A stretch of 64,000 nucleotides of DNA, taken from the NCBI GenBank assembly GCA_044376405.1, contig JBILKZ010000001.1, positions 24,214-88,213 of the forward strand, written 5' to 3'. Source of the DNA: Pirellulales bacterium (GTDB lineage: Bacteria; Planctomycetota; Planctomycetia; Pirellulales; UBA1268). The notes under the pieces are model-generated. The model was not told the origin of the DNA and searched no databases. It saw only the letters and a program-made list of their open reading frames with translations. The translations under genes and the position numbers were made by a program. Below, one piece after another: positions 1 to 64,000 of this stretch (position 1 is its first letter; the number at the start of each line of letters is the position of its first letter).

Positions 1-1
1 C

Positions 2-202
2 GGCTTTTTTCTGTGCCTTGGAATCGGATGCCTTGTCGCCCAGTCCGTGCAAGTCTTCACCGTTGTTGGAGCGGCTTGGTGTGCGGCCGCTTTTGCCCGC
101 ATGATGTCTTATGCCGTTGATAGCAGCCGGACCGCGCATAATCTGGCCGGAGTGGGAGTCGAAGCAGGCATAGGCCTAGCAATGTTGGCAACGCTGCTCT
201 AA
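2..202 (+). CDS. partial CDS (C-terminal 66 aa), hydrophobic hypothetical protein, putative cassette ORF
   Basis: Frame open from the window edge (GFFLCLGIGCLVAQSVQVFTVVGAAW...GIGLAMLATLL*). The TAA stop at 200-202 lies inside attC-like site 1, as with the following cassette ORFs. Confidence 0.3.
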   Translation, partial: GFFLCLGIGCLVAQSVQVFTVVGAAWCAAAFARMMSYAVDSSRTAHNLAGVGVEAGIGLAMLATLL

Positions 203-284
203 CCACGCAATGCAGCGGACTCGCGATATAATCCGGCGGCGTGGTCCGCGTAAGGTCGCGAGCCGCTGATTGCTACCGTTCGGC
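197..284 (+). repeat. attC-like recombination site 1
   Basis: AAC 201-203 ... GTT 278-280. Arms are GCAAT-G-CAGCGG-A-CTCGCGA (207-226) and TCGCGAG-CCGCTG-ATTGC (256-273). The unpaired G and A are on the left arm. Confidence 0.55.
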
Positions 285-310
285 CCACCTGCTCTTTTGA
301 GTGTGCAATC

Positions 311-871
311 ATGATTTCCGAGGTTTCCGCGCGGGATCTTGGGAAGCTCCTGCCGTTGTGGAAGCAATATGCCGAGGCCCATGCCGTATATGACGACGCG
401 TTTCTTTTGCAGCAGGCGAGCGACGAGGCGATTCTTCAGTACCTAAGCGATGCTTGGATGGCTCCCGGTCATCATGTTTTTATCTGCAGCGAAGTGAATC
501 AGGTTGTCGGCTTTGTTCACTTTGCAACGGCCGATTTCCCGTTCCCACATAGGTCACTTCGACACGGCTTTATCGACGCGCTTTATGTTCATCCGTCGCG
601 ACGACTGCGGGGCATCGGTTCGATGCTCTTCAAGCATGTGAACGACTGGCTCGCAGAAAGATCGATCCACCGGATTCAGTTGTGTGTTGCGGCCGGTAAT
701 GCAGAGGCTTATCTGTTCTGGAAAAAGTTCGGCTTCGATGAACTCGTTATCACTATGAAGCAATCCGGCAAGGCACAAACAGAACAGAACAAAAGCGGAG
801 CCGAATGTGCCGTGGGACGTGAGGTGGCGAAGCCGAGTGCCGAACCAAGCGATGCAGCGGACTCGCGATAA
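311..871 (+). CDS. GNAT family N-acetyltransferase (cassette ORF)
   Basis: 186 aa. The GNAT motif A region is HGFIDALYVHPSRRLRGIGSMLF and the C-terminal part is NAEAYLFWKKFGFDE. The TAA stop at 869-871 lies inside attC-like site 2. Confidence 0.85.
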   Translation: MISEVSARDLGKLLPLWKQYAEAHAVYDDAFLLQQASDEAILQYLSDAWMAPGHHVFICSEVNQVVGFVHFATADFPFPHRSLRHGFIDALYVHPSRRLRGIGSMLFKHVNDWLAERSIHRIQLCVAAGNAEAYLFWKKFGFDELVITMKQSGKAQTEQNKSGAECAVGREVAKPSAEPSDAADSR

Positions 872-926
872 AATCGGTCCTGATGGAAAGTCCAAGGTCG
901 CGAGCCGCTGATCGCCACCGTTCTAG
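839..926 (+). repeat. attC-like recombination site 2
   Basis: AAC 843-845 ... GTT 920-922. Arms are GCGAT-G-CAGCGG-A-CTCGCGA (849-868) and TCGCGAG-CCGCTG-ATCGC (898-915). The architecture matches site 1, with GCAAT/ATTGC replaced by GCGAT/ATCGC. Confidence 0.55.
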
Positions 927-954
927 CGAACCATTGACCGTCCTCGGGTGATTG

Positions 955-1440
955 ATGAATCCAACCGTATACCTCGAAACAACGATCATCGGCTACCTCG
1001 CGATGCAGCCCAGCGGCGTCCTACGGATTGCTGCCAACCAGCAGACCACGCACGAGTGGTGGACGGGGCATCGCCATCGTTTTTCCGTATACGTCTCGCG
1101 ATTCGTGGTCGGCGAATGCGCGGCGGGTGATTCGGTCGCCGCGGCTGATCGCCTGCGTGTATTGGCCGAAGTGCCGCTATTGGAGGTCACGACGGATGCG
1201 GAATCACTTGCCGCGGCGTTGCTTGAAGAGGTGCCGCTGCCCCCAAAGGCAGCCACCGACGCCCTGCATATCGCGGTCGCGGCCGTCAACGGTGTCGAAT
1301 ATCTCCTGACCTGGAACTGCAGGCATATCGCCAACCCTGCCCTCAGGCCGCGAATCGAATCGGTTTGTCGTAGAATGGGGTTTGAGCCCCCTGTCATTTG
1401 CACCCCGCAGGAACTTCTGGAGATCGACGATGGAAACTGA
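955..1440 (+). CDS. PIN-like (VapC-type) toxin-like protein
   Basis: ATG at 955 (the track ORF begins at TTG 952). N-terminal VYLETTIIGYL and C-terminal DALHIAVAAVNGVEYLLTWNCRHIAN resemble a PIN nuclease fold. The gene overlaps its small downstream partner. Confidence 0.55.
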   Translation: MNPTVYLETTIIGYLAMQPSGVLRIAANQQTTHEWWTGHRHRFSVYVSRFVVGECAAGDSVAAADRLRVLAEVPLLEVTTDAESLAAALLEEVPLPPKAATDALHIAVAAVNGVEYLLTWNCRHIANPALRPRIESVCRRMGFEPPVICTPQELLEIDDGN

Positions 1441-1609
1441 TCCGGTCGTTGCCGAAGTGCGAGCGGTTCGCGAGCAGCTGGCTGCCCGTCTCGGGTTCCG
1501 GCTCCACGACATCGTCAAAGAAGCACAGCGGCAAGATGCTGCTGGCGACAGAAAAGTTGTCCGTCTCCCACCACGACGCCCAATCGCCGCGGCCGTAAAC
1601 TCGAAGTAG
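1430..1609 (+). CDS. small partner protein of the PIN-like gene (putative antitoxin)
   Basis: 59 aa (METDPVVAEVRAVREQLAARLGFRLHDIVKEAQRQ...). The ATG at 1430 overlaps the upstream stop (ATGGAAACTGA). The stop at 1607-1609 lies just before attC-like site 3. Confidence 0.45.
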   Translation: METDPVVAEVRAVREQLAARLGFRLHDIVKEAQRQDAAGDRKVVRLPPRRPIAAAVNSK

Positions 1610-1610
1610 C

Positions 1611-1690
1611 CAGAACCAGGCGCTGGATCAGACGGCGGATCAAGTCCAAAGGTAGGGCAGAATCGATGGTCTGCCGCTGATAGCCCCCGG
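1611..1690 (+). repeat. degenerate attC-like site 3
   Basis: GAAC at 1613-1616. Hairpin ATCAG-A-CGGCGGA (1627-1639) / TCTGCCG-CTGAT (1670-1681) has one bulged A. The loop shares AAGTCCAA(A)GGT with site 2. GGG occupies the position where the GTT core is expected. Confidence 0.35.
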
Positions 1691-2079
1691 GACTGTGCAC
1701 CCACAACCATCAACCAACCCTTCTGCATCACAACCAAACGGAAGATGTTGGATCTGTAGACCTGCGGTATAGGCCACGGCATCTGTGGCACGAAACATCC
1801 GAGGTGCACGACGGCATCGGACTGAGCGAGACTACCTCTTTCGCTATGGCCTCACCTCATCTCTGAGGGCTGCGGCCTGATCGACCTCCTGACTCGCTGG
1901 GGGATACTGGTTGGCAGCCAGAGCCTGTGGTGGATGTATTGGTCCCCGTCATCACACATGGCCAAACGTCGAAAGTGATCCAACCCTTCTACATCTCTAG
2001 TACACCTGGCACGGGAAAAAGCAAGATTTTTTTCATTCTGGTGTATCTCCTATTGCAGACCACATAGGAGATCCCAGCA

Positions 2080-2376
2080 ATGAAACCCACATATCAGCAC
2101 AAGAGCATTGGCCAATATCTTCAGCTCACCTACAGCCAGGTGAGAAACTGGCCATTCCATTCTGCGGAGCACCTGGCAGGTGAGTTGTGCAGCAGAGATG
2201 TGGCCCTGGTTGCTGGCCAATTCCTGGTGATCGGTATGGATCAGGATGGCATCCACTGCGGTGCCATCGACGGCCTGGCTGGGCTGGCCGATTTTCCGGC
2301 TGATTCCATGGTCATTTCATACGCAGAACTAGAAAGGGCTTTCTATGAGCAGCACCAAGAGTGGATTGAACGCTAA
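2080..2376 (+). CDS. hypothetical protein (first gene of low-GC three-gene module)
   Basis: 98-aa ORF in a roughly 50% GC block. It overlaps the next ORF by 32 nt and is preceded by a 9-bp inverted repeat at 2045-2072. Confidence 0.5.
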   Translation: MKPTYQHKSIGQYLQLTYSQVRNWPFHSAEHLAGELCSRDVALVAGQFLVIGMDQDGIHCGAIDGLAGLADFPADSMVISYAELERAFYEQHQEWIER

Positions 2377-2638
2377 TTTCTTCAACAAGAGCCAACTGAT
2401 CCGCGAAGTGTCTGGGGCGATGCCCGGAATGACAAATAAGCAAGTCAAGCAAATCATTCAGGAGCGTTTTGGAATCGAGGTCAAAAGCAACCTACTCATA
2501 GCTGTGCGGGGAAAAGAACGAACGCATAAGCTACTCGCTCCTGTAAGAGAAAAGCTGATTAGGCTTGGGCAGGAGTGGTTCGATCTGTGTTGCAAGGACA
2601 GAGGCTACTGCTCCGAATTGCTTCATCGATTCAAATGA
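2345..2638 (+). CDS. hypothetical small basic protein
   Basis: 97 aa, Lys/Arg-rich (NKSQLIREVSGAMPGMTNKQVKQIIQERFGIEV...). Its stop overlaps the next start (ATGA at 2635-2638). Confidence 0.5.
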   Translation: MSSTKSGLNANFFNKSQLIREVSGAMPGMTNKQVKQIIQERFGIEVKSNLLIAVRGKERTHKLLAPVREKLIRLGQEWFDLCCKDRGYCSELLHRFK

Positions 2639-3360
2639 AGAGCATCGGCGTGAATCAGTGGGCGGGTGCTGATACTTGGCTAGTAGAGGCGGCACATGAC
2701 CTCCAGCGAGTAGCTGATCAAGCACGACGACGTGCACAGGATCGTTGGAAACGCTTGGTACCCAGTGACAAGTTTTTCGAGCTGGCTCGGCAGAGATTTC
2801 GCATTCCGCAGCTATTTGGCGTGGCACCGGTCAGGTGGTACTACCAGATTGGTGATTGGACGCTGGCAGAGATCAGGCCAACCGCACTGCACGACGCCAA
2901 AGACTCAGCCACTTTTCTGGTGCACCTCCAGAGTCTGTATGTGGTCGATTCCATGCGTGGCCACGGGGAGGGCAAACGCGCACTGGCAGCAATCAAGCAA
3001 TTGGCCGAGGAGTGCAGCTGTGCGGTGACGCTGTTCGCCAAGTCATTCGCGTTCAGCAAAAACGACGACCTGCCCAACGCGGTGGAGACTTTTGACGAAC
3101 TTGTCCACGCATCGCTGGAGGAAATGTGGCCAGTTGTCTACCAGCCAGAGTGGGATATTGAGTGTCTGCGGTTCTTCTACGAAAGCTGCGGACTCACCAA
3201 CATCTGCTTGTACGGGCCATGGGTCTACCAAAGGCCCAAGGAAGAGGATCTACCATTCGACAGACACTTCATCTACCTGCCACAAAGCATGGATGCTGGG
3301 CACCGCAGCCAACTGGCTAATCGGTTGAATCCCGGCATGTGCAAATACTGCAACAGATAG
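2635..3360 (+). CDS. hypothetical protein with GNAT-like motif A
   Basis: ATG at 2635 is coupled to the upstream stop; 241 aa. The segment FLVHLQSLYVVDSMRGHGEGKRALAAIKQLAEE resembles the acetyl-CoA-binding beta4-alpha3 motif (R-x-x-G-x-G) of GNAT enzymes. The C-terminus is CKYCNR. Confidence 0.55.
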   Translation: MKSIGVNQWAGADTWLVEAAHDLQRVADQARRRAQDRWKRLVPSDKFFELARQRFRIPQLFGVAPVRWYYQIGDWTLAEIRPTALHDAKDSATFLVHLQSLYVVDSMRGHGEGKRALAAIKQLAEECSCAVTLFAKSFAFSKNDDLPNAVETFDELVHASLEEMWPVVYQPEWDIECLRFFYESCGLTNICLYGPWVYQRPKEEDLPFDRHFIYLPQSMDAGHRSQLANRLNPGMCKYCNR

Positions 3361-3565
3361 CTCGGGCTTATTGCGAGGCGGCCAGCCCGAATGATGTGTG
3401 GAGTGGCCGCAGGGCGAGGCCCACAGCCCATTTTTAAAATCCGAACGGATTCAGATCCACATTCATAAACTGAATTGAATTTGGAGTTGAGCCATCTGGT
3501 GGGTTCTGGCCTCCTTCTTCTGGACCACCGCCCGCCCGGTGGTGGGGTGCAGCGGGCCGCTGGCA

Positions 3566-3620
3566 AATGAAAAAACCATCCCTGAACGGCAGGACTCCGG
3601 AGCGTTCAGGGACTCTTTTC
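3566..3620. terminator. bidirectional intrinsic terminator-like hairpin
   Basis: 9-bp stem CCCTGAACG (3580-3588) / CGTTCAGGG (3603-3611), flanked by an A-run (3570-3575) and CTCTTTTC (3613-3620). Confidence 0.45.
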
Positions 3621-3690
3621 GAGACTCCTCATCCCGCGTCAGGACTCATTGTTGGTCGTCAGAGGGACTCATCTGAAGAGTCCAGACAAG

Positions 3691-3723
3691 CAAAAAGCCC
3701 CGGAAACACTTGGTTGCCGAGGC
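3691..3723 (-). terminator. intrinsic terminator downstream of tRNA-Val
   Basis: On the minus strand, the GCCTCGG...CCGGGGC hairpin (3697-3723) is followed by TTTTT (3692-3696). It lies 18 nt after the tRNA 3' end. Confidence 0.5.
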
Positions 3724-3740
3724 TTCGTGCGGAAGGGGAG

Positions 3741-3814
3741 TGGGCGATATAGGACTCGAACCTATGACCCCTAGCTTGTCGAGCTAGTGCTCTAACCAAC
3801 TGAGCTAATCGCCC
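3741..3814 (-). tRNA. tRNA-Val (anticodon GAC)
   Basis: Hand-folded cloverleaf: GGGCGAT-TA-GCTC-AGTTGGTTA-GAGC-A-CTAGC-TCGACAA-GCTAG-GGGTC-ATAGG-TTCGAGT-CCTAT-ATCGCCC-A. The 5' half resembles bacterial tRNA-Val. No CCA is encoded. Loop position 33 is C rather than U. Confidence 0.85.
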
Positions 3815-3896
3815 GCGAAATCACCACCACAGTGTTGCGCCCGATCGGCTGCCAGTCAAGCGAACGCATTGCCGCCCCTGACCGGGCGGCAGCCAG

Positions 3897-5333
3897 TCAT
3901 GCCAGCCAGTCGGTGATCACGCGGCCGTGCACGTCGGTGAGCCGGAAATCACGGCCGCTATGGCGGTAGGTGAGCTTCGTGTGGTCGAGGCCGAGCAGGT
4001 GAAGCATCGTCGCCTGCAGGTCGTGCACGTGCACTGGCTTCTCAACCGCTTTGAATCCAAGCTCGTCGGTGGCCCCATACACCGTGCCCGCCTTCACGCC
4101 GCCGCCGGCCATCCAGACAGTAAAACCGTGGTGGTTGTGGTCGCGGCCCGAGGGCTCCTTGACGCCCTGTTCGTTTGCCAGCTCAACAGTCGGCGTTCTG
4201 CCGAACTCGCCGCCCCACAGTACCAAGGTTGTGTCGAGCAGCCCGAGGCCGACGAGATCGTCGAGCAGGGCACCGATCGCCCGGTCGCATTCGCGTGCGA
4301 GCCTGCGATGGTTCTTCTCGATGTGTTCGTGGCTGTCCCACGGCTGGCCCTGGCCGTGCCAGAGCTGGACATACCGCACGCCCCGTTCGACGAGCCGCCG
4401 GGCGATGAGCATCTGCCGACCTTGCACGTCGTCGCCATAGCGGTCGCGGACATGCTTTGGCTCGCACGACACGTCAAAGGCCTCAGTCGCTTCCGACTGC
4501 ATCCTCCAGGCGAGTTCCATCGAGGCCAGCCGCGCCTCCAGCTGAGGATCATGTTGCCGCGCTTCGAGGTGGCGCCTGTCGAGGGCCGCTGTGAGGTCGA
4601 GCTGCCGCCGCTGCGTATCGCGGTCGAGCACGGGATGCCGCACATACTCGATGAGGTCCTCGACGAGGGTCTTCTTTGTGTCGATGTAGGTGCCCTGGAA
4701 AGCCCCCGGCAGGAAGGCACTCCGCCAGTTCTCCGTCTCCTTGATCGGATAGCCGCCGGGGCACATCGCCACGAAGCCGGGGAGATTTTGGTTCTCCGTG
4801 CCGAGGCCATAGGTCACCCACGCGCCGGCCGAAGGCCGGACCAGCCGCGCGTCGCCGCAGTTCATCAGCATCAGCGACGGCTCGTGATTTGGAACGTCGG
4901 CATGCATCGACCGCACGACGAGCAGCCGGTCGGCGTGGCGGGCCACGTGGGGAAAGAGGTCGCTCACCTCGAGGCCGCTCTCGCCGTGGCGGCTGAAAGC
5001 GAAGGGCGAAGGCAGGGCGGCCCCTGTCCGCCGCTCGGTGGCCAGCTTGTTGGGAATCTCCCGGCCGGCGTACTGCTCGAGCGCCACCTTGCGGTCGAAC
5101 GTGTCGAGATGGCTCGGGCCGCCGTTGGCGAAGATGTGGATCACGGCCCGGGCGCGGGCCGGGAAATGAGGAGGCCGCGGCGCCATCGACGTGGCCACCA
5201 CGGAGCCGGCCGACGCCGACTCCTGTTGCATGAGGGTCGCCGCCCCCAGCCAGCCGAGGCCCATGCCGGTGCGGGCGAGGGCCTCGCGACGGGTGAGTGG
5301 CAGTGGGTGGTGATTCGCGTGGGTCATATGCAT
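3897..5333 (-). CDS. DUF1501 domain-containing protein (sulfatase-like, Tat signal)
   Basis: 478 aa. Twin-arginine signal LTRREALARTGMGLGWLGAA. C-terminal WGGEFGRTP...GRDHN motif. Lies downstream of a PSCyt/DUF1553 gene, the canonical planctomycete pair. Confidence 0.85.
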   Translation of the reverse strand: MHMTHANHHPLPLTRREALARTGMGLGWLGAATLMQQESASAGSVVATSMAPRPPHFPARARAVIHIFANGGPSHLDTFDRKVALEQYAGREIPNKLATERRTGAALPSPFAFSRHGESGLEVSDLFPHVARHADRLLVVRSMHADVPNHEPSLMLMNCGDARLVRPSAGAWVTYGLGTENQNLPGFVAMCPGGYPIKETENWRSAFLPGAFQGTYIDTKKTLVEDLIEYVRHPVLDRDTQRRQLDLTAALDRRHLEARQHDPQLEARLASMELAWRMQSEATEAFDVSCEPKHVRDRYGDDVQGRQMLIARRLVERGVRYVQLWHGQGQPWDSHEHIEKNHRRLARECDRAIGALLDDLVGLGLLDTTLVLWGGEFGRTPTVELANEQGVKEPSGRDHNHHGFTVWMAGGGVKAGTVYGATDELGFKAVEKPVHVHDLQATMLHLLGLDHTKLTYRHSGRDFRLTDVHGRVITDWLA

Positions 5334-5497
5334 TGTCTTCCATCAAGCGTACCGCGCCGCCGGGACGGCAGAAGTTTCGTCGCGGTGGATTTGTCTCCTT
5401 CCACGACCTACGACAGCACATTCCTCAGAAGGTCGACAAATCCAAAAGCTCCTCAAGCTTCCGCCGATCCCGGCTCACGTCTTTGTTTCTTGATCGA

Positions 5498-8401
5498 TTA
5501 ATCGACAAATTGAAACTCGGCGGTGGCGAGCAGGGCGTGGGCCAGCCGCTGCCATGCGTTTGTCGGCTGCGGTGTGCCGGCCGACTCGGCTGCCAGCCAG
5601 TCCTGCGCCTGCTGCCGTTCCTCTGGGGACGGATCGCGTCCGAGCACGGCCCTCCAGATCGCTGGGATTCGGGCGTCGGGGCACCACGTGTCGCCCAGAT
5701 CGCGGTCGACGCGGGCTGCGACCTGCCGTGATGCCGCCACCACCAAGGGCGCGTTGAGCACGGCCAGCGACTGCTGTGGCACGGTCGTCTTCGAGCGGAC
5801 ATGCACGGCGGTGTCGGGATTGGCGATGTCGAACACGCGGATGATGCCGGGCACATCCTGCCGGTCCAAGCGGCCGTAGAGCGACCGGGTGTTCATCGCT
5901 GTTTCCAGCAAGGGGTCGACGCCCGGGCCGCCGGCCCTGCGGTCGAGTGTGCCGGCGGCGACGAGCATGCTGTCCCGCCAGGCCTCCCAGTCGAGCCGGC
6001 GGCGGTTCGCCCGGCCATAAAGCCGGTTGTTGGGATCACCCGCCACGAGATCATCTCGCGCTGCGCTCGACTGCCGCCAGGTGCGGCTGCTGACGATCTC
6101 ACGGTGCAGCCAGCGGAGGCTCCACTTGCCCTCGTCGATGAACCGCCGCGCGAGATCGTCGAGCAACTGAGGATGGGAGGGCGGCTCGCCGCGGAGTCCG
6201 AGGTCGCCGGGCGTATTGATGAGCCCATGGCCGAAGTGGTGGGTCCATGCCCAGTTGACGATCATCCGCGCGGAGAGCGGATTTGCGGGCGAGACGATGG
6301 CCCGCGCCAGATCGAGCCGGCCGCTCGAGTCACGGGCCACGGCGGTGCCGCCGAGCAGCTTCGGCAGCCGCCGCTCGACCTTCTCGCCCGGCCTGCCGGG
6401 ATTGCCGCGGAGGAACACATGGCTGTCGACGGGGCGGTCGGCGTCGTGGAGCACCATCGCTCGCGGCGGGCCTCCCGCTGATTCGGCCAGATGCTTGGTG
6501 ATCTCCTTCTTTCGCTTACGGAGTTCCGTCTGTTCGCCGCGGGTGGCCACTCGCATCGCCTCGGCCCGCGGCACGACTAGCGGCGAGCCCTCCACGCCCA
6601 CGAGCGTGCGGAGGGCGGCGAGCTCAGCTGGTTCCTTGGGCTCCACGGCCGGCCCGCCGGCGGACTCGGGTGCCACTCGCGCCACGAGCCGTGCATACAT
6701 CTCGGCAAGTTGGCGGAGCGTCGTCGGCTTCGTCGACACGAGTTCCTGGAACACGATCTTGTTGACCACTTTTGGGTCGCGTGGCTCTGGGACATTCCCC
6801 CCGAGGTTCTGCAACCAGATGGCTACGGCCGCATCCACTGCCGGACCAATCTCGGCGTCGGGCTTGCCACGGGCCGCCGCCCAGGCCCCCAGAATCGGGT
6901 GCTTCGGCTCGGACTTGTCGAGCAGTCGCTTCAAGCGATCGATCAACAACTGCTCCAGTTCGTAGCCGTCGGCGAGCTTTGGAGGACGGTTGTCTGCTGC
7001 ACGCGGGCTCGGGCGGGCGACCTCGGAGAAGTAATCGGCGGCATGGGCCACCGCATCGCGGGTCGCCCTCGCATGCACCGCCGTCTCGTGGGCCGTGACA
7101 GCAGCCTTGAGTTCCTCGAGCTTCGTGGCAAATGCCTCGGCCTCCGGCCCCGGAGGCGGGTCGCCAATGACGGGGAGTTCCTCCGGAATTTTGCAGCTGG
7201 CGAAGATGCCGTGCAGAGCGTAGTAGTCGGCCGTGCTCACCGGCTCGTATTTATGATCGTGGCAACGGCTGCAGGCGACGGTGAGCCCCATCAGTCCGCG
7301 GGTCACGAGGTCGATTCGGTCGTCGATGATGTCTTGTGTGTTGCCGAGAAACGTGCGGCCCACCGTCAGGAAGCCGAGCGCTGCCAGATCGCTCCGCGGC
7401 ACCGGCGGCTCGATCCGGTCAGCTGCGAGTTGCAGCGTGACAAACTGGTCGTAGGGCAGATCGCGCTCGAGGGCGTCGACTACCCAGTCGCGATAGGTCC
7501 AGGCAAAGGGATACCGATGGTCCTGGTTGTCGAAGGCGTAGCCCATCGTGTCGGCGTAGCGGGCGAGGTCGAGCCATTTCCGAGCCCAGTGTTCGGCATG
7601 CTCCCGCGAGGAGAGGAGCCGATCAACCGTCGCGCGAAAGGCTGCGTCGGCTGCTGCCGCGCCGCCTGCTGCCGCTGCGCAGAACGCATCGACCTCGTCG
7701 GCCGAGGGGGGCAGGCCCGTGAGGTCGTAGAAGAGCCGGCGGATGAGGTCGCGTGGCGTCGCCTCTGGTGACGGTGCCAGGCCGGCGTTGCTGAGCTCAC
7801 TTCCGATGAAGCGGTCGATCGGGGAGACCGCCCAGGCGTCGCGGAGTGATGGCTCGAACGACGACGGTAATTCGGGTGCGGCAAGCCGCGCGGGCGGCGT
7901 GAACGCCCAGTGGCTCTTGAGCGAGGTGGCAAGTCTTTCGTCCATGGTGGCGGCGGGAGCAGGCTGCGTGGTGTCGCTGTCGCTGCCCGGACCGCTCCAG
8001 AGTGCGCCGGCTGTGACCCAGTTCTCGAGCGTGGCGATCTCGTCGGCGGAGAGTTTTTCATCGGGTGGCATCGCGAGCTCATCGACATGCCGCACGGCGG
8101 CCACGAGCTTGCTCTTGGCGGCGTCACCCGGCACCACGACCGGCCCGGTGTCACTGCCGGCCAGGAGCGCCCGCCTGCTATCGAGCCGGAGGCCAGCCTC
8201 CGCCACCTTGTCGCCGTGGCAGCCCTGGCACTTGGCCACCAAGAGCGGCCGCACCCGCGACTCAAAGAGGATCTCGAGTTCACGCGACGTGGCCTCGGCA
8301 GACACAGCAGTGGCCGGAGCGAGGGCCAGCACCCAGGCTGACCAGATCAGGCCACCGGCCAGGAAAAAACCACAGTGACTCAGGCGAGCGAGCGGGTTCA
8401 T
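5498..8401 (-). CDS. PSD1 / planctomycete cytochrome c (PSCyt) + DUF1549/DUF1553 domain protein
   Basis: Start chosen at the internal ATG that gives signal peptide MNPLARLSHCGFFLAGGLIWSAWVLALAPA (the track ORF extends to 8470). Heme-type motif CQGCHG. Long DUF1549/DUF1553-like body including CSRCHDHKYEP. Confidence 0.85.
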   Translation of the reverse strand: MNPLARLSHCGFFLAGGLIWSAWVLALAPATAVSAEATSRELEILFESRVRPLLVAKCQGCHGDKVAEAGLRLDSRRALLAGSDTGPVVVPGDAAKSKLVAAVRHVDELAMPPDEKLSADEIATLENWVTAGALWSGPGSDSDTTQPAPAATMDERLATSLKSHWAFTPPARLAAPELPSSFEPSLRDAWAVSPIDRFIGSELSNAGLAPSPEATPRDLIRRLFYDLTGLPPSADEVDAFCAAAAGGAAAADAAFRATVDRLLSSREHAEHWARKWLDLARYADTMGYAFDNQDHRYPFAWTYRDWVVDALERDLPYDQFVTLQLAADRIEPPVPRSDLAALGFLTVGRTFLGNTQDIIDDRIDLVTRGLMGLTVACSRCHDHKYEPVSTADYYALHGIFASCKIPEELPVIGDPPPGPEAEAFATKLEELKAAVTAHETAVHARATRDAVAHAADYFSEVARPSPRAADNRPPKLADGYELEQLLIDRLKRLLDKSEPKHPILGAWAAARGKPDAEIGPAVDAAVAIWLQNLGGNVPEPRDPKVVNKIVFQELVSTKPTTLRQLAEMYARLVARVAPESAGGPAVEPKEPAELAALRTLVGVEGSPLVVPRAEAMRVATRGEQTELRKRKKEITKHLAESAGGPPRAMVLHDADRPVDSHVFLRGNPGRPGEKVERRLPKLLGGTAVARDSSGRLDLARAIVSPANPLSARMIVNWAWTHHFGHGLINTPGDLGLRGEPPSHPQLLDDLARRFIDEGKWSLRWLHREIVSSRTWRQSSAARDDLVAGDPNNRLYGRANRRRLDWEAWRDSMLVAAGTLDRRAGGPGVDPLLETAMNTRSLYGRLDRQDVPGIIRVFDIANPDTAVHVRSKTTVPQQSLAVLNAPLVVAASRQVAARVDRDLGDTWCPDARIPAIWRAVLGRDPSPEERQQAQDWLAAESAGTPQPTNAWQRLAHALLATAEFQFVD

Positions 8402-8727
8402 GGCGGTTGGCCAGAGGCGGAGAGAGCAACGAGTCGATGGCGATGCCCGTTTGACGGGGCTCTTGATCACCCGCTTATTCTAATCGGCTACCGGGAGCGG
8501 GTTCCGTGCACGGTTTGAAATGACCTCCTTTTCCGAACTCTTCCATCCCGGCGAGCCTGTCGGATGGCCTTTTCCACAGCCGACGGCCGCAAAACTGCAT
8601 CGCTCGCACGGGAACCCAGAATGCCAGAAGCCTCGCGGTTCACTACGATCGTCGACCGACCGGCCTCGAGCGAGAAACCCTCCCGGCTGGATCAGGAGAC
8701 CGAACCAGGAGACCGAACCGAAAATCC

Positions 8728-9309
8728 ATGGTGCCTAAAACAATCCCTCAAGTGCTGATCGTGGTGGGCGACGCCACCGAGACCGTCGACACGCTCTATC
8801 CGTATTACCGGCTTCAGGAGGCGGGGTTCGAGCCGGTCGTGATCGCGCCCGAGCGGCGGACCTACCAGATGGTGCTCCACGAGGTGCGGCCCGGCTGGAC
8901 GATCACGAAGGAGTGGGAGGGCTATCAGATCAACGCCGATCTCGCCTTCGCCGACGTGCGGCCCGACGACTACCTGGGCATCTTCTTCAGCGGCGGTCGG
9001 GCGCCCGAGTACATCCGCTACGACGAGGATCTCGTGAGGATCACGCATCATTTCTTCAGCGAGAACAAACCGGCGGCCAGCGTCTGCCACGGGGTCGAGA
9101 TCCCGGCCTACGCCGACTGCGTGCGGGGGCGGAAGATGGCCACCGTGGCGAAATGCCGGTTCGACCTCGAGGTGGCCGGCGGCATCTTCGTCGACAGTGC
9201 GTGCGTGATCGACGGCAACCTCGTGAGCGGCCGCACGTATCGCGACAACGGCCACTTCGTCGGCCCGTGGATCCGGCTGCTCGAGGAAGCGCTCACGGCC
9301 CGGTCGTAA
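8728..9309 (+). CDS. DJ-1/PfpI family protein
   Basis: 193 aa. VLIVVGDATETVDTLYPYYRLQEAGF, nucleophile elbow SVCHG, and IDGNLVSGRTYRDNG are typical of PfpI-type class I glutamine amidotransferase-like proteins. Confidence 0.85.
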   Translation: MVPKTIPQVLIVVGDATETVDTLYPYYRLQEAGFEPVVIAPERRTYQMVLHEVRPGWTITKEWEGYQINADLAFADVRPDDYLGIFFSGGRAPEYIRYDEDLVRITHHFFSENKPAASVCHGVEIPAYADCVRGRKMATVAKCRFDLEVAGGIFVDSACVIDGNLVSGRTYRDNGHFVGPWIRLLEEALTARS

Positions 9310-9311
9310 GA

Positions 9312-10700
9312 ATGTCTCGTTTGCGGGATGCTGTACCGATGCACGAGCGACAGCTCACCTGTGCCGCCCACGGCCACATGCTCACGAACTCAGGCATCTG
9401 GTCGCCCGACTCGCGGTGGATCGTCTACGACACGCGGTCGAGTCCCGACGGCTCCGTCTTCGACGGCATGCGGATCGAACGGGTGGAGGTGGACTCGGGG
9501 CGGATCGAACTTCTGTATGAGTCGCGAAACGGGGCCTGCTGCGGTGTCGTGACGGCGAGCCCCGTGGACGACTGGGTGATTTTCATCCTCGGCCCCGAGC
9601 AGCCCACGGCCGATTGGCAGTATGGCCCGGCCCATCGGCAGGGCGTGGTCGTGCGGATGTCGCAGCCCGGTCTGATCGAGCCGCTCGATGCCCGCGACAT
9701 CGTGCCGCCGTTCACGGCCGGTGCTCTCCGCGGCGGCAGCCATGTGCATGTCGTGAGCCCCGACGGCAGGCTCGTGAGTTTTACCTACGAGGATGCGGTG
9801 TTGGATGGTCCGCCGGCTGCCGAAGTGACCGCCGGGGTGCCGCGCGAAAAAAACCTTCGCGGCATCGGCGTGAGCGTCTGCGGGAAGCCGGTGCAGGTGC
9901 CGCGGACGCACAAGCGCAATCACGACGGCACGGCGTTCAGCGTGCTCGCAACACGGCTGACAGACGAGCCAACCCCCGGCAGCGACGAGATCTGCAAAGC
10001 GTTCGAGGAGGCGTGGGTCGGCACGCACGGCTACCTGCGGCCCGATGGCACGCGGCAGCGGTATGCGCTGGCGTTTCAGGGGCATGTCGTCGTGCATGAC
10101 GCATCGATCGGCGGGCGGCGCACCATCAGTGAGGCCTTCGTCTGTGACCTGCCGGACGACCTCGATGAGCTGACGGTCGCAGGCGAACAGCCCCTCGCGG
10201 GCATGCCCACCAGCCGGCCGTCGCCACCCCGAGGCGTGGCCCACCGGCGGCTCACGTTCACCGCTGACCGCAGCCATCCGGGGATCGAGGGGCCGCGGCA
10301 CTGGCTGCGGTCGAGCCCGGATGGATCGCGAATCGCGTTTCTCATGTGCGATGAAGTCGGAGTTGTGCAGATCTTCACTGTGAGCCCCAATGGGGGCCCG
10401 CCTGTGCAGGTGACACGCGACGATTGGAGCGTGGCGAGCAGCTTCGGCTGGAGCCCCGACGGGAGGCGGATCGCGTATGTCGCCGACTTGAGCGTGTTCG
10501 TCGTCGACGTGGCCAGCAAGGCGAGTACGCGGCTCACCGACCGCACGATCGCCGCCCCGCCCCGGCCGGAAGCATGTGTGTTTTCGCCCGACGGCCGGCG
10601 GATCGCCTTCATGCGGAGCGTGGCCGGCCTGAGCACGCCGCGCGGGGATCCAGCGGCCGAGGTGCACAATCAGATCTTCGTCGTCGACGTGCCGGTGTGA
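9312..10700 (+). CDS. DUF3748 (YidR-like) beta-propeller protein with PD40/TolB-type repeats
   Basis: N-terminus HERQLTCAAHGHMLTNSGIWSPDSRWIVYDTRS resembles E. coli YidR. C-terminal WSPDGRRIAYV and FSPDGRRIAFMRS are PD40-like repeats. Start could be ATG 9312 or ATG 9339; the 5' part of the track ORF (8913-) overlaps the DJ-1 gene and is not coding. Confidence 0.75.
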   Translation: MSRLRDAVPMHERQLTCAAHGHMLTNSGIWSPDSRWIVYDTRSSPDGSVFDGMRIERVEVDSGRIELLYESRNGACCGVVTASPVDDWVIFILGPEQPTADWQYGPAHRQGVVVRMSQPGLIEPLDARDIVPPFTAGALRGGSHVHVVSPDGRLVSFTYEDAVLDGPPAAEVTAGVPREKNLRGIGVSVCGKPVQVPRTHKRNHDGTAFSVLATRLTDEPTPGSDEICKAFEEAWVGTHGYLRPDGTRQRYALAFQGHVVVHDASIGGRRTISEAFVCDLPDDLDELTVAGEQPLAGMPTSRPSPPRGVAHRRLTFTADRSHPGIEGPRHWLRSSPDGSRIAFLMCDEVGVVQIFTVSPNGGPPVQVTRDDWSVASSFGWSPDGRRIAYVADLSVFVVDVASKASTRLTDRTIAAPPRPEACVFSPDGRRIAFMRSVAGLSTPRGDPAAEVHNQIFVVDVPV

Positions 10701-10829
10701 AGACCCGGTGATTGTCCGACGAGCCCCGGCCGGGAACGGCCTTGCCTCGCGGCCATCGCGCCGTCGATACTCTGTGTTTCCCCGGCTGAAACCGGCTGCC
10801 CCGATTCCATTCCATCCCGGTCCATCATC

Positions 10830-12845
10830 ATGCCCACCGTCCGTTTTGCCGATGGCGTCGTCAGTGAGTTTCCCCAGGCCACGCGGGTGGGCGATGTTGT
10901 CCCCGAGGCGATCAAGAGGGGCCCGCGGAAGCAGCGGCCGATTGCCGCCCTCTTGAACGGCCAGGCCGTCGGGCTCGACGCGCTGCTGCCCGCCACGGGC
11001 GAGACCACGGTTGAATGGCTCGCGGCCGGCGATGCGCGGGCCCTGCCCGTGATGCGACACTCGGCCGCCCACATCATGGCCCGCGCGGTGACGCGGCTCT
11101 TCCCCGACGTCGAGTTGGCTTTCGGACCCACCGTTGGCGAAGGCTTTTATTACGACATGCGGGCCGGCCGGCCGATCACCGACGACGATCTGCCACTGAT
11201 CGAGGCCGAGATGAAGAAGATCATCGAGGCCGACGAGGCGTTCGAGCGGGTGGAGGTGCCGCGGGAGAAGGCCGTGGAGATCGTGCGTGATCTCAAGCAG
11301 CCGCTGAAGGTCGAGCACATCGAGACGGGCCTGGCCGCCCACCCAACCTTGTCGTTCTACCGACAGGGAGAATTCGTCGATCTCTGCCGTGGCCCCCACG
11401 TGACAAGCCCAGGCTGTATCGGCGCTTTCAAGCTCACGAACATCGCCGGTGCCTACTGGAAGGGCGACGCCAACAACGCCCAGCTCCAACGGCTCTACGG
11501 CACCGCCTGGTTCACGCAGGCGGATCTCGACGCGCATCTGGCCAACCTCGAAGAAGCCCGCCGCCGTGACCATCGGGTGCTCGGCAAGCAGCTCGACCTC
11601 TTCACGACGAGCCCCTTGGTCGGCTCCGGGCTCGTGCTCTGGATGCCGAAGGGCGCTGTGCTCCGCGGCGTGCTCGAGAGCTTCGTCCGCGACGAACTGG
11701 CCGCGCGGGGCTACCAGCCGGTCTACACGCCCCACATCGGGAAGGTCGATCTCTACAAGATCTCCGGCCACTATCCCTACTATGCCGACAGCCAGTTCAA
11801 GCCGATCGTGATGAGCGACGACGAGCAGTATCTGCTGAAACCCATGAACTGCCCCCACCACACGATGATCTACAAGGCCCGCCCCCGGAGCTACAAGGAG
11901 CTGCCGCTCCGTCTGGCCGAGTTTGGCACGGTGTACCGCTACGAGCAGTCGGGCGAGTTGGGCGGCATGACGCGGGTCCGCGGCTTCACTCAAGACGACG
12001 CCCACATCTTCTGCACCCACGAGCAGGTGGAGCGGGAGGTGGAGGGCTGCATCGACTTCACGCTGAAAGTGCTGGAGAGCCTCGCCTTCGACAACTTCCG
12101 CGTGCGGCTCGGCTTCCGTGACCCCAAGAGCGACAAATACGTCGGCCCGCCGGCGCGGTGGGACGAGGCCGAGGCTGCCATCGAGCGGGTGGCCCGTCGC
12201 ATGAACCTGCCGGGCTGTGAGCCCGAGCCGGGCGAGGCGGCCTTCTACGGGCCGAAGATCGACTTCGTGGTGCACGACTCGCTCGGCCGCGAGTGGCAGC
12301 TGGGCACCGTGCAGCTCGACTACAACCTGCCGAGCGCCGAGCGGTTCGATCTCGAATACATCGGTGCCGACAACGCGAAGCACCAGCCGGTGATGATCCA
12401 CCGCGCGCCGCTGGGCAGCATGGAGCGGTTCGTGGGCGTGCTCATCGAGCACTTCGCGGGGGCGTTTCCCTTGTGGCTGGCGCCCGAGCAGGTTCGCGTG
12501 CTCCCCGTGAGTGAAAAGAGCGAGGCCTATGCGAAGCAGGTGCAGGCCCGGTTCGAGGCGGCGGGGCTTCGCGTTGGGATCGACCTGGCCGCGGAAAAAC
12601 TCGGCGCGAAGGTGCGGACAGCGCAGCTCGACATGATTCCGGTGATGATCGTCTGCGGTCCGCGGGACGAGGCGGCTGGCACGGTAAGCCTCCGCGACCG
12701 AATCGACGGCGATGTCGGTGCGATGAGCCTGGAGGCCGCGGTCGAGCGGCTCCGCGATGAAAACGCCCGCCGCGCCGTCCGCCACAAGCCAAAGCCGCTT
12801 ACGGTGGCCAGTTCGGGTGGCGGTGGCGCCGGCGAGGATTATTGA
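10830..12845 (+). CDS. thrS: threonine--tRNA ligase
   Basis: 671 aa. TGS-like N-terminus, editing-domain HSAAHIM motif, class II catalytic core ([18 protein letters not shown]) and an anticodon-binding C-terminus. Confidence 0.97.
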
Positions 12846-12854
12846 TCGCACCTC

Positions 12855-13232
12855 ATGCCACGCTTCGCGGTCCTCGAACACGTTGGCGCCCCGGACGATC
12901 CCGCCGGGCGGCACTTTGACCTTTTGCTGGAGGCGGGCCCAGCCTGCCGCACCTGGCGGCTGATGGTGGTGCCGACGGCCGATGGCGCCACCGTGGCGGC
13001 CCTCGAACTGCCGCCGCATCGGCTGGAGTGGCTCGATCGATTGGCGGGAGAGGTGTCGGGCGGCCGTGGCTTTGCTCGGCGTGTCGATGCCGGCGGCTAC
13101 GACCTGCTCTCCTGCGACGCCGACGACATGTCCACGGCCACGGTGATCGTGCTCACACTCGCCGGCGCGACGCTCGCCGGTCGCCTGCGGCTGGAGGCGG
13201 TGGGCGACGGCTGGGCGGTGCGGCTGGGATGA
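12855..13232 (+). CDS. LigD_N-like (DNA ligase D 3'-phosphoesterase-like) small protein
   Basis: 125 aa. MPRFAVLEHVG...GRHFDLLLEAG..CRTWRL...LPPHRLEWLD...GGRGFARRVDAGGY follows the HxDxxLE / W / H..Y / G.G pattern of the LigD N-terminal domain family. Confidence 0.5.
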   Translation: MPRFAVLEHVGAPDDPAGRHFDLLLEAGPACRTWRLMVVPTADGATVAALELPPHRLEWLDRLAGEVSGGRGFARRVDAGGYDLLSCDADDMSTATVIVLTLAGATLAGRLRLEAVGDGWAVRLG

Positions 13233-13320
13233 CACAGCCCGGGGCCATGCGATCTTCGGGGTGGGAGTATGATGGGGGGGTGATTTGGCACGACACCATT
13301 GCCCCTAGGAATGATCCCCG

Positions 13321-14733
13321 ATGAAGCCCCGTGAAGTGCTCGCGATGTGCCGCGAGAAGGAAGTGAAGGCGGTCGATCTGCGGTTTGCCGATTTCCTCGG
13401 CGCCTGGCAGCACTTCACGATTCCCGTCGGCAAGCTCGAGGAAGACACCTTCGACGACGGCCTCGGCTTCGACGGCTCGAGCATCCGCGGCTGGCAGGCG
13501 ATCAACGAGAGCGACATGCTGCTCGTGCCGGTGCCCGATTCGGCCTTTGTCGATCCATTCGCGCAGATCCCCACGCTCGTGATGGTCTGCAACGTGCAGG
13601 ATCCGATCACGCGGGAGGACTATTCCCGCGACCCGCGCAACGTGGCCCGCAAGGCGGTGAACTATTTGAAGAGCACCGGCATCGCCGACACCTGCTTCAT
13701 CGGACCCGAAGCCGAGTTCTTCGTGTTTGATGATGTGCGGTTCGATCAGAACGCCCATGAAGGCTACTTCCACCTCGACTCGGTCGAGGCGGAGTGGACA
13801 CGGGGCCGGGCCGAAGGGCCGAACCTCGGCTACAAGCTGCGGCACAAGGAGGGCTATTTCCCCTGTCCGCCAGCCGATCAGCTGATGGATCTCCGCAACG
13901 AGATGATGCAGACGATGATCCAGTGCGGGATCGACGTCGAGGCGCAGCACCACGAGGTGGCGACGGCCGGGCAGTGCGAGATCGACATGCGGTTCCAGGA
14001 ACTGGTGCGGATGGCCGACCAGATGTGCCTCTATAAATACATCGTGCGAAATGTCGCCAGGCGGGCTGGCAAGACCGTGACCTTCATGCCGAAGCCGATC
14101 TTCGGCGACAACGGCTCCGGCATGCACACGCACATTTCGCTCTGGAAGGCTGGCCATCCGCTCTTCGCCGGCTCGGGCTACGCGGGCCTCTCGGAGATGG
14201 CGCTCTACGCCATGGGGGGCATCCTCCGCCACGCCCCGGCGCTGCTCGCGCTGACGAACCCCACCACCAACAGCTACAAGCGGCTCGTGCCGGGCTACGA
14301 GGCTCCGGTGAACCTCGCCTACTCACAGCGAAACCGTTCCGCGAGCTGCAGGATCCCGATGTATTCGACCAGCCCGAAGACGAAGCGGATCGAGTTCCGC
14401 TGTCCCGACCCGACCTGCAATCCGTATCTCTCATTCTCAGCGATCCTGCTGGCGGCGATCGACGGTATCCAGAACAAGATCAACCCTGGCGAGCCGCTCG
14501 ATCGCGACATTTACGACATGCCGCCGGAAGAGCTGGCCAACGTGCCGAAGGCACCCGGCTCACTCGATGAGGCGCTCGATGCTTTGGAACGCGACAGCGA
14601 CTTCCTCTTGCGGGGCGACGTCTTCACGGAGGACGTGATCGCGACCTGGCTGAAGTTCAAGCGCGAGCAGGAGATCGCCCCGATGCGGCTCCGGCCGCAC
14701 CCGTACGAGTTCTGCCTGTATTACGACGCCTGA
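13321..14733 (+). CDS. glnA: glutamine synthetase, type I
   Basis: 470 aa. [37 protein letters not shown] and [17 protein letters not shown] are GSI hallmarks. Confidence 0.97.
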
Positions 14734-14760
14734 ATTGCGGCCGCCGGTGTTCACGTCCGT

Positions 14761-14827
14761 AATCCCCCGGCTTGCGCCGGGGGCTTGTATGCGTGCATAC
14801 AAGCCCGGAGCGCGAGCGATGGGATTC
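14761..14827 (-). repeat. double-hairpin REP-like element, family 1 (inverted copy)
   Basis: AATCCCCCGGCTTGCGCCGGGGGCTTGTATGCGTGCATACAAGCCCGGAGCGCGAGCGATGGGATTC. It is the reverse complement of the copies at 28990, 35407 and 24325, and lies between the convergent glnA and SDR stops. Confidence 0.85.
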
Positions 14828-14835
14828 TCCGCCGT

Positions 14836-15612
14836 CTACCACACCGTCTTGCCGCCGTTGACGGCGATCGTCTGGCCGGTCACGAACGAGGCCTCGTCGC
14901 TGGCCAGATACGCGGCCGCCCAGCCGACCTCGTCTGGCCTTCCCCAGCGGCCCATCGGGATCGTGGCGAGGTAGGCATCTTTTTCGGCCTGCGGGTCATC
15001 CTTGTGCCGCTCCACCGGAATCCAGCCCGGCGCGATCATGTTGACCGTGATGCCGTGCGACGCGAGCTCGTGGGCCATGCTCCGCGACCACCCGGTCTGC
15101 CCACCCTTGGCCGCGACGTAGGCGGAGAAGGGGGACACGCCCAGGTGAAAAACCTCGCTCGTGATATTGATGAGACGGCCGTGGCGACGTTCCTTCATGC
15201 CGGGCAGCGCGCGACGGGCCAGGAGATAGGGGCTCTTCACGAAGAAGTCGAGCATCTGCTGGTAGAAGGCCCAGTCGTATTCCTCGATGGGCTTGTGCGG
15301 CTGGGCGGGTGTGGCGTTGACGACGACGATATCGACCGGCCCCAGCGACTTTTCAATGGCTGAAAACATCGCGTCGACTTTAGATTCACTCGTGACATCG
15401 GCCTGGAAAAGTTCGGCGGTGACGCCGGCGGCGCGGAGTTCGGCGAGCGTCTCGTCGGCACGTGCCCGCGAGTTGGCGTAGTTGACTGCCACCTTCGCGC
15501 CGGCCATGCCGAGGCACCTGGCCGTCGCCTTGCCGAGGCCGGTGGAAGAGCCCGTCACCAGGGCCACGCGGCCGGCGAGTGAGAAGCAGGCGTGAGGAGA
15601 TGCATGTGCCAT
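14836..15612 (-). CDS. SDR family oxidoreductase (FabG-like)
   Basis: Start at internal ATG 15612 (MAHASPHACFSLAGRVALVTGSSTGLGKA). Rossmann TGxxxGxG motif and catalytic YVAAKGG (YxxxK). Confidence 0.9.
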   Translation of the reverse strand: MAHASPHACFSLAGRVALVTGSSTGLGKATARCLGMAGAKVAVNYANSRARADETLAELRAAGVTAELFQADVTSESKVDAMFSAIEKSLGPVDIVVVNATPAQPHKPIEEYDWAFYQQMLDFFVKSPYLLARRALPGMKERRHGRLINITSEVFHLGVSPFSAYVAAKGGQTGWSRSMAHELASHGITVNMIAPGWIPVERHKDDPQAEKDAYLATIPMGRWGRPDEVGWAAAYLASDEASFVTGQTIAVNGGKTVW

Positions 15613-15620
15613 CGTGGTTT

Positions 15621-16787
15621 CTACCGTATCGAAGGTGCCCAGGCGTTGGTGAGGTGGTGCATGATACCGGCGATAGCGGCCTGACGCTTGCTCGATCGTG
15701 TCGCCAGGATTGTGCAATCCGCCAGCGACGCGGTGAGCGTCCGCTGCTTCACCCGCTCGAGCACCCGGGCAAACCGTTCCTCCGAGCCGACGAGGAGCGT
15801 GCCGTGCACGAAGAGCGTGGTGGGATTGAAGATGTTGATGACGGCGGCGATCGCGATGGCGAGGTATTCCGTGACCGTACGGATCTCGTGCTGAAAGTCG
15901 CCAGGCCGCTCGCCGAGCAGCGAAATGGCTTCGTCGAGAGACACTGGCCTGCCCAGCTTCTCCGCAAGCAGCCGGAGCAGCGCCGTGTCGGTGGCGAGGG
16001 TTTCCAGGCAGCCGCGGTTGCCACAGCCGCAGCGGGTGCCGTCGGGGGCGACGGTGATGTGGCCCACCTCTCCCGCCATGCCGCTGTGGCCCGCGAGCAC
16101 CTGGCCGCCACTCATCACGCCCAGACCCAGTCCGGTGGTGACATCGAGCATCGCGAAGTCGTGCAGGCCACGGGCATTGCCATACATCCGCTCACTCAGG
16201 CAGAGCGCATTGGTCTCCTGAACGAGCACGCATTCCACACCCAGTCGCACCGCGAGATCGCGGGCAGGATTTCGCTTGTCGAGTAGGTGGAGGTTGGGGC
16301 AGAAGACGATCTCGGAGAGCCGTTCGTTGACGAGCCCCGGCACGCTCACGCCGATGCCGTGCACCCGGCCCGTGATGCCGTCGAGCAGAGCCCGGCACTG
16401 CTGTTCGAGTGCGTCGAGCAGTTCCGCGTAGCTTGCGGGCGTGATGAACCGCCGCGTCTGATCCTCGGAGACATTTCCGTCGAGACCAGCCGCGACCACC
16501 GAGCAGACCTGGGCATCGATCACCACGCCCAGCACGGCGGCCGATTCCGCCGCCATTCGCACGAGCCTGCCGGGCCGGCCGAGCGCCGGCTCCGAGGGAT
16601 CCAGCTCCTCGACGAATCCGCGCTTGAGAAGTGAATCAACCGCCTTGGAGACGGTGGGGGCCGTGAGGCCCGACACACGGGTCAGCATCGCCCGGGACGA
16701 TGGTCCCTGCTGCTGGATCACCTCGAGCAGCCGTCGCTCGTTGATCCGACGGAGGAGCGTCGATTCGATGCGGTTGGCCTGGTGCAT
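15621..16787 (-). CDS. ROK family transcriptional regulator
   Basis: N-terminal winged HTH (SRAMLTRVSGLTAPTVSKAVDSLLKRGFV) and ROK zinc motif GTRCGCGNRGCLE. ATG 16787 is preferred over the GTG at 16814. Confidence 0.85.
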   Translation of the reverse strand: MHQANRIESTLLRRINERRLLEVIQQQGPSSRAMLTRVSGLTAPTVSKAVDSLLKRGFVEELDPSEPALGRPGRLVRMAAESAAVLGVVIDAQVCSVVAAGLDGNVSEDQTRRFITPASYAELLDALEQQCRALLDGITGRVHGIGVSVPGLVNERLSEIVFCPNLHLLDKRNPARDLAVRLGVECVLVQETNALCLSERMYGNARGLHDFAMLDVTTGLGLGVMSGGQVLAGHSGMAGEVGHITVAPDGTRCGCGNRGCLETLATDTALLRLLAEKLGRPVSLDEAISLLGERPGDFQHEIRTVTEYLAIAIAAVINIFNPTTLFVHGTLLVGSEERFARVLERVKQRTLTASLADCTILATRSSKRQAAIAGIMHHLTNAWAPSIR

Positions 16788-16875
16788 GAAACGAAAACAC
16801 AACTTGTTTGACACTTTGTAAGCGACGCTTAGAATTAATCGTAACGCACGCGTTCAACATTTCCACAGGCATCGC

Positions 16876-19812
16876 ATGTTCCGCGAAAACTTCTGCCTCA
16901 GCCGCGGCCTGCGGATGCTGACCTGGGCGGTGGTGAGCGGTGGCATCCTGCTTTCAGCAGAGGTCTTCGCCGAGCCGGTTGATTTCTCGCGAGACATTCA
17001 GCCGCTCTTCGCCAAGCGGTGCTTTTCCTGCCACGGTCCCGACACGCACGAAGCCGGCCTGCGACTCGATCAGCAGAACAATGCAACTGCTGCACTCGAC
17101 AGTGGCGGTCGGGCGATCGTGCCTGGGAAGTCCGCAGAGAGCGAGATCCTCGCGCGGATCACCTCGAACGACCCCGACACGCAGATGCCTCCCGAGGGCC
17201 CGCGGCTGACGGCGACGCAGGTCGACGCGATCACACGCTGGATCGACGAGGGAGCTGAGTGGAAGGAGCACTGGGCGTTCCGGCCGCTCGTGCGACCCGC
17301 AGTTCCGGCCGCGGCTGACGCCGGCGGGCAAGCCGCGAATCCGATCGATGCCTTCATCCGGTCTGGCCTTGCCCATCGCGGGCTCAAGGCACCCGCGCCA
17401 GCCGACAAGACGGCCCTCATCCGCCGGGCGACCTACGACCTGATAGGCCTGCCGCCGAACGAGCAGGAGGTCCGCGACTTCCTCGCCGATGACTCGGCTG
17501 CCGCCTGGGAGAAGGTGGTTGATCGGCTGCTCGCCAGTCCGCACTACGGCGAGCAGTGGGCCCGTCACTGGCTCGATCTCGTTCGTTATGCCGACACGAA
17601 CTCCTTCGAGCGTGACGGCAACAAGCCGCACGCCTGGCGGTATCGCGATTACGTGATCCGGTCGCTCAATGACGACAAGCCCTACGACCAGTTCGTGCTC
17701 GAGCAACTGGCCGGCGACGAGCTGCCCGAGCCCACGAACGACGCGTTCATCGCGACGGGCTACTACCGGCTCGGCGTCTGGGACGATGAGCCGGCCGACC
17801 GCGAACAGTTTCGCTACGACTGGCTCGACGACATTGTCGCGACCACTGGCCAGGTGTTTCTCGGCCTGACGGTCAACTGTGCCCGCTGCCACGACCACAA
17901 GATCGACCCGATTCCGCAGCGCGACTACTACAGCCTGCTCTCGTTTTTCGACAACGTCACGCCGATGGGCAGTGGCGGCGACCAGATCGAGCGGCCACTG
18001 TTCCAGGATGACGCCAATCGGCACGACTACGAGCGGAAGGTCGCTGATCTGAAACGCCGCCGCGATGAAGCACAGGTGGCCGTCACGGAGATCGAGGACC
18101 GATTCCGCACCGAGTGGGAGCGGCAGTCAGCGGGTCAGGTAGCGGGGGGCGACCTCGACGACCTCGCGTTTCGATTCTATCGAGACTCCTGGTCGAAGCT
18201 GCCCGTGTTCGATGATTTGAAGGCCGAAGACACGGGCCCCGTGCCCGGCCAGGTCTTCGACATCGCGGTCGCGCCGTCGCTGCGGCCCGACAACTTCGGC
18301 TACGTGTTCACCGGCTTTCTCAAGGTGCCGATGGATGGTGACTACACGTTCTCGCTTGACTCCGACGACGGCTCGCGGCTGGCCATCGACGGTCGCGTGG
18401 TCGTGGAACACGACGGCATCCACGGCGAGGGAAAGCCGAAGACGGCCACCGTGCCCTTGAAGGCGGGCCGCTCGCCGATCCGACTCGACTACTTTCAGGG
18501 TCGGCTGGGAAAGGGACTGACGGTTGGCTGGTCAGGCCCGGGGTTCACCGTGCGGTCGCTCTCGGCGGCGTCAGTGGCGGTGGGCAGCGCAGGGCTGGCG
18601 AAGAAGTCCGACCTGAAGAAGGCCATCGCCGCTGATGGCGAACGCATTCTGGGCAGCGACGGGAAGAAGGACTACGACGCGAAGGCGCGGGCGATTGAGG
18701 CCCTCAAGAAGGAGGACGTGCCCATCGACAAGGCGCTCGTCGTGACCGAACGCGGGCCCACGCCAGCCGATACGTTCGTCTTCTACCGCGGCAATCCACA
18801 CGCGGAAAAGAAGCCAGAAAACAAGGTCGGCCCGGCGTTTCCGTCGATCCTCAAGGCGAAGGATCCGGTGATCCCCACGCCGGCCGCGGATGCGAAGACG
18901 TCCGGCCGCCGCACGGCGCTGGCCCGCTGGCTCGTCTCGCCCGACAATCCGCTGACGGCCCGCGTGATGGCCAACCGAATCTGGCAGTATCACTTCGGCC
19001 GGGGCATCGTCCGCAGTGCCTCGAACTTCGGCATGATGGGCGATCCTCCCACCCATCCCGAACTGCTCGACTGGCTGGCCACGGAACTGGTCGCCGGCAA
19101 CTGGCGGCTCAAGCCCCTGCACAAGCTGATCCTCATGTCGGAGGCCTACCGTGGAGCGTCAACCGGCAACGCGGACGCGTTGGCGCACGCGGAGGCGTTG
19201 AAAGTCGACCCGCTCAACGATTCCTTCTGGCGATTCGACATGCGGCGGCTCTCGGCCGAGGAACTCCGCGACTCGATCCACGCGGCCAGCGGAGCCTTCA
19301 ATCCAAAAATGTTCGGGCCTGGCGTCTACCCCATGATCCCCAAGGAAGTGATGGCCGGACAATCGCGGCCTGGTGCAGGCTGGGGCGATTCGAGCCCGGA
19401 GGAGCAGGCCCGCAGGAGCGTCTACGCGTTCGTGAAGCGGTCGCTGATCACGCCGATCCTCGCCGACTTCGACCTCGCCGACACCGATACGAGCTGCCCC
19501 GTTCGGTTTACGACGACGCAGCCCACGCAGGCGCTCGGGATGATGAACGGTGAGTTCCTGCATCGGCAGGCGCGGGTGTTTGCCGAACGGGTCCGACGTG
19601 AGGCGGGTGGGCCCGATGCGGCTGATGTGCCGGCGCAGGTCCGCCGGGCACTGGAGATCGCGCTCGTGCGGGTGGTCACCGATGCCGAGGTTGCCAGGGG
19701 TATCGCCCTCATCGACAGGCTCGACGATGCCGATGGCGTCAGCCCCAGCCGAGCCATGGAACTTTTTTGCCTGATGGTGCTGAACCTCAACGAATTCGCT
19801 TATCTCGACTGA
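16876..19812 (+). CDS. PSCyt + DUF1549/DUF1553 protein with an internal PA14-like domain
   Basis: 978 aa. Signal peptide, CFSCHG heme motif and CARCHDHKIDP. The central segment GYVFTGFLKVPMDGDYTFSLDSDDGSRLAIDGRVVV...IRLDYFQG resembles a PA14 domain. Confidence 0.85.
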   Translation: MFRENFCLSRGLRMLTWAVVSGGILLSAEVFAEPVDFSRDIQPLFAKRCFSCHGPDTHEAGLRLDQQNNATAALDSGGRAIVPGKSAESEILARITSNDPDTQMPPEGPRLTATQVDAITRWIDEGAEWKEHWAFRPLVRPAVPAAADAGGQAANPIDAFIRSGLAHRGLKAPAPADKTALIRRATYDLIGLPPNEQEVRDFLADDSAAAWEKVVDRLLASPHYGEQWARHWLDLVRYADTNSFERDGNKPHAWRYRDYVIRSLNDDKPYDQFVLEQLAGDELPEPTNDAFIATGYYRLGVWDDEPADREQFRYDWLDDIVATTGQVFLGLTVNCARCHDHKIDPIPQRDYYSLLSFFDNVTPMGSGGDQIERPLFQDDANRHDYERKVADLKRRRDEAQVAVTEIEDRFRTEWERQSAGQVAGGDLDDLAFRFYRDSWSKLPVFDDLKAEDTGPVPGQVFDIAVAPSLRPDNFGYVFTGFLKVPMDGDYTFSLDSDDGSRLAIDGRVVVEHDGIHGEGKPKTATVPLKAGRSPIRLDYFQGRLGKGLTVGWSGPGFTVRSLSAASVAVGSAGLAKKSDLKKAIAADGERILGSDGKKDYDAKARAIEALKKEDVPIDKALVVTERGPTPADTFVFYRGNPHAEKKPENKVGPAFPSILKAKDPVIPTPAADAKTSGRRTALARWLVSPDNPLTARVMANRIWQYHFGRGIVRSASNFGMMGDPPTHPELLDWLATELVAGNWRLKPLHKLILMSEAYRGASTGNADALAHAEALKVDPLNDSFWRFDMRRLSAEELRDSIHAASGAFNPKMFGPGVYPMIPKEVMAGQSRPGAGWGDSSPEEQARRSVYAFVKRSLITPILADFDLADTDTSCPVRFTTTQPTQALGMMNGEFLHRQARVFAERVRREAGGPDAADVPAQVRRALEIALVRVVTDAEVARGIALIDRLDDADGVSPSRAMELFCLMVLNLNEFAYLD

Positions 19813-19854
19813 CCCGCCGATGTGGCGAGAAAAAACCCGACAAGGATCCCAGCC

Positions 19855-21375
19855 ATGCCATCCAGCCACGATCATCGACACGGCCAGTTCTGTCACAGGA
19901 CCCGTCGTGAATTCTTCTGGGAGGCGGGCGCGTCGTTCACGGGCCTGGCCCTGTCTGGCCTGCTCGATCAGGGGTTCTTCACGCGGCATGCCCATGCGGC
20001 AGGGCAGCTGGGCGGGGCCGCCGACACTCCGTTCACGAATCCGCTTGCGGCCAAGCCTCCGCACTTCGCGCCCAAGGCGAAGAGCGTGATCTTCCTCTTC
20101 ATGTATGGCGGGCCGAGCCAGGTCGACACATTCGACTACAAGCCGAAGCTCTACGGCCTCGACGGCAAGACGATCGATGTGAAGACAAAGGGACGCGGCG
20201 GCGAGAAGAGCCAGGGCCGGGTCGTCGGCCCCAAGTGGAAGTTCAAGCAGTATGGACAGTGCGGCAAGTGGGTGAGCGATCTCTTTCCACACATCGCGAC
20301 TCATGTGGACGACATCGCGTTCATCCACTCGATGACGGCCGACTCGCCGATCCATGGCTCGGCGATGCTGCAGATGAACTCGGGGAAAATTCAGTCGGGT
20401 GCTCCCTGTCTGGGCTCGTGGGTGAACTATGGCCTCGGCAGTGTCAACGAGAACATGCCGGGCTTCGTGGTGATGCTCGATCCCACCGGCGGCCCGATCT
20501 CGGGCGCGAAGAACTGGTCGAGCGGCTACATGCCGGCGACCTACCAGGGCACGCTCTTGCGATCCAAGGGTTCGCCGATCCTCGATCTCGCGCCACCCGA
20601 CGATATGCCGCTGGAAGCGCAGCGCACGATGCTCGATGCCCTTCGTGAGACCAACACGGCCCACCTGCTCTCCCGCGGCGACAACACGGAACTCGCCGCG
20701 CGGATCGCCTCCTATGAACTGGCCTGGAAGATGCAGGAGCACGCGCCTGAGGCGGTTGATCTGGCCAGTGAGACAGAGGAGACGAAGAAACTCTACGGAC
20801 TGGAGAACCCGCGGACGGCGGACTTCGGCCGGCGGTGCCTGCTCGCGCGGCGGCTCGTCGAACGGGGCGTGCGTTTTATCCAGCTCTATTCCGGTGGCGC
20901 CCACAACGACGATAACTGGGATGCCCACACCGATATGGAAAAGAACCACAATTTCCACGCCGGGAATACCGACCAGCCGGTGGCGGCGCTGCTCACCGAT
21001 CTGAAGCGGTCGGGCCTGCTGGATTCGACGCTCGTGATCTGGGGCGGCGAGTTTGGCCGTCAGCCGACGGCAGAGTATGCCGAGGGCACGGGCCGCGACC
21101 ACAACTCATTCGGGTTCACGATGTGGATGGCCGGCGGCGGCATCAAGGGAGGCGTGAGCGTGGGCGAGACGGACGAACTGGGCTCGGCGGCGATCAGCCC
21201 TGGCCCCGGCCATGGCAACGGCGACAAGCCGGGCTTCCACGTGAAGAGTCTGCACGCCACGGTGCTGCACCAGCTTGGCCTCGACCCCAACCGGCTCTCC
21301 TATTTTTTCGGCGGCCTCGACCAGAAGCTCGTCGGTGTCGAACACGTCGAACCGATCCGAGAGGTGCTCGCATGA
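19855..21375 (+). CDS. DUF1501 domain-containing protein
   Basis: ATG 19855 gives the Tat-like signal HRTRREFFWEAGASFTGLALSGLL (the track ORF starts at GTG 19822). WGGEFGRQP...GRDHN motif. The stop overlaps the next start (ATGA). Confidence 0.85.
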   Translation: MPSSHDHRHGQFCHRTRREFFWEAGASFTGLALSGLLDQGFFTRHAHAAGQLGGAADTPFTNPLAAKPPHFAPKAKSVIFLFMYGGPSQVDTFDYKPKLYGLDGKTIDVKTKGRGGEKSQGRVVGPKWKFKQYGQCGKWVSDLFPHIATHVDDIAFIHSMTADSPIHGSAMLQMNSGKIQSGAPCLGSWVNYGLGSVNENMPGFVVMLDPTGGPISGAKNWSSGYMPATYQGTLLRSKGSPILDLAPPDDMPLEAQRTMLDALRETNTAHLLSRGDNTELAARIASYELAWKMQEHAPEAVDLASETEETKKLYGLENPRTADFGRRCLLARRLVERGVRFIQLYSGGAHNDDNWDAHTDMEKNHNFHAGNTDQPVAALLTDLKRSGLLDSTLVIWGGEFGRQPTAEYAEGTGRDHNSFGFTMWMAGGGIKGGVSVGETDELGSAAISPGPGHGNGDKPGFHVKSLHATVLHQLGLDPNRLSYFFGGLDQKLVGVEHVEPIREVLA

Positions 21376-22382
21376 AAAAGGTGCCAGCCACCAAATTTAG
21401 GCAAGCTGCGTTGTCCCCCTGCCGATCTTTCCCAGATTTGGTGGCTGGCACCGTTTTCTTTTTGGCGCTGCTGCCCACGGTGACGGTCGCGGAAGCACCG
21501 CAGACCGCGGTGCAGACGGGCCCGCCCCGCCGGGTGATCGCGGCCGATTCATCGACGAAGACGATGGCCTCCATCGACTCCGACGGTCGGGTGGAGTGGA
21601 AGCTCCCGTGCGGGCAGATCCATGATCTGCACCTGTTGCCCGACGGTCACATCCTCTATTCAGATGGCTGGACGCGGATCGTGGAGCTCGATGAGCACCG
21701 CAAGCCGATCTGGGACTACAACGCGAAGCGGAATGGCAACGCCGGCCGGACGGTCGAGGTGCATGCTTTCCAGCGGTTGCCTGACGGCACGACGATGATC
21801 GTCGAGTCGGGGCCGGCCCGGATCATCGAGGTCGCTCGCGACGGCACCCTGCGGCACGATATCAAGCTGACGGTGAACGAACGGTCGGCACACTCCGACA
21901 CACGGAACGCGCGGAAGACCGAGGCCGGCACCTACCTCGTGGCCCACGAGAAGGATGGCGTTGTCCGGGAGTATGACGCCACAGGAAAGGTCGTCTGGGA
22001 GTTCGACGTGCCGCTTTTTGACAAGCCGAAGAAGGGGGGGCACGGCCCCGAAGCCTTCGGCGACCAGGTTTATTCGGCCGTCAGGCTCGCCAACGGCAAC
22101 ACGCTCATCGGCACCGGCAACGGCCACAGCGTGCTCGAGGTGACGCCTGCCAAGGAGATCGTGTGGAAGATCGAGCAGCACGACCTGCCGGGGATCGTGC
22201 TGGCCTGGGTGACACAGGTGAGCCGCCTCAAAAACGGCAACACGCTCATCGTCAACTGCCACGCCGGCCCAGAGCAGCCGCAGATCATCGAGGTCACTCC
22301 GGAGAAGCAGGTCGTCTGGACGTTTAAAGATTTTCAGACGTTTGGCAACTCGCTGCCGGTGGCGGTGGTGCTGGATCCATGA
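21372..22382 (+). CDS. secreted beta-propeller repeat protein (PQQ-like/ASST-like repeats)
   Basis: ATG 21372 overlaps the upstream stop. Repeated DG.(I/V).W / NGNTLI blades. The first 28 codons are supplied by palindromic element family 3. Confidence 0.7.
   Translation: MKKVPATKFRQAALSPCRSFPDLVAGTVFFLALLPTVTVAEAPQTAVQTGPPRRVIAADSSTKTMASIDSDGRVEWKLPCGQIHDLHLLPDGHILYSDGWTRIVELDEHRKPIWDYNAKRNGNAGRTVEVHAFQRLPDGTTMIVESGPARIIEVARDGTLRHDIKLTVNERSAHSDTRNARKTEAGTYLVAHEKDGVVREYDATGKVVWEFDVPLFDKPKKGGHGPEAFGDQVYSAVRLANGNTLIGTGNGHSVLEVTPAKEIVWKIEQHDLPGIVLAWVTQVSRLKNGNTLIVNCHAGPEQPQIIEVTPEKQVVWTFKDFQTFGNSLPVAVVLDP
21374..21458 (+). repeat. palindromic element family 3, copy A (inside CDS)
   Basis: Arms GAAAAAGGTGCCAGCCACCAAAT (21374-21396) and ATTTGGTGGCTGGCACCGTTTTC (21436-21458); 39-nt spacer. 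Confidence 0.85.
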
Positions 22383-23128
22383 GGCACACCGCGGGGCGGT
22401 GTAACGCCGCGGGATGCTGGCTGGTGGCGATGGCGGCCGTGGTGGCTGGCTGTGGCCCGAGCGGCTCAGGTGTCGCCCCTGAATCTGCAGTGACCGTGGT
22501 CTCCCGTGGTGACGTCGGCGACCAGATCACCGCGGTCCGCGTCGGCGACGCCAATCGAATCGTCTCCGCGGCGCCGCTGACGGATGCCGAGTGGGAATCC
22601 CTCCGTGGCCTCACCGGCCTCCGCGAACTCGTGCTGGAGCATGGGAGCGCTGATGATGGCCGGGCGGAGATCCTCGCGACGCTCACGGGACTCGAACGGC
22701 TGGTCCTCCGCGAGTCGCCGCTGACTGATGCGGGATTCCGGCGGCTCGCGGAATGCCACACGCTCCGTGATCTGAACGTGCCGCAGGCTGCCTGCACCGC
22801 AGCGGGTGTGCGGGCACTCGCGTCGCTCGCGGTTCTGCGGAGCCTTCGCCTGGGCGGCCCGCAGCTCGCCGGAGTGGAAGTCTGTGAGGCGGTTGCCTCC
22901 CTGCCGCAGCTGCGATCGCTGCATCTCATCGACGTGCCGATCGGCGACGACGGTCTGGCGGCACTCCAGCGTCTGCCAGGCCTCTGGAATCTCTACCTCG
23001 ATGGAGCCGGGGTATCGGATGAGGCCTGGGAACGGTATTTTCAATCCTGCCCTCGGGTGCATGTGCACGTCGACCAGGCGCATCACGACCGGGATCCTCG
23101 CGGTCACCTTCACGAGCAGGCACCATGA
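22379..23128 (+). CDS. leucine-rich repeat lipoprotein
   Basis: Lipobox VVAGC. Repeated L..L..L.L...-type LRR units (LTGLRELVLEH, LTGLERLVLRES, LRDLNV, LRSLRLGG, LRSLHLID, LWNLYLDG). ATGA overlaps at both ends. Confidence 0.75.
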   Translation: MRHTAGRCNAAGCWLVAMAAVVAGCGPSGSGVAPESAVTVVSRGDVGDQITAVRVGDANRIVSAAPLTDAEWESLRGLTGLRELVLEHGSADDGRAEILATLTGLERLVLRESPLTDAGFRRLAECHTLRDLNVPQAACTAAGVRALASLAVLRSLRLGGPQLAGVEVCEAVASLPQLRSLHLIDVPIGDDGLAALQRLPGLWNLYLDGAGVSDEAWERYFQSCPRVHVHVDQAHHDRDPRGHLHEQAP

Positions 23129-24222
23129 AACAAACGACACCAGCCAGGAGCGAGAGAGGTCGGGGGAACGCGATCGGGCGTCGATTCGCGTGGTTCCTGG
23201 TGCTCGTCACGGTCTGCCTGCTCGCCGGGCGGGCAATGGCCGCGCGGGCCCGTACGGCCGTTGCCCACGACGTGGCCAGCGCGGCGAACGCCTGGCTCGA
23301 TTCGCTCGACTCCGCCCAGCGAACCCTGGCCTCGAAGCCGTTCGACGATGCCAAGCGGACCGACTGGCACTTCGTGCCCAAGCCCGCGCGGAAGGGTGTG
23401 CAACTCCGCGACATGACCGAGCCGCAGCAGGCGGCGGCCCTTGCGCTCCTGCGGTCGGTGCTGTCGCAGATCGGCTACGACAAATCGGTCGCCATCATGG
23501 AACTCGACGAGATCCTGCGGGTTCTCGAGGGATCGCGGGCGAAGAACATCCGTGATCCCAAGCGGTATTTCTTCACGATCTTCGGCACGCCGTCGGATGA
23601 AAGCCCGTGGGCGATCTCCTTCGAGGGGCATCACCTCTCGCTGAACTTCACCGTCCGGGACGGACGGATCGTGGACTCGACGCCGCAGTTCATGGGTGCG
23701 AATCCGGCCGTGGTGAAGACGCCGCTGCCGAATCTGCCCGCCGTGGGACACCGTGTGCTCGAGGCGGAGGAGTCGGTCGCTTTCGAGCTGATGAACTCGC
23801 TCGATGACGGTCAGCGAGTGAAGGCCATTATCTCACCTGAGCCGCCGAAGGAGATCCGCGGCGCGGGCGAGCCGCAGCCATCAGGTGAGCCGGCCGTTGG
23901 CATTGCGTGGGGCGACCTGTCGGCATCGCAGCAGGCGGTGCTCGAGCGACTCGTGGACGTCTATTGCGAGTCGATGCCGGAGGAGGTCGTGGCGGAGCGT
24001 CTGCAGGTGCTTGAAGCAGCCGAGGGCGGCTGGGCCGCAGTAAAATTCGCCTGGGCAGGCAGTGTCAAGCCGGGTGTCGGACACTATTACCGCGTCGAGG
24101 GTCCGACGTTCGTCATCGAACTGTGCAACGTGCAGCCCGATGCCGAAGGGAATCCGGCCAACCATATTCACTGCATGTGGCGGGACCGCACCGGCGATTT
24201 TGATTTGCCCGCGCGGGATTGA
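23125..24222 (+). CDS. DUF3500 domain-containing protein
   Basis: Signal peptide. DWHFVPKPARKGVQL, WAISFEGHHLSLNFTV, HYYRVEGPTFVIELCN and NHIHCMWRD match the DUF3500 pattern. Confidence 0.8.
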   Translation: MKQTTPARSERGRGNAIGRRFAWFLVLVTVCLLAGRAMAARARTAVAHDVASAANAWLDSLDSAQRTLASKPFDDAKRTDWHFVPKPARKGVQLRDMTEPQQAAALALLRSVLSQIGYDKSVAIMELDEILRVLEGSRAKNIRDPKRYFFTIFGTPSDESPWAISFEGHHLSLNFTVRDGRIVDSTPQFMGANPAVVKTPLPNLPAVGHRVLEAEESVAFELMNSLDDGQRVKAIISPEPPKEIRGAGEPQPSGEPAVGIAWGDLSASQQAVLERLVDVYCESMPEEVVAERLQVLEAAEGGWAAVKFAWAGSVKPGVGHYYRVEGPTFVIELCNVQPDAEGNPANHIHCMWRDRTGDFDLPARD

Positions 24223-24236
24223 GGCTCGCCAGCTGG

Positions 24237-24390
24237 ATCCCGTCGCTCGCGCTCAGGGCTTGGATGGTGATGACGGGGGAATCCCGTTGCTCGCGCTCAG
24301 GGCTTGGATGGTGATGACGGGGGAATCCCGTCGCTTGCGCTCAGGGCTTGGATGGCGGTATACAAGCCCCCGGCGCGAGCCGGGGGATTC
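24237..24390 (+). repeat. family 1 element with two extra 44-bp truncated tandem units
   Basis: ATCCCGTYGCTYGCGCTCAGGGCTTGGATGGTGATGACGGGGGA occurs at 24237-24280 and 24281-24324. A near-full unit follows at 24325-24390, ending TACAAGCCCCCGGCGCGAGCCGGGGGATTC. Confidence 0.85.
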
Positions 24391-24392
24391 TT

Positions 24393-26054
24393 TCACAACG
24401 CCATCCGCAACCCGATGTCGTCGTTGCCCTCGACCTTGTCAACGCCTGGGGCGACCGGGCCGCCGTCATCCTCGCCGTCGGGGCCGATGGAGTAGACGAG
24501 CAGCGCGTCGTCGGTCTGCTTCATGACCAGCGGCTGGTCGGCCGTGAAGGGATCGCGGGATGCAGGTGGCACCAGCTGGGCCGCCAGTTCTTCAAATGTC
24601 TCTGGCACCGCGCCCGACTCGAGCCGCTCTTTCGTCGCGGCGACGAGCGCCGAGGCGGCGCGGTGGTTGGCAACGCTGCGGGTCTGCTGGCGGAAGACGG
24701 CCCCCAGCGCCGGCACGATCATCGACGACATCATGCCCGGTGAGCGGTCTCGAGTCTGCGACTCGATGGCGTCGATGCGGTTTGTCAGTGCAGGGTAAGG
24801 CTCCGATCGGCTCGCTGCTGCCTGGTACTGCGTCATGATCGACCGGTAGCCCGCGAGGTCGGACGAGAGGAAGAAGACACGGTACGGAAGGGAGAGCGGA
24901 AGGGCACGGAGGGCGGATGGTTGTGGTTGCCCATTTCCAGCAAGGTCAATGAGATCGGGCCCGCTGCGTTGGTCGTCCGCCAGTTCCGCGAAGATGGAAA
25001 GCCCGAAGGCCTCCTCGCCGTAGAAATGGCTCGCCATGGCCGGCGGGGTTGTGACGAGATCGCGGATCTCGGGTGCGTCGAGAACCGCGAGATCGCTCTT
25101 CCGGAGCGTCGGCAGCACCTGCGCGAGCGTCTCGAGAGCCATAGTGTCGATCGCGATGCCGACCAGGTTTGAGATCAGGATCGGCTCACTCGCTGCGTGA
25201 CGTCCAATCCGCTGGATGCGGGCCACGTCGCGGAGGGCATCCTCTGCGTTGCCGTCGGCCGCCTCACGACGGGCGTCCAGCACGAGCAGGCGGGCCGCCG
25301 TGCGCAGCGATTGCATTTCGGGCAGCAGCATGTCGATGGACGGACGAGTCCAGTCACGCTGGAATCGGCAGGTGTCGCGATCGGCTGCGCGGCGAATCAA
25401 ATCGAGCGTGGCGGCATGTCTGGCGAGTGTTTCTGGCACGGTCGGATTGGCCACGTCCATCGTTGTCGCCGTGGTGAGCGGCGAGTTCACCTCCTTGATC
25501 GTGGGATCGGCGTCGAGGATCGCGAAGGCCTGCTGGTAGAGAGGAGCGGCGTTCTGCTGCTCTGGGACGACCGGCGGCATGTTGGTCTGCATCAGCTGCC
25601 CCGCCTCGAGCCGCAGGTAGGGTGCCTGTGCCGCCACGGCGTTGTCGATAATCAGAAGCGTGCCAAACGACACCGCCTTGGCTATCACGAAGGCCGCCGC
25701 CAGACCGACGACGGGCCAGCGGGCGGCCGGCGGCACGGGCTGGTCCGCGAAGGAAAATGGTGCGTACCACCGCCAGCCCAGCCCGGTCCAGGCGATCCAG
25801 ATGACGCCGATGCTCGCCGAGAGAAACGTGGTGAGCGCCGGGCCGAACCAGTTGGTCGGCAGGTGCTTCCCGAAGGCGAGAAAAGCCGTGAACCAGACGA
25901 ACGGTGCGAGTGCAACGACCGGCGGGATCACGGCCACGGCCTCGAGGAGCCGCCGCAGCCAGGGACGGTGCGTTTGCGCCGCGGCGGCCGTGCAGGCGGC
26001 TGACCAGAGCAGGCATGATGCGACGACGAACACGAAGAAAAGAAAGTGGCCCAT
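24393..26054 (-). CDS. polytopic membrane protein, unknown function
   Basis: 553 aa with about 5 N-terminal hydrophobic helices and then a large soluble domain. The start overlaps the stop of the upstream anti-sigma-like gene. Confidence 0.6.
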   Translation of the reverse strand: MGHFLFFVFVVASCLLWSAACTAAAAQTHRPWLRRLLEAVAVIPPVVALAPFVWFTAFLAFGKHLPTNWFGPALTTFLSASIGVIWIAWTGLGWRWYAPFSFADQPVPPAARWPVVGLAAAFVIAKAVSFGTLLIIDNAVAAQAPYLRLEAGQLMQTNMPPVVPEQQNAAPLYQQAFAILDADPTIKEVNSPLTTATTMDVANPTVPETLARHAATLDLIRRAADRDTCRFQRDWTRPSIDMLLPEMQSLRTAARLLVLDARREAADGNAEDALRDVARIQRIGRHAASEPILISNLVGIAIDTMALETLAQVLPTLRKSDLAVLDAPEIRDLVTTPPAMASHFYGEEAFGLSIFAELADDQRSGPDLIDLAGNGQPQPSALRALPLSLPYRVFFLSSDLAGYRSIMTQYQAAASRSEPYPALTNRIDAIESQTRDRSPGMMSSMIVPALGAVFRQQTRSVANHRAASALVAATKERLESGAVPETFEELAAQLVPPASRDPFTADQPLVMKQTDDALLVYSIGPDGEDDGGPVAPGVDKVEGNDDIGLRMAL

Positions 26055-26515
26055 CAGAGATCCCCCTGCAGGAAAGAGCGAGTATCGAGCACATGGAGTG
26101 TATTGCGGTGACGCGGGATGAGAGTGTCGTACGGCAGGCCGCCGGCCACCTGCACGGCGGGCGGGGGCATGACATCGAGCGTGATACCGGCCGCCTCGGC
26201 CCGCTGGGCGAACGAGAGCAGCGGTCGCTCAGTGGCGGCGCTGACAGAGCGCGAAGCGGCGTCACTCGACAGGATCGCGGCGATCAGCAACGACAGGGAC
26301 GTGCCCATCAAAAAGGTGACAGCCACCAAATCTGCGTATTCTGGGGAATGTCGTTGCGCAGCTTTCCCAGATTTGGTGGCTGGCACCATTTTCGGGAGCA
26401 CGTCGTCGACGGCCGTGAGCACCCGGGATCGTAGGGCGGGAGGCGGTGCCTGCCGCGTGCGATCATGCAGCAGCTTCTCGACGGCTGACGTGTCACGGTC
26501 GAATGGAGAGGTCAT
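26054..26515 (-). CDS. putative anti-sigma factor (single-pass membrane protein)
   Basis: 153 aa, located immediately downstream of and overlapping the ECF sigma gene. One TM helix (VAVTFLMGTSLSLLIAAIL). It contains palindromic element family 3 in frame. Confidence 0.5.
   Translation of the reverse strand: MTSPFDRDTSAVEKLLHDRTRQAPPPALRSRVLTAVDDVLPKMVPATKSGKAAQRHSPEYADLVAVTFLMGTSLSLLIAAILSSDAASRSVSAATERPLLSFAQRAEAAGITLDVMPPPAVQVAGGLPYDTLIPRHRNTLHVLDTRSFLQGDL
26309..26393 (-). repeat. palindromic element family 3, copy B (inside CDS)
   Basis: Arms CAAAAAGGTGACAGCCACCAAAT (26309-26331) and ATTTGGTGGCTGGCACCATTTTC (26371-26393). The spacer is related to copy A when read on the minus strand (GG[A/C]AAGCTGCG). 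Confidence 0.85.
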
Positions 26516-27093
26516 CGGACGGACTCCGGATGGGTGAGCGTGGCACGAATGTTTTCAATCGCATAGCGGTAGCGGCTGGCGGCGGTATTGATGCTCGTGC
26601 CGATGACGGCCGCGATCTCCACGAAGGTAAGGCCACCGTCGATTTTGAGTGCGAGCACCTCCCGCTGGGCTGGCGGCAATCCTGCCACTGCTGCGGTCAA
26701 CGCATCGTCGGGCGGTTCTGCCGGCTGCATGGTGAACCCGCCTGCCTCGACACGCCGCCTCGCGACGGTATCAATCGCCCGCCGGTCCACGTCCCGCCGC
26801 CGCCGTCGCCGGCTGACCGCATGACGCAGCATCGTGAAGATGTAGGCGTCGAGGTCGGTGATCCGGGCGAGCCGGTCGCGACAGCGGGCCAGCTCCACGA
26901 ACAGGTCGTGCACGATGTCTTCGGCGTCTGGCAGGGAATCGGTCATGGTGCGAGCGGTGTTGAAGAGGCGGACGGCGAGCCGGTCGTAGAGGGCCGCGAA
27001 GGCCTCCGGATCCCCGGCAGCCAGCTGTTCTCCAATCGTTGTGGGCGTTTTGGCCACCCTTCTCTCTCCGCCAGTCGGTGCAGTTATGTCCAA
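26512..27093 (-). CDS. RNA polymerase ECF-type sigma-70 factor
   Basis: Region 2 (DAEDIVHDLFVELAR...DAYIFTMLRHAV) and region 4 HTH (LPPAQREVLALKIDGGLTFVEIAAVIGTSINTAASRYRYAIENI). Confidence 0.85.
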   Translation of the reverse strand: MDITAPTGGERRVAKTPTTIGEQLAAGDPEAFAALYDRLAVRLFNTARTMTDSLPDAEDIVHDLFVELARCRDRLARITDLDAYIFTMLRHAVSRRRRRRDVDRRAIDTVARRRVEAGGFTMQPAEPPDDALTAAVAGLPPAQREVLALKIDGGLTFVEIAAVIGTSINTAASRYRYAIENIRATLTHPESVR

Positions 27094-27225
27094 GGGGCCG
27101 TGAGGCGGGCTTTTTTGTCTGCCTTCATTGCTGGGGCGGGAAGATATCGCTTCCGCGACCGGAAGCGTCTATTCTTGTAGTGCAGCGAATCTCCATTGTG
27201 CCCTCGAAAACAGTCGCAGGAAACT

Positions 27226-28983
27226 ATGTCAGACGAGACGCCCACGACAGCCGCCCCCGCCGCCAAGCCCACTGCCGTGGAGCTGGTCAAGACAGCCAGC
27301 AACTTTCTGGCCGGCGACATTGCCAAGGAACTCGTCGACGGAGCCCCGGGATTCGGCAAGCCGAGTATCCAGCTGCTCAAGAACCACGGCACCTACCAGC
27401 AAGACGACCGCGAGCAGCGGAAGGCCAAGGAGGGAGCCAAGAGCGTCCGCGAGATCTCGTTCATGATCCGGACGTGCGTGCCGGGCGGCAAGCTCACGGC
27501 CGACCAGCTGCTCGCGGCGATCGATCTCGGCGACGAGGTGGGCAACGGCACGATCCGGCTCACCACGCGGCAGTCGATCCAGCATCACGGCGTGGTGAAG
27601 GGGGACTTGAAGCCATTCATGCAGCGGGTCCACGACATCCAGATGACCACGCTCGCCGCCTGCGGCGACGTGGAGCGAAACATCATGTGCTGCCCGGCCC
27701 CGATCCACAATCATCCCGTCCGCGCCGAGATGCAGGCGACGCTCGACAAACTCGCCAAGCACCTCGCCCCGCGGACACGGGCCTACTACGAGATCTGGCT
27801 CACCGATCCCGACACGGGCGAGAAGACGCTCGCGGGCGGCACGTCGGGGGACAAGGACGTGGAGCCCATTTATGGCCCGACCTACCTGCCGCGGAAGTTC
27901 AAGACGGCGTTCGCCCTGCCCGAAGACAACTGCACCGACGTCTATGCCAATGACATGGGCTTTCTCGTCGTCCATGAGAACGGAAAAATCCTGGGCTACA
28001 ACGTGCTCGCCGGCGGCGGCATGGGCGTGACGCCGAGCGCTGCAAAAACCTTTCCGGCGCTCGCCAAGCGACTCGGCTTCGTTCCCCCGGAGGACGTACT
28101 GGCCATCGCGGAGGCGATCGTGAAGGTGCAGCGCGATTACGGCAACCGCACCGACCGCAAGACGGCCCGACTCAAGTACACGATCCACAACATGGGGCTC
28201 GACGCCTTCCGGAAGAAGGTCGAAGAATACTTCGGCAAGCCGCTCGCCCCTTGCCACCCTGCCGACGTGCACGGCTTCGACGACCACATCGGCTGGTTTG
28301 AGCAGGGCGACGGGAAGTATTTCTATGGACTCAATGTCGAGAATGGCCGTATCCACGACACCGGTGACTTCCGGCTCAAGACGGCGCTGCGTCGGATCCT
28401 CAAGGACATCAAGCCTGGCATGCGGATCACGGCCCACCAGAGCCTGCTCTTCACCGATCTGGCGATCACCGACCGGGAGCGGATCGCGAAGATCCTCCAC
28501 GACCATGGCGTGAAGATCTCCGAAGAGATCTCCACGCTCCGTCGCTGGAGCATGGCCTGCGTGGCGCTGCCCACCTGCGGCCTCGCCGTGGCCGAGAGCG
28601 AGCGGGTGCTGCCCGGGCTCATCGACTCGCTCGAGCCGGAGGTGGCGAAACTCGGCCTCTCGCACGACGCCTTCACGGTTCGCATGACCGGCTGCCCCAA
28701 CGCCTGCGCCCGGCCCTACAACTCCGACATCGGCATCGTGGGGCGGACACTCGGGAAGTACACGCTGTTTATCGGCGGCCGGTTGCTCGGCGACCGGCTC
28801 AACACGCAGTACAAGGACGTCGTGCCCTTCGAACATCTCTCACGGGAGATCACGGCGGTACTCGCCTGCTACAAGGCGGAGCGACACTCAGGTGAGACGC
28901 TCGGCGACTTCTGCCACCGCAAGGGCGTGGACGGCGTCCGCACCTGGGCCGACGAATGGCTCGCCGGCGCCCGCGGGGCGTGA
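27226..28983 (+). CDS. cysI: assimilatory sulfite reductase hemoprotein (CysI/Sir family)
   Basis: ATG 27226 (the track ORF starts at TTG 27196). LLKNHGTYQQDDRE, IRLTTRQSIQHHGV, and the siroheme/4Fe-4S Cys cluster ACVALPTCGLA...MTGCPNACARP. Confidence 0.88.
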   Translation: MSDETPTTAAPAAKPTAVELVKTASNFLAGDIAKELVDGAPGFGKPSIQLLKNHGTYQQDDREQRKAKEGAKSVREISFMIRTCVPGGKLTADQLLAAIDLGDEVGNGTIRLTTRQSIQHHGVVKGDLKPFMQRVHDIQMTTLAACGDVERNIMCCPAPIHNHPVRAEMQATLDKLAKHLAPRTRAYYEIWLTDPDTGEKTLAGGTSGDKDVEPIYGPTYLPRKFKTAFALPEDNCTDVYANDMGFLVVHENGKILGYNVLAGGGMGVTPSAAKTFPALAKRLGFVPPEDVLAIAEAIVKVQRDYGNRTDRKTARLKYTIHNMGLDAFRKKVEEYFGKPLAPCHPADVHGFDDHIGWFEQGDGKYFYGLNVENGRIHDTGDFRLKTALRRILKDIKPGMRITAHQSLLFTDLAITDRERIAKILHDHGVKISEEISTLRRWSMACVALPTCGLAVAESERVLPGLIDSLEPEVAKLGLSHDAFTVRMTGCPNACARPYNSDIGIVGRTLGKYTLFIGGRLLGDRLNTQYKDVVPFEHLSREITAVLACYKAERHSGETLGDFCHRKGVDGVRTWADEWLAGARGA

Positions 28984-28989
28984 TTCCGA

Positions 28990-29061
28990 GATCCCGTCGC
29001 TTGCGCTCAGGGCTTGTATGCGGAGAGTCGCATACAAGCCCCCGGCGTGAGCCGGGGGATC
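28990..29061 (+). repeat. double-hairpin REP-like element, family 1 (archetype)
   Basis: GATCCCGTCGCTTGCGCTCAGGGCTTGTATGC-GGAGAGTC-GCATACAAGCC-CCCCGGC-GTGA-GCCGGGGGATC. It forms an 11-bp hairpin and an 8-bp hairpin with a GTGA loop, and starts 7 nt after the cysI stop. Confidence 0.85.
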
Positions 29062-29136
29062 GAGCGTCACAGGATCGGCGTAATACCCGAACCGTCGCGT
29101 TCGCTTTTGCGCGGCATGCAACAACCCGGCAGCCAC

Positions 29137-30987
29137 CTACGCCGGCAGGTCGTCCCACATCGGACACCACAGCGGCACCCGCGGGAAGAGCTGCATCGCC
29201 AGCTTTTCGGCCACCTGCGTCGAAGCTTGGAGCCGGCCGGCGGCCGCTGCCTCGATGGGGTCAGACTGACCCAGCAGCAGCCGCGACAGTTCCTCGTCGG
29301 AGAGCTTCAAATAGCTGCGGCCTGAGCGGCCGGCATGGACGGTCGCATTGCCGTTGGCGACGATGATCGAACCGCGGAAGCCCGGAGCATCAAGGCCGAG
29401 TTCGACCGTTTCGCGGATGCCCGCGGCCACCACACGGGCGGCCACGGCCGACGCGGTCGCGGTGAGCAACTCGAGCGGCTTGAATACCTTCGCGACGATC
29501 ATCCGGTCGTTGGCCGACACGAGACTCTCGCCACCGGCAACGGCCTGATGGAGCGGATCGGCGGCGCTCGACTCGTAGACGATCTCCTGCCGGTCGTTCT
29601 CGATGGCCTCGGCGCAGACGCGGGACAGGATCTCACGCTCGAGCCCGGGAAACTCCGGGTCGGCGAACAGCTCCATCACGCGATTGCCCGACTGTACGCA
29701 ATAGCCCACGATGCGGGCCGTCGTCTCATGGAGGTCATAGCGATCCTGTCCCATCAGCGCGACGATGATCGAGTCAAACGCTCCACGGCTCACCAGCCAC
29801 CGCGAATACGCCTCGCTGCGGTCGAGCGGCCCGACGAATCGGGCGGCGTTCTGCGTGTAGATTCGCAGAATCGCCGGCAATTCGACATGCCGCCACTGCC
29901 GCATCGTCACCGGCTCGCCGTCACGCTTCGGACCTTCCAGCAGCCGTGACAGGATGGCCGTGGGGCGGCCCGGCGTCGCGCAATCTCGGCCGAGCACACT
30001 CCAGCCGAGTTCGTGGAACGACGGCGCGATCCGAGTGCGTGAGAATGCGACTGCTGCGCCCATCTGGCGCATGCGTTCCTCGGCGGCACGAACGAGCCGC
30101 TGGCCGTGTCCGGCACCACGGCACTCGGGCAGCACGGCGACACGGTCGAGCACCGCTGCCGGCACGGTGCCGCCACCGACCCGCATGCTCCGTGGAACGA
30201 TCTCGACGTGGCCGACGATGCGGCCGGCAAGTCGGGCCACGAGCCGATTGGCCGAATCATGGTCGGGGTGATCAACGGCAGCGTGAAACTCGGCCTTGGA
30301 CGGCGGAGAAGGCAGGCCCGAAAGAAGTTGAAGGATCTCTGCCTGGTCTCCCGCGCGGGCGGGCGCCACATGGCATTCCTCGAGCATCCACGCCGGCGGC
30401 TTCAGCTGGACGACCGGCTGGTGCGGCAGGTGCAGGATGGCCGGCCGCTTGGTCAGCGGCCGACGGCTTACCACCGTGCCCGCCGGCCGAACCTCGACCG
30501 CATGGACGGTCATCGCATCGAGGGAAACATCGCCCTTGGCGTCGTGGTCCCGCTCGTGGCTGTCGTTGCGCCGGGCAGGAGCCTTGGCAACACCGGGCCG
30601 GCGGGGCGACTTGGCGGGGGCAGATGATGAGGACCTGTCCAGCGTGACGTTCGCGGCTTTTGCCACGGTTTTATCCGTGCCGGTGGCCAGTCGGAGCGAG
30701 GCCGACTGCTGCACGTCGGCCGACTTAAATCGCGTCGGCTGGGTGGTGGCCACCGTGCCGGTGCGAATCTTCAGCCGGGGCTTTGGCTTGGGGCGACGCG
30801 AGGCGACGGCCGTCGACCTCACGGCTGAGCGGGAGGACTGCCTGGGCGTCGAACGGGAAGGACGTGTGCCGACAGCAAATCGAGCACGTCTTGCGGTCAC
30901 CCCTCTTGCGCGACCACCTCTTGCTCCATTGAGTGTGCAAGCTTTTCGTACGAGCCGAATACGACAGGACGCTCTGCTACAAGACAT
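29137..30987 (-). CDS. Eis-like GNAT acetyltransferase (GNAT + SCP2-like C-terminus) with a long basic N-terminal extension
   Basis: GNAT core (IVGHVEIVPRSM...VAVLPECRGAGHGQRLVRAAEERM) and C-terminal SYLKLSDEELSRLLLGQSDPIEAAAAGRL. The true start is uncertain: ATG 30987, ATG 30513, ATG 30387 or an internal GTG. Codons from about 30820 downward look GC3-rich and coding. Confidence 0.7.
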   Translation of the reverse strand: MSCSRASCRIRLVRKACTLNGARGGRARGVTARRARFAVGTRPSRSTPRQSSRSAVRSTAVASRRPKPKPRLKIRTGTVATTQPTRFKSADVQQSASLRLATGTDKTVAKAANVTLDRSSSSAPAKSPRRPGVAKAPARRNDSHERDHDAKGDVSLDAMTVHAVEVRPAGTVVSRRPLTKRPAILHLPHQPVVQLKPPAWMLEECHVAPARAGDQAEILQLLSGLPSPPSKAEFHAAVDHPDHDSANRLVARLAGRIVGHVEIVPRSMRVGGGTVPAAVLDRVAVLPECRGAGHGQRLVRAAEERMRQMGAAVAFSRTRIAPSFHELGWSVLGRDCATPGRPTAILSRLLEGPKRDGEPVTMRQWRHVELPAILRIYTQNAARFVGPLDRSEAYSRWLVSRGAFDSIIVALMGQDRYDLHETTARIVGYCVQSGNRVMELFADPEFPGLEREILSRVCAEAIENDRQEIVYESSAADPLHQAVAGGESLVSANDRMIVAKVFKPLELLTATASAVAARVVAAGIRETVELGLDAPGFRGSIIVANGNATVHAGRSGRSYLKLSDEELSRLLLGQSDPIEAAAAGRLQASTQVAEKLAMQLFPRVPLWCPMWDDLPA

Positions 30988-31050
30988 CGTGCCTCCTCTC
31001 CCTGGGGCGTCATGAAAACCAATCCGTTGCCCTTCAGGATATGCGGCGAT

Positions 31051-32742
31051 TCATCCCATTTCCAGTAGCAGGAAGGATTTGAGCGCGTTTTCCGAAAAAA
31101 AACACCAGGGATATTCCCGCGATCGCAGCACCTTGCGGGCTCGTACGGCGGTCGCCAGTGGCCCGGCGCGGTCGAGCATCCGGTTGCGCAACGACTGCGT
31201 GTGGAATGCCATGCGGTCGTTGGCCGAGCGAATCTCGCGGCAGCGACGCTTCGCGAGCGTTGGTGTGGGATGCGTATCGATCCAGCGTTGCTTGTGTTGG
31301 ATCAACTCGCGCACCTGTTCGGGCTGCGCGTCGTGTGGAGCGAGGTGGCGTTCCGGATGAAATTCCAGATCGCGGATCTGGCGGTGCAGGGCCGCAAGCT
31401 CCGCGGCCGGATCGTCGGTCGCGAATCCTGGAAACAATTGGTCGACCGGAAGTCGCAGCGTGCCGGTGACCACGGCGTGACGGGGCGGATCGCAGCCTGT
31501 GAGCCGACGGACAATGTCGTCGGTGAGCAGATCGTAGGCCGCACCACCCACGCCGTGCACGAAAACGTCGGCCACGATCATGCGGGCCACGAGCGTCGTG
31601 AGGATGGCCCGCGGCCGGAGCCGCAGGGAATGTTCCTCCATGCGGGAGAGGGCATCCACCCAGCGCGAGGGTGTGGTATCGGGTGAGATCGGCAGCTCCA
31701 CCCGCAGTGTCTCCATGTCGGAGAGCACGAGCGTGCCGGGCGTGCCGGTGTTGGCAAAGACCCTCCGCCGCCGCGGGTCGTCCCGCGACCAGATCCACCA
31801 GGGCACTTCCAGCCAAGGATCGGACGATGTGTCGTCGAACCGCACGGCGAGATCGGGCATGGGGCGGGCGCGACCGCGGACACGATGCCGGCGACGGTGG
31901 TCGGCGAGCGCCGCGTTGTAGGCCTCGTGCAACGGCGCGGCATGGGCGAGCAGCCATCCCATGAACACCATCACCGTCGGCAGGCGGACCAGTTCGCTGA
32001 CGGGGAGTTCGAGTGTTTCTAGACCCAGACGCGCCTCAAACATGTGCCGCGCCTGCGCGATGGCGAGGCCGAGCCGATGCGACTCACTGGCCCGCTCCAC
32101 CACCAGCGGCCACCATCGTCGTAGGATCGCGTCGGGCTCCAGCGGCTTGAGGAGACGATCGGCGCGGCTGCCGAACGACGCGAAGCAGTCGGCATCGATG
32201 ATGCCGCGTTCCTCCCACGCCATCTCCGGCGCGGGACCGTCGAAGGCGACCTGTTCGAGATGCGCCTCGCGCGGCGAGCCCACGGGCACGCCGACGCTCG
32301 TCGATGCACAGCGGTCGGTGTCGACAACCAGGTTGATCGCGGTGCCGCCCAGTCGCCGTGCGTAGGCGTCGATCGCAAAGTTCTTCAGCCACACGCCGGG
32401 GTGAAACAGTTCCGGTTGATGGCCGCCCATCACGATCGGCCGCGCGATCCAGTCGGCAACGTCGGTGGGCCGGTCGACGTCGCGATAGCTGGCGGTGTAT
32501 TCGGTAGCGACGGTGAGCACCTCGCGCCGCGTTGCGGCCACCAGTTCCCACAGTTTCAGGTCGCCGATCCGGGTGTCGAAGGCCGCGCGGAGCAGGCGGT
32601 TGTTGTCGACGAGGGCCTCGATCGAAGGCCCCGGCGCGTCGGGAGCCGCTTCGAGCGGTGGATCGAGGAGACGACCGCCCGATTCCTGCGGCGGTGCATG
32701 AACGCGGCGACGGGACGGCGGCGGGCCGGAGGATGGATGCAT
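31051..32742 (-). CDS. conserved hypothetical protein (weak BshC-like N-terminal motif)
   Basis: 563 aa. IVMGGHQPELFHPGVWLKNF...INLVVDTD is reminiscent of the GGQQxGLxxGPxY...EDHD region of BshC-family proteins. The call is unverified. Confidence 0.55.
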   Translation of the reverse strand: MHPSSGPPPSRRRVHAPPQESGGRLLDPPLEAAPDAPGPSIEALVDNNRLLRAAFDTRIGDLKLWELVAATRREVLTVATEYTASYRDVDRPTDVADWIARPIVMGGHQPELFHPGVWLKNFAIDAYARRLGGTAINLVVDTDRCASTSVGVPVGSPREAHLEQVAFDGPAPEMAWEERGIIDADCFASFGSRADRLLKPLEPDAILRRWWPLVVERASESHRLGLAIAQARHMFEARLGLETLELPVSELVRLPTVMVFMGWLLAHAAPLHEAYNAALADHRRRHRVRGRARPMPDLAVRFDDTSSDPWLEVPWWIWSRDDPRRRRVFANTGTPGTLVLSDMETLRVELPISPDTTPSRWVDALSRMEEHSLRLRPRAILTTLVARMIVADVFVHGVGGAAYDLLTDDIVRRLTGCDPPRHAVVTGTLRLPVDQLFPGFATDDPAAELAALHRQIRDLEFHPERHLAPHDAQPEQVRELIQHKQRWIDTHPTPTLAKRRCREIRSANDRMAFHTQSLRNRMLDRAGPLATAVRARKVLRSREYPWCFFSENALKSFLLLEMG

Positions 32743-32745
32743 GGA

Positions 32746-33498
32746 CTACATGGCAGTGCCGGGGACTGCTGCCGCGACGGCGGCTTCCGCACGATCGAGC
32801 ACGCTGCGGTAGTAGGCCAGACGGGTTGCCGCGTCGTCCAGTGCGCCGCCAAAACTCCGCGCCAAATCGAGGTAGACCAGCGGCACGGGGAGTTCGACGA
32901 TCCTCAAGGATGCCGCCGCCGCCTGCACCCACACCTCCAGCGGCATCGCATAGCCGGTCTCAGTGATGTGGAGCTGCTCGAGGCCACGGCGGGAGTAGGC
33001 CTTGAAGCCGCAGAAGGCGTCGGTGAGGTCGAGGCCCAGCCGCGTGTTGATGTCGGCCGTGATCTCCGCATTGATGCGGCGTCGGGCGGCGGGCGGCTCA
33101 CTGGCACCCGGGAACCGCTGCAAGTAGCGGCTGCCGCTGACGATGTCGGCGGCGGGCCGGCCCGCGGATGCCGTCGTGGCGGCGGCGATGAATGCCGGGA
33201 TCAGCTGTGGCTGGTGCTGGCCGTCGCAGTCGATCGTGACGAGCCCGTCCCACTCTCCGGCGAGCGTCTCGCGGAATGCGGTGGCAAGCGCCGCTCCATA
33301 TCCCTGGTTTCGCGGATGACGCACGATGCGGATGTCGCCACGCTCTTCGACACGCGCTGCCAGCAGCGGCGACGTGCCGTCGGTCGATCCATCATCCACG
33401 ACGAGGACGTCGGTCGTGAACCGCAGCACTTCGTCGAGCACCGCCGACACGTGGGCCACTTCGTTGTAGACGGGCAGGGCAGTCAGGAATCGGGGCAT
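32746..33498 (-). CDS. glycosyltransferase family 2 (DPM1-like)
   Basis: ATG 33498 (MPRFLTALPVYNEVAHV). VVDDGSTDGT, NQGYGAAL and DCDGQHQP are GT2 hallmarks. Confidence 0.85.
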   Translation of the reverse strand: MPRFLTALPVYNEVAHVSAVLDEVLRFTTDVLVVDDGSTDGTSPLLAARVEERGDIRIVRHPRNQGYGAALATAFRETLAGEWDGLVTIDCDGQHQPQLIPAFIAAATTASAGRPAADIVSGSRYLQRFPGASEPPAARRRINAEITADINTRLGLDLTDAFCGFKAYSRRGLEQLHITETGYAMPLEVWVQAAAASLRIVELPVPLVYLDLARSFGGALDDAATRLAYYRSVLDRAEAAVAAAVPGTAM

Positions 33499-33622
33499 GG
33501 AACCGCCTTTTCCGGCAGGGGGATGCGCGCAGGGCAATCCCCCAAGTGTAGCGCCGGAAAACTGCGGAGCAATTTTTATTTCCGTCGCCGGTTTCAGGAA
33601 CTTGCTTCAGGAATAAGCGGCT

Positions 33623-34414
33623 TTATGCCAGCCACTGGAGCGGGTCGGCCTCGTCGCGGCTGGCCCAGCAGGAGAGGCCGGGCACCGCCTCGGACAATCT
33701 CCCGGCGAGCACCTCCATCGAAAATCGCTCGCTGGCGTGGTGCCCCACCGCGATCACTGCCAGGCCCATGGCCCGCGCCTCGAGGGACTGATGCAGCTTG
33801 ATCTCTCCGGTCAGGAAGGTTGTGCAGCCCGACTGGGTCACGGCGGCCAGCGAGTCGCCGCCGCTGCCGCAGACGATGCCGACGCGGCCGGCTGGGTGGT
33901 CTGGAATGCCCACCACCTGGACGCCCCTCACCCCCAGCCGCCCGGCAATGTGACTGGACAGTTTGGCGACCGACCAGCCGGCAGGGGCCGTGCCAGCCCG
34001 GCCGAAGCCGGCCAGAGGATGGATCGTGTCGGGCTCGATGGGCGCCACGTGATCCAGCCCCAGCAGGGTGGCGAGCTGATCGTTGATGCCGCCGGCGGCC
34101 GAGTCCCAGGCGGTGTGCGAACTCCAGACGGCGATGCCGGCGTGGATCAGATCGAGAAGCACGCGGCCAGTGGAGGTGTCGGCGGTGATCCGCGGAACCG
34201 GCCGAAAGGGCAGGGGATGGTGCGTGACCACCATGTCGGCCTGTTCGCGGACCGCCTCGGCGGCCACCTCGGGCGTGAGCGACAGGCAGGTCATCACGCG
34301 AGCGATCTGTGGCCGGCGGGAGCCGACCAGCAGGCCGACCGAGTCCCATGAGGCGGCCAGTCGCAACGGGGCGATGTGTTCCAGGGCTTCTATCACCTGT
34401 GCAATCGCGGGCAT
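33623..34414 (-). CDS. Nif3-like dinuclear metal center protein (YbgI family)
   Basis: ATG 34414 (MPAIAQVIEALEHIAPLRLAASWDSVGLLVG). Contains THHPLPFRP and GHHASE motifs. Confidence 0.85.
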   Translation of the reverse strand: MPAIAQVIEALEHIAPLRLAASWDSVGLLVGSRRPQIARVMTCLSLTPEVAAEAVREQADMVVTHHPLPFRPVPRITADTSTGRVLLDLIHAGIAVWSSHTAWDSAAGGINDQLATLLGLDHVAPIEPDTIHPLAGFGRAGTAPAGWSVAKLSSHIAGRLGVRGVQVVGIPDHPAGRVGIVCGSGGDSLAAVTQSGCTTFLTGEIKLHQSLEARAMGLAVIAVGHHASERFSMEVLAGRLSEAVPGLSCWASRDEADPLQWLA

Positions 34415-34563
34415 GCCGGGAGACTCCTCGATGAATTGCGGTGCTTGATCGCCGTTGCATTGTCCATCCAAGCCCGCAGCGCCAGCAAGGGAGGTTGCTT
34501 GCAGATTACAATCCCCGATTCCTTGCTCTGCAGAACGTGCAATTCACAGGATCACATTCTCCG

Positions 34564-35364
34564 ATGGACACATCCCGTCTCGCCGTTGCCACCGCGGCCC
34601 TTTCCCCCGACCTGCGGACTGCCCTCAAGCGGGCTCGGGAACTCGGGGTCCGCGGCGTGGAGATCGATGCGCGGGGCGGCCTCGATCCGGAGCAGGTGTC
34701 GCAGACGGGCCTCCGGCAGATCCGCAAGTGGCTCGATGACGAGGGGCTCGTGGTGTCGGCGGTGGCGTTTCGCACACGCGGTGGCTATGCCGATGCCGAC
34801 CGGCTGGAGGCAAGGATCGCCGCGACGAAGCGGGCGATCGAACTCGCGCACGACCTTGGTGCCCAGGTCGTGCTCAACCACATCGGCGACGTGCCGCCTG
34901 CGGCAGCGGACCCGGAGGCTGAGCCCGACCCGCAGTGGCGGCTGCTCGTCGACGTGCTCACGGATCTGGGCGGCTGGGGCCATCGCGTGGGCGCCACGCT
35001 CTGCGCGGAAGCGGGACGCGCCGGGCCCGACGACCTCGTGCGGGTGATCGCCAGCCTGCCGGAGGGATCGCTCACCTGCGACGTCGTCACCGGCGGGCTG
35101 TTGGTGCATCGGCACGATCCGGCCGAGGCGATCAAAAAGCTGGCGGGGCACATCGGCTACGTGCATGCCACCGACGCGGTGGCTGGCAGCTTCGCGGGCC
35201 GCGGTCGCGCGGCTGTGCTCGGCACAGGTCACGTCGACCTTGCGGCGGTCTTCGGCACGCTCGAGGAGCGGGGGTATCGCGGGTGGATCGGTGTCGAGTC
35301 GGCCGATGCCCGGGGCGGTGCCGCCGAACTCGCGGAGGCGGTGCAGCTGCTCAAGAGCTTGTGA
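34564..35364 (+). CDS. sugar phosphate isomerase/epimerase (xylose isomerase-like TIM barrel)
   Basis: ATG 34564; 266 aa. GVRGVEIDAR, VVLNHIGDVP, ...YVHATD...GTGHVD...GYRGWIGVE pattern. Confidence 0.7.
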   Translation: MDTSRLAVATAALSPDLRTALKRARELGVRGVEIDARGGLDPEQVSQTGLRQIRKWLDDEGLVVSAVAFRTRGGYADADRLEARIAATKRAIELAHDLGAQVVLNHIGDVPPAAADPEAEPDPQWRLLVDVLTDLGGWGHRVGATLCAEAGRAGPDDLVRVIASLPEGSLTCDVVTGGLLVHRHDPAEAIKKLAGHIGYVHATDAVAGSFAGRGRAAVLGTGHVDLAAVFGTLEERGYRGWIGVESADARGGAAELAEAVQLLKSL

Positions 35365-35406
35365 GTGGCAATGCGACAGGCGGGCGAGAGGGTTTGAATG
35401 CCAGGT

Positions 35407-35478
35407 GATCCCGTCGCTTGCGCTCAGGGCTTTTATGGGGAGAGTCACATACAAGCCCCCGGCGTGAGCCGGGGGATC
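35407..35478 (+). repeat. double-hairpin REP-like element, family 1
   Basis: GATCCCGTCGCTTGCGCTCAGGGCTTTTATGGGGAGAGTCACATACAAGCCCCCGGCGTGAGCCGGGGGATC, located 43 nt after the upstream stop. Confidence 0.85.
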
Positions 35479-35563
35479 TGGGCCACCACGATAGGCCCGC
35501 ATCCCTTGCCCCCACGTGATAGATTTTGTTTGCCTTCCTCGTTTCAGAGGCTATGCTCTCTTT

Positions 35564-36322
35564 ATGCAACCTCGCGGAACGCTTCGACCGCTTCGTCGGA
35601 TCACCACCTGGCTGGCGATTCTTGGCTACACGCTCGTAGCCTCGGGCCTGCCGTTGCCGCTTGGCTCCATTTCTCTTGGGTTCGTCTCGCCGGCCGCCTC
35701 TGACTCGCCCGCTGCGAAGCGGCTGGCCGGCAAGGATCGCTCGCGGCCCTTTCCCTGCATGGACAAACCCTGCGGCTGCGCCACGGCCGAGCAGTGCTTC
35801 ACCAACTGCTGCTGCAATACGCCGGCGGAGACGCTTGCCTGGGCCACGGCCCATCGCGTTGAGCCGGCGGTGCTCACGGCGCTCGAGCAGCGGGTAGCTA
35901 GCAGCAGTCAGCTGGCGGCGAAGGCCACAAAGTCATCTTGCTGCTTGGGCAAGGCCCCTGCGGCCGAGGAGTCGTGCTGCACGATCGAGCAGCCCGCCGC
36001 GGTGGTTGCTGAAGACGGCGATCTCTGCAGCATGGATGCGTCACGTGCGGCCACGCTGTCAGCGACCGAAGAAGCAACGCCCGACAAAGTTGCTCCCGAC
36101 GACGAACCGTCACGCCAGCCGCGGTCGCGCGCGGTCACGCTGCGTGCCATGCTGGCCTGCGGTGGCATCGTGGCGGAGTGGTTCGCGGCCGGCGCGGCCT
36201 TGCCGCCGCCGCGGCTCGAGGTGTCTCTTCTGATGCACGTGCTCGACGTGTGCACGCCCGGCGACGAAGCGTGCGAATCGTTGGCTGTCTCTCCGGCAGC
36301 GCCGCCGCCCCGAGTGGCCTGA
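35564..36322 (+). CDS. Cys-rich membrane-anchored hypothetical protein
   Basis: ATG 35564, one N-terminal TM helix (ITTWLAILGYTLVASGL). Cys cluster PCMDKPCGCATAEQCFTNCCCN plus SSCC and SCC motifs. Confidence 0.6.
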   Translation: MQPRGTLRPLRRITTWLAILGYTLVASGLPLPLGSISLGFVSPAASDSPAAKRLAGKDRSRPFPCMDKPCGCATAEQCFTNCCCNTPAETLAWATAHRVEPAVLTALEQRVASSSQLAAKATKSSCCLGKAPAAEESCCTIEQPAAVVAEDGDLCSMDASRAATLSATEEATPDKVAPDDEPSRQPRSRAVTLRAMLACGGIVAEWFAAGAALPPPRLEVSLLMHVLDVCTPGDEACESLAVSPAAPPPRVA

Positions 36323-36512
36323 TCTCTGTCGCAGCCCTGCGCGGCGTGATCCCGATTCTGGATCCAGTCCACGTCAATGCTGCGTGTCAGTGTCGTGATC
36401 CGTTTCAGCGTCGCATGCTGCGCGCCGGCGGGAAGAGCTTAATTGGCAGATACCGTGTCAGCTCCATGAGCGGTGCGGCTGCCTGAAGTACACACAGACA
36501 AGGATCTGCACC

Positions 36513-37649
36513 ATGACCATGCATCGTTGCGCGGGCCGCGGGCCCGTCCCAAAGAATCGATATGCCTTCACGCTTGTTGAACTGCTGGTGGTGATCGCCA
36601 TCATCGGCACGCTCGTCGGCCTCCTGCTCCCGGCCGTGCAGTCGGCTCGGGAGGCGGCCCGCCGGACGAGCTGCACCAATAACCTCCGGCAGTTCGGGCT
36701 GGCGATGTTCAATTTCGAGAGTGCCCGTGCGCACTTTCCGCCGACTGATGCCCGCGGCAGCGCCGCCGCGGGGCCGACGGCGGTCGGCGGCTGGTCCCTG
36801 CACTCGCGGCTGCTGCCGTATGCCGAAGAAGCGGCGATTGCGGATCGTTTCGACTTCAAACAGGCGGCTTTCACTGGGAACTTTTCGTCGCAGACACCCA
36901 ATGCCGCGTTCGCCGCCCTCTTTGCGACACCGGTACCGATGCTCTTGTGCGCCAGTGATCCAGCACCGACTGTCAACAAGTCAAACGGCTATGACTACGG
37001 CGGCAATAACTACATGGTGAGTATCGGCAGCGCACAGGCGAATGGGGCAGGCACGTATTACTGGGACTTTAGTAAACCCACCGATGGGATCGTCTTTGAA
37101 AACTCGAAGGTGCGAATCGCGAAGATCACAGACGGAACGTCGAAGACGGCCATTGCCAGTGAAGCTGTCCGCAGCATTGCCAACGGGACTGCCGACTCCG
37201 TCACGTTCGCTGCCGGTTCTCCGCCGCCGTTCCCCTACCAATATACGGCGAATGCCTCCTCGACCCACGGGTGGAACTCGACGACCTTGAAGACGAGCGG
37301 CATGACAAATCCGACCACACAGGAGGCCGATGACTTGGTCAACCGATGGACGGAACTGACGTCATGGCGGCACGCGGGCTCCCCCTCGATGCGTGGTCGA
37401 GGGCAGGCCTGGGCGGCGACGACGGCTGGCAACAGCCTTACGAACGGCTTCCTGCCGCCCAACAGCACGATCCCCGACTACGTCGTCCACTGGTCGGGCT
37501 TCTTCGGCCCGAAGAGTTTTCATCCTGGTGGTGCGAACGTGCTCTTTGGAGACGGCCGGGTGGTGCTCCTGTCGGACAAGACCGACAAGGACCTCCACCG
37601 CGCCCTCCACAGCATCAACGGCGGCGAGCATGTCTCCGGTGGTTTCTGA
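36513..37649 (+). CDS. DUF1559 domain protein with prepilin-type N-terminal methylation motif
   Basis: [44 protein letters not shown], and the C-terminal [14 protein letters not shown] typical of DUF1559. Confidence 0.9.
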
Positions 37650-37708
37650 GCACTTTTTCGGACCGGACAACCCTCCACACCTTCACCACATCCCGAGGAG
37701 ATTCTCTC

Positions 37709-38563
37709 ATGCTCCGATCGAATCGTTTCTATGTTCAACGTTGCGTTCCGAATCACGGGGGGCAACCCCGTTGGATCGCTCTGCTCGCCGTGCTCCTCGT
37801 CGTCGCGGCCACTCCATCCGCCCATGCCCACGACACCTGGCTGCAAGCCTCGCCGCGGCTCGTTCAGCCCGATGACGTCGTGCACGTCGGTCTCTTTCTT
37901 GGCAACCATGGCAACGAGCACCGCGACTTCAAGATCGCCGGCAAGGTCGGCTCGCTCGAGGGCGTGCAGGTGGGCGTGATCGGCCCCGACGGCCGGAAGA
38001 CCGACCTCGTACCCGACATGGTCGATCTCGGCTACGCGCCGAAGGAAGGCTTCTGGACGGCACGATTCGTGCCGGCCACGGCGGGCCTCCACTGCGTGGC
38101 CCACTACCGCGAAGGCGTTCGCCATGGGGCGATGGGATTCAAGGGAGGCAAGACCTACTTCCTCGCCTCCGAGTCGCTCGACAGTCCGGGCAAGCCGACG
38201 GCCACGCTGCCTGAGCCGCTCGGCCATCCGCTCGAACTGGTGCTGGAGAGCCACCCGGTGCTCGCCTGCGGGCCTGGCAAGCCGATCGTCGTGCGTCTGC
38301 TGCTCAAGGGGAAGCCCCTTGCCGATCAGGTCGTGTCGTTCATCCCGCGTGGGGCGACGCTCGCCGATGGCTTCGACCCGAATCACGAACGAAAAACCGA
38401 CGCGGATGGCCGGTGCAGCTACACGCCGCAGGAGGGCAACCTGGTGCTGGTTGTCGCGCACCACGTCGATCCCGAGCAGAAGGGGGAGGGGTATGAGAAG
38501 GCGAGCTACGCCGCCACCCTTGTTCTCGACGTGCCGCAGCGGTGCCCGTGCTGCGCGGAGTGA
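37709..38563 (+). CDS. DUF4198 domain protein (Ni/Co-uptake-associated periplasmic fold) ending in CPCC
   Basis: ATG 37709, signal peptide ...PSAHAHDTWL (mature N-terminus HDTW as in DUF4198), and a transthyretin-like C-terminal part (KPLADQVVSF...TDADGRCSY). The C-terminus is QRCPCCAE. Confidence 0.7.
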   Translation: MLRSNRFYVQRCVPNHGGQPRWIALLAVLLVVAATPSAHAHDTWLQASPRLVQPDDVVHVGLFLGNHGNEHRDFKIAGKVGSLEGVQVGVIGPDGRKTDLVPDMVDLGYAPKEGFWTARFVPATAGLHCVAHYREGVRHGAMGFKGGKTYFLASESLDSPGKPTATLPEPLGHPLELVLESHPVLACGPGKPIVVRLLLKGKPLADQVVSFIPRGATLADGFDPNHERKTDADGRCSYTPQEGNLVLVVAHHVDPEQKGEGYEKASYAATLVLDVPQRCPCCAE

Positions 38564-38636
38564 AAAGGGGACGCAGCTCTTTTCCTCGCCCCCGCAGGGA
38601 ACGGAGTGCGCAGGGAAAAGAGCTGCGTCCCCTTTT
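38563..38636. terminator. palindromic element family 2 (likely bidirectional terminator)
   Basis: AAAAGGGGACGCAGCTCTTTTCC (38563-38585) and GGAAAAGAGCTGCGTCCCCTTTT (38614-38636) form perfect 23-bp arms between convergent genes. The same arms occur at 50703-50790. Confidence 0.75.
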
Positions 38637-38642
38637 TCGGTG

Positions 38643-39347
38643 TCAGCGAACGAGCCGTGCCGCTAGCGCGATTGCGGCGGTCTCGACGCGGAGGATGTGG
38701 GGCCCGAGTGAGATGCGGATGACGCCCGCGCGGTCGGCACTGCAGAGTTCGTCGTCGGTGAATCCCCCCTCGGGGCCGACCAGGGCGAGCATCGCCGTGG
38801 CGGTCGGGGGCATGGTGGCGACGTCGAGCGGCGCCCCACCGGGATGAGCGATCACGACGCATGCGCCGGCTGGCACCTCGGCCAGCAGCCGGTCGAGCGG
38901 GCGGCCCGCTGCGATCTCCATGAGCGTGTTTCGTCGACACTGCTTGCAGGCCTCGATCACCACCCGTTCGAGCCTTGCCTGCGCGGATGCGGTCGCCTCC
39001 GCTACGCCGCGGGTCGTCTCCAACGGCACGAGTCTCGCCGCCCCCAGTTCCGTAAGCTTCTCGACCATCCACTTCTGCCGCTCTCCCTTGGGCAGCGCGA
39101 CGGCGAGCGTGAGCGGGATTGCGGAAGGAGGAAGCGGATCGATGGTCGGTTCACTTGTGTCGAGTTCCACGCGATCCCGTCCGAGCGACGCCACCCGTGC
39201 CGGCCACTCGCGGCCCCTGCCATCGAAGAGCGACACCGTGTCACCGACCTTCGCGCGAAGCACCCGCGTGAGATGGCGGGCCTCGTCGCCCTCGAGAATG
39301 GCGCGGTCTCCGGCCGGCTGCGTCGTGATGAAAAATCGTTCGCTCAT
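38643..39347 (-). CDS. rsmE: 16S rRNA (uracil1498-N3)-methyltransferase
   Basis: 234 aa. MSERFFI...GDEARHLTRVLRAKVGDTV and the C-terminal SPOUT motif LVGPEGGFTDDE. Confidence 0.88.
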   Translation of the reverse strand: MSERFFITTQPAGDRAILEGDEARHLTRVLRAKVGDTVSLFDGRGREWPARVASLGRDRVELDTSEPTIDPLPPSAIPLTLAVALPKGERQKWMVEKLTELGAARLVPLETTRGVAEATASAQARLERVVIEACKQCRRNTLMEIAAGRPLDRLLAEVPAGACVVIAHPGGAPLDVATMPPTATAMLALVGPEGGFTDDELCSADRAGVIRISLGPHILRVETAAIALAARLVR

Positions 39348-39432
39348 CGAGTGTTCGGCGGACGGGCTGACGCTTTTGCGGGGAAAACTTCGTCCTGACG
39401 TGGGGCACCGCTGCCGCTACACTCCCGCCATC

Positions 39433-40341
39433 ATGTCACGCGACCACTGGAAATTCACCGGGGCCCCTTTCGACGGCGGACTGGAACCGGCAACCTTCCA
39501 CGCCGGCGGTCCTCAGGAGGAGGCTCTTGCGCGGATGGAATGGCTGCTCGAGGAGCGGCAGCGGTTCGGGCTGGTCACCGCGGCGGAAGGCTGCGGGAAG
39601 AGCCATCTGGCCGCCATGGCGGTTCGCCGTCTGGGCGGCCTCGGCGCCGAGACGGCGCTGCTGTCACTTCGCGGCCTCGCAGCCGGCGACTGGATTGAAC
39701 TTCTTCTCGAGCGACTGCCGCTCGATCCGCGGAGTCGTGCCGAGCCGCTGCGGCCCTGGCAGAAGCTGGAAAACAGACTTCGCGAAAATACGCTCATGGA
39801 ACGCCCGACCGTGCTCGTCTTCGACGACATCGACGAGGCACCGGCCGATGCGATCGACGGGATCACGAGGCTCGTCGGGGCTGCCGAACCGCGATTCGCC
39901 CGCACGGTCGTGGTGGCCACGGCGGCTCCCGAGGGACTGTCGCGGGTGCCGGCCTCCATCCGCCAGCGGGCGAGCCTGAGGATCGAACTCGCGGCCTGGA
40001 GCGAGGACGACGTCGCTGGCTTTCTCGCGCAGGCGATTGCCCGCGTGGGTGGCGATCCCGAGATTTTTCCCGCCGAGGCCGCGGCCACGCTCGCGCGGTT
40101 CGCCGGAGGAGTGCCCCGCACTGTCAGCCACCTAGCGCAGCTCGCGTTGGCCGCTGCGGCGGGCGACGGGCTCGACCGGGTCGATGCCGCCACGGTCGAA
40201 CGGGCGTGGCGTGAACTCTCGATGGCTGCCGCTGGAGAAAGCCGTGAAGCCGTCTTGCAGGATGACGACATGTCGCCGTCCGGCATCGACCGTGAGTCGT
40301 CGCAGCCGCGTGTGCGGGTGGTCCGCCGGCTGTGGGGCTAG
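39433..40341 (+). CDS. AAA family ATPase (ExeA-like)
   Basis: ATG 39433. Walker A-like AEGCGKSHL and Walker B VLVFDDIDEA. The upstream part of the track ORF is antisense to rsmE. Confidence 0.7.
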   Translation: MSRDHWKFTGAPFDGGLEPATFHAGGPQEEALARMEWLLEERQRFGLVTAAEGCGKSHLAAMAVRRLGGLGAETALLSLRGLAAGDWIELLLERLPLDPRSRAEPLRPWQKLENRLRENTLMERPTVLVFDDIDEAPADAIDGITRLVGAAEPRFARTVVVATAAPEGLSRVPASIRQRASLRIELAAWSEDDVAGFLAQAIARVGGDPEIFPAEAAATLARFAGGVPRTVSHLAQLALAAAAGDGLDRVDAATVERAWRELSMAAAGESREAVLQDDDMSPSGIDRESSQPRVRVVRRLWG

Positions 40342-40354
40342 GCGTTTTGCTGCG

Positions 40355-40705
40355 TTATTTGCGGATCGCCTTGATCGCCTGCTGGGCGGCCTCGCGGACC
40401 TTCGCGTCACCGTCCTTCAACAGGGGCTCAAGCGCCGGCAGCGCCTGCTTCGCGCTGGCACCCATGTTGCCGAGTTCCTTCGCCGCAGCGATCTGTTTGT
40501 TGGCGGGGCCCGTCTTGAGATCGGCGATGTAGCCGTCGACGAGCAGGTTGCCCATCGTCTTTGGGCCCTTCGGGCGTGCGCCGCTTCGGGCCTTCTTTTT
40601 CTTGGCACTGGAGCAGCCGGCAGCAGCGCCAGCCAGCACGGCTGCAGCGACACTCATTGCCGTGAGGAACCCGCGGCGGGAACATGGCCTTGCGGACTGG
40701 ATCAT
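40355..40705 (-). CDS. HEAT-repeat lipoprotein
   Basis: Tat/lipobox-like N-terminus (RRGFLTAMSVAAAVLAGAAAGCSS). HEAT-like IAAAKELGNMGASAKQALPALEPLLKDGDAKVREAAQQAIKAI. Confidence 0.7.
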   Translation of the reverse strand: MIQSARPCSRRGFLTAMSVAAAVLAGAAAGCSSAKKKKARSGARPKGPKTMGNLLVDGYIADLKTGPANKQIAAAKELGNMGASAKQALPALEPLLKDGDAKVREAAQQAIKAIRK

Positions 40706-40915
40706 CGGGGAAGCCCTGGCGAAGCCTGCGGGATGAGCAGGAGTCTGCGGATCGTAGCAGGAATGCTTTGCCCCCGGTATCGGTGGCGTGCATGCAGATT
40801 CGCCGGCGCATTTTTTCTCCCCGGCTGATCGCGTACACTGACGTCTCGCGCGGCCGGCGATCGCCCGCCTTGCCGGGCGGAATCAGGAAGCCGGGTCGCA
40901 TCAGGGAATTGAAGC

Positions 40916-41608
40916 GTGGGCAGAAACGCCGAGCCACAGCCAACGAGAATCGTCTCGATCTCGCCCGACGACGGCTCCGCCATCGATCTCCGCAACCCGG
41001 CGCTCGCCGCGGTGCTCTCGTGGGCAGTGCCCGGGCTCGGGCAGCTCTACCAGGGGCGGACAACGAAGGGCAGCCTGTTCATGGCGTCCATCCTCACAAC
41101 GTTCGTCCTGGGCCTGTGGCTCGGTGGTGGCAAGGTGGTCTACGCGTCATGGAAGCCCGGCGACACCCGCTGGGCATTTGTCTGTCAGGCTGGCGCCGGA
41201 TTGGTGGCCCTGCCGGCGGTCGTACAGTCGGCCAAACTGCTCGGCCCGGCCCGCCAGCCGCTGCTCTTGAATGGATTCATGGCCCCGCCGCTCGCTCCCG
41301 GCCAGTATGTCTCGCGGTCCTACGCCGACCGGCTCGCGCGACACGATCCCGACATTCGGCCCGACGACTTCTTCGACAAGCCACCGCTGAAGCAATTTCG
41401 CCGTGATCAACTCGCCCAGTGGCATCGGCATCTGGGCAAATTCTTCGAGATTGGTACTCTCTACACCATGCTCGCCGGCATGCTCAATCTGCTCGTGATC
41501 TACGACGCCTGGGCCGGGCCGCTCGGTCTATCAGAGGACGAAAAGAAACGCCGCGCTGCCGAGCCGGCCGCGGCCCCACTCCCGACGGCGTCTGAATCCG
41601 CTTCCTGA
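40916..41608 (+). CDS. hypothetical membrane protein
   Basis: 230 aa with several hydrophobic helices (NPALAAVLSWAVPGLGQLYQG..., SLFMASILTTFVLGLWLGG, FVCQAGAGLVALPAVV, IGTLYTMLAGMLNLLVIY). Confidence 0.6.
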   Translation: MGRNAEPQPTRIVSISPDDGSAIDLRNPALAAVLSWAVPGLGQLYQGRTTKGSLFMASILTTFVLGLWLGGGKVVYASWKPGDTRWAFVCQAGAGLVALPAVVQSAKLLGPARQPLLLNGFMAPPLAPGQYVSRSYADRLARHDPDIRPDDFFDKPPLKQFRRDQLAQWHRHLGKFFEIGTLYTMLAGMLNLLVIYDAWAGPLGLSEDEKKRRAAEPAAAPLPTASESAS

Positions 41609-41659
41609 CACACCCGAACCGCACTCACCCGCACGCACCCGCACGAAAGACACGCTCGC

Positions 41660-41920
41660 ATGGACGCGACGATAGCACTGGCACTCATGGCAGTTTCCCC
41701 GTGGCTGGTGCAGGCGCCGTTGCTCGCGTCGCTGGCAGGCCGGGTGCCCGGGATTTTCTTCGGGCTGCCGCTGGTGGCCCTGGCCAGCCTGATTTTCGCG
41801 GCCACACATCACGAGGATCCGGCGCAGATTCGGCTGGCGACCGTGCACTGGACGGTGTGGCTGGGCGGCATGCTCGGCATGGTGTTGGCGGCGGTGCTGC
41901 TGCTCGGCTGGCTGCAGTAG
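41660..41920 (+). CDS. small hypothetical membrane protein
   Basis: 86 aa with three hydrophobic segments and GC3-rich codons. Confidence 0.5.
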   Translation: MDATIALALMAVSPWLVQAPLLASLAGRVPGIFFGLPLVALASLIFAATHHEDPAQIRLATVHWTVWLGGMLGMVLAAVLLLGWLQ

Positions 41921-42118
41921 GACGCGTCTGCCGAACGTTACGCGCCGCCGGGACGGCAAAGGTTCCGTCGCTCGGAGATTCCGACTTGCCACTCGCGGCG
42001 GCATGGCACGCACAACAAGTCGGACATCCTCCTCGTCTCCTCCACCTTCGCCGATCCCGGCTCGGTCCGTGGCTGCTTCGCAGGATTCCATGCGAGGCAG
42101 CAGCTGGCGGGGTTTTGG

Positions 42119-43240
42119 CTATTGAGTCTGGGCGGCGAGGCGGCGGAGCTGGCCGCAGGCGGCGTCGATGCGGGCGCCCTTACGACGGCGGACCTGCACG
42201 TTGACACCTGCCGTTCGGAGCACGTCGAGAAACCGTTCCTGGGAGCCCTGCGTTGGCTCCCGCCACGGAAGCCCGGCCACGGCGTTGTAGGGGATCACGT
42301 TGACCAGCGCCGCCCGCCGACCGAGCAGGCGGACCAGTCGCTTGGCGTCCTCGGGCGAGTCGTTCACGCTGCCGAGGAGTACGTATTCAAACGTCAGTCG
42401 CCTGCCCGACGCCTCCCAGTAGCGGTCGGCGGCTGCCATCACATCGGCGAGGCCGATCGACTTGTTCACTGGGACGAGCCTGGTCCGCAGTTCATCCTCG
42501 GCGGCATGCAGCGAGACCGCCAGGTGGTAGCCCGGGTTTTCCTCGGTCAGGCGATCGATGGCGTTGGGCAGCCCCACCGTCGAGACGGTGATCCTCCGTT
42601 GCGAGATGCCAAAGCCCTCGGGATCCTGCGCGGTGGCCAGCGCCGGTAGGAGCCGGTCGAGGTTGGCCAGCGGCTCTCCCATGCCCATCACCACGATGTG
42701 ACTGAGCCGTTCATTGGGCGGCAAGAGCAGCTGGAGCCTGAGCAGTTGCTCCAGAATCTCACCGGTGGTGAGGTTGCGGATCACGCCGTCGAGGCCGCTC
42801 GCGCAGAACACGCAGCCCATCGCGCAACCCACCTGCGAACTGATGCAGACGGTGCGGCGGTCGCCATCCCGGAGGAGGACGCACTCGATCCGCTGGCGGT
42901 CGTGGAGTTCCAGGAGGAGCTTCTCAGTGCCGTCGTCGGCCTTGGAGTGCTTCGCGATCGTCGTCGTCCAGATCCTGAAACCCTCCTCCAGTTGCGTCCG
43001 CAGGTCCTTCGAGAGGTCGGTCATGTCGGCAAACGATGCTGCCCGCCGGCCGAACAGCCAGCGACGGATCGCCTTGGCCCGCCAGGCCGGCTGCTCCCGC
43101 GCCCTGAGCCATTCGCCCAGCAGGCTGCCCGCACCGCCGTCGCCCTCCAGAATGTGAGGCAGGCCTGTGACCGGGCTCGGCGCGGGGTTTTCTACGCGGC
43201 TGGCGTCGCCGGAATCGGCGGGGTAGATTTCTGTGGTCAT
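42119..43240 (-). CDS. rlmN: 23S rRNA (adenine2503-C2)-methyltransferase, radical SAM
   Basis: CISSQVGCAMGCVFCASG (CxxxCxxC), MGMGEPLAN and the C-terminal IDAACGQLR. Start candidates are 43240, 43249 and 43252. Confidence 0.9.
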   Translation of the reverse strand: MTTEIYPADSGDASRVENPAPSPVTGLPHILEGDGGAGSLLGEWLRAREQPAWRAKAIRRWLFGRRAASFADMTDLSKDLRTQLEEGFRIWTTTIAKHSKADDGTEKLLLELHDRQRIECVLLRDGDRRTVCISSQVGCAMGCVFCASGLDGVIRNLTTGEILEQLLRLQLLLPPNERLSHIVVMGMGEPLANLDRLLPALATAQDPEGFGISQRRITVSTVGLPNAIDRLTEENPGYHLAVSLHAAEDELRTRLVPVNKSIGLADVMAAADRYWEASGRRLTFEYVLLGSVNDSPEDAKRLVRLLGRRAALVNVIPYNAVAGLPWREPTQGSQERFLDVLRTAGVNVQVRRRKGARIDAACGQLRRLAAQTQ

Positions 43241-43355
43241 TCGGCCCATCATACGCACACCAGCCGCTGATTTGGGCGCTGATTTGGGCGAAGAGAGGCC
43301 GTCGACCGGGCCGGCCGACGCAGGAACACACGCAGGACCCCCCTGCTGCAACATC

Positions 43356-43571
43356 ATGAGCGAAAAAAACCTGGAAGAGCGGACGCGGTGGGTCTACGAC
43401 GAACGGGCTTTTCCGATCTGGAACGCCTCGTTCGACAAGACGGATCGCACCGAGATGATCCGAGAAGACCTCTGGGCGGGCCGCAGCATCGCGATTCTGC
43501 TGGCCGTGCTGGTGGCGATCGGGCTTGTTCTGGCGCTCGGGACCGTCGCGTTCGTCGCCAACTGGCGCTGA
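43356..43571 (+). CDS. small membrane protein, hypothetical
   Basis: ATG 43356, 71 aa (MSEKNLEERTRWVYDE...), with a C-terminal TM helix SIAILLAVLVAIGLVLALGTVAFV. Confidence 0.5.
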   Translation: MSEKNLEERTRWVYDERAFPIWNASFDKTDRTEMIREDLWAGRSIAILLAVLVAIGLVLALGTVAFVANWR

Positions 43572-43624
43572 CCGGCCAGACTGTTGCTGACCAGCCAGAC
43601 TGTTGCTGACCAGCCAGACTGTCG
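43568..43624 (+). repeat. 3 x 19-bp tandem repeat
   Basis: CTGACCGGCCAGACTGTTG / CTGACCAGCCAGACTGTTG / CTGACCAGCCAGACTGTCG. The repeat starts within the stop codon of the preceding small ORF. Confidence 0.9.
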
Positions 43625-43762
43625 AATTCGTAATCCGGGCGAACGGTCCGTGTCGGTGGTTGGGGCTCTCATTCGTTGACCGCCCCCCCATCCGGGCGTT
43701 AGGCTCATCGACTGAAATTTGGCGGGGTGGGACCTTCAGGTCCGGAATGTGGTGGGTGTTCC

Positions 43763-44761
43763 ATGTCGACTCGACCAGTGTTCACGTCTCAGTCGAGCCT
43801 GCGGTCCGAACCGGTGTCCGTGCGCGCCCCTGCGAAGCTGAATCTCTCGCTGGCGGTCCTGGCCCGACGTGCCGACGGCTTCCATGAGATCGAGTCGCTG
43901 ATGGTGCCCGTCACGCTCCACGATACCCTGCGGGTGCAGGTTTCGGACGTTCCCGGCATCAGGCTCCGCGTGAGGTTTGGCGGCAGGCTAGTGACGGCCG
44001 CCGGATCGGCGCTGGCCAACGACGTGCCGACCGATGCCAGCAATCTCGTGGTGAGGGCCGCGCAGAGCTTGGCCGTTGAAGCGGGTCTGGCGGAGTCGCC
44101 CGACTCGCCCTGTACTCCCGGACTCGACATTGATCTCGTGAAACGCATCCCTTCCGGTTCTGGTCTCGGCGGTGGATCGAGCGACGCGGCGGCGGTGCTG
44201 ATGGCGGCAAGGCAGGCCTGGGGGCTCGGCATTCCCGTTGACCAACTCGCTGAGATCGGCGCACGGATCGGCAGCGATGTGCCGGTGTTTTTTGCCGGAG
44301 GCGCCGCGATCGCGAGGGGACGCGGCGAGCAGATCGAGATGGTGGCCGGACTGCCTCCGCTCCATGCCGTGATCGCCCGGCCGTTGGCCGGTCTGTCGAC
44401 CGCGGCGGTCTACGCACAGTGCACGCCGGATGCCTCGAGGCGTGGGACATCGCAGCGGCTGGCCGCCGCGCTGGCCTCCGGGCGTTTCCGCGGTGCGCTT
44501 CCGCTCATGCACAACAGTCTGGAAGAGCCGGCACGGAACATGTGCGCTGAGGTGGCACGCCTGCTCGATCACTTTGCGAGGGCCGGCGCGGCGCACCCGA
44601 TGCTCACCGGCAGCGGGAGCGCCTGCTTTGCACTGATGCGTTCGGCCACGGAGGCGCGGCGCGTGGCTGCGCGGCTCGAGATGGCGGGATGGCCAGGAGT
44701 GTTTGCCGTGAGGCTCGCGCCCACGGCCCGTGAGCCGCTGGCCGCCGCGGTGTGCGCATGA
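43763..44761 (+). CDS. ispE: 4-(cytidine 5'-diphospho)-2-C-methyl-D-erythritol kinase
   Basis: ATG 43763. APAKLNLSLAV and the GHMP kinase motif IPSGSGLGGGSSDAAA. Confidence 0.88.
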   Translation: MSTRPVFTSQSSLRSEPVSVRAPAKLNLSLAVLARRADGFHEIESLMVPVTLHDTLRVQVSDVPGIRLRVRFGGRLVTAAGSALANDVPTDASNLVVRAAQSLAVEAGLAESPDSPCTPGLDIDLVKRIPSGSGLGGGSSDAAAVLMAARQAWGLGIPVDQLAEIGARIGSDVPVFFAGGAAIARGRGEQIEMVAGLPPLHAVIARPLAGLSTAAVYAQCTPDASRRGTSQRLAAALASGRFRGALPLMHNSLEEPARNMCAEVARLLDHFARAGAAHPMLTGSGSACFALMRSATEARRVAARLEMAGWPGVFAVRLAPTAREPLAAAVCA

Positions 44762-44850
44762 TGTGCGAAGGAGCGATGTGATCGGTTGAGGATGTCCACT
44801 GTCGGCGGCCTGGGGAGGTGCGGCCGGCAGAAGGGAAGGGGGCGTGAGAG

Positions 44851-45291
44851 ATGGAAATCACCGAAGTTCGGATCAAGCTCGTTGAAAACGCCGCGGAGCG
44901 ACTGCTGGCGTTCTGTTCGATCACGATCAGCGCCGCCTTCGTGGTCCGGGATCTGAAGATCATCGGCGGCCCCAACGGGCCGTTTGTGGCCATGCCCAGC
45001 CGGAAACTGTGTGCGCACTGCCATGCGTGCGGATGCAAGAACACCTTCAAGGCCAGCTACTGCAACCAGTGCGGCACGAAGCTTGTGGAGGGCCAGCCGC
45101 CGCGGGATGGCGATGGCCGGATCCGGCTCTACGCCGACATCGCCCACCCGATCAAAGCGGCCTGTCGGGACATGATCCAAAAGCGAGTCGTGAGCGAATA
45201 CGAGGCGGAGCTCGTCCGCGCTCGGGAACCAGGGTATGTCTCGCGTTACGAGGGGATCGGCGACGAGGAACATCGTCCACCGCGGCGTTAA
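44851..45291 (+). CDS. spoVG: SpoVG family protein with an inserted zinc-ribbon
   Basis: MEITEVRIKLVEN...LLAFCSITISAAFVVRDLKIIGGPNGPFVAMPSRK ... YADIAHPI matches SpoVG. The insert between these parts is CAHCHACGCKNTFKASYCNQCG. Confidence 0.85.
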   Translation: MEITEVRIKLVENAAERLLAFCSITISAAFVVRDLKIIGGPNGPFVAMPSRKLCAHCHACGCKNTFKASYCNQCGTKLVEGQPPRDGDGRIRLYADIAHPIKAACRDMIQKRVVSEYEAELVRAREPGYVSRYEGIGDEEHRPPRR

Positions 45292-45303
45292 GTCTCGCCG
45301 AGC

Positions 45304-46161
45304 CTACTGCCGCACGAGCGTGTGGAAATCAGTGGTCAACCGGGCCGTGATCGGACCAGGCGTGCCTGAGCCCACCTTGCGGCCGTCGATCTCGACGACC
45401 GGGATCACCTCCGCCGCCGTGCCCGTCAGGAAGCACTCATCGGCGGTGTAGAGATCGTAGCGGGTGAGCGTCGCTTCGCCGCAGTCGATGCCGGCCGCAT
45501 GGGCGAGGTCCATCACCGCGCCGCGGGTGATGCCCTCGAGGATGCCGGCATCCGGAGGCGGCGTGAGCAGCCGGCCACCGCGCACAACGAACAGATTGTC
45601 GCCCGTGCACTCCGCTACCTCGCCCTTGTGGTTGAGCATCAGCGCCTCGACGCAGCCTGCCTGCAGGCCCTCGAGCTTGGCCATGATGTTGTTCAGATAG
45701 TTGAGCGACTTGATCCGCGGAGAGAGCGCCGCCGAATGCACCCGCTGCGTGGCCGCTGTCACGATCCGCAGTCCCTTCTCGTAGAACTCCCGTGGGTAGA
45801 GGCTGATCGTGTCGGCGATCACGATCACCTGCGGGTTCTTCGTGCGGTTGGGATCGAGTCCAAGGCTGCCGGCGCCGCGGGTGACGACCAGTCGCACATA
45901 GCCATCGATGAGCTTATTGGCGGCCAGCGTGTCGTTCACCGCCTGTGCCACGACATCCTTCGCCAACGGAATCTCCAGGGCGATCGCTCGGGCGCTAGCC
46001 CAGAGCCGGTCGAGGTGGGCGTCGAGACGGAAGACGCGGCCGGAATAACTCCGCAAGCCCTCGAACACGCCGTCGCCGTAAAGCAGCCCGTGGTCGAAGA
46101 CGCTGACCTTGGCCTCTTCCTCCGGCACGAGACGGTCGTTCATGAAGATGATCCGCGGCAT
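45304..46161 (-). CDS. ilvE: branched-chain amino acid aminotransferase (class IV)
   Basis: 285 aa. VSVFDHGLLYGDGVFEGLRSY...FRLDAHLDRL and ...TRGAGSLGL... are typical of fold-type IV aminotransferases. Confidence 0.9.
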   Translation of the reverse strand: MPRIIFMNDRLVPEEEAKVSVFDHGLLYGDGVFEGLRSYSGRVFRLDAHLDRLWASARAIALEIPLAKDVVAQAVNDTLAANKLIDGYVRLVVTRGAGSLGLDPNRTKNPQVIVIADTISLYPREFYEKGLRIVTAATQRVHSAALSPRIKSLNYLNNIMAKLEGLQAGCVEALMLNHKGEVAECTGDNLFVVRGGRLLTPPPDAGILEGITRGAVMDLAHAAGIDCGEATLTRYDLYTADECFLTGTAAEVIPVVEIDGRKVGSGTPGPITARLTTDFHTLVRQ

Positions 46162-46251
46162 GATCGGTCTCGTGGGCTAGGAGAAGTCGGGCGAGAGAAC
46201 ACTGCTCATGATAGAAGGCAGACGTAAACACGTGAGACTGGACAACCAGCC

Positions 46252-46977
46252 TCACGCATCAGCGACCCGACCGGCCGCCAGTCTTACGATTCTGGCTGCG
46301 CGGCGGGCGATCGCCGCATCGTGCGTGACGAGCACTATAGAAAGGCCGTCCCGCCGGTTCAACTCGCAGAGGGCGTCGAGGATGCCGGCCCCGCTGGCCT
46401 CGTCGAGATTCCCGGTCGGCTCGTCGGCGAGGAGCACGCTGGGCTGCGTCACCAGGGCCCGGGCGATGGCCACCCGCTGCATTTCGCCGCCCGACAGCTG
46501 CCGCGGCTTGTGGTGTAGGCGGCCCCCCAGGCCGAAGCGGTCGAGCAGGCTTCGGGCCCGCTCGTTGGCCGAGGCTCGCACCCGCATCCATTCCATCACG
46601 CCATGTCGCACCATCAGCGGCGCGAGCACGTTTTCCAGGGCATTCAGTTCGGGCAACAGGTGGTACGACTGAAACACCATCCCGATGGCGGTGTTTCGCA
46701 GGCGGTCGCGGCGGGCGGCGGGCAGGTTGTCGATCCGCGTGCCTTGCAGATGCACCTCCCCGGAATCGGGGGCGTCGAGCAGGCCCATGAGGTGCAAGAG
46801 CGTGCTCTTGCCCGACCCGCTCTGGCCGATCACGGCCGCGAAGCCGCCCGGCTCGAGGGCGAAGTCGACACCACGGAGCACTTCCAGCATGCCGCCGCCA
46901 GAACGGTAGCTCTTGCGGACGTCGCAGACGCGGAGCATCGCCTCTTCGCCGGCCAGGCCTGTGGCACTGTCAGTCAT
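46252..46977 (-). CDS. lolD: ABC transporter ATP-binding protein, LolD-like
   Basis: Walker A GQSGSGKST, signature LSGGEMQRVAIARAL and Walker B LLADEPTGNLD. Overlaps the permease gene by 8 nt. Confidence 0.85.
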   Translation of the reverse strand: MTDSATGLAGEEAMLRVCDVRKSYRSGGGMLEVLRGVDFALEPGGFAAVIGQSGSGKSTLLHLMGLLDAPDSGEVHLQGTRIDNLPAARRDRLRNTAIGMVFQSYHLLPELNALENVLAPLMVRHGVMEWMRVRASANERARSLLDRFGLGGRLHHKPRQLSGGEMQRVAIARALVTQPSVLLADEPTGNLDEASGAGILDALCELNRRDGLSIVLVTHDAAIARRAARIVRLAAGRVADA

Positions 46978-48592
46978 GACGCAGCGCCTCCACGGGATGG
47001 AGGCGGGCCGCCCGTAAGGCCGGCAGCACGCTCGCCGCCACGGCGATCCCCACGGCGCCGACGATGATCCAGGCCACCGTGAAGGGATTCACGATCGTCG
47101 GAATCTTGAAGAAGTAGTAGATCGACGGATCGAACACCCGCTGGCCCGTGCACCATTCCACCCCCGCGCGGATCGCGTTGATGTTCCAGGTGATGGCCAG
47201 GCCCAGCGCCAGGCCGACGCCCGCCCCGACCAGCCCGAGGAAGAGCCCGTAGCCCAGGAAGATGCCGGCGATGCCGGCGGAGCCGGCGCCGAGCGACTTG
47301 AGGATCCCGATGTCGCGGGTCTTCTCCACCACGATCATGAAGAAGATGGCGAGGATGCCAAAGCCGGCGACGGCGATGATCAAGAACAGGAGAATGTTGA
47401 GCACGGCCATCTCCATGTCGACGGCCGAGAGGAGCGGCCCCTGCTTGTCTCGCCAGGATGAGACCGCATACATCTCGGCCGGGAAGGCCTTCCGCAGCCG
47501 GTCGCGAACGACGTTCAGATCGGCGCCAGGCTTGAGTTTGATCTGGATCGAGTTGACGCTCGGGATGCCCGTCTGCGGATCGATCATGCCCCGCATCCGC
47601 TGCAGCGCCGCAATCGGCACGAAGACGAAGTTTGAGTCGTATTCGCTCATCTTGCTCTCGTAGAAGTCGACGATCGTGAAGGTGTCGCTGACGGCCTTGG
47701 GCGGCGTGCCGGCGGTGGGGAAGGTGATCTTCACGTCGTCACCGGGCAGCACGAGAAACCGGTCGACGCCGTCGGAGTCGCGGAAGCTCGCCAGCCCGAT
47801 GCCCGGCACGATGCCGGTGAACTGTTCCTTGGCCGGATCCATCGTGTCGCCCTCCTCGGGCCGCGCGGCACGGAAGGGGTCACTCCGGGCGGCTCCTGCT
47901 GCGGGTGCGGCGTTGCCGTCTGTGGCGGGCTTGCTGCCGTCGGCCGTGGTCGCTGCCAGTACGGCGTCGACCTGCTGATCGATCGGCCGGGCCGGCTGTC
48001 CGGCCGCATCGCGTGCTCCCATCTTCTCCCGCCAGAGTTTCTCGCGGGCCACCCGCATCCGCCGGTGCGTCCAGCCGGCGGCCTCCATCGCAGGGCGGGT
48101 CGGCCCGTTCTCGCCGGCCTTGCCCTCCGCCTGGCTGTCGAATGTGTCGTAGCCGCCGTCGCGGAGATTGAAGGAGAGCTGGCGGCGGTTCTCGGGATGC
48201 TGGAGGTAGGAGCCGAAGTCGCTCACGCCGCTGTGTGTCGTCTCGTCGATGCCGATAAACATCACCTGCCGCGTGAGCCACTGGCCGCGGACCTGGAAGC
48301 TGAGCATGGCGGGAACGGCCACCGTGGGCGTCATCCCCTCGATATCGCCGCCGGCCGCGCGGGTGATCTCCTCCATGTGCCACTTCGGATCCTGGAAGCC
48401 CGAGAGCGAGTGGCTCTCGAACACGAGGTCGGAGAGGATGCCGTGGATCCGTGTCTGCATCTCGTGGGAGAAGCCGGCCATCACCGCGTTGACGACGATC
48501 ATCGTCGCCACGCCGAGCATCACGCTGGCGACGCACACCAGCGCGATCCAGCGGGTGCGGAGATACCGCCAGCAGAGGAGGAGTTTGTACAT
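46970..48592 (-). CDS. ABC transporter permease, LolC/E (FtsX/MacB-type)
   Basis: 540 aa. N-terminal TM helix, large periplasmic domain with a low-complexity insert, and a C-terminal FtsX-type three-helix bundle. Confidence 0.85.
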   Translation of the reverse strand: MYKLLLCWRYLRTRWIALVCVASVMLGVATMIVVNAVMAGFSHEMQTRIHGILSDLVFESHSLSGFQDPKWHMEEITRAAGGDIEGMTPTVAVPAMLSFQVRGQWLTRQVMFIGIDETTHSGVSDFGSYLQHPENRRQLSFNLRDGGYDTFDSQAEGKAGENGPTRPAMEAAGWTHRRMRVAREKLWREKMGARDAAGQPARPIDQQVDAVLAATTADGSKPATDGNAAPAAGAARSDPFRAARPEEGDTMDPAKEQFTGIVPGIGLASFRDSDGVDRFLVLPGDDVKITFPTAGTPPKAVSDTFTIVDFYESKMSEYDSNFVFVPIAALQRMRGMIDPQTGIPSVNSIQIKLKPGADLNVVRDRLRKAFPAEMYAVSSWRDKQGPLLSAVDMEMAVLNILLFLIIAVAGFGILAIFFMIVVEKTRDIGILKSLGAGSAGIAGIFLGYGLFLGLVGAGVGLALGLAITWNINAIRAGVEWCTGQRVFDPSIYYFFKIPTIVNPFTVAWIIVGAVGIAVAASVLPALRAARLHPVEALRHD

Positions 48593-48628
48593 AGTGGCTC
48601 TGGCTCGCAGGCGGGGACGGTGACGCGA

Positions 48629-50146
48629 TCAGCCTTCCGCGTGCGGGCGGTGGATGGGAAACAGGATCACGTCGCGGATCGACGGCGCGGCCGTGAGAAA
48701 CATCACCAGCCGGTCGATGCCGATGCCGAGGCCGCCGGCCGGCGGCATGCCGTGCCGCAGGGCGCGGATGAAGTCGGTGTCCATCCGGGCCATCGATTCC
48801 TCCTGGGCGAGCCCGGCCAGCTGCGTGCGGAAGAGCTCTTCCTGCAGGTCGGGGTCGTTGAGCTCGGTATAGGCGTTGGCCAGTTCGATGCCGGCCACGT
48901 AGAGCTCGAACCGCTCAGCGACGTGCGGGTCGTCGGCCTTGCGCTTCGTGAGCGGGCAGATGGCAGCGGGATAATCGATGACGAACACCGGTCCGGAGAG
49001 CGTCTTCTCCACCGTGGCCTCGAAGAGATCGCTCTTGATGACGTCGGCGTGCCGGCCGGCCGTCTCGATGCCGCGGGCTGCAGCTTCCGCGGCCACGCTC
49101 GCGGGATCGGCCGGATTGCAGCCGGTCACCTCGGCGATGAGGTCGTCGTATTTCGCACGGCGGAAGGGGGGGGTGAGGTCGACCGTGTGTCCCATCCATT
49201 CGAATCGCGTCGGCGTGCCGGCGGCCTTCGCCGCTTCCACGAAGATCGCCTCGGTGAGGTCCATCATCGTGAAGTAGTCGCCGTAGGCCTCGTAGGCCTC
49301 CATCATCGTGAACTCGGGGTTGTGCCGCGGGCTCACGCCCTCGTTGCGATAGACGCGGCCCAGTTCAAACACCCTTTCCATGCCGCCCACGAGCAGTCGC
49401 TTGAGATGCAGCTCCAGCGCGATGCGGAGCACCAGCGGCATGTCGAGCGCGTTGTGGTGGGTCTTGAACGGCCGGGCCGCCGCGCCGCCGGCGCTCTCCT
49501 GAAGCGTGGGGCCTTCGACTTCGAGGTAGCCTCGCGATGACAGCACGCGGCGGACCGCCTCCACGATCCGGCACCGGGCCACGAAGCGGTCGCGTACCCC
49601 CTCGCCGTGGATGAGGTCGAGATACCGCATCCGCTGCCGCAGGTCGGCGTCGACCAAGCCGTGATACTTGTCGGGCGGCGTCTCCAATGACTTCGTGAGA
49701 AACTCGATGCCCGAGGCGAAGACGGTCATCTCGCCGGTCTTCGAATGGCCGAGACGCCCGTCGAAGCCGACGAGGTCACCGAGGTCGAGGCAGTCGATGA
49801 TCTTCCAGGCATCGGGGCCGACCTGCTTCTTGCCGAGCATGATCTGAATCCGGCCGGTGCGATCGTGGAGATCGATGAAGACGAGGCTGCCGGCGCTTCG
49901 CAGGAGCATGATCCGGCCGGCCACGCGGACGGCGGGGCCGGCTGTGAACTCGGGCGAGGGATCGAGCGTGGCCCCCGTGCCGCGGACCTCCGCGATCGGC
50001 GTGGCGCTGTCGTATCGCTTGCCCCAGGGGTCGATCCCGAGGCCGCGGAGCTTTTCGAGCTTGTCGCGGCGGGCCTTTTCCAGGCCTGATGTGGTGGTGG
50101 CTGCAGGGGCGGCCGAGGCGGGGATAGGTTCCTGTGGCTGTGACAC
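48629..50146 (-). CDS. lysS: lysine--tRNA ligase (class II)
   Basis: OB-fold (VRVAGRIMLLRSAGSLVFIDLHDRTGRIQI) and class II motifs (YRNEGVSPRHNPEFTMMEAY, GGLGIGIDRLVMFL). The in-frame GTG at 50146 is proposed as the start, giving 505 aa. The track ORF extends to 50353 through a repeat-rich non-coding-looking stretch. Confidence 0.92.
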   Translation of the reverse strand: MSQPQEPIPASAAPAATTTSGLEKARRDKLEKLRGLGIDPWGKRYDSATPIAEVRGTGATLDPSPEFTAGPAVRVAGRIMLLRSAGSLVFIDLHDRTGRIQIMLGKKQVGPDAWKIIDCLDLGDLVGFDGRLGHSKTGEMTVFASGIEFLTKSLETPPDKYHGLVDADLRQRMRYLDLIHGEGVRDRFVARCRIVEAVRRVLSSRGYLEVEGPTLQESAGGAAARPFKTHHNALDMPLVLRIALELHLKRLLVGGMERVFELGRVYRNEGVSPRHNPEFTMMEAYEAYGDYFTMMDLTEAIFVEAAKAAGTPTRFEWMGHTVDLTPPFRRAKYDDLIAEVTGCNPADPASVAAEAAARGIETAGRHADVIKSDLFEATVEKTLSGPVFVIDYPAAICPLTKRKADDPHVAERFELYVAGIELANAYTELNDPDLQEELFRTQLAGLAQEESMARMDTDFIRALRHGMPPAGGLGIGIDRLVMFLTAAPSIRDVILFPIHRPHAEG

Positions 50147-50180
50147 GTGCGTCTCGGGGGCCGGGGGAGAATGGGGGTGG

Positions 50181-50256
50181 CGGAATCCGACATCCAAAAC
50201 CGGATTCCAAAACCTGATTCCAAAACCTGGAAACCCAGATTTGGAAACCCGGATTG
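50181..50256. repeat. short tandem/inverted repeats in the lysS / VOC divergent intergenic region
   Basis: CCAAAACCGGATT / CCAAAACCTGATT / CCAAAACCTGGAA (50194-50232) followed by GGAAACCC x2. GGAATCCG at 50183 is the inverse of CGGATTCC at 50201. Confidence 0.8.
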
Positions 50257-50338
50257 TCGGCTTTTCCGGCGATTTCGAGAAGGTGGGATTTCTACGGGTG
50301 TCGCCCGCGGAAAAGCGGGGTGTATAACGCCCGGTCTT

Positions 50339-50710
50339 ATGACCCTTCATCAACGCCCCAGCCTGTTCAGCGTCGAACTGCGGACCGCCCGCTGGGAGGA
50401 ACTGCTCGAGTGGTATCGCAACGTGCTGGGCCTGCGGGTGCTCGTCCGCGTGGTGGACGACGGCTACGCGCTCTTCGAGGCGGGCGACACGCGGCTGGCG
50501 ATCCTGAATCGACCGTCACCAGGTGAGCCGAGCCAACGCTGGAGTCTGGGCTTCGAAGTTGTCGATCTCGACGCGGTGCACGCGCGGCTGGCGGCGACCG
50601 ACTCCGACGTGACGGCACCGAAACTTCACGCCGAGGGCTTTCGGGAACTGATCACCGCCGATCCCGACGGCAACCGCATCCGGCTCTTCTCATGGCCGGT
50701 GGGTCATTGA
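50339..50710 (+). CDS. VOC (glyoxalase/bleomycin-resistance) family protein
   Basis: ATG 50339, 123 aa. WYRNVLGLRV...ALFEAGDTRLAI...GFEVVDLDAVHARL...ITADPDGNRIRLF. Confidence 0.75.
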   Translation: MTLHQRPSLFSVELRTARWEELLEWYRNVLGLRVLVRVVDDGYALFEAGDTRLAILNRPSPGEPSQRWSLGFEVVDLDAVHARLAATDSDVTAPKLHAEGFRELITADPDGNRIRLFSWPVGH

Positions 50711-50790
50711 AAAGGGGACGCAGCTCTTTTCCAGGTCATTGAAAAGGGGACGCAGCTCTTTTCCAGACGGAAAAGAGCTGCGTCCCCTTT
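50703..50790. terminator. palindromic element family 2 with duplicated left arm
   Basis: GTCATTGAAAAGGGGACGCAGCTCTTTTCCAG occurs twice in perfect tandem (50703-50734, 50735-50766). The right arm GGAAAAGAGCTGCGTCCCCTTT follows at 50769-50790. The element covers the stops of both convergent genes. Confidence 0.8.
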
Positions 50791-51361
50791 ATTCGCCGGG
50801 CTCCATCTGCGTGCTGGTGGTGGCCGCGAAGTAGAGCGTGACGGCCGCCATGCCGAGGCCGAAGAGCAGGATCAGCGCGAGGGCAATCCCCATCGCGCAG
50901 CCTGCCCGGCCGTCGTCGGAGGCGAGCGCGGCGAGCTTGCCCTCGCTTAATGTCGCCGTCGGCGCGGAACCCGCGTGGATCTCCTCAGCACTGCGCGCCT
51001 GGTCTTGATTGACCGAGCTGTCGAGGGCGAGCAGGAAGCCCCGCGCGTGGCGGAAGAAAAGGATCGGGCAGAGCACGGCGGCTGTGAGGCAGACGGCGAG
51101 CGTCGTTTCATTCGAGAGGCCGAGGCCCATCACCAAGACCGCATACAGGGCCCCGGTGAGGATCACCGTGGCGCCATAATTCAGATAGATTGACCCGAGA
51201 TAGAAGCCCGGCTCCCGCGCGTAGGAGAAGCCACAGTGCGGGCAGGCATCGTGCATGCGAAACCAGCCGCGGAAGAGCGGCCCGATCCCGCACCGCGGGC
51301 AGCGGAGCTGCACGGCGTGTGAGAAAACGCGGAAGCGTGCGAAAGGCTCGGCGGGCCTCAC
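50789..51361 (-). CDS. DUF983 domain-containing membrane protein
   Basis: LRCPRCGIGPLFRGWFRMHDACPHCGFSYAREPGFYLGSIYLNY. The GTG at 51361 overlaps the upstream stop (GTGA). An alternative GTG at 51397 is the track start. Confidence 0.75.
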   Translation of the reverse strand: MRPAEPFARFRVFSHAVQLRCPRCGIGPLFRGWFRMHDACPHCGFSYAREPGFYLGSIYLNYGATVILTGALYAVLVMGLGLSNETTLAVCLTAAVLCPILFFRHARGFLLALDSSVNQDQARSAEEIHAGSAPTATLSEGKLAALASDDGRAGCAMGIALALILLFGLGMAAVTLYFAATTSTQMEPGE

Positions 51362-52158
51362 AGCGGCTTCAGCCGGATGTTGCGGTACTCCGCCCACATC
51401 GGCTTGCCGCCGTGGAGTTGCAGAGCCAACACGCCCTTGGCGAGCGCCCGCTTCGCATCGTTGTCGGTGAAGTCGAGGATCAGCCGGCCGTTCAAGTAGT
51501 GGCGGATGTGGTTGCCCTCGGCGCGGATCACCACGTCGTTCCAGTCGTCAACCTTCATGATGTCCTTGAAGGCCTCCTGGTCGATGAGCGGTGTCGCCCC
51601 CACCTTCTTTCCCCCCTCGGTCTCCCAGGTGGCCTGTTCGCCCACGTTGCAGATACGGGCCCGTGAGCCGCCTTCGTCATAGATGAAGCCCGACACGTTC
51701 GGAAACGTTTCCTCGTTACGGATCTCGTGCTGATAGCCACGGACCACCCATTTGTTTTTTGCCGAGTCGTCGGTGATGTGCTTCGAGCGGTATTGAATGC
51801 CGGAGTTGTTGGTGGCGTTGCAGCGGAAGGAGAGCCGCAGGTCAAAGTCGCCCACCTCGCCTCCCTTCCAGATCAGAAACGTGTTGCCGGCCGCCACGTT
51901 CTCGGGCGTCGTCTCGCCATGGATCACGCCATCGCGCACGCTCCAGAGCCGGGGATCGCCATCCCAGCCGTCGAGATCCTTGCCGTCGAAGAGTTGCTGC
52001 ATGCCGGCGGGCTCCGCCGGTGCAGCGGTGGCCAGCGTCGCTGTGGCCTGCTCCGCCTGAACGTGAATCATGGCAGCGGGGAACGCTGCGCAGGCGAGGG
52101 CTGCGACCACGGCTCCCCTCAAACCTAGAGACGATCGGCGGCATTGGTCGGCGGTCAT
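51358..52158 (-). CDS. DUF1080 domain-containing protein (3-keto-disaccharide hydrolase-like)
   Basis: ATG 52158 gives a signal peptide. LFDGKDLDGWDGDPRLWSVRDGVIHG, NSGIQYRS, ...LALQLHGGKPMWAEYRNIRLKPL. Confidence 0.85.
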   Translation of the reverse strand: MTADQCRRSSLGLRGAVVAALACAAFPAAMIHVQAEQATATLATAAPAEPAGMQQLFDGKDLDGWDGDPRLWSVRDGVIHGETTPENVAAGNTFLIWKGGEVGDFDLRLSFRCNATNNSGIQYRSKHITDDSAKNKWVVRGYQHEIRNEETFPNVSGFIYDEGGSRARICNVGEQATWETEGGKKVGATPLIDQEAFKDIMKVDDWNDVVIRAEGNHIRHYLNGRLILDFTDNDAKRALAKGVLALQLHGGKPMWAEYRNIRLKPL

Positions 52159-52262
52159 GGAAGCCTCGAAAAAAAGGTGGTTTTCTGAACAGTCGTTCGA
52201 GAATACTGCTGGCAGAGGGTGGGGTGCAAGCAACGTGATCCCGACCGACGTGCCCTGCCGGC

Positions 52263-53447
52263 TCACCGTCTCCAGAGAACCTGCAACGAGAGGCCGAGGC
52301 CGGGATCGTAGCGGACCACGTCGGTGCGGCCCGACGAGAAATTCGTGCCCTGAAAGAGCGTGCGGTCAAACAGATACGAGACCATCGCCTCCACCGCGAA
52401 ACCGCGTCCGAGTACCCGCTCGAGCCCCACGGCGGCACGCTGGTCGAACACGTAGAACCGTTCGTCGTCCTGCAGCCGGTCGGCCAGGAAATAGATCTCG
52501 GTGTCGGTCCGGTAGAAGGCCAGGAACGACAGTCCCTCGGCGAGCCGACGGCGAGCGACGGCGTTGACGTTGACCAATGGAAAATAGTTGACGGAGAAGG
52601 TCCAGTCGTCGGTGGGCCGCCACTCGATCGACGGTGGCAGGCCGATCTTGGCCTCGAAGCGCTCATCGGGTCGCCAGACGTAGGCGATGCCCGGCAGCGG
52701 ATAGGGAAGTTGCGATGTCGGCGAGTAAAAGAGGCTGAAGTTCCATTCGTCGCGGTCGTTTCGGGCCGGCCGTGTGTAAAAGCCGACTGCCATCAGCGTG
52801 AGATCGCGGCCTGCGGCATAGGGACGATCGCTCGCCGATCCGAAGAGAAACGTGCCGCCGATATTGCCCCCGTCGTCGAGCGGACGGCTGTGCATGAAGC
52901 CGGTCTCGACCAACCAGAGCTGGTCGGGCACGGGCTGCCCGGAGTCTGGGAGCATCGCGTCGGTGGCGATTTCGAGCCGACCGAATTTGCCGATGCCGAT
53001 CCAGAGCGGCTTGCCTTCGGCAGGGACCGCCAGAGGCGCGGCGACGCGGGCAAACTGCGCGTTCATCGAAAGCTCCGCCGGCTGACCGGCCACGTCCACC
53101 GCAGGTGCCCAGAAGCCGCCCATGGAGAAGGGGGCTGATCCACCGAACGGTCCGCCCGACTTCCGAGGCCGACTGCCGGGACGGGAAGCGGCGGGGTCGA
53201 CGTCGGAGAGCGGTTCGCTCGCGAAGTCGTCCTGCTCGAGGTTGAAGTCGATTGGTGGGAGAAGCGCGATCCTGGGATCGGCATAGGGACTGGCTGTAGG
53301 TGCGAGAGGCGCGGCTACGAGTGGCGCGGAGGCCGTGGAATCGACCGCTGGTAGAGATGGCCCCTCGGCGGCCACTGCCGGAGCGATTGCCAACAGGCCG
53401 GCGATAAGAAACCACTTCGCCACGAAACGCCACTCGGTAAAAAACAC
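52263..53447 (-). CDS. secreted hypothetical protein, possible outer-membrane beta-barrel
   Basis: 394 aa with a signal peptide (WFLIAGLLAIAPAVAAEG). The C-terminal two-thirds shows an alternating hydrophobic pattern and ends ...GLGLSLQVLWRR. Confidence 0.55.
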   Translation of the reverse strand: MFFTEWRFVAKWFLIAGLLAIAPAVAAEGPSLPAVDSTASAPLVAAPLAPTASPYADPRIALLPPIDFNLEQDDFASEPLSDVDPAASRPGSRPRKSGGPFGGSAPFSMGGFWAPAVDVAGQPAELSMNAQFARVAAPLAVPAEGKPLWIGIGKFGRLEIATDAMLPDSGQPVPDQLWLVETGFMHSRPLDDGGNIGGTFLFGSASDRPYAAGRDLTLMAVGFYTRPARNDRDEWNFSLFYSPTSQLPYPLPGIAYVWRPDERFEAKIGLPPSIEWRPTDDWTFSVNYFPLVNVNAVARRRLAEGLSFLAFYRTDTEIYFLADRLQDDERFYVFDQRAAVGLERVLGRGFAVEAMVSYLFDRTLFQGTNFSSGRTDVVRYDPGLGLSLQVLWRR

Positions 53448-53570
53448 GCCGCAGGTCGTCGGGAGTGGATACCGGTTTCCGGCGACGGACGAAACCCCAA
53501 CTGGGAAAGCTGGGGGGCGAGGGTGAAGTGAAGCGAGGGAAGCGAATGCCAGCGAGAACGTGCAGTCGGC

Positions 53571-53993
53571 CTATCGCTTCGGCTTCCCGGCATCCTCGGG
53601 CACGACGATGTCGAGCGTGGCCTTGCCCTTGGGGATTTCCGTCTTGAAGGTGTAGCGAGGGAAGAGTGGCACGGGAAATTCCTTATCCGGAGGTTGCTCA
53701 AATCCTTCCACGTCCACGATCACCGGCCCGCTCACGGCGCCAAACTCGGGCCGCGATGTGAAGACGCCCTTGATGATGCTCGACCGACACTGCGGCCCCT
53801 TGTTGCCCTGCGAGGCGTCGGGCTCGATATACACGTTGCCCATCGGCACGGGGCTGCCCTTGAAGGTCACCCGGCCGGTCACCGGCGTCAGGCCGTTGGA
53901 CTTCTGGCAGCCGCCGACGATTGCCAGGGCGAGAGCGAGGCCTGCCACGATGCCGATCGACCCGCACAGGTGGGATGACCGCGACGCCATCAT
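53571..53993 (-). CDS. small lipoprotein (Ig/transthyretin-like), partner of DUF1559
   Basis: MMASRSSHLCGSIGIVAGLALALAIVGGC lipobox, then TPVTGRVTFKGSPVPMGNVY. The ATG overlaps the DUF1559 stop (ATGA at 53990-53993). The rest of the track ORF (to 54497) is out of context. Confidence 0.7.
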   Translation of the reverse strand: MMASRSSHLCGSIGIVAGLALALAIVGGCQKSNGLTPVTGRVTFKGSPVPMGNVYIEPDASQGNKGPQCRSSIIKGVFTSRPEFGAVSGPVIVDVEGFEQPPDKEFPVPLFPRYTFKTEIPKGKATLDIVVPEDAGKPKR

Positions 53994-55081
53994 GGGTTGT
54001 AGCCGCCCGCGTTGCCGTCGGCTCGCGAGCCGAGCCGACGGTAAAGATTGATGTCGATCATCTGTGACACAAACTGCACGCTGCCATCGGCGAAGGCGAC
54101 GTTGCAGCCGCCGGGATGGTAGCTGCCGAAGGTCTTCCCCATCTCGCCACTGCATATGGTCGAGCCGCAGCCAGATGCCGGAGCGGCGAAGGTGTCGACG
54201 AAGTCGGACGAGTTGATGCCGTTGATGGCAGCGGCCGTCGTGGAGTGTGAACCGACGAAAGTCCCTTGGCGAGACGTTCCGGCCCATGATGGCCGGCTGA
54301 CGCGGCCCACCCAGAACGATCCAGCCGAGGAGATCGCCCACGCCTGCTCCGACTCCAGTGTGTATTGATACCGGGTCTCGGCGAGCATGAACTGCTTCGA
54401 GGTCCCATCCGTGATGTCTTTTGGGCTGATCGATCCGTTGACGACGATCGCACCGTTGCTGAAGAAGTTTTGATTGCCGTAATAGCCCGTGCACCACTGG
54501 TAGCCATCGCTCGGCTTCTTCCCGGCGGGCGGGGCGGTGGCCAGACCTCCTCCCGAGACACCGAAGTAGTCGGTGTTTGGGGTCGTGGGCAGGCTATTCT
54601 TGTGGGAGGGGCACTGGTAGGCGTTGTTGGGTGTGTAGGCCTGGGTCTTGTTCGCCGCCGGGTAGCCCCCGAAATCGCCGCCAAACGATCCCGCCGTCTG
54701 ATTGAACTTGTCGTAGCGGGATTGGTCCTCGCAAAACGGCAGGATCCGCACGGTCCAGGGCGCGGTCATGGCAGAGGGGCCGATGGTGCCGGAGTTGGCG
54801 AGATAGACGTCAGTGGGTTTCACGAACCCTGAGTCGGTGAAGGCTGGCGGCAGCATGCGGTAGCCGCTCTCGTAGTTGAGGCAGCCCTTGGCGAGCTGGC
54901 TGAGCTTGTTCAGGCAGGTCGCCCGACGGCCACTCTCCCGCGCCGCCTGCACCGCCGGCAGCAGCAGGCCAACGAGCGTGCCGATGATCGCGATCACGAC
55001 GAGGAGTTCGACCAGCGTGAACGCCGTCCGGCGGAGGCTTGGAGCCAGAAAACGTACGGGAACCGCGGTGACACCGGGCAT
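53990..55081 (-). CDS. DUF1559 domain protein with prepilin-type N-terminal methylation motif
   Basis: ATG 55081. [43 protein letters not shown] and the C-terminal HPGGCNVAFADGSV. Confidence 0.9.
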   Translation of the reverse strand: MPGVTAVPVRFLAPSLRRTAFTLVELLVVIAIIGTLVGLLLPAVQAARESGRRATCLNKLSQLAKGCLNYESGYRMLPPAFTDSGFVKPTDVYLANSGTIGPSAMTAPWTVRILPFCEDQSRYDKFNQTAGSFGGDFGGYPAANKTQAYTPNNAYQCPSHKNSLPTTPNTDYFGVSGGGLATAPPAGKKPSDGYQWCTGYYGNQNFFSNGAIVVNGSISPKDITDGTSKQFMLAETRYQYTLESEQAWAISSAGSFWVGRVSRPSWAGTSRQGTFVGSHSTTAAAINGINSSDFVDTFAAPASGCGSTICSGEMGKTFGSYHPGGCNVAFADGSVQFVSQMIDINLYRRLGSRADGNAGGYNP

Positions 55082-55326
55082 GACGACCCCCCCAATCCAG
55101 CTGAAAGCTTGCGAAAAGCGTGCGGACGACCGTCTGCAACGACGATCTCTCAAAGAGTTATGTCGGCGGGACGCGGAATTTACCGATCCGGTTTCAAAAA
55201 GTTTCCCTGGCAGGTCTGCCTGGGGAAAACGTGGCTTCTCAGATCCCTTGCTTGCACTGTGGACTTGGAGGGGGGGTGGGTGCCATGCAAGCCCGACGCG
55301 CGAGCGCGGGAATCCGGGTTAGACTC

Positions 55327-55896
55327 ATGGGCATGGCTGCTTTCATCCCGGATCCCACGCCTGACAGTCAGCCCGACCGGCAGGCCGTATTCGTCGCCCT
55401 GCTCACCGGCAGCCATGGTCGGCTGCTGGGATACCTGATGTCGCTTTTGGGCCGCCGGCATGATGCCGAGGACGTGCTCCAGAAGGCGAGTGTGACGATG
55501 TGGCAGAAGTTCGATACGTTCGAACTCGGCACTGATTTTCTGGCTTGGTCGTCGACCGTCTGCTTCTACGAGGCGAAGAACTTCCAGCGACTTTCGGCCC
55601 GGGCCCCACTCTGCTTCGACGACCGGCTGCTCGCCGTACTGGCCTCCGAGCGGCTGGCTGATCTTGGACACCGGGAAGAACGCCTCGCCGCACTCGAGCT
55701 CTGCCTGCAGAAGGTGCCCGAGAAGGACCGGTTGCTCCTGCAGGCGGCCTACATCGACGGGCAGGGAATCGCCAGCCTGGCCGAGCAACTCGGCCGCGCC
55801 CCGCAGACGCTCTACAACCGGCTGAATATCCTCCGTCGGTCGTTAGCAGAATGCGTGGAGAGACGGCTGGCGGACGGGGCTGTGGGAGCGGGGTAG
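55327..55896 (+). CDS. RNA polymerase ECF-type sigma factor
   Basis: ATG 55327. Region 2 (DAEDVLQKASVTMWQKFDTFELGTDFLAWSSTVCFYEAKNF) and region 4 (LLQAAYIDGQGIASLAEQLGRAPQTLYNRLNILRRSL). Confidence 0.85.
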   Translation: MGMAAFIPDPTPDSQPDRQAVFVALLTGSHGRLLGYLMSLLGRRHDAEDVLQKASVTMWQKFDTFELGTDFLAWSSTVCFYEAKNFQRLSARAPLCFDDRLLAVLASERLADLGHREERLAALELCLQKVPEKDRLLLQAAYIDGQGIASLAEQLGRAPQTLYNRLNILRRSLAECVERRLADGAVGAG

Positions 55897-55990
55897 CCGC
55901 TGTTTCCAGAGATCACGGCGGTAAAAAACAGGGTCTGGCGACATACAACGGTGAAACGTTCACGCCGATTTCCCAACCCCGAGCGACCTC

Positions 55991-57010
55991 ATGCCCCAGC
56001 AGCCCTCTGGATCCGATGGGTCCTTCGACCAGCCCCGCCTCCACGATCTCATCAGCCGCCAGGCCGACGGCCTGATCACGCCTGAGGAGCACCGTGAACT
56101 GGCTGCGGCGTTGGAGGCCGATCCCGCGGCGCGGCGGCTGTGGTTTCTCAGGAACGACATCGAGTTGGGGCTCGCCACCAGTGCGGAGCAGAGCCGTAGC
56201 GAAATTGTCGTGCCGGATCGCGTGGCCACTGCCTTGGCCGAGCGGCCACGGGCGGCAGCCATCGCCGGGGTCACGGTGGCATTGGCTGGCATTGCCGTCG
56301 GTGTCTTCGGTGCTTCGGCGGTCTGGGCCTTGTCGGTGCCCGGGCCGGGCGCGGCTGGCACGACGATCCCCGTGCTCGCCGAGAGCTTCGAAAGCGGTCA
56401 GGCCAAGACGGTGCCGGGCCTGCCCCGCGGGCGCACCGATCCCGATGGCGACATCTGGCGGGGCGACGAGGCGCGGGTCGTGATGGCGATGCAAGAGAGT
56501 GAGCCGGCGTCTGGTAGCCGGATGCTCCGTTTCGAACGCGCGACGCACGCCGGCGAAAATTCGCCGAAGAGTGCCTGGAGTGACGTCTACCGGCTCGTCG
56601 ATGCGCGTTCGTACATTCTCATGGCCGAAGGCAGGCCGGTGACGGCGCGGCTGGCGGCAGACTTTTCGATGGCGGCCGACGCCTGCGGGCCAGATGAAAA
56701 ATATTCGGCGAGTGTGCGGTTCTACGCCTTTGATCGGGACATCTCCCATGCCCCCAATCCGCTCCCACTCGAATGGGTCTACGAAAATTCCGTGGCCTCC
56801 GGGATGAAGAGGGTGCCGCTCGAATGCGGGCAGCGGGGCTGGCAGCGAGTGACGGTCGATGCCTCGCTGCCTCCCGAAGCGAAGTTTGTGCTGCTCCATG
56901 TGTCGGCGGTGCGTGACTACCCCAAGCCGACGAGTGAGCCGGCGGTCTTCGCGGGGCATTTCGTGGACGACGTCAACCTCGAACTCTTCGTGGGGAGCCA
57001 GCGGCAGTGA
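55991..57010 (+). CDS. putative anti-sigma factor / sigma-associated membrane protein
   Basis: N-terminal LISRQADGLITPEEHRELAAALEADPAARRLW (anti-sigma-like helix) and one TM helix (AIAGVTVALAGIAVGVFGA). Follows the ECF sigma gene and overlaps the next gene by 4 nt. Confidence 0.55.
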   Translation: MPQQPSGSDGSFDQPRLHDLISRQADGLITPEEHRELAAALEADPAARRLWFLRNDIELGLATSAEQSRSEIVVPDRVATALAERPRAAAIAGVTVALAGIAVGVFGASAVWALSVPGPGAAGTTIPVLAESFESGQAKTVPGLPRGRTDPDGDIWRGDEARVVMAMQESEPASGSRMLRFERATHAGENSPKSAWSDVYRLVDARSYILMAEGRPVTARLAADFSMAADACGPDEKYSASVRFYAFDRDISHAPNPLPLEWVYENSVASGMKRVPLECGQRGWQRVTVDASLPPEAKFVLLHVSAVRDYPKPTSEPAVFAGHFVDDVNLELFVGSQRQ

Positions 57011-58344
57011 TGCGACTGATTCAACATTCCACGATGAACGCGGGCTCGGTGATGTCACGGCGTGGGTTGCTCCGCGGTGTGGGCGCGGCCGTCGCCCTGC
57101 CGTGGCTTGAGTCACTCGGCCCGCATCTGCGCCGCGGTGTAGCGTCGGAGCCCGTCGCTGCCGGTGGCGATGCAGGAGCACCGCCGCGACGGATGGTCTG
57201 CGTGATGGTGAACACTGGCATCATTCCAGAAAACTTTTTTCCCAAGGACCCAGGCCGCGACTACCAGCCGAGCCCCTATCTCGAGCCGTTTGGAGACCTG
57301 CGCAACGATTTCACGGTCTTGAGCGGCGTGTCGCATCCGGACGTGACTGGCGGCCACTGTGGCGAACAGGTGTTTCTCACGGGGGCTCGCGACCCGCGGA
57401 GCGTGACCTTCCGGAACTCGATCTCGGTCGATCAATTCGCCGCCGAGCAGCTCGGCAACACCACACGGTTTCAGTCGCTGGTCTTGGCAGTGGGCGAGCG
57501 GCACGACGGTCTCCTCTCCGTGACGAGAGACGGCGTCTTCATCCCCACCGAGCAGCAGCCCTCGGAGGTCTATCGAAGACTCTTCCTGGCCGATACGGCC
57601 GAGCAGTCGACCCGCCGGCTAGCGGAGATCGAACGCGGCGCGAGCATCCTCGACTTCGTGCTCGACAAGGCGCGGCCGCTGGCTCAGTCGTTGCCCGCCA
57701 CCGACCGGCAGCGGCTCGACCAGTATTTCACGAGCGTGCGTGAACTCGAGCAACGGTTCGACCATGCCAAGGCATGGCAGGCCCGCCCCAAGCCGGCCGT
57801 GGGCGAAGCTCAGCCCAAGGACATCCCCGACCGCGCCCAGATGGTCGAGCGGATGGAACTGATGTATGCGATGACGAGGCTCGCGCTCGAGACCGACAGC
57901 ACCCGGTTCGTCACGCTCTATCTCAATCCTCTCGAGATCACGCCCAAGCTCCCCGGCGTGAGCAACCGCACGCATTCCCTCACGCACCACGGCAACGAAC
58001 CGGAGAAGCTGGCCGAACTGCGGCGGATCGACGAGGCGGGCCTGGGGGCGCTGGCCGGATTCCTCCAGGGGCTTGCCGATGTGAACGAAGGGAACGGCCG
58101 GCTCCTTGACAACTCGATGGTGCTCTTCGGATCGAACATGAGCAACGGCAACGCCCACCTGAATACCAACCTGCCGATCCTGCTGGCCGGCGGCGGCTTC
58201 AGGCACGGCCAGCATCTGGCATTCGACCAGAAAAATAACCTGCCACTCGCGAACGTGTTTGTGTCGATGCTGCAGCGGCTTGGCCTCGAGACCGACGCGT
58301 TTTCGTCGAGCACGGGCACGGTCACGGGTCTGGAGATGGTGTAG
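57007..58344 (+). CDS. DUF1552 domain-containing protein
   Basis: Tat-like signal SRRGLLRGVGAAVALPWLESL, plus ...NRTHSLTHHGNE... and ...LPILLAGGGFRHGQHL typical of DUF1552. Paired with the following DUF1592-type gene. Confidence 0.85.
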   Translation: MMRLIQHSTMNAGSVMSRRGLLRGVGAAVALPWLESLGPHLRRGVASEPVAAGGDAGAPPRRMVCVMVNTGIIPENFFPKDPGRDYQPSPYLEPFGDLRNDFTVLSGVSHPDVTGGHCGEQVFLTGARDPRSVTFRNSISVDQFAAEQLGNTTRFQSLVLAVGERHDGLLSVTRDGVFIPTEQQPSEVYRRLFLADTAEQSTRRLAEIERGASILDFVLDKARPLAQSLPATDRQRLDQYFTSVRELEQRFDHAKAWQARPKPAVGEAQPKDIPDRAQMVERMELMYAMTRLALETDSTRFVTLYLNPLEITPKLPGVSNRTHSLTHHGNEPEKLAELRRIDEAGLGALAGFLQGLADVNEGNGRLLDNSMVLFGSNMSNGNAHLNTNLPILLAGGGFRHGQHLAFDQKNNLPLANVFVSMLQRLGLETDAFSSSTGTVTGLEMV

Positions 58345-61106
58345 TGGTGCGCCTGCTCGCCGCTGCCGTGCTGGTGGTGCACGCCACATTGGCTGTGACT
58401 GCACCGGCAGCGGGGGCCACGGTGCCGGTGCCATCGCGGGCCTTCATCGACCAGCACTGCGTCTCCTGTCACGATGCCGACACGAAGGAAGGCGGCCTCG
58501 ACCTTACGGCCCTCACTTTCGACGCTGCTCCTGTCGCGGCCGGCGGGAGTGAGGGCGCTCACGAGACGTTCCGCGATCCGTTCCATACCTGGGTTCGCGT
58601 GCACGACCGGATTGCCGCCGGTGAGATGCCGCCAGCGGGTGAAGACCGACCGGCCGAGGCCGACATCGCGGCCATTACGACCGCGCTCGACCGCTGGCTC
58701 ATCGCGACGGAAGCAGAGCGGATCGCCGTCGCGGGCCGCGCTCTCTACCGCCGGCTCACGGCGCAGGAATACGAGTCGGCACTCCGTGATCTCCTGGCGC
58801 TGCCGGATTTATCGATACGGCGGCAGCTGCCGGCGGACGATTTTCGCCATGGTTACGAAAAGCTGGGGGAATCGCTCGACCTGTCGCCCGTGCATGTCGC
58901 GGAATACATGGACGCGGCCGAGGCGGCCCTGCGGCAGGCGGTGGCCACGCGGGCCGCACCACCGCCTGTCTATCGCAAGCGGGTCTATCCCACGCAGATC
59001 ACCGAGACATGGAACTGGCTGGCTCGTGGCGACGCGGTGCTCTTGAAGGACAAGCAGCACGATCCGTATCTGCCGCTGCCCGATCCCGAGCGAAACGCCT
59101 TCAACGGTCCGGAACGCGAGGCCAGGGGCAAGATCGTCGACGCCCTCAAACTGCGGGACTACGAGGGCACGGTGGGCGTGTTCTCTGGACCGGTTGACAG
59201 CGACTGGCGTTTCCCGCTTCATTTCGCGCCGGTGCATGCCGGCCGCTACCGAGTGCGGCTCTCTGCTTGGAGCTTCCTGTGGAACCAGGGCCGCGTCGAG
59301 CCGGCGCCGCGCACGGAAAGCTTCATGCTCTCACTCTGGCTGCCGGAGCCGGGGCCACGGTATCCGCAGAGTCCTGCACGGACACTCGGCATGTTCGACG
59401 CGCCGTCGATCGAGCCGCGGGTGCACGACATCACCCGCTGGATGGAGGCGGACGAAGAACTACTCTTCGAGGTGGGCACGCTGACTGGCTTCGGCAAGGG
59501 GATCGGCCGCTGGGTCTCGCAGGAGAAGGGGAGCACGTCCGCCTATATCGGTCCCGGCATCGCCATCGACTGGCTGGAGGTGGAGGGGCCGCTGCACGAG
59601 TCGTGGCCACCCGAGAGCCATCAGCGGCTGTTCGCCGATCTGCCGATCGTGCCGTTCGATGCGAAGACGGGCGGTCGGCCCCCGCACCGCGATCCCGTGA
59701 AGCAGATCGTCGGCCATGCCTTTCCCTCGAATCGGGAGCTGACAAAAGACGACACGGCTCCGCCGCTGGTCTCGGTGGCTACGAGCGATCCTGAGGCCGA
59801 TGCCACCCGACTGCTCGCCGGCTTCATGCCGCGGGCCTTCCGCCGAGACGTGAAGCCCACGGAAGTGGAGAGCTATGCAGCCTTGGTCACGGCGAGGTTG
59901 GCCGCCGGCGACTGCTTCGAAGACGCGATGATCCATGCCTACAAGGCGGTGCTCTGCTCCCACGATTTTCTGTTTGTAAACGCGCCGCGGCAGGCTGACG
60001 GCAGCGGTGACGACGGCGACTTCAAATCGCACCGCCGGCTCACACCCGAGGGCCTTGCCACGAGGCTTTCTCTCTGGCTCTGGGACTCGCTGCCCGACGA
60101 GAAGCTCCTCGCGGCTGCGCGGAGTGGGGCCCTCGACGAACCGGCCACGCTCGCCGTAGAGATGGACCGCATGATCGGCGATTCAAAGTTCGACCGCTTC
60201 GTGTCGCGGTTTCTCGAGCAGTGGCTCGACCTCCGCAAACTCGACGACACGCAGCCCGATCGCCGCATGTATCCGGAATACCGGCACATCCTCCGCGCAA
60301 GCATGGCGGAGGAGTCGCGGGCTTTCTTCAAGGAACTGTTGAGCCGCGATCTCCCCGTGACGAACATCGTCGCCAGCGAGTTTGCCATGCTGAATCGGAC
60401 ACTGGCCGATCATTATGGCATCCCGGGCGTGGAGGGCTGCGAATTGCGGCGAGTGCCGCTGCCACCACATGCGCTCCGCGGCGGGCTCATCACGCAGGCG
60501 AGCGTACTCAAGGTGACGGCCAACGGCACGACGACATCGCCGGTTCCCCGCGGCGTGTTTTTCATGGAACGGTTTCTCGGGGCCACGATCCCGCCGCCAC
60601 CGGGGAGCGTGAAAGCGATTGATCCCGACACGCGTGGAGCGACGACGATCCGCGAGCAGCTGGCAAAGCACTCGAGCGATACCTCATGCGCCGCTTGCCA
60701 TCGGATGATGGATCCGCCCGGCTTCGCGCTCGAGAGCTTCGACGTGATCGGCGGCCGGCGGGACCGCTATCGCACGTTTGGCGGCGGTGATGCAGCTGGC
60801 GTGGAATTTGTCGCGGGCTGGAAGCCTGGCTATCGGCTAGGAAAGCCGGTCGATCCGAGTGGCCAACTGGCCGACGGCCGATCGTTTGCCGACATCGATG
60901 GGCTCCGCGGGCTGCTGCTCGCCGATCCCGACGCACTCGCCCGGTCGTTTGTGAAACAGGTCCTCATGTATGCGACAGGCACCGACATCCACTATTCCGA
61001 CCGCCTCGCGATCGAGCGGATCGTGGCCGCGTCGCGGGAGCATGGGCACGGGGTCCGCAGCCTTTTGCACGAGATCGCCTCGAGCCGATTATTTCGCGGC
61101 AAGTGA
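58344..61106 (+). CDS. DUF1592/DUF1588/DUF1587/DUF1585/DUF1595 multidomain protein with cytochrome-c-type motifs
   Basis: 920 aa. N-terminal FIDQHCVSCHDADTKEGGLDL, C-terminal CAACHRMMDPPGFALESFD. This is the canonical partner of DUF1552. Confidence 0.85.
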   Translation: MVRLLAAAVLVVHATLAVTAPAAGATVPVPSRAFIDQHCVSCHDADTKEGGLDLTALTFDAAPVAAGGSEGAHETFRDPFHTWVRVHDRIAAGEMPPAGEDRPAEADIAAITTALDRWLIATEAERIAVAGRALYRRLTAQEYESALRDLLALPDLSIRRQLPADDFRHGYEKLGESLDLSPVHVAEYMDAAEAALRQAVATRAAPPPVYRKRVYPTQITETWNWLARGDAVLLKDKQHDPYLPLPDPERNAFNGPEREARGKIVDALKLRDYEGTVGVFSGPVDSDWRFPLHFAPVHAGRYRVRLSAWSFLWNQGRVEPAPRTESFMLSLWLPEPGPRYPQSPARTLGMFDAPSIEPRVHDITRWMEADEELLFEVGTLTGFGKGIGRWVSQEKGSTSAYIGPGIAIDWLEVEGPLHESWPPESHQRLFADLPIVPFDAKTGGRPPHRDPVKQIVGHAFPSNRELTKDDTAPPLVSVATSDPEADATRLLAGFMPRAFRRDVKPTEVESYAALVTARLAAGDCFEDAMIHAYKAVLCSHDFLFVNAPRQADGSGDDGDFKSHRRLTPEGLATRLSLWLWDSLPDEKLLAAARSGALDEPATLAVEMDRMIGDSKFDRFVSRFLEQWLDLRKLDDTQPDRRMYPEYRHILRASMAEESRAFFKELLSRDLPVTNIVASEFAMLNRTLADHYGIPGVEGCELRRVPLPPHALRGGLITQASVLKVTANGTTTSPVPRGVFFMERFLGATIPPPPGSVKAIDPDTRGATTIREQLAKHSSDTSCAACHRMMDPPGFALESFDVIGGRRDRYRTFGGGDAAGVEFVAGWKPGYRLGKPVDPSGQLADGRSFADIDGLRGLLLADPDALARSFVKQVLMYATGTDIHYSDRLAIERIVAASREHGHGVRSLLHEIASSRLFRGK

Positions 61107-61202
61107 CGGTGGCGGGTTTGTGTCTCCGTCATATCATGGCGATAGTATTGTGTGTCGATAACGCCCCTCGGGTTGTCCCTGCCGTATGAGGAGTTGCAAC
61201 GC

Positions 61203-64000
61203 ATGAATCGCATATGTATCTGGGTGTGTCTGGCAGCGTTCTCCGGCGCGTTCTTCAGCGCGGGCTTGGCAACCGCCGGCGAGGCGACGCCCGACGCGCT
61301 CAAGCTCCCCGACGACCTCACGGCCACGCTCTTCGCGGCCGAGCCGTTGCTCTCGAGCCCCTCCGACATCGACGTCGATTCGCGGGGCCGCGTCTGGGTG
61401 TGTGAAGTGCTCAATTACCGTGGCAAGAAAGAGACCCGGAAGGAGGGCGACCGGATCCTCGTCCTCGAAGACACCGATGGCGACGGGAAGGCCGACAAGC
61501 AGACGGTATTTTACCAGGGCCGCGACGTGGATAGCGCGCTTGGCATCTGCGTGATCGGCGAGGGGCCGGGACGAAAGGTGATCGTCTCGTGCGCCCCCGA
61601 CGTGTTTGTGTTTCACGACGACGACGGCGACCTGAAGGCCGACCGCAAGGAGTCACTCTTCACGAAGACGGGCATTCCGCAGCATGACCACTCCGTGCAC
61701 GCCTTCACAGTCGGCCCCGATGGCCGCTGGTATTTCAATTTTGGCAACACGGGCAAGGCGGTGCATGACAAAGACGGCAACCCGGTGAAGGACCGGTTCG
61801 GGAACGTCGTCAACGACTCTGGAAAACCTTTCCGCGAAGGGATGGTGTTTCGCTGCAAGCCCGACGGCACCGATTTCGAGGTGCTCGGGCACAACTTCCG
61901 CAACAACTACGAAGTCGCCGTCGACTCGTTCGGCACGCTCTGGCAGAGCGACAACGACGACGATGGCAACAAGGGCGTGCGGATCAATTGGGTGATGGAA
62001 TACGGCAACTACGGCTACAAGGACGAACTGACCGGCGCCGGCTGGCGAACACCGCGGACGAACCTCGAGGCCGACGTCCCGCTGCAGCACTGGCATCAAA
62101 ACGATCCGGGTGTCGTGCCCAACCTGTTGATGACAGGCGGCGGCTCGCCCTGTGGGATCTGTGTCTACGAGGGAAGCCTCCTGCCGGAACGGTTTCGTGG
62201 GTCGCTTGTGCACTGTGATCCGGGGCCGAACGTGGTGCGGGCTTATCATGTGAAGCCCGCATCGGCCGGCTACGCCGCGACGGCGGAGACGGTCATCGAC
62301 GGCTCGGACGACCGGTGGTTCCGGCCGAGCGACGTCTGCGTGGCGCCCGACGGGTCGCTGATCGTGGCTGACTGGTACGATCCCGGCGTGGGCGGCCACG
62401 GCATGGGCGATACCGAGAAGGGCCGCCTTTATAGGATTGCGCCGAAGGGTTCCCAGTGGAGCGTGCCGACCGCCGACTTAGGCACGGTCGCGGGCTGTGT
62501 GGCGGCGCTGGCAAGCCCAAACCTCTGCACCCGCGCGATGGCGCTTGAGCACCTGGCGAAGCAGCCGCAGGATGCTGCCGCGGCGCTTGCCAAAGCGTTT
62601 GAATCGGCCACCGATTCGAAGCTCAGGGCCCGACTTGCCTGGGCGGCGGGCATGCTCCCGGGCCAGGCTGAGGCCTGGATCGCACGGTTGGCCGCTGACA
62701 ACGACGAACGCTTCCGGATCATCGCCCTGCGGATGGGCCGGCTCACGAAAGGCGATGTGCTGGGCCTCGTGGAGAAGCTCGTGACTGATCCTTCCGTCGC
62801 CGTTTGTCGGGAGTGCGCGATTGCACTGAAGGGCCTTGCGGGCGAGCGGGCCGATCGGGCGTGGGCTTCGCTTGCCGCGCAGCACAAGGCCGGCGACCGC
62901 TGGGAACTCGAAGCCCTGGGCATCGGGGCCGATGGCCTGTGGGACGGCCGGCTCGAGGCCTGGCTGGCGAAGACGTCGGGTCCGAAGGACGCGGTCGGGC
63001 GGGAGATCGTCTGGCGGAGCCGCGGCAGCAAGTCGGCGGCGATGCAGTGCCTGCTGATTGACTATCCCGAGGTCACGACGTCCGAGTCGCTGGCGCTCAT
63101 CCGGTCACTCGACTTTCAGGATCAGTCACGCGTGAACGAGGCCGTTCGCGAAATCCTTACGGTGAAGACGAGACTGTCGGCTGTGCCTGACGAAAAACTG
63201 CGTGTGATCCTGCCCGAACTCGTCATGCGACTCGGCGCCGGTGACGCCGCCGATCCGGTGCTCGCCAAACGAATCACCGAGGTTCTCGGTTACGCGGCGG
63301 GCACGCAGCAGTTCGTCGACATCGTTCAGCGGTTCGCTCTCAAGGACCGTCAGAACGAACTTGTGACGCTGGCTGCCGCCGAAGGCACGAGCGAGCAGTT
63401 GGCAGCGGCCGCAGCCGGTGCGGCGGTCGATGGTGGCGGGGAGGACCGCGTGAAAGCCGTGCTGGGAGCCGCTGATCCTGCCGCAGTCGGCCGTCTGCTC
63501 AACGCGATTGGCATCCGCGGCTCGGCTCCATCGACCGCACTGCTCAAGGGCATCCTCGCAGATGCCAAGGCGACGCCGGAACTGAAGTCTGCGACGGTTC
63601 GCGGGCTGGCCCGGTCGCAGCAGGGAGCAAAAGACCTCGTCGCCATGGCGAAGGCTGGTGAACTCTCGGGAGTCTTGCCGCAGGTGGCAGCCGTGGCGAT
63701 CGCGTCGTGTCCTTGGGGCGATATCCGGCAGTCGGCCGCCGACGTGCTGCCAATGCCGAAGGCCAAGGGGGGGGAGAAGTTGCCGCCGGTGGCGGAGCTC
63801 GTCAAGCGCAAGGGCAATCCGGCCAACGGCAAGGCCGTGTTTGCGGGTGCGGGCACGTGTGCGAAGTGCCACATCGTCAATGGCGAAGGCAAGTCGGTCG
63901 GCCCCGATCTCTCCGGTGTCGGTGCAAAGCTGTCTCGGGAGGCGCTCTATGAGTCTGTGCTTGTGCCGTCGGCGGCAATCAGCCACAGCTACGAGACCTA
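61203..64000 (+). CDS. PVC-type heme-binding CxxCH protein (dehydrogenase-like beta-propeller + HEAT repeats + cytochrome c), 3'-partial
   Basis: Hand translation from ATG 61203 runs without a stop to the window end (over 932 codons), so the ORF is absent from the supplied track. Signal peptide MNRICIWVCLAAFSGAFFSAGLATAGE. DIDVDSRGRVWVCEVLNYRG, WQSDNDDDGN, and the cytochrome c motif GTCAKCHIVNGEG near the end. Confidence 0.85.
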   Translation, partial: MNRICIWVCLAAFSGAFFSAGLATAGEATPDALKLPDDLTATLFAAEPLLSSPSDIDVDSRGRVWVCEVLNYRGKKETRKEGDRILVLEDTDGDGKADKQTVFYQGRDVDSALGICVIGEGPGRKVIVSCAPDVFVFHDDDGDLKADRKESLFTKTGIPQHDHSVHAFTVGPDGRWYFNFGNTGKAVHDKDGNPVKDRFGNVVNDSGKPFREGMVFRCKPDGTDFEVLGHNFRNNYEVAVDSFGTLWQSDNDDDGNKGVRINWVMEYGNYGYKDELTGAGWRTPRTNLEADVPLQHWHQNDPGVVPNLLMTGGGSPCGICVYEGSLLPERFRGSLVHCDPGPNVVRAYHVKPASAGYAATAETVIDGSDDRWFRPSDVCVAPDGSLIVADWYDPGVGGHGMGDTEKGRLYRIAPKGSQWSVPTADLGTVAGCVAALASPNLCTRAMALEHLAKQPQDAAAALAKAFESATDSKLRARLAWAAGMLPGQAEAWIARLAADNDERFRIIALRMGRLTKGDVLGLVEKLVTDPSVAVCRECAIALKGLAGERADRAWASLAAQHKAGDRWELEALGIGADGLWDGRLEAWLAKTSGPKDAVGREIVWRSRGSKSAAMQCLLIDYPEVTTSESLALIRSLDFQDQSRVNEAVREILTVKTRLSAVPDEKLRVILPELVMRLGAGDAADPVLAKRITEVLGYAAGTQQFVDIVQRFALKDRQNELVTLAAAEGTSEQLAAAAAGAAVDGGGEDRVKAVLGAADPAAVGRLLNAIGIRGSAPSTALLKGILADAKATPELKSATVRGLARSQQGAKDLVAMAKAGELSGVLPQVAAVAIASCPWGDIRQSAADVLPMPKAKGGEKLPPVAELVKRKGNPANGKAVFAGAGTCAKCHIVNGEGKSVGPDLSGVGAKLSREALYESVLVPSAAISHSYET

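Follow-up and report, generated by a model that had tools for sequence, protein, structure and literature searches.

Distal end of an integron-type gene cassette array, probably on a tRNA-Val island, in a freshwater Pirellulales-like planctomycete

The stretch of DNA analysed here, 64,000 nt (64 kb) from a Pirellulales bacterium and hereafter called the window, opens with three short, same-strand coding units, each of which ends at a structured, palindromic site. A preliminary description made from the sequence alone had taken these sites for integron attC sites, the region for the tail of a cassette array, and the missing integrase gene for one that would have to lie upstream of position 1. 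The locus thus raises two questions, namely whether this is an integron array at all and, if so, which integrase acts on it. With regard to the window itself, our search for IntI homologues across the 64 kb returned none, in agreement with that description.

Structure and relatives of the attC sites

The first site, attC-1 (197-284, plus strand), is composed, in order, of the R'' box CTCTAAC (197-203), the L'' box GCAAT, a bulged G, CAGCGG, a bulged A and CTCGCGA, followed, after a 29-nt loop, by TCGCGAG, CCGCTG, ATTGC, TACC and the R' box GTTCGGC (278-284). The second, attC-2 (839-926, plus strand), extends from R'' GCCGAAC (839-845) to R' GTTCTAG (920-926). Both are 88-nt imperfect palindromes in which AAC and GTT span exactly 80 nt, as had been described. 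The terminal site, attC-3 (1610-1695, plus strand), begins with R'' CCAGAAC and carries GGGACTG in the R' position; its stem and loop have diverged, and its L' box reads GCCGCTGATAGC. The lengths of the window sites (86-88 nt) and of the wider family (87-89 nt among 170 unique sites, with AAC in 97% and GTT in 95% of them) lie within the 57-141 nt expected of attC sites, and the variation falls in the terminal loop.

In a repeat search, attC-1 and attC-2 emerged as one 81-nt repeat family with 79% identity and a start-to-start distance of 642 nt, their mismatches being clustered in the loop and their arms kept; the 18-mer ATGCAGCGGACTCGCGAT occurs twice (0.18 copies expected), with no further copy in the 64 kb. 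The family covariance model R1, which was built from relatives of attC-1 and attC-2 after exclusion of the exact window sites, matched attC-1 with 88.5 bits (E 2e-23) and attC-2 with 96.3 bits, values that are high partly by construction because the model was made from the same attC family. It also recovered attC-3, which is not in the model, with 28.8 bits (E ~1e-5). Besides these three sites, no match at E < 0.06 was found in the 64-kb window, so that the palindrome is not scattered outside ORF ends in the manner of a REP element. An Rfam scan of positions 1-4000 matched the tRNA alone and no family for the three sites, and a scan for AAC...GTT combined with minimum free energy did not discriminate in the GC-rich DNA of the window.

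Each site was also found to begin at, or to overlap, the stop codon of a short same-strand ORF, as had been proposed. The TAA at 200-202 overlaps R'' of attC-1 and the TAG at 1607-1609 abuts attC-3, while the GNAT ORF runs 30 nt into attC-2, within which its last 8 codons and its stop (869-871) are located. The boxes GTTCGGC and GTTCTAG fit GTTRRRY only partly, a reservation already made in the preliminary description, and the four outer bases likewise fit RYYY/RRRY in part; the central unpaired spacer measures 3 nt (CAC/CAA) versus 4 nt (TACC/CACC), the canonical length being ~5-6 nt. The earlier description had missed that R' of attC-1 (GTTCGGC) and R'' of attC-2 (GCCGAAC) are exact reverse complements, which is the signature of a circularisable cassette.

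DNA folding of attC-1 and attC-2 gave the predicted hairpin on both strands, including the bottom strand, for which this check had been suggested. In both copies, the top-strand G (model position 16) and A (position 23) of the ORF-proximal arm remain unpaired, as read beforehand by eye, and are separated by the 6-bp stem CAGCGG/CCGCTG; their bottom-strand equivalents are C16 and T23, 6 bp apart. This agrees with the canonical attC layout, in which a 6-bp stem separates extrahelical bases 16 and 23 and a T is conserved (PMC5027507). The fold of attC-2 had a z-score of -5.1, with none of 200 shuffles folding as well, and that of attC-1 a z-score of -2.0. Across the family alignment, 91.5% of cells were paired, versus 26-42% for slid controls, and 16 pairs were altered on both sides, which was not reached by any of 500 shuffles. 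The A:T to G:C compensatory change between the two copies was no isolated case, since this stem pair varies throughout the 170 unique sites (86 G:C, 44 A:T, 13 G:T and 25 A:C).

The family extends well beyond the window. An exact-arm pattern retrieved at least 119 stretches, nearly all from Planctomycetota MAGs, and nhmmer retrieved 351 family matches. The longest ORF was co-oriented in 172 of 228 cassettes, with a median stop-to-attC distance of ~5 nt; the first six bases of each cassette, preceded by G, are reverse-complementary to its R'' box, and cassette homology blocks diverge exactly at G/TT (the slash marking the crossover). IntI homologues were found at ~20 loci bearing this attC family. 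The L005 integrase, which has the GNAT cassette of the window as its direct neighbour, scored 391 bits on TIGR02249 (cutoff 265), and five further IntI genes scored 408-475 bits, the integrases that pass this cutoff (391-475 bits) lying beside arrays in L005, L080, L106, L045, L095 and L083. The family is highly uniform, is restricted to the phylum and has C instead of the usual G at the proximal extrahelical position. These results support the proposal that the three sites, including 197-284 and 839-926, all of which the family model matches, are integron attC sites, that the three units are gene cassettes and that the region is the tail of an array.

Cassettes, array turnover and the end of the array

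The cassettes are promoterless, encode a DUF4345 protein, a GNAT protein and a PIN-like protein with a 59-aa partner, and each ends in an attC site. Cassette A (1-278, plus strand) is cut by the window start and comprises the 3' part of a DUF4345 membrane-protein gene plus the attC site up to the crossover G at 278. The full 126-aa product, taken from L004, matched PF14248 (DUF4345) with 34.9 bits. This cassette recurs at 89-99% identity in L090, L095, L063, L077, L028 and L061, with homology stopping at window position 284, and it stands first in the arrays of L095 and L063, next to an IntI. Its start in L090, L095 and L063 reads G/TTAGAG, the perfect complement of R''. A provisional start, G/TTGGAG, had been taken from L004 and was dropped. 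L004 reaches 181 nt further left than the window, and this extension is probably a chimeric join because it is identical to L007, a 1.5-kb contig that was, with the 5' end of L004, the sole return of a metagenome pattern scan. L007 carries a DUF4345 paralogue next to an SHD1-like gene, shows no attC by the model and no significant fold, and is a non-cassette paralogue.

Cassette B (279-920, plus strand, 642 bp) extends from TTCGGCC to the crossover G and contains a GNAT acetyltransferase ORF (311-871, plus strand; Pfam Acetyltransf_1, 65.4 bits), the identical protein being listed in 121 blocks of the collection. It starts at G/TTCGGCC in three left contexts and ends at CCG/TT with four right contexts. 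Cassette C (921-1689, plus strand, 769 bp) holds a PIN-like ORF (955-1440, plus strand) and an overlapping 59-aa ORF (1430-1609, plus strand), which together form a putative toxin-antitoxin pair. Of the three earlier ORF assignments, the GNAT was upheld and the hydrophobic fragment became the DUF4345 membrane protein, while the PIN label corresponds to a sub-threshold Pfam match (22.4 bits, threshold 23.6), with no match in NCBIfam, PADLOC, PHROGs or PDB sequences. The identical PIN-like protein is listed in 122 blocks and occurs in several unrelated arrays (L127-L131, L134), and cassette C DNA is 93-97% identical in L069, L014, L012, L034 and L037.

Comparison of sister contigs revealed that array content varies at the same chromosomal site, as had been expected of a cassette array. 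The order is DUF4345-GNAT-PIN in the window and L004, GNAT-PIN in L135, 118aa-PIN in L134 and GNAT-252aa-189aa-PIN in L001, and L014 carries other cassettes. Identical cassettes adjoin a genuine IntI, adjoin an intI-less attI on a tRNA-Val island, or sit in the middle of arrays elsewhere. Furthermore, attC-2 corresponds to the GNAT attC of L001 and L005 in its 5' part and to the attC in front of the L134 PIN cassette in its 3' part, and is, judging from these matches, a hybrid. Homologous recombination between near-identical attC arms would thus also reshuffle the array, with attC-2 as one such product, and the sequences suggest that these arrays evolve both by G/TT crossover and by homologous exchange within attC arms.

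The third site had been described as more degenerate and as a possible end of the array. The second part of this claim held, site 3 marking the true array end, and the general degeneracy did not, given that only the bases 3' of the crossover G have been replaced. attC-3 is intact up to the crossover G at 1689, after which GGACT stands instead of TT. L014 reads ...GATAGCCCCCG/TTCGGAGG at the corresponding position, the window reads ...GATAGCCCCCG/GGACTGTGCACCC, and in L014, too, the last attC is truncated and followed by the flank GTGCACCCACAACC. The PIN cassette of L001 opens with G/TTCTGG, the perfect complement of R'' of attC-3 (CCAGAAC). Without TT and the rest of R', attC-3 has no AAC on the bottom strand, and the PIN-like cassette of this strain is therefore probably immobile.

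The DNA to the right of the array (1695-3738, plus strand) is non-cassette backbone, in which the covariance model found no attC. Its ORFs, of 98 aa (2080-2376), 97 aa (2345-2638) and 241 aa (2635-3360), all on the plus strand, are without family assignment, with no match in Pfam, NCBIfam, PHROG or PADLOC, and a 16-nt direct repeat is present at 1714-1729 and 1980-1995. From ~1989 onwards, this backbone is ~85-86% identical in L014, L001 and L136-138, and the array content differs.

The tRNA-Val flank and the head of the array

The backbone leads to a tRNA-Val (GAC) gene (3740-3814, minus strand; ARAGORN, and Rfam RF00005 with 71.5 bits), whose 3' end corresponds to a 21-nt core (3739-3759, minus strand; AGTGGGCGATATAGGACTCGA on the plus strand) that is a putative island attachment site. 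This core is directly repeated in sister contigs (L001 at 7386-7406, L132 at 4984 and L006 at 4437), where the left-hand copy is followed by a 167/180-aa ORF, an excisionase-like gene, an integrase gene, an 83-aa ORF, an attI-like region and the array; of the two copies, the window shows the tRNA-proximal one (3739-3759) and the second is seen in the sister contigs. The island integrase matched phrog_1 (7.5e-24) and its neighbouring gene matched excisionase PHROGs. An empty tRNA-Val site, which would show island mobility, was not found.

The closest view of the DNA left of the array came from L135, which is 100% identical to window positions 278-1360, the identity starting exactly at 278. In this contig, the GNAT cassette stands directly against a putative attI, preceded by the 83-aa ORF, the phage-type tyrosine integrase gene and the excisionase-like gene, and no intI was found upstream of the array. 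The attI-like region is conserved up to G/TT with five different first cassettes and ends in AGAAA[T/C]AC[A/T]AG/TT, a motif shared with the attI beside IntI in L022, L063 and L083; there, attI ends in AGAAATACAAG/TT, as the heads of the island arrays do. Two attI types were distinguished, and these follow the orientation of intI. The contig L003 combines the same integrase and attI head with a different right flank (hopanoid genes), a combination that may reflect a rearrangement or else a chimeric assembly joined at the shared GNAT cassette.

Among the alternatives, the one that survives best holds that the window belongs to a complete sedentary chromosomal integron whose own intI and attI would be found a few kb to the left of position 1. 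In its favour, a genuine IntI is the direct neighbour of the GNAT or DUF4345 cassette in L005, L095 and L063, numerous arrays with attC sites of this family are complete integrons (L106, L061, L045, L080), and the window begins inside the array, so that the DNA left of position 1 is known through sister contigs only. Against this stand the arrangement in L135, with attI-like DNA, the 83-aa ORF and a non-IntI integrase upstream of the identical sequence, and the fact that the contigs sharing the right flank of the window and assembled leftward (L001, L002, L006, L132, L133 and L135) contain no IntI homologue within 7-10 kb. We consequently consider a complete integron unlikely here, and the intI gene that had been predicted upstream of position 1 is probably not there.

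A second alternative assigns the movement of cassettes to the recombinase of the island itself, either the 384-aa phage-type tyrosine integrase or a serine recombinase such as that in L060 and L087. In at least six contigs, the attI-like site is directly preceded by such a gene in the same orientation, at the place that intI has in a co-oriented integron. However, the tyrosine integrase has a plausible substrate of its own, the 21-nt tRNA-Val repeat, and a partner excisionase; two unrelated recombinase classes share the same position; and the attI-like motif is that found beside genuine IntI, without any TIGR02249 signal in the island integrase. This makes the alternative very improbable. The idea that the 384-aa protein is a new kind of integron integrase was likewise rejected, because it has its own tRNA-Val repeat, an excisionase partner and no match to TIGR02249, and because a serine recombinase occupies the equivalent place in L060 and L087.

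The array thus probably resides on a tRNA-Val island with no intI beside it. That it lacks an adjacent intI of its own, is cargo of a tRNA-Val island with a phage-type integrase and an excisionase, keeps a putative attI and has its cassettes turned over by an IntI encoded elsewhere is the somewhat likelier course as a combined claim, in which the island, the putative attI and the absence of intI are read from metagenome sister contigs (L135, L001, L006) and not from the window's own upstream DNA.

Interpretation and comparison with known integrons

Two readings of the palindromes that dispense with integrons altogether fare worst. REP/BIME or other generic genome-wide repeats would account for GC-rich, imperfect and highly similar palindromes placed after genes, but the 64 kb contain just three copies, neighbours of one another on a single strand, each of the 88 multi-copy loci has all its family matches on one strand at cassette-like spacing (median 690 bp), copies adjoin IntI genes and homology blocks break at G/TT, so that this reading is effectively refuted and retains almost no probability. 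Equally negligible is the notion of intrinsic terminators or mRNA-stabilising stem-loops shared by neighbouring genes, for although the hairpins are stable and lie at ORF 3' ends, none of the three sites is followed by a T tract or was called a terminator in a promoter and terminator scan (otherwise uninformative), their 18-bp stems carry conserved bulges within an AAC/GTT frame, the GNAT ORF ends inside its hairpin, and this element, which is linked to IntI, recurs behind hundreds of unrelated genes.

As a whole, the explanation that positions 1-1695 are the distal end of an integron-type cassette array from a freshwater Pirellulales-like planctomycete is very probably correct. An attC bottom strand, when single-stranded, folds into a hairpin whose R and L boxes are bound by IntI, with two extrahelical bases selecting the strand; IntI cleaves at the bottom-strand AAC, that is, at G/TT on the top strand. 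Recombination between two attC sites excises a circular cassette, recombination between attI and attC inserts it at the head of the array, and replication resolves the junction. By analogy, the bases used for strand choice here would be the bottom-strand C16 and T23, 6 bp apart, and a chromosomal or otherwise elsewhere-encoded IntI would act in trans on the island array. The best reading of the available sequences is therefore that of an intI-less, CALIN-type array that would have kept its attI, sits on a tRNA-Val island and may be serviced by IntI in trans.

A broader version of this reading is put forward tentatively: in freshwater Planctomycetota, intI-less arrays with a functional attI might ride site-specific islands (a tRNA-Val island with a phage-type tyrosine integrase, or one with a serine recombinase) and be loaded and unloaded in trans by a chromosomal IntI. 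It is supported by strain polymorphism exactly at the attI G/TT in otherwise identical DNA (window versus L135). If true, such arrays would be mobile 'satellite' integron platforms, and this route of moving arrays would be unlike that of transposon- or plasmid-borne mobile integrons. The locus confirms that attC sites can be recognised from sequence alone, adds a well-documented example of cassette turnover from an uncultured freshwater planctomycete lineage, and suggests that an intI-less array can keep attI while hitch-hiking on another mobile element. Current integron models are not overturned, and direct clinical relevance is lacking because no resistance genes were identified among the cassettes.

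With regard to known systems, the window sites resemble the VCR repeats of the Vibrio cholerae superintegron (sedentary chromosomal integrons) in their R''...AAC/GTT...R' palindrome with two extrahelical bases 6 bp apart on the R''-L'' arm, in their variable loop, in their position at the 3' end of promoterless ORFs, in same-strand arrays and within-lineage homogeneity, in the G/TT crossover and in a cargo of GNAT and toxin-antitoxin genes. They differ from VCR-type sites in the proximal extrahelical base (bottom-strand C instead of the usual G), the spacer (3/4 versus 5-6 nt), the R' consensus (GTTCGGC versus GTTRRRY) and the host, a planctomycete and not a gammaproteobacterium. In Planctomycetes, chromosomal attCs are so well conserved, both in sequence and in structure, that they support a taxon-specific covariance model (Ghaly et al. 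2021, PMC8352920). The present family, which we liken to these by their description, is likewise conserved across many Planctomycetota MAGs; it differs in that it comes from freshwater MAGs, mostly deposited later.

In the 'inverted integrase' group of integrons, intI is co-oriented with the cassettes (PMC3575428), and the same layout was found in L106, L045, L022, L083 and L063, where intI lies upstream of the cassettes. L061 shows this layout by tblastn only, its IntI having an in-frame stop. In the island version, by contrast, the place of intI is taken by the 83-aa ORF together with either a phage-type integrase or a serine recombinase. The group is said, after Boucher et al. 2007, to include Planctomycetes. 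Integron-bearing genomic islands, for which SGI1 and its class 1 integron are an example, harbour an entire integron, including intI1, together with resistance cassettes. As in such islands, the array described here would be cargo of a site-specifically integrated island with its own integrase and excisionase; unlike them, it shows no intI, and its cassettes hold environmental genes.

Lastly, a CALIN, defined as a cluster of attC sites lacking an integron-integrase, is still able to exchange cassettes with complete integrons (Cury et al. 2016, PMC4889954). The present array is similar in having at least two attC sites (here three) and in that intI is absent both from the 62 kb downstream and, in sister contigs, from the 7-10 kb upstream. 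It differs from a CALIN in two features, both read from sister contigs, namely an attI-like head homologous to the attI beside a co-oriented IntI, and a probable tRNA-integrated island as its carrier.

Structured sites and the cassettes they delimit

Site 1 (197-284) and site 2 (839-926) displayed the common architecture assigned to them in the preliminary description, with 80 nt from AAC to GTT in both. Site 1 read CTCTAAC-CAC-GCAAT-G-CAGCGG-A-CTCGCGA, a 29-nt loop and TCGCGAG-CCGCTG-ATTGC-TACC-GTTCGGC, and site 2 was laid out likewise, GCAAT/ATTGC being replaced by GCGAT/ATCGC. A repeat search grouped both into one 81-nt family with 79% identity and a spacing of 642 nt; differences were concentrated in the loop, and the arm sequences did not occur again across the 64-kb window. 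When folded with DNA parameters, both strands of each site formed a long hairpin, and the two unpaired bases previously noted on the ORF-proximal arm were reproduced; the site 2 fold outperformed 200 of 200 shuffles (z = -5.1). Site 3 (1610-1695) was alignable with these two sites and carried GGGACTG at the position of the R' box. In addition, the R' box of site 1 (GTTCGGC) was found to be the exact reverse complement of the R'' box of site 2 (GCCGAAC), a relationship that had been overlooked and that is the pattern expected of a cassette circularising through its attC.

The two-arm pattern matched at least 119 stretches in a collection of species-representative genomes, nearly all of them Planctomycetota MAGs from lakes and many with several copies. 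Among 170 unique copies (87-89 nt), AAC was positioned as expected in 97% and GTT in 95%. The compensatory change from A:T to G:C described for one L-box pair recurred in this family (G:C in 86 copies, A:T in 44, G:T in 13, mismatched in 25). Both-sided changes were observed at sixteen stem pairs of the family alignment, and 91.5% of alignment cells were paired, compared with 26-42% in slid controls. A covariance model built from 35 family sites and six diverged ones, with the window's own sites left out, was run over the whole window with filters off and recovered exactly three sites (96.3, 88.5 and 28.8 bits), with nothing else at E < 0.06; sites 197-284 and 839-926 (88.5/96.3 bits) were thus matched by a family-built rather than a generic attC model. 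By nhmmer, 351 sites were located over the genome loci, at a median spacing of 690 bp and with one strand holding every site in 88/88 loci with two or more sites. The longest ORF was co-oriented in 172 of the 228 inter-site units and stopped approximately 5 nt before the site. IntI homologues were present in about 20 of these loci, the five tested scoring 408-475 bits on TIGR02249, and arrays of 8-10 sites came after IntI genes. Some IntI genes adjoining long arrays seemed inactivated: that of locus L061 (6871-7935) had an in-frame stop, and the homologue of locus L070 (18-476) appeared to lack residues ~118-351.

The exact GNAT protein of the window was recorded for 121 assembly-collection blocks and occurred in varied neighbourhoods. 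In the related locus L005 it was the first cassette, adjoining a divergently transcribed 444-aa integrase that NCBIfam TIGR02249 'integron integrase' matched at 391 bits (cutoff 265). The start of this cassette was constant, G|TTCGGCC (the bar marks the crossover point), whether it was preceded by site 1 (window), by the attI of L005 or by a third sequence (sister contigs L001, L003 and L135), and its end, CCG|TT, was followed by four different cassettes. In L001, two additional cassettes separated GNAT from PIN, and in every cassette the R'' box complemented G followed by the six bases that open that cassette. When the window was compared with all loci by megablast, homology blocks ended at cassette borders (1-284, 278-922 and 839-1689).

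REP-type repeats, an alternative raised beforehand as a palindrome scattered outside ORF ends, were ruled out by the same-strand arrays, the IntI neighbours and the homology blocks stopping at cassette borders; the 64 kb held three adjacent sites only. Terminators were also ruled out, a T tract following none of the three sites, and no Rfam family matched them. Judged at the sequence level from the family model, the same-strand arrays, the links to IntI and the cassette-border homology, all three sites in the window are attC sites, and each of the three units is an integron gene cassette. The proposed tail of an integron cassette array was therefore essentially right, and cassettes with Planctomycetes-type attC sites constitute a known class.

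With regard to cassette content, the ORF before site 1 did encode the hydrophobic C-terminal part of a protein that is complete in a sister contig and belongs to DUF4345, and the ORF before site 2 (cassette 279-920) was a GNAT acetyltransferase, as described. The PIN-type TA pair assigned to the third cassette (921-1689) was backed by a sub-threshold match only, the 161-aa ORF scoring 22.4 vs 23.6 bits for PIN; an overlapping 59-aa ORF follows. The last codons and stop of several unrelated cassette ORFs came from the attC, which gives them a common ...AADSR* tail: ...PSDAADSR in the GNAT (window 848-871), ...QRHAADSR in L014 (ORF 2097-2435) and ...EPSDAADSR in a 229-aa ORF of L087 (5476-6165).

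Sister contigs, probable tRNA-Val island and array head

No IntI homologue was found in the whole 64-kb window, in line with the preliminary description. The integrase gene expected upstream was not of this type in the closest sister contig, L135, which carried a phage-type integrase. L135 was 100% identical to window 278-1360, the identity beginning exactly at the crossover G. Leftward of this G came a non-coding stretch of approximately 200 bp, an 83-aa ORF, the gene for a 384-aa tyrosine recombinase and a 74-aa gene. This arrangement was repeated in L001, L002 and L006, its integrase-to-array part was common to L003, L136, L137 and L138, and the integrase gene of a similar module in L037 was fragmented. 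The 384-aa recombinase was rejected as an IntI, its sole NCBIfam match being XerA (24.6 bits); it matched PHROG 1 'integrase' (7.5e-24), and the 74-aa gene matched excisionase PHROGs.

Another contig, L004, matched the window at 100% identity for 6 kb and reached 181 nt further left. This extension was identical to L007 (L004 1-195; L007 reverse strand), a locus with a non-cassette DUF4345 paralogue that lacks attC and adjoins an SHD1-like gene, and L004 and L007 diverged at window nt 15. The identity with L007 suggests that the L004 join is probably chimeric, and the segment common to L007 that the window start is probably an assembly break. Elsewhere, the native DUF4345 cassette started G|TTAGAGCAATGAA.

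The last 21 nt of the window tRNA-Val (3739-3759; core AGTGGGCGATATAGGACTCGA) were directly repeated to the left of the integrase module in L001 (7386-7406), with other copies in L132 (4984) and L006 (4437). This repeat places the array of the sister contigs inside a tRNA-Val-integrated island of ~7.8 kb, to the right part of which window 1-3759 would correspond. The island comprised a 167/180-aa ORF, the excisionase-like 74-aa gene, the 384-aa phage-type integrase, the 83-aa CxxC ORF, an attI-like region, the cassette array and three ORFs without family assignment; a search for its empty tRNA-Val site found none. Right of the tRNA (window 3897-5333 and beyond) lay a DUF1501 + PSCyt1/PSCyt2/PSD1 gene pair, which is typical of Planctomycetota and agrees with the taxonomic placement of the window.

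The 200-bp region at the array head (ending ...GTAGAAACACTAG|TT) behaves like a putative attI. It was conserved through ...GTAGAAACACT[A/G]G|TT in L001 (9772-9969), L003, L135 and L037, with two different first cassettes after it, and held several R-box-like GTTATCC/GTTATCG repeats. A region ~72% identical, ending ...GTAGAAATACAAG|TT, preceded other cassettes in L060 (1460-1685) and L087 (5930-6165), where the gene upstream encoded a serine recombinase (Resolvase, 98 bits). The terminal motif in the island arrays was the same as the attI end found before the first cassette with co-oriented IntI genes (L022, L083, L063), AGAAATACAAG|TT; divergent IntI genes (L005 9940-9969, L080, L096) had a different one, AATTAGATTG|TT. 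Two attI types follow the orientation of intI, and the one belonging to co-oriented genes was also present at the head of arrays lacking intI, downstream of a phage-type integrase or serine recombinase. Integrons whose integrase is co-oriented ('inverted') form an established group (PMC3575428).

On balance, the window array is best read as an intI-less (CALIN-type) array that would have kept its attI and been carried on a tRNA-Val island. The difference between the window and L135 amounted to at least one cassette and fell precisely at G|TT, and this points to recent IntI activity that may have been supplied in trans.

Array end and modes of rearrangement

Site 3 had been considered a more degenerate site that may mark the end of the array. 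In L014, from a related species whose right flank was ~86% identical to that of the window, the PIN cassette ended ...GATAGCCCCCG|TTCGGAGG and was followed by one more cassette, while the window, L001 and L004 read ...GATAGCCCCCG|GGACTGTGCACCC. This comparison indicates that site 3 is intact through the crossover G at 1689, with only the bases beyond replaced; the array end stood, the degeneracy did not. The window junction could stem from a deletion or from an aberrant IntI event. The last attC of L014 was cut mid-loop and then joined the same flank, GTGCACCCACAACC... Non-cassette backbone extended from 1695 and was conserved from ~1989 among contigs with differing arrays. We infer that, with no bottom-strand AAC at site 3, the PIN-like cassette may no longer be excisable in this strain.

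A 16-nt direct repeat, CCAACCCTTCT[G/A]CATC, was observed at window 1714-1729 and 1980-1995, bracketing a 266-bp segment not conserved between species. L014 had a different repeat, CTGCCCACCT[G/A]CAT, at the equivalent places (~2468 and 2743), so both copies changed in concert; together they might serve as sites of binding or recombination.

Site 2 itself was a hybrid: its 5' part matched the GNAT attC of L001 and L005, and from mid-loop on (3' half of the loop, spacer CACC) it matched the attC preceding the PIN cassette in L134. The switch lay within the common 28-nt arm, away from G|TT, which indicates homologous exchange between near-identical attC arms rather than an IntI crossover. Such exchange is a second mode by which these arrays are reshuffled. 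In L003 (1-13050), the integrase, 83-aa ORF, attI head and GNAT were as in L001, followed by six other cassettes and then by hopanoid-biosynthesis genes where L001 has the tRNA-Val flank; either the array was the site of a rearrangement, or the common GNAT cassette gave rise to a chimeric assembly.

Comparison with known attC sites and integrons

Canonical attC sites, of 57-141 bp in total, have extrahelical bases on the bottom strand, most often G at position 16 and a conserved T at 23/24, separated by a 6-bp stem, and an unpaired central spacer of 5-6 nt (Nivina et al. 2016, PMC5027507). In the window sites, the unpaired top-strand G16 and A23 correspond to bottom-strand C16 and T23. Extrahelical positions, spacing and the distal T are thus like those of canonical sites, whereas C replaces G at the proximal position and the spacer is shorter (3/4 nt). 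Integrons in Planctomycetes were already known (PMC4889954; PMC2426708), and attC conservation in this group suffices for a taxon-specific model (PMC8352920). Against this known picture, the likely lack of an adjacent intI, together with the kept attI and the island context, would represent a modest twist.

Follow-up and report, generated by a model that had tools for sequence, protein, structure and literature searches.

A block of three overlapping genes with low GC content faces the 3' end of a tRNA-Val gene in a 64,000-nucleotide stretch of Pirellulales DNA (hereafter the window), and raises two questions: to what kind of element does it belong, and what might it do there? The original prediction took the block for a free-standing accessory module, TA-like or defence-like, between a cassette array and the tRNA. 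Our analysis points instead, with a probability of about 0.9, to a conserved backbone operon (ORF1, ORF2 and ORF3, together termed the triad) at the attR end of a ~6.3-kb integrative island, which is inserted at the 3' end of tRNA-Val in a freshwater Pirellulales bacterium and has its integrase outside the window. Mobile elements of Planctomycetota are barely described, and searches of the literature turned up neither this island nor the triad.

Boundaries and layout of the island

The right part of the ~6.26-kb island occupies window positions 1-3759; its left part lies past the left edge of the window and was read from sibling contigs with an identical triad. Starting from attL, the island carries a gene for a 174-aa protein that reads in the opposite direction, an Xis-like gene of HTH type, the gene of a tyrosine recombinase of 386 aa and a Zn-ribbon ORF. 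The attC cassettes, which vary, come next; they are followed by the leader (355 bp), the triad, an arm of RRGACTC repeats and attR within the tRNA. The recombinase and the Xis-like gene sit 2.5-3.7 kb upstream in the contigs with an identical triad, so the predicted lack of an integrase is true inside the window and wrong for these contigs. The recombinase (L004:1095-2255) matches PF00589 at 2e-7 and SAM_5 at 2e-5, and is not an IntI equivalog, with a best NCBIfam match to XerA/integron-integrase of 28.9 bits against a cut-off of 220. The Xis-like gene (L004:858-1082) has a weak HTH_17 match (E 0.008). No other replication or transfer function is recognizable in the island, nor is any relaxase, primase, Rep or packaging gene.

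The integration target is tRNA-Val(GAC) on the minus strand (3740-3814; ARAGORN, and Rfam RF00005 at 71.5 bits, the sole Rfam match in 1-4200), the 3' end of which points toward the triad as predicted. The right boundary of the island is the att core AGTGGGCGATATAGGACTCGA (3739-3759, no strand assigned), equal to the last 20 nt of tRNA-Val. This 21-bp core is a direct repeat of the tRNA-Val 3' end: in L004 the two copies lie at 121-141 and 6383-6403, spaced 6262 bp start to start, and L005 has the repeat at this spacing too. An unoccupied attB was found in contig L021, where the left host flank (100% identical) is joined through a single core copy to tRNA-Val and DUF1501 (89% identical). The AT-rich patch and hairpins noted earlier proved to be the right arm of the island on the plus strand (3361-3738), with hairpins after ORF3, RRGACTC repeats and, downstream of the tRNA, a hairpin that resembles a terminator. 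The whole window has 19 RRGACTC motifs on its two strands; six of them, all on the plus strand, lie at 3591-3757, five of these within 3591-3670. Three more copies stand at the island's left end (L004:133-191). A search for circular or tandem forms among contigs with ORF2 or ORF3 found only integrated copies at the 16 contig places inspected.

The composition of the block agrees with these boundaries. The GC drop once placed at 1.7-3.7 kb is real, but is not confined there: the whole of 1-3737 has 55.8% GC, compared to 66.0% at 3815-64000. In 300-nt windows the GC fraction is 0.50-0.58 over 1800-3750 versus 0.64-0.72 to the right, and a codon check, recommended along with the windowed GC, gave a GC3 of 0.57-0.65 in the triad versus 0.81-0.84 in host genes. 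The low GC, the duplicated 21-bp tRNA 3' end and the empty attB in a related genome support the view of the block as accessory DNA that was acquired horizontally and sits at an integration site in a tRNA gene. The accessory part of the original assignment therefore stands; its defence part is not supported, as PADLOC-DB 2.0 returned no defence family for the three proteins at E up to 1.

The distal part of the attC cassette array of the island fills 1-1689 on the plus strand, as seen from attC repeats and Pfam matches. Its attC sites (201-283, 843-925 and ~1613-1689) are 81-nt repeats, 79% alike, each an imperfect palindrome with extra unpaired bases. They bound a GNAT cassette (278-920, ORF 311-871; Pfam GNAT at 7e-18) and a cassette with a PIN gene and a 59-aa ORF (921-1689; Pfam PIN at 2e-4). 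As in CALINs and other integron arrays, these attC-bounded cassettes have G|TT junctions and differ between otherwise identical islands, four different arrays being found among contigs that share the triad. The PIN cassette is 95.6% identical to that of L008, compared to 79.7% for the backbone, and PIN-type cassettes are present in many islands; other cargo includes defence genes (GmrSD, GIY-YIG) and TA genes. Cassettes are exchanged between diverged islands, with no adjoining integron integrase.

The triad itself lies directly 3' of the last attC in cassette orientation, and could on that ground be read as the last and oldest cassette or cassettes of the array. We consider this very improbable and rejected it. 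RNAalifold did not recover the obvious attC stems because the alignment mixes two attC types, and a core-pattern search was therefore used rather than a covariance model. With at most one mismatch, the core GCCGCTGATNGC was found at 262, 904 and 1673, and had no match between 1685 and 18627. Moreover, the sequence 3' of ORF3 bears no likeness to the attC family, and the last attC is a hybrid that ends in ...CCCCCG|GGAC instead of G|TT. The triad is also constant across the four arrays, always present and always last, and occurs in islands where comparisons detected no attC-type repeat (L009, L016, L019). Unlike integron cassettes, it has no attC and stands outside the array.

Organization of the three-gene operon

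All three genes are on the plus strand and lie where they had been predicted: ORF1 (98 aa) at 2080-2376, ORF2 (97 aa) at 2345-2638 and ORF3 (241 aa from its ATG) at 2635-3360. ORF1 and ORF2 overlap by 32 nt and ORF2 and ORF3 by ATGA, and both overlaps are kept across relatives. The recommended search for a conserved neighbourhood revealed triads of unchanged gene order and lengths in L007, L008, L009, L012, L014, L015-L017, L019 and the P0083 contig, and in every related island compared, down to 23% ORF3 identity. Purifying selection acts on all three genes. The view of the block as one module is borne out to this extent, as the data support a co-inherited unit of fixed order. All loci were found through ORF3, and the statement that the triad always resides in such islands rests on about nine loci with enough flank; in these, on either type of backbone, the triad always occupies the end near att, with the recombinase at the other end.

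The triad was found on two unrelated sets of integrase, Xis and regulator. Between L004 and L019 the integrase is 45% and ORF3 23% identical, whereas between L004 and L009 the integrase is 23% and ORF3 58% identical; these incongruent identities indicate that the module has moved between island backbones. In one comparison ORF1 is 97% identical while ORF3 is only 64% identical, which argues against tight co-evolution of the two. The family is very narrow, with 47 representatives among 1.84 billion proteins. When the three proteins were searched against Pfam, PHROGs, PADLOC and NCBIfam, the sole signal was a GNAT match of ORF3 below threshold, and a comparison with phage and plasmid collections gave no match.

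The non-coding leader (1690-2044, plus strand) contains two direct repeats, DR1 (1711-1730) and DR2 (1979-1997), which flank a segment of ~250 bp. The repeats covary between loci, and the intervening segment occurs in two versions. A conserved T-rich/GGTGTA block (2021-2044) may be the promoter; GGTGTA lies ~35-40 nt before the start and is kept even in L016 and L019. A scan for promoter and terminator consensus found nothing above chance, with no sigma-70 consensus match in the leader. A structured-RNA leader was considered and dropped, since folding of the 345-nt leader on both strands revealed no excess structure (z = +0.9 and +2.7).

Between leader and ORF1 lies the inverted repeat ATCTCCTAT-N10-ATAGGAGAT (2045-2072, plus strand), seen directly in the sequence. 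Its perfect 9-bp arms (2045-2053 and 2064-2072) end 7 nt before the ORF1 ATG, as described in the original prediction, and the right arm holds the Shine-Dalgarno AGGAG (2066-2070). A 9-bp inverted repeat alone is within chance; what speaks for this one is that four loci conserve it, one of them through a compensatory change. It is kept in L008, L012 and L014, and in L009 through the compensatory change (CTCCTAA/TTAGGAG). It is weak in L007, whose ORF2 is 93% identical to that of the window, and in L016 and L019 no fold at the site stands out from shuffled sequences. The repeat may be an operator. It also contains the ribosome-binding site, however, and might function at the RNA level as a hairpin, with a folding energy of -16.1 kcal/mol (z = -2.8 to -3.0).

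The two small proteins differ in charge and conservation. ORF1 is acidic (pI 4.9) and the fastest-evolving gene of the triad (dN/dS 0.09-0.30). Homologues of 21-52% identity occupy the same position in L007, L009, L016, L017 and L019, and the homology is still recognizable across all the islands; outside them ORF1 has no detectable relatives, nor any Pfam, PDB, PHROG, PADLOC or NCBIfam match. ORF2 is small and basic as predicted (pI 9.96) and the most conserved gene (dN/dS 0.03-0.08), with 126 clusters that are nearly all 97 aa long and 64-99% identical among those aligned. Its AF2 model (pLDDT 77.5) is predicted to be all-helical, with helices at residues 12-25, 31-42, 48-84 and 86-95. Structural similarity search with Foldseek gave no significant match for ORF2; several winged-helix or HTH domains are among the weak ones, but with a best E of 0.39 a winged-helix reading is only a lead. 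Profile searches of Pfam and PDB with the ORF1 and ORF2 alignments found nothing. ORF2 and the C-terminus of the 174-aa island protein share the 21-aa motif GM(T/S)xxxxKxxxQxR(F/Y)GIExxS, a short match with an E of 8e-5 for a single pairwise comparison. ORF2 is probably a DNA-binding or regulatory partner.

The predicted GNAT protein ORF3

By fold prediction and profile, ORF3 is a divergent GNAT, in line with the original prediction. Its AF2 model (pLDDT 88.9, pTM 0.81) shows the GNAT fold with three additions: an N-terminal helical extension, an insertion between β5 and α4, and a C-terminal CxxC tail. Foldseek revealed that all top matches are GNATs (PDB 2q04 at 1e-3; BFVD at 3e-5), and so are almost all of the top 50 PDB and BFVD matches, mostly at probability >0.9 with a TM of only 0.3-0.44. 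In addition, the ORF3 family profile matches SSAT2 at E 1.5e-6, aligning the motif A/B segment, and 19 of 35 family members match PF00583. ORF3 of the window alone matches PF00583 with an E of 0.004 (17.7 bits against a threshold of 20.7) over residues 92-132, the only part that touches GNAT models.

The residues R108, G111, E112, G113, R179, F181, Y182 and G186 are invariant; 90% or more of the wider family retains G111 and G186. Among the cysteines, C129, C191 and C239 are invariant and C236 nearly so. Motif A, the Q/R-x-x-G-x-G/A loop for the acetyl-CoA pyrophosphate, and motif B are both intact, and ORF3 is therefore probably an active acyltransferase. The best solved-structure neighbour, PDB 2q04, was deposited as an acetoin utilization protein, which we take to be AcuA-like. 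The two are of comparable size (~210 aa in 2q04; E 1e-3, TM 0.37-0.44), but they share ~10% identity at a TM below 0.5, the genomic context differs, and no target protein is encoded near ORF3.

The GNAT toxins AtaT, GmvT and TacT2 rank 24th-40th in the Foldseek search (E 7e-3 to 1.1e-2), behind generic GNATs, and a profile search of PDB sequences with the ORF3 family returned no GNAT toxin. No relatives of ORF3 were found in phage and plasmid collections by tblastn or in IMG/VR. Two other identities were discarded: a LuxI-type synthase, with no PF00765 match and none among the fold matches, and a Rep or relaxase, ruled out by the firm GNAT assignment.

Possible roles of the triad

As for function, our best guess, though well short of even odds, is that the triad is a self-regulated, tripartite TA-like maintenance module that would penalize loss of the island. 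Taken together as one explanation, the backbone-operon identity and a TA-like mechanism stand somewhat short of even odds. The three proteins would be made together by translational coupling, with the inverted repeat of the leader covering the ribosome-binding site of the operon. ORF2, basic, helical and partly related to the divergent 174-aa gene, would bind DNA and set the operon level. ORF3 would acetylate a cellular target, and the acidic ORF1, ORF2 or both would restrain it. The resulting module would be analogous, not homologous, to regulator-antitoxin-toxin systems such as omega-epsilon-zeta, a tripartite regulator-antitoxin-toxin operon in which zeta is a kinase. Both have two ~10-kDa proteins, one basic and likely DNA-binding and one acidic, ahead of a larger enzyme, and both couple translation and lie on mobile DNA; however, there is no homology, the gene order differs and the enzyme is a kinase rather than a GNAT, and the two would be alike only in design.

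A TA-like mode of action is possible. In its favour are the two small co-translated partners ahead of the larger enzyme, the tightly controlled look of the leader, the presence of AtaT, TacT2 and GmvT among the structural matches of ORF3, and the shift of the module between island backbones, as selfish modules do. Against it, nothing beyond the shared fold links ORF3 to known GNAT toxins, the DUF1778/RHH antitoxin is absent, ORF1 and ORF3 show no tight co-evolution, a PIN-type cassette is already present in many islands, and the conservation of ORF2 exceeds that of ORF3, an unusual pattern for an antitoxin. The narrower TacAT/AtaRT-type architecture suggested by the original prediction, a canonical type II GNAT/RHH pair (TacAT, AtaRT, KacAT) with an extra gene, is hardly credible and was rejected. 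A small basic gene does overlap the downstream GNAT gene, and the GNAT/DUF1778 systems (TacAT, AtaRT, KacAT and GmvAT) similarly reside on mobile elements with a palindrome at the operon start. Nevertheless, they have two genes rather than three, and ORF1 and ORF2 give no DUF1778 (PF08681) or RHH signal at E up to 1. ORF2 is predicted to be all-helical from residue 12, without an N-terminal strand, and this small basic protein varies less than its GNAT partner. At 241 aa, compared to ~160-180 aa for the toxins, ORF3 is ~70 aa longer, with a helical arm, the β5-α4 insertion and the CxxC tail, and has no sequence affinity to the toxin clade, whose members are not its preferred matches or nearest structural neighbours.

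The persistence of the triad over deep divergence in so narrow a family points more readily to a function in the life cycle of these islands than to a promiscuous TA. In that case ORF2 would be a DNA-binding or architectural protein and ORF3 would acetylate a regulator, the recombinase, Xis or a nucleoid protein, coupling excision, integration or transfer to the acetyl-CoA state of the cell. Such control seems unlikely overall, but it agrees with a triad confined to these islands, att-proximal on both backbones down to 23% ORF3 identity, with the very strong constraint on ORF2 and its motif in common with the 174-aa protein, with 2q04 as the top PDB neighbour of ORF3, and with an island that has no other recognizable replication or transfer function. 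On the other hand, the island-only occurrence is drawn from the same nine or so loci, all found through ORF3, the ORF2 motif match is short, and we are aware of no GNAT that serves as a factor in recombination or transfer. An anti-defence or host-takeover operon expressed on entry, with ORF1 as an inhibitor, ORF2 as an Aca-like repressor that targets the inverted repeat, and ORF3 as an enzyme that, in the way of AcrVA5, inactivates a defence protein or another protein of the host by acetylation, would account for the rapid evolution of ORF1 and its swapping independently of ORF2 and ORF3. It would likewise suit the small, helical, conserved and basic ORF2 and the palindrome at the operon start, and the GmrSD, GIY-YIG and TA cargo places the islands in a phage-defence setting. 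The structural search with ORF3 also found AcrVA5 (PDB 6iuf; target-normalized TM 0.62-0.63). AcrVA5 with Aca pairs a GNAT enzyme with a small, conserved, helical regulator on mobile DNA, as the triad may do with ORF2. However, AcrVA5 is a minimal GNAT of ~95 aa, and the match is of a kind common to small GNATs (E 7e-3, rank 21). Phage, plasmid and viral collections contain no match, ORF1 is homologous across all islands, unlike the typical turnover of acr genes, and the inverted repeat of L007 is weak despite its 93% identical ORF2; we judge the operon quite unlikely to serve this end.

Finally, ORF3 might be host-beneficial cargo that detoxifies an antibiotic or antimetabolite by acetylation, with ORF1 and ORF2 as unrelated small genes. 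Among its matches in sequence and fold are aminoglycoside, phosphinothricin, streptothricin-type and diamine acetyltransferases, and GNAT cassettes are common, one lying in the same island at 311-871. This is nonetheless improbable, as sibling islands vary in their cargo and never in the triad, deep divergence has left the three genes inherited together with their overlaps unchanged, and the large extensions and conserved four-cysteine set of ORF3 are atypical of resistance GNATs. An ordinary acetyltransferase cargo gene would be of local interest only. By contrast, stabilization, life-cycle control or anti-defence, if any proves true, could add a new functional class of GNATs.

The locus presents a fully delimited, recurrent and very small island with an att core, an empty site, a recombinase, an Xis-like gene, a cargo slot and the three-gene module. 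The triad is its only conserved part without an assigned role, and its function would explain the persistence of minimal islands. We would not bet on the broader speculation that the triad marks an undescribed family of minimal (4-6 kb) Planctomycetota islands with a non-IntI recombinase and an attC slot, and is a new tripartite TA or an acetylation switch for excision or transfer. Like small tRNA islands, IMEs and minimal satellites (MGIs, PICMIs, tycheposons), this island combines a tyrosine recombinase with an Xis/AlpA-like HTH gene, inserts at a tRNA 3' end with duplication of the core, and within a few kb holds a variable cargo slot between conserved ends. It differs from them in lacking a recognizable relaxase, primase, Rep or packaging gene; here the GNAT triad is the conserved non-recombination module, and attC cassettes fill the cargo slot.

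The integrative island and its empty site

A discrete integrative island reaches into the window with its right part, which makes up the left 3.76 kb, as deduced from sibling contigs, terminal repeats and an unoccupied site. This part carries three tightly packed genes, ORF1 to ORF3 (the triad), and its right end lies in a tRNA gene. Exact look-up of the ORF3 and ORF2 proteins yielded 16 contig places, mostly in freshwater-lake metagenomes, including a 100% match in a Lake Mendota MAG assigned to Pirellulales. Four contigs bearing the island (L004, L005, L006 and L026) reach further left than the window and reveal the part beyond its edge. From left to right, the island comprises the gene p174 on the opposite strand (174 aa), an Xis-like gene (74 aa; HTH_17, a weak Pfam match with E 0.008), a tyrosine recombinase (386 aa; PF00589 at 2e-7 and SAM_5 at 2e-5), a Zn-ribbon ORF (57-84 aa) and a variable set of small genes followed by the triad. 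The recombinase is no integron-integrase equivalog. The Zn-ribbon ORF (CxxC...CxxC) sits directly 3' of the recombinase gene at L004:2337-2510, L006:1566-1820, L019:1853-2035 and L016 about 8155-8325; it is 47-61% identical where the integrases share only 23-45%, and is therefore regarded as a further conserved core gene.

A 21-bp repeat, AGTGGGCGATATAGGACTCGA, occurs twice in both L004 and L005, 6262 bp apart from start to start. One copy constitutes the 3' end of tRNA-Val (att core, window 3739-3759), and the second is found just beyond the p174 gene. The tRNA-Val(GAC) gene itself is located at 3740-3814 on the minus strand and faces the block with its 3' end, as originally predicted. The predicted attP junction of the island reads ...GGGGAGTGGGCGATATAGGACTCGATGGCTCC..., and a metagenome scan for the predicted empty junction retrieved an unoccupied attB (L021, B570J29032_109919218, 1353-2625), in which one 21-bp core copy connects the left host flank (100% identity to L004:1-141) directly with tRNA-Val and DUF1501 (89% identical). 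With its recombinase, direct repeats and empty site, this mobile island with defined ends is a tRNA-integrating site-specific element, and it is a presence/absence polymorphism in lake populations. No replication or transfer gene is recognisable in the island. In design it comes nearest to small integrative mobilizable elements and minimal satellites, from which it differs in that a CALIN-like array of attC cassettes serves as the cargo slot and that, recombination genes aside, the GNAT triad is the sole conserved module. No published account of the island or the triad turned up in literature searches. We regard the locus as a variation on known kinds, in which small islands of a new family carry a divergent GNAT subfamily together with two proteins that belong to no recognised family. 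The island context is now defined well enough for a direct test of triad function.

The base composition agrees in part with the original prediction. GC content does drop, to 0.50-0.58 over 1800-3750 against 0.64-0.72 rightward; however, the drop is not confined to this block, as low GC extends from position 1 to the tRNA (55.8%, compared to 66.0% in the remaining 60 kb). The GC3 of the triad is 0.57-0.65, whereas that of the neighbouring host genes DUF1501 and PSD1 is 0.81-0.84. The AT-rich patch and hairpins predicted at the end of the block are present and are reassigned as the right arm of the island. Six RRGACTC motifs lie within 3591-3757 (167 bp), all on the plus strand and one inside the att core, out of 19 window-wide on both strands, and three more are found at the other end of the island (L004:133-191). 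These motifs are probably core-type and arm-type binding sites of the recombinase.

Architecture of the triad proteins

The triad genes are located on the plus strand exactly where they had been predicted, ORF1 at 2080-2376 (98 aa), ORF2 at 2345-2638 (97 aa) and ORF3 at 2635-3360 (241 aa counted from the ATG), with overlaps of 32 nt and ATGA. If translation began at the GTG at 2575, ORF3 would have 261 aa; but in nearly all 93 homologue clusters the protein has 241 aa and begins with MK.IG, indicating that the ATG is the real start. Purifying selection acts on all three genes, with dN/dS values of 0.09-0.30 for ORF1, 0.03-0.08 for ORF2 and 0.14-0.21 for ORF3. The triad is a selected, translationally coupled three-gene module specific to such islands.

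ORF3 had been predicted as GNAT-like, and both fold and motifs place it in the GNAT superfamily. Its AlphaFold2 model is confident (pLDDT 88.9, pTM 0.81), and Foldseek searches of PDB and BFVD returned essentially only GNATs as top matches, albeit with TM-scores of only 0.3-0.44. The best fold matches are a protein deposited as acetoin utilization protein (PDB 2q04, E 1e-3) and a phage N-acetyltransferase-domain protein (3e-5). A profile including distant members aligns with motif A of human SSAT2 (E 1.5e-6), and PF00583 is matched by 19 of 35 family members. Invariant in the close family are R108, G111, E112 and G113 of motif A and R179, F181, Y182 and G186 of motif B; judged from these residues and the fold, ORF3 is a predicted enzyme with an intact acetyl-CoA site. 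Three cysteines (C129, C191 and C239) are also invariant and C236 is nearly so, which makes a structural metal site possible. Compared to a standard GNAT, the model is extended by two long helices at the N-terminus, by an insertion that separates β5 from α4, and by a C-terminal tail. The family is very small, with 47 representatives at 50% identity in 1.84 billion proteins, and no relatives were found in phage, plasmid and IMG/VR collections.

The two partners differ in charge: ORF1 is acidic (pI 4.9), whereas ORF2, almost always 97 aa long, is basic (pI 10.0). ORF1 has no detectable relatives outside these islands. ORF2 is predicted to be all-helical (helices 12-25, 31-42, 48-84 and 86-95; pLDDT 77.5) and has no significant match by fold or sequence, its weak fold matches including several winged-helix or HTH domains. 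A 21-residue motif, GM(S/T)...K...Q.R(Y/F)GIE..S, is common to ORF2 and the C-terminal part of p174. The latter protein (L004:183-707, minus strand) has an N-terminal coiled-coil-like region and a weak linker-histone/winged-helix signal at residues 113-150.

Exchange of the triad and of attC cassettes among islands

In all related loci compared, the contig of P0083 included, the lengths, order and overlaps of the triad genes are unchanged. ORF3 is 58-71% identical to that of the window in five loci (L007, L008, L009, L012 and L014), mostly linked to tRNA-Val. More distant are L015-L017 (ORF1 24%, ORF2 38-40%, ORF3 38-39%), of which L015 and L016 lie downstream of tRNA-Glu, and L019, an island of about 4.1 kb (ORF3 23%). 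A tyrosine recombinase and an Xis-like gene in the same orientation are found upstream in every locus with sufficient left flank. As all loci were found via the triad, the established direction is that the triad is always in such islands, not that islands always carry the triad. One of these loci, L012 (CAMCQY010000027.1), bears the label of a Candidatus Kuenenia stuttgartiensis MAG; its tRNA-Val, triad and PIN cassette are those of the Pirellulales contigs (84.5% nucleotide identity over 3 kb), and the label is probably a binning error. In addition, an isolated ORF3-like remnant (L018:10001-10381; 29% identity over residues 111-239), with no intact ORF and without ORF1 or ORF2, adjoins dTDP-sugar (rfb-type) genes; it shares a 3-Mb Pirellulales contig with L016 and is separated from the intact island there by about 40 kb.

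The triad occurs on two unrelated backbones, p174(-)/Xis/Int386 plus the Zn-ribbon ORF (L004 and L019) and p212/Xis82/Int414 (L009 and L016). Identity levels do not run parallel from module to module. The integrases of L004 and L019 share 45% identity and their ORF3 proteins 23%, whereas L004 and L009 share 23% and 58%, respectively. Within the triad, the window and L008 are 97% identical in ORF1 and 64% in ORF3, and the window and L007 are 93% identical in ORF2 and 43% in ORF1. By these comparisons, the triad is a module with a history of recombination, both from one island backbone to another and within itself.

The segment 1-1689 is a genuine attC array. A GNAT cassette is delimited by two attC sites (201-283 and 843-925), which are imperfect palindromes of 81 nt, and a third attC (about 1613-1689) closes the last cassette, which encodes a 162-aa PIN-domain protein (within 952-1609; PF01850, E 2e-4) and an overlapping 59-aa ORF (1431-1609), and is probably of TA type. 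Cassette junctions fall at G↓TT. Such arrays were also seen at L004:2256-4330, L006:1560-3420 and L008:1-2450. In each array seen, the PIN cassette is the one farthest from the integrase or close to that end; in L008 it is followed by a 95-aa ORF. The window and L008 share 95.6% identity in the PIN cassette but only 79.7% in the triad block/backbone, so cassettes move between diverged islands. This array, inside a tRNA-integrating island, adjoins a tyrosine recombinase that is no IntI equivalog; the cassettes may be moved by the recombinase of the island itself or, in trans, by a chromosomal IntI.

That the triad is itself the terminal cassette is scarcely credible. It is always present and always last, and four different arrays occur among sibling islands with an identical triad and backbone; moreover, the last attC is of hybrid type, ending in CCCCCG↓GGAC in place of G↓TTCGGA, and there is no further attC core from 1685 to 18627. 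The triad, having no attC of its own, is island backbone, neither cassette nor cargo.

Control region and possible functions of the triad

The 355 bp from the array to the inverted repeat are non-coding and give no signal of leader RNA structure. Direct repeats of ~17-20 bp (1711-1730 and 1979-1997) flank a non-coding segment of ~250 bp that exists in two unrelated versions, and the variable cores of both repeats (AACCCTT, TGCCCAC, AACACCT, TCACCTAC) switch in step across loci. The control region of the triad is conserved: a T-rich/GGTGTA block just 5' of the inverted repeat is kept in all loci, including L016 and L019. The predicted perfect 9-bp inverted repeat was recovered at 2045-2053 and 2064-2072, 7 nt ahead of the ATG, with the Shine-Dalgarno AGGAG within its right arm. 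Folded as RNA, the inverted repeat gives a predicted hairpin at -16 kcal/mol, with z about -3. The repeat is kept in L008, L012 and L014, and in L009 via a compensatory T/A change; it is weak in L007, and no fold above shuffles was seen in L016 and L019. It could serve as a DNA operator or as a hairpin masking the ribosome-binding site.

We tentatively propose, with a probability of about 0.3, that the triad is a tripartite TA-like maintenance module, in which ORF2 would be a DNA-binding regulator, ORF3 would acetylate a cellular target, and ORF1 and/or ORF2 would restrain ORF3. This reading is ranked first because an enzyme is preceded by one acidic and one basic small partner, the leader is tight, GNAT toxins provide a precedent, and the module has hopped between backbones. 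Points that speak against it are that conservation is higher in ORF2 than in ORF3, that ORF1 and ORF3 show no tight co-evolution, that the family is narrow and deeply retained, and that a PIN cassette is often already in the island. Membership in the canonical TacAT/AtaRT (GNAT/DUF1778) pairs, suggested by the original prediction, is highly improbable, as neither the antitoxin domain nor a clustering of ORF3 with the toxins was found.

Two main rivals to the TA-like module assign the triad other roles. An acetylation-based switch of the island life cycle is a minority possibility, and an anti-defence operon in the Acr/Aca style is unlikely. Ordinary detoxifying cargo is very unlikely and is disfavoured by our tests. 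The alternative suggestion of a defence-like module found no backing: the triad matches no PADLOC model, and searches of its proteins against PHROGs and NCBIfam likewise gave nothing significant. Elsewhere, the contig of the relative P0083 (JGI 3300059473; ORF3 49% identical to the window) carries a GmrSD-family protein of 645 aa and a GIY-YIG protein of 613 aa in the cargo slot upstream of the triad, and such islands therefore also carry anti-phage defence genes.

What the first reader, a model, noticed from the sequence alone, without database searches (positions are those of the whole stretch)
21374..21458. Palindromic element inserted in frame at the N-terminus of a secreted beta-propeller protein (RPE-like)
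An 85-bp element has 23-bp inverted arms (GAAAAAGGTGCCAGCCACCAAAT / ATTTGGTGGCTGGCACCGTTTTC). It lies immediately after the ATG at 21372, which is coupled to the upstream stop. It encodes KKVPATKFRQAALSPCRSFPDLVAGTVF, running straight into the hydrophobic core of the signal peptide. There is no alternative Met for about 65 codons. A second copy sits inside an unrelated gene (26309-26393) in the same orientation relative to the reading frame. That copy encodes the related peptide KMVPATKSGKAAQRHSPEYADLVAVTF, again directly before a transmembrane helix. Because the element is a palindrome, both arms are translatable (VPATK and DLVAGT). This resembles the Rickettsia palindromic elements that insert in frame into genes. 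I do not know of such elements being described for Planctomycetota.
Basis: partly seen in the sequence, partly recalled or inferred. Interest (0 to 1): 0.7.

Follow-up and report, generated by a model that had tools for sequence, protein, structure and literature searches.

The report
Palindromic repeat read through inside genes
An 85-base palindromic repeat, found in many copies across Planctomycetota genomes and usually placed just after stop codons, has here landed inside two genes and is read in frame as part of a signal peptide and of a membrane-anchor linker; this behaviour is already known from other bacterial repeats.

Summary
Two copies of an ~85-nt near-perfect palindrome lie at 21374-21458 and 26309-26393. 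The arm gives 4 matches in the window against 0.07 expected.

It belongs to a large dispersed family with consensus GAAAAAGGTG[C/A]CAGCCACCAAATCTGGGCAA…TTGCCCAGATTTGGTGGCTG[G/T]CACCTTTTTC. It comes in three size classes, shows no target-site duplication and matches no Rfam family.

Most copies are intergenic, and the stop codon of the upstream gene typically merges with the terminal A-run. Copy 1 has that position but sits inside the next gene, because stop and start overlap (ATGA). Close orthologues, some over 90% identical, lack the 28-aa segment and carry ordinary short signal peptides. Copy 2 lies inside a putative anti-sigma gene; a few orthologues lack it, and every border indel is a multiple of three.

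At least eight host families carry the element in frame in N-terminal signal or anchor regions, in all three frames, and 21 ORFs end inside a copy.

The in-frame, RPE-like reading is supported. For copy 1, a start codon inside the right arm cannot be excluded. I class it as a new family of a known kind (REP/MITE/RPE-like). How it moves is unknown; one RAYT-like gene flanked by copies is a lead only.

The parts
21374..21458 (.). Palindromic element, copy 1 (85 nt). Left arm 21374-21396, central part 21397-21435, right arm 21436-21458.
   Evidence: (D3, I18). It belongs to the 63-nt core-to-core class of the family.
21372..21375 (+). ATGA junction: the ATG of the beta-propeller gene overlaps the TGA of the DUF1501 gene. 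The element begins at the GA of the stop codon.
   Evidence: The same ATGA overlap is present in filled (L118, L120) and empty (L117, L119, L132) orthologous loci.
21372..22382 (+). Host gene 1: a secreted PQQ_2 / Mala_s_1-like beta-propeller protein of 336 aa. Residues 2-29 are encoded by the element. The predicted signal peptide is MKKVPATKFRQAALSPCRSFPDLVAGTVFFLALLPTVTVAEA.
   Evidence: translation; Pfam; orthologues with and without the segment.
19822..21375 (+). Upstream DUF1501 gene. Its stop codon merges with the A-run at the end of the element, which is the usual position for this family.
   Evidence: PF07394, 478 bits. Family-wide pile-up of stop codons at element ends.
26309..26393 (.). 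Palindromic element, copy 2 (85 nt), read on the minus strand as KMVPATKSGKAAQRHSPEYADLVAVTF.
   Evidence: (D3, I7, I10).
26054..26515 (-). Host gene 2: a 153-aa single-pass membrane protein, assigned as a putative anti-sigma factor from its position only. The element encodes residues ~42-69, between the conserved N-terminal helix (…LRSRVLTAVDDVL) and the transmembrane helix.
   Evidence: No Pfam hit. Start ATGA-coupled to the ECF sigma gene. 188 homologues. Alignment. Orthologous DNA.
26512..27093 (-). ECF sigma factor gene immediately upstream of host gene 2, in the same operon.
   Evidence: Sigma70_r2, r4_2, Sigma70_ECF. The same gene order is seen in L125-L130.

Best explanation
Both window features are copies of a high-copy family of small palindromic repeats. 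The family is REP/MITE-like and confined, as far as sampled, to Planctomycetota.

A unit consists of an A-run, a conserved arm of ~23-31 nt (AAAAAGGTGCCAGCCACCAAATCTGGGCAA), a variable centre, the complementary arm and a T-run. On either strand it can therefore form a long hairpin followed by a U-run.

The family's usual place is the first bases after a stop codon. Where neighbouring genes overlap (ATGA/GTGA), that place is the first codons of the next gene.

The arms contain no stop codon in any frame, except in the GGTGA subfamily in one frame. Such copies are therefore read through. In the frame used here, the left arm gives a basic, polar stretch (KKVPATK) and the right arm plus T-run gives a hydrophobic stretch (DLVAGTFF). 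This mimics the n-region and the start of the h-region of a signal peptide, or the cytoplasmic juxtamembrane linker of an N-in anchor.

Copy 1 has become most of the signal peptide of a secreted beta-propeller and would be cleaved off. Copy 2 links the cytoplasmic part of a putative anti-sigma factor to its transmembrane helix.

Shown here:
- repeat family membership;
- presence/absence polymorphism at both sites;
- frame conservation;
- the same behaviour in other host genes.

Inferred:
- that translation of host 1 starts at the coupled ATG;
- that intergenic copies act as terminator-like or mRNA-end hairpins;
- that spread is driven by a Y1 (RAYT-like) transposase.
For: Family. Conservation ends 11 nt outside the 12-nt core. 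There are 136 paired elements against 8 solo arms in 0.88 Mb.

Usual position. The 3' ends of genes facing an element cluster at -5 to +4 nt from the element end (about 45 of 95). Facing 5' ends are spread over 0-150 nt. A stop trinucleotide is fused to the purine run at 77 of 239 ends.

Host 1 insertion. Searches show filled and empty alleles with a conserved ATGA junction. In L118/P0002 only FFFTAAASAEA follows the element, so the right arm must supply part of the h-region.

Host 2 insertion.. The empty form is …EEVLHDDRPMRRAEPAGGSEWLPVGVL…. Border indels of 12 and 15 nt and the arm duplications are all in frame.

Generality.
- PPC-domain protein: filled MEKGASHQIWRRW…RFGGWHLF against empty MWRRISHMLVIVACL….
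- Further signal-peptide or Tat-signal cases: L090, L033/L054, L041, L042/L082/L115, L056/L100/L112, L029.
- Anti-sigma paralogues carry the element at the same site.
- 21 ORFs end inside a copy, 13 of them as …KKVPATKSG*.

Sequence maintenance. In host-2 orthologues the arms differ by 3% and the loop by 9%, against 22-24% in the flanking codons, with no codon-phase periodicity inside the element. Across the family, the pair at position -1 is C-G in 79 copies, A-T in 29 and T-A in 5, with 3 unpaired.
Against: Host 1. The start codon cannot be fixed from sequence. In-frame TTG/GTG codons lie in the right arm, L131 has even gained an in-frame ATG there, and JGI gene calls P0266 and P0276 start there.

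Mobility.
- No target-site duplication was found.
- No IS-sized pair of arms was found.
- Both filled alleles lack 27-57 nt that are present in the empty alleles. The event was therefore not a clean insertion.

Terminator idea.
- Neighbour-gene orientation (63 tandem, 18 divergent, 13 convergent) matches the background.
- The simple terminator scan picks up only small local hairpins in the arms.

Structure selection. Within the host-2 orthologues only one compensated pair occurs, and 245 of 500 shuffles do as well. Other stretches of the same operon, in the sigma gene, are also only 4-5% divergent, so the locus is a mosaic.

Method. Gene calls in the 116 loci come from a crude self-trained caller.
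Confidence: 0.72

Rival explanations
1. Copy 1 is an untranslated intercistronic element. On this reading, the propeller gene starts at the in-frame TTG (21441) or GTG (21444) in the right arm. The left arm and centre would be a structured spacer between the DUF1501 stop and the real start, so only the last ~7 element-encoded residues are translated.
For: - In-frame TTG/GTG codons lie in the right arm.
- My codon-usage caller prefers 21441 as the start.
- JGI called P0266 (MVAGTFFF…) and P0276 (LVAGTVFF…) from that position.
- L131 has acquired an ATG at that position.
- Many family copies do sit directly in front of start codons as 5' leaders: L002, L024, L096, L102, L038/L043.
- Di Nocera et al. 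make the same caveat for REPs at N-termini (PMC3733652).
Against: - A signal peptide starting at MVAGTVFF… would have no basic n-region, whereas every empty orthologue has one (MKR…, MRR…, MTR…).
- The ATGA overlap is conserved in all filled and empty loci.
- The ORF from that ATG is open in every filled allele seen, including across an 18-nt in-frame duplication in L131.
- Other hosts offer no start codon at all within or after the element. An example is L041, where a GTGA overlap is followed by the element and then RRRLF.
- This reading does not apply to copy 2.
Confidence: 0.25
2. The two genic copies are kept because the hairpin has a function in cis as RNA or DNA. On this reading they are not tolerated passengers. 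Possible functions are an attenuator or terminator inside the operon that is overridden by translating ribosomes, an RNase processing site, enforcement of strict translational coupling at the ATGA junction, or a protein-binding site.
For: - In host-2 orthologues the element differs by 3-9% where neighbouring codons differ by 22-24%, also at third codon positions and without codon periodicity.
- The arms stay canonical even in anti-sigma paralogues that are less than 50% identical.
- The hairpin is very stable and is flanked by an A-run and a T-run.
- The base pair at position -1 covaries across the family.
Against: - In L128, L129 and L130 the palindrome decays while the ORF is kept.
- In-situ covariation is not significant.
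- In host 1 the loop diverges faster than the gene (28% against 16.5%).
- Gene conversion from other copies, or recombination between lineages, could also keep the arms uniform.
- There are no expression data.
Confidence: 0.2
3. The segment is a genuine conserved protein motif, for example a juxtamembrane or signal-peptide module, and the DNA palindrome is incidental.
For: - The peptide is conserved in about 110 of the 120 best host-2 homologues and in several paralogue clusters.
- It precedes a hydrophobic helix in both hosts.
Against: - The same DNA occurs mostly outside genes. When it is inside ORFs, it is read in all three frames, giving unrelated peptides (KKVPATK, EKGASHQIW, KRCQPPN).
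- Orthologues of both hosts exist without it.
- Substitutions inside it show no codon-position pattern.
Confidence: 0.02
4. The arms are a species-group signature sequence of the DNA-uptake-sequence type, or another protein recognition site, that tends to occur as inverted pairs behind genes. On this reading it is not a mobile element.
For: - The 17-23-nt arm is almost invariant across many genomes.
- It is paired in inverted orientation just after stop codons. From my own knowledge, Neisseria DUS pairs are arranged in a similar way.
Against: - Solo arms are rare: 8 against 136 paired. Uptake sequences occur mostly singly.
- The centre has its own conserved subfamilies and size classes, which fits a unit that is copied as a whole.
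- Presence/absence polymorphism concerns the whole 85-nt unit.
Confidence: 0.04

Closest known systems
Rickettsia palindromic elements (RPE-1 and relatives)
   Same: Both are small palindromic repeats, many copies of which sit in frame inside unrelated ORFs and add a peptide segment without destroying the protein. N-terminal decorations occur in both (PMC10969869; PMC3733652).
   Different: - Different phylum.
- No sequence relationship was tested or is expected.
- RPE-1 is ~100-150 bp and mostly intragenic. This family is 71-96 nt and mostly intergenic, with genic copies concentrated at gene ends, signal peptides and juxtamembrane sites.
REP / REPIN elements with RAYT transposases, including the 'TIR' repeats of TIRYT genes (Di Nocera et al. 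2013, PMC3733652)
   Same: - Located predominantly downstream of coding regions and within 20 bp of the upstream ORF's 3' end.
- The termini often provide the stop codon.
- Some copies lie inside ORFs and many at N-termini.
- No target-site duplication.
- REP families and many Y1 transposase genes are reported for the planctomycete R. baltica.
- One RAYT-like gene flanked by copies of the present element was found here (L106).
   Different: - A single long hairpin of ~27-31 bp with a 20-40-nt centre, rather than 20-40-bp units or dimers.
- No GTAG or CGTC tag, from sequence inspection.
- The RAYT link rests on one locus. The homologous gene in L081 has different TIRs of its own.
MITEs with terminator-like or mRNA-structure effects (SPRITE of S. 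pneumoniae, Correia/NEMIS, ERIC)
   Same: - Size.
- Long terminal inverted repeats.
- A stable RNA hairpin; SPRITE resembles a rho-independent terminator.
- ERIC copies occur intragenically with open frames (PMC10969869).
   Different: - No target-site duplication.
- No parent IS with the same ends in 0.88 Mb.
- No experimental evidence of termination or processing.
MIRU-type intercistronic repeats of mycobacteria (recalled from my own knowledge, not checked here)
   Same: Both sit between genes of an operon, with small ORFs whose start and stop overlap those of the flanking genes. This resembles the ATGA/GTGA/TGATG junctions seen here.
   Different: MIRUs are tandem direct repeats, not palindromes, and are not fused into the downstream protein.

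Membership tests
Dispersed palindromic repeat family (generic: REP/MITE-like) | Many copies at non-orthologous sites within and across genomes | tested here: met
One MAG (CAZDHR01) alone contributes at least 17 loci. 136 paired units in 0.88 Mb.
Dispersed palindromic repeat family (generic: REP/MITE-like) | Presence/absence polymorphism of the whole unit at orthologous sites | tested here: met
   Host 1. Host 2. PPC-domain host. The filled alleles also lack 27-57 nt of host sequence.
MITE (non-autonomous DNA transposon) | Terminal inverted repeats | tested here: met
   Arms of 23-31 nt, 88-97% complementary.
MITE (non-autonomous DNA transposon) | Target-site duplication flanking the unit | tested here: not met
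   No direct repeat of 2-8 nt above expectation at any tested boundary offset in 121 copies.
MITE (non-autonomous DNA transposon) | A full-length IS with the same termini | tested here: inconclusive
   No arm pairs at IS-like distances were found in 0.88 Mb. Only L106 has a Y1 transposase gene lying between a degenerate copy and a full copy. Whole genomes could not be scanned.
REP/REPIN-RAYT system | Conserved GTAG (or CGTC) tag at one end of a 20-40-bp palindrome | tested here: not met
   The consensus GAAAAAGGTGCCAGCCACCAAATCTGGGCAA contains neither tetranucleotide. The unit is 71-96 nt.
REP/REPIN-RAYT system | RAYT (Y1 HUH transposase) gene flanked by copies of the repeat | tested here: inconclusive
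   In L106, positions 679-1374 (-) match PF01797 at 46 bits (cut-off 23) and NF047646 at 71.5 bits (cut-off 80). The gene is flanked by a degenerate copy at 628-702 and a full copy at 1474-1554. This is one case among ~120 copies. The L081 homologue has different TIRs.
REP/REPIN-RAYT system | Location just downstream of ORFs, often supplying or touching the stop codon | tested here: met
   Peak of facing 3' ends at -5 to +4 nt. A stop trinucleotide is fused at 77 of 239 ends. This matches PMC3733652.
Rickettsia palindromic elements (RPE) | Membership by sequence in RPE-1 to RPE-10 of Rickettsiales | not tested
   No RPE library was available. The host phylum is different and Rfam gave no match. 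The comparison is treated as an analogy only.
Rickettsia palindromic elements (RPE) | In-frame insertion into ORFs with the protein kept intact | tested here: met
   Host 2 is robust. Host 1 is probable. At least 8 host families in total.
Intrinsic-terminator-like repeat (SPRITE-like) | GC-rich hairpin directly followed by a T-run, on one or both strands | tested here: met
   A at positions -10 to -6 in 61-98% of ends, which gives a T-run after the stem on either strand. Hairpin energies.
Intrinsic-terminator-like repeat (SPRITE-like) | Causes transcript 3' ends | not testable with these tools
   No transcript data. Neighbour-gene orientation classes are not enriched for convergent pairs.

The most novel reading that the evidence does not exclude
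The element is more than a tolerated passenger. On this reading it is a portable, selected module. Dropped at a stop/start junction, it supplies a start-proximal basic segment and a hydrophobic segment, that is, a ready-made signal-peptide or anchor front end. At the same time it places a very stable hairpin on the start codon, so that the downstream secreted protein is made only by ribosomes arriving from the upstream gene. Within the sigma/anti-sigma operon it would act as a translation-sensitive attenuator. Its nucleotide sequence would therefore be under selection inside coding regions across Planctomycetota.
Probability: 0.12. Interest if true: 0.75.

Novelty: new member of a known kind. 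Interest (0 to 1): 0.5.

Why it matters
- **Annotation.** The family gives a concrete marker for annotating Planctomycetota genomes. Hundreds of start sites, short spurious ORFs and C-terminal tails (…KKVPATKSG*) are probably mis-called or altered because of this repeat.

- **Protein evolution.** It shows how a selfish or structural DNA repeat can repeatedly become part of signal peptides and membrane-anchor linkers. These are regions where almost any basic-then-hydrophobic peptide is acceptable. This extends the RPE/REP 'in-frame repeat' phenomenon to a phylum rich in secreted proteins.

- **Open question.** The unusually low divergence of the element inside a fast-evolving gene is worth testing for a cis-acting role or for gene conversion.

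Tried and rejected
- **Rfam.** The gathering scan of the window found only a tRNA. The E-value scan of the element gave only sub-threshold miRNA-like hairpin matches.
- **Target-site duplications.** None found at any boundary offset.
- **IS-sized arm pairs or solo arms.** 8 solos, mostly decayed copies.
- **Viral contigs.** 0 matches.
- **Terminator hypothesis via neighbour-gene orientation.** No enrichment of convergent pairs over background.
- **In-situ covariation in host-2 orthologues.** Not significant: one compensated pair. I therefore dropped the claim that pairing is demonstrably selected in the genic copy.
- **Orientation of copy 2 relative to copy 1.** Undecidable, 65/85 against 63/85.
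- **Metagenome search for host-2 relatives.** Only 4 loci. The orthologous DNA had to come from 12 contig look-ups instead.
- **Host-1 divergence comparison.** Partly spoiled by indel misalignment. Only the window-versus-L118/L114 values are used.
- **Literature searches for a description of this family in Planctomycetota.** Nothing found. The search for the E. coli REP/stop-codon stalling paper also found nothing in the held library, so that parallel rests on my own recollection.
- **RAYT association.** One supportive locus (L106) and one ambiguous locus (L081).
Full report
**1. The observation**

The sequence at 21374-21458 reads GAAAAAGGTGCCAGCCACCAAAT-(39 nt)-ATTTGGTGGCTGGCACCGTTTTC. A second 85-nt copy lies at 26309-26393. 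The arms are 22/23 complementary in copy 1 and 20/23 in copy 2.

The 17-nt arm core, with up to 3 mismatches, occurs four times in the window (two per element). The expectation is 0.07, and no shuffle reaches four.

Either strand of either copy folds into one long hairpin of -44 to -47 kcal/mol, with z between -5.1 and -5.9.

The ATG at 21372 overlaps the TGA at 21373-21375 of a 517-aa DUF1501 gene. The ORF from that ATG encodes MKKVPATKFRQAALSPCRSFPDLVAGTVFFLALLPTVTVAEAPQ…, followed by a PQQ_2/Mala_s_1-like beta-propeller. The next Met is residue 65, but in-frame TTG and GTG codons lie in the right arm.

Copy 2 is read on the minus strand inside a 153-aa ORF, as …VLPKMVPATKSGKAAQRHSPEYADLVAVTFLMGTSLSLLIAAILSS…. 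This ORF is ATGA-coupled to an ECF sigma-factor gene.

The relative 'orientation' of the two copies cannot be defined, because the unit is nearly its own reverse complement (65/85 against 63/85 identities). What the two copies share is the reading frame.

**2. What the sequence is**

A pattern made of the two 12-nt arm cores with a 25-55-nt gap was scanned against one genome per species. All but one are genuine units.

The loci come from at least 52 assemblies. Almost all are freshwater or other environmental MAGs labelled Planctomycetia, Pirellulales, Planctomycetaceae, Thermoguttaceae or Isosphaeraceae. A few carry evidently automatic labels such as Kuenenia or Chitinophagaceae.

- **Conservation outside the pattern.** GGTG is 97-99% conserved, and is preceded by four to six A. 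Conservation stops 11 nt outside the core.
- **Stem extension.** Inside the core the stem continues as (C/T)TGGG.AA / TT.CCCA(G/A).
- **Size classes.** Core-to-core lengths are 49, 63-67 and 73-77 nt, giving whole units of about 71, 85 and 96 nt.
- **Pair next to the core.** It is C-G in 79 copies, A-T in 29 and T-A in 5, and is unpaired in only 3 of 117.
- **Negative results.** There is no target-site duplication. Solo arms are rare and no IS-sized arm pair was found. There is no Rfam family and no copy in viral contigs.

**3. Where the copies sit**

I called genes in the loci with a crude caller trained on their own long ORFs. With those calls, most copies are intergenic.

The 3' ends of genes that face an element pile up at -5 to +4 nt from the element end (about 45 of 95). 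In these cases the T(G/A)A stop codon merges with the A-run. A second group ends 31 nt inside the unit. By contrast, 5' ends facing an element are spread over 0-150 nt. By direct inspection, 77 of 239 ends have a stop trinucleotide fused to the purine run.

Twenty-one ORFs run into a copy and stop there, 13 of them as …(K)KVPATK(S/F)G*.

The orientation of neighbouring genes (63 tandem, 18 divergent, 13 convergent) does not differ from the background of the same loci. The hairpin-plus-T-run shape therefore suggests a terminator or mRNA-end structure, but the position data do not prove it.

**4. Copy 1 is an insertion into the signal-peptide region**

Of the 120 best orthologues of the propeller protein (70-88% identical), only P0001-P0005, P0030 (degenerate) and P0063 carry the segment. 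The others begin with short ordinary signal peptides, such as MKWLTLLAALLPAVTFAEAPPTAVQTG.

The window protein's own 90%-identity cluster contains both kinds:
- filled forms: P0263, P0001, P0264, P0265, P0271, P0273;
- empty forms: P0267-P0269, P0272, P0274, P0275.

DNA from filled loci (window, L118, L120, L114, L131) and empty loci (L117, L119, L132) shows the same upstream sequence and the same ATGA overlap. In filled loci ATGA is followed by AAAAGGTGCC…. In the empty allele L132, whose flanks are 91% identical to the window, it is followed by CAAGGTTTGCC….

The filled alleles have also lost about nine codons of the old h-region. Compare P0001 …DLVAGTFFFVCAALLSQRAVAESPP with P0267 MTRFAALLCLVCATLLSQRAVAESPP. 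In L118/P0002 only FFFTAAASAEA follows the unit, so the right arm must be translated for the signal peptide to have a hydrophobic core.

Whether translation begins at the coupled ATG or at the TTG/GTG of the right arm cannot be settled from sequence.

In favour of the ATG:
- the conserved ATGA junction;
- the basic n-region it provides, which every empty orthologue also has;
- an ORF that stays open even through an 18-nt duplication in L131.

In favour of the internal start:
- some gene callers use it (P0266, P0276);
- L131 has gained an ATG there.

**5. Copy 2 is translated**

The 153-aa protein has 188 detectable homologues. About 110 of the best 120 carry PKKVPATKSGKAAQRHPPEYADLVAGTFL at the same place. 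Five 147-aa orthologues instead have …EEVLHDDRPMRRAEPAGGSEWLPVGVL…. Intermediates read …EEVLRDDRTKKVPATK….

The DNA pair L125 (empty) and L126 (filled) is nearly identical on both sides. It shows the 85-nt unit in place of about 57 nt of host sequence.

The N-terminal 40 residues are conserved and coupled to the sigma gene, and the transmembrane helix follows the unit directly. The two parts can form one protein only by read-through, as they do in the empty orthologues.

All length differences at the borders are multiples of three: 12 nt, 15 nt and several duplications of arm ends.

In L128, L129 and L130 the palindrome has decayed or lost its centre while the ORF persists.

More distant paralogues (L015, L084, P0243, P0248, P0250, P0256) have a unit with a different centre at the same position.

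**6. The same thing happens in other genes and other frames**

- **PPC-domain secreted protein (L113).** It has the unit in a second frame: MEKGASHQIWRRWVNSRRKPPRFGGWHHFVALLAFGATASA|APPE. Its orthologues split into filled forms (P0277, P0278, P0280, P0281, P0294, and degenerate P0298 and P0305) and empty forms (P0279, P0282-P0289: MWRRISHMLVIVACLAPL…).
- **DUF1501 proteins (L033/L054, L041).** The unit lies between a start that overlaps the upstream stop and the twin-arginine motif.
- **Other cases.** L090, L042/L082/L115, L056/L100/L112 and L029 have it in front of a signal-peptide core.
- **Leader copies.** Other copies are clearly 5' leaders that end at the start codon: L002, L024, L096, L102, L038/L043.

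The arms contain no stop codon in any frame, except for a TGA in one frame of the GGTGA subfamily.

**7. Sequence maintenance**

Nine host-2 orthologues have intact arms. Their mean pairwise difference by region is:

| Region | All positions | Third codon positions |
|---|---|---|
| 99 nt at the 5' end of the gene | 22% | 34% |
| Arms | 3% | 0-3% |
| Centre of the unit | 9% | 7% |
| ~90 nt after the unit | 23.5% | 27% |

Inside the unit the three codon phases differ equally (7.1, 9.5 and 6.5%). The flanking stretch after the unit shows the usual excess at the third position.

This points to a constraint on the nucleotides, or to homogenisation. Three findings limit that conclusion:
- Other parts of the operon are also only 4-5% divergent.
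- Covariation within this orthologue set is not significant (one compensated pair).
- In host 1 the centre diverges faster than the gene.

I leave this point unexplained.

**8. Mobility**

No mechanism is shown. One lead comes from L106. A 232-aa Y1 transposase-like gene there matches PF01797 at 46 bits, and matches the NCBIfam REP-associated tyrosine transposase model at 71.5 bits, below its 80-bit cut-off. The gene lies between a degenerate unit that overlaps its stop codon and a full unit about 100 nt upstream of its start.

A 45%-identical homologue in L081 has different inverted repeats of its own (GGGGTCACTGCTCATTTT). These fit the GGGGWSAS type of Di Nocera et al. The present unit lies 220 nt away from that gene (PMC3733652).

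Two such neighbours among about 120 sampled copies are suggestive, not conclusive.

**9. Comparison with what is known, and verdict**

All of the following are documented for REPs, RPEs, ERIC and other MITE-like repeats (PMC3733652; PMC10969869):
- small palindromic repeats close to stop codons;
- occasional supply of the stop codon;
- in-frame genic copies, including N-terminal ones.

REP families have been reported in the planctomycete R. baltica. The present family lacks the GTAG/CGTC tag, is longer, and has no target-site duplication and no known parent element. I found no description of it in the searches.

I therefore class it as a new member of a known kind.

Noticed in passing
window 14756-14830, 24237-24388, 28985-29061, 35402-35478, 55285-55313: A second palindromic repeat family, unrelated to the first: GATCCCGTCGCT.GCGCTCAGGGCTTGTATG … CATACAAGCCCCCGGCG.GAGCCGGGGGATC. 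At 24237-24368 it forms three tandem 44-nt units between two convergent genes, followed by a GC hairpin that the scan flags as terminator-like. It contains CGTC and may be a CGTC-tagged REP in the sense of PMC3733652.
   Followed up: no
window 38553-38586, 50702-50801: A third repeat, GGTCATTGAAAAGGGGACGCAGCTCTTTTCCA. Two tandem copies lie at 50702-50765, an inverted copy at 50769-50801, and a further copy at 38553-38586.
   Followed up: no
window 201-281 and 843-923: An 81-nt direct repeat, 79% identical, with copies 642 nt apart (D5).
   Followed up: no
window ~3900-10000 versus 16876-21375: Inverted similarity (73-82% over 42-83-nt stretches) indicates a paralogous PSCyt/DUF1549/DUF1553 + DUF1501 gene pair on the opposite strand (I2, I4-I6, I9). 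A tRNA gene lies at 3741-3814 on the minus strand.
   Followed up: no
L106 628-1554: A RAYT-like Y1 transposase gene (679-1374, minus strand) is bracketed by a degenerate copy and a full copy of the element. Its last 8 codons (…EKAIWVH*) are encoded by the degenerate copy.
   Followed up: partly
L081 4220-5177: A homologous Y1 transposase gene carries its own 28-nt inverted repeats (GGATAGATAAGGGGTCACTGCTCATTTT), which contain the GGGGWSAS motif. It is preceded by tandem GGGGATAGATAA repeats. This is a TIRtron-like unit in an Isosphaeraceae MAG.
   Followed up: partly
L045 7245-7270; flanks of many elements (e.g. L008, L010, L052, L072, L097; L131 177-212): There are short duplications of the terminal AAAAGGTGCC next to full elements. 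There is also a mini-palindrome, AAAATGGTGCCTGGCACCTTTTT, made only of the outermost arm parts. The same duplications show up as repeated KKVP/LVAGTF peptides in some orthologues (P0181, P0229, P0173, P0224, P0265).
   Followed up: partly
L127 1624-1706: In one host-2 lineage both arms changed to GGTGCCTGGCACC, giving the peptides VPGTK / LVPGTV. Each arm thereby becomes a small palindrome of its own. One C-G to G-C compensated pair and one T·T mismatch result.
   Followed up: partly
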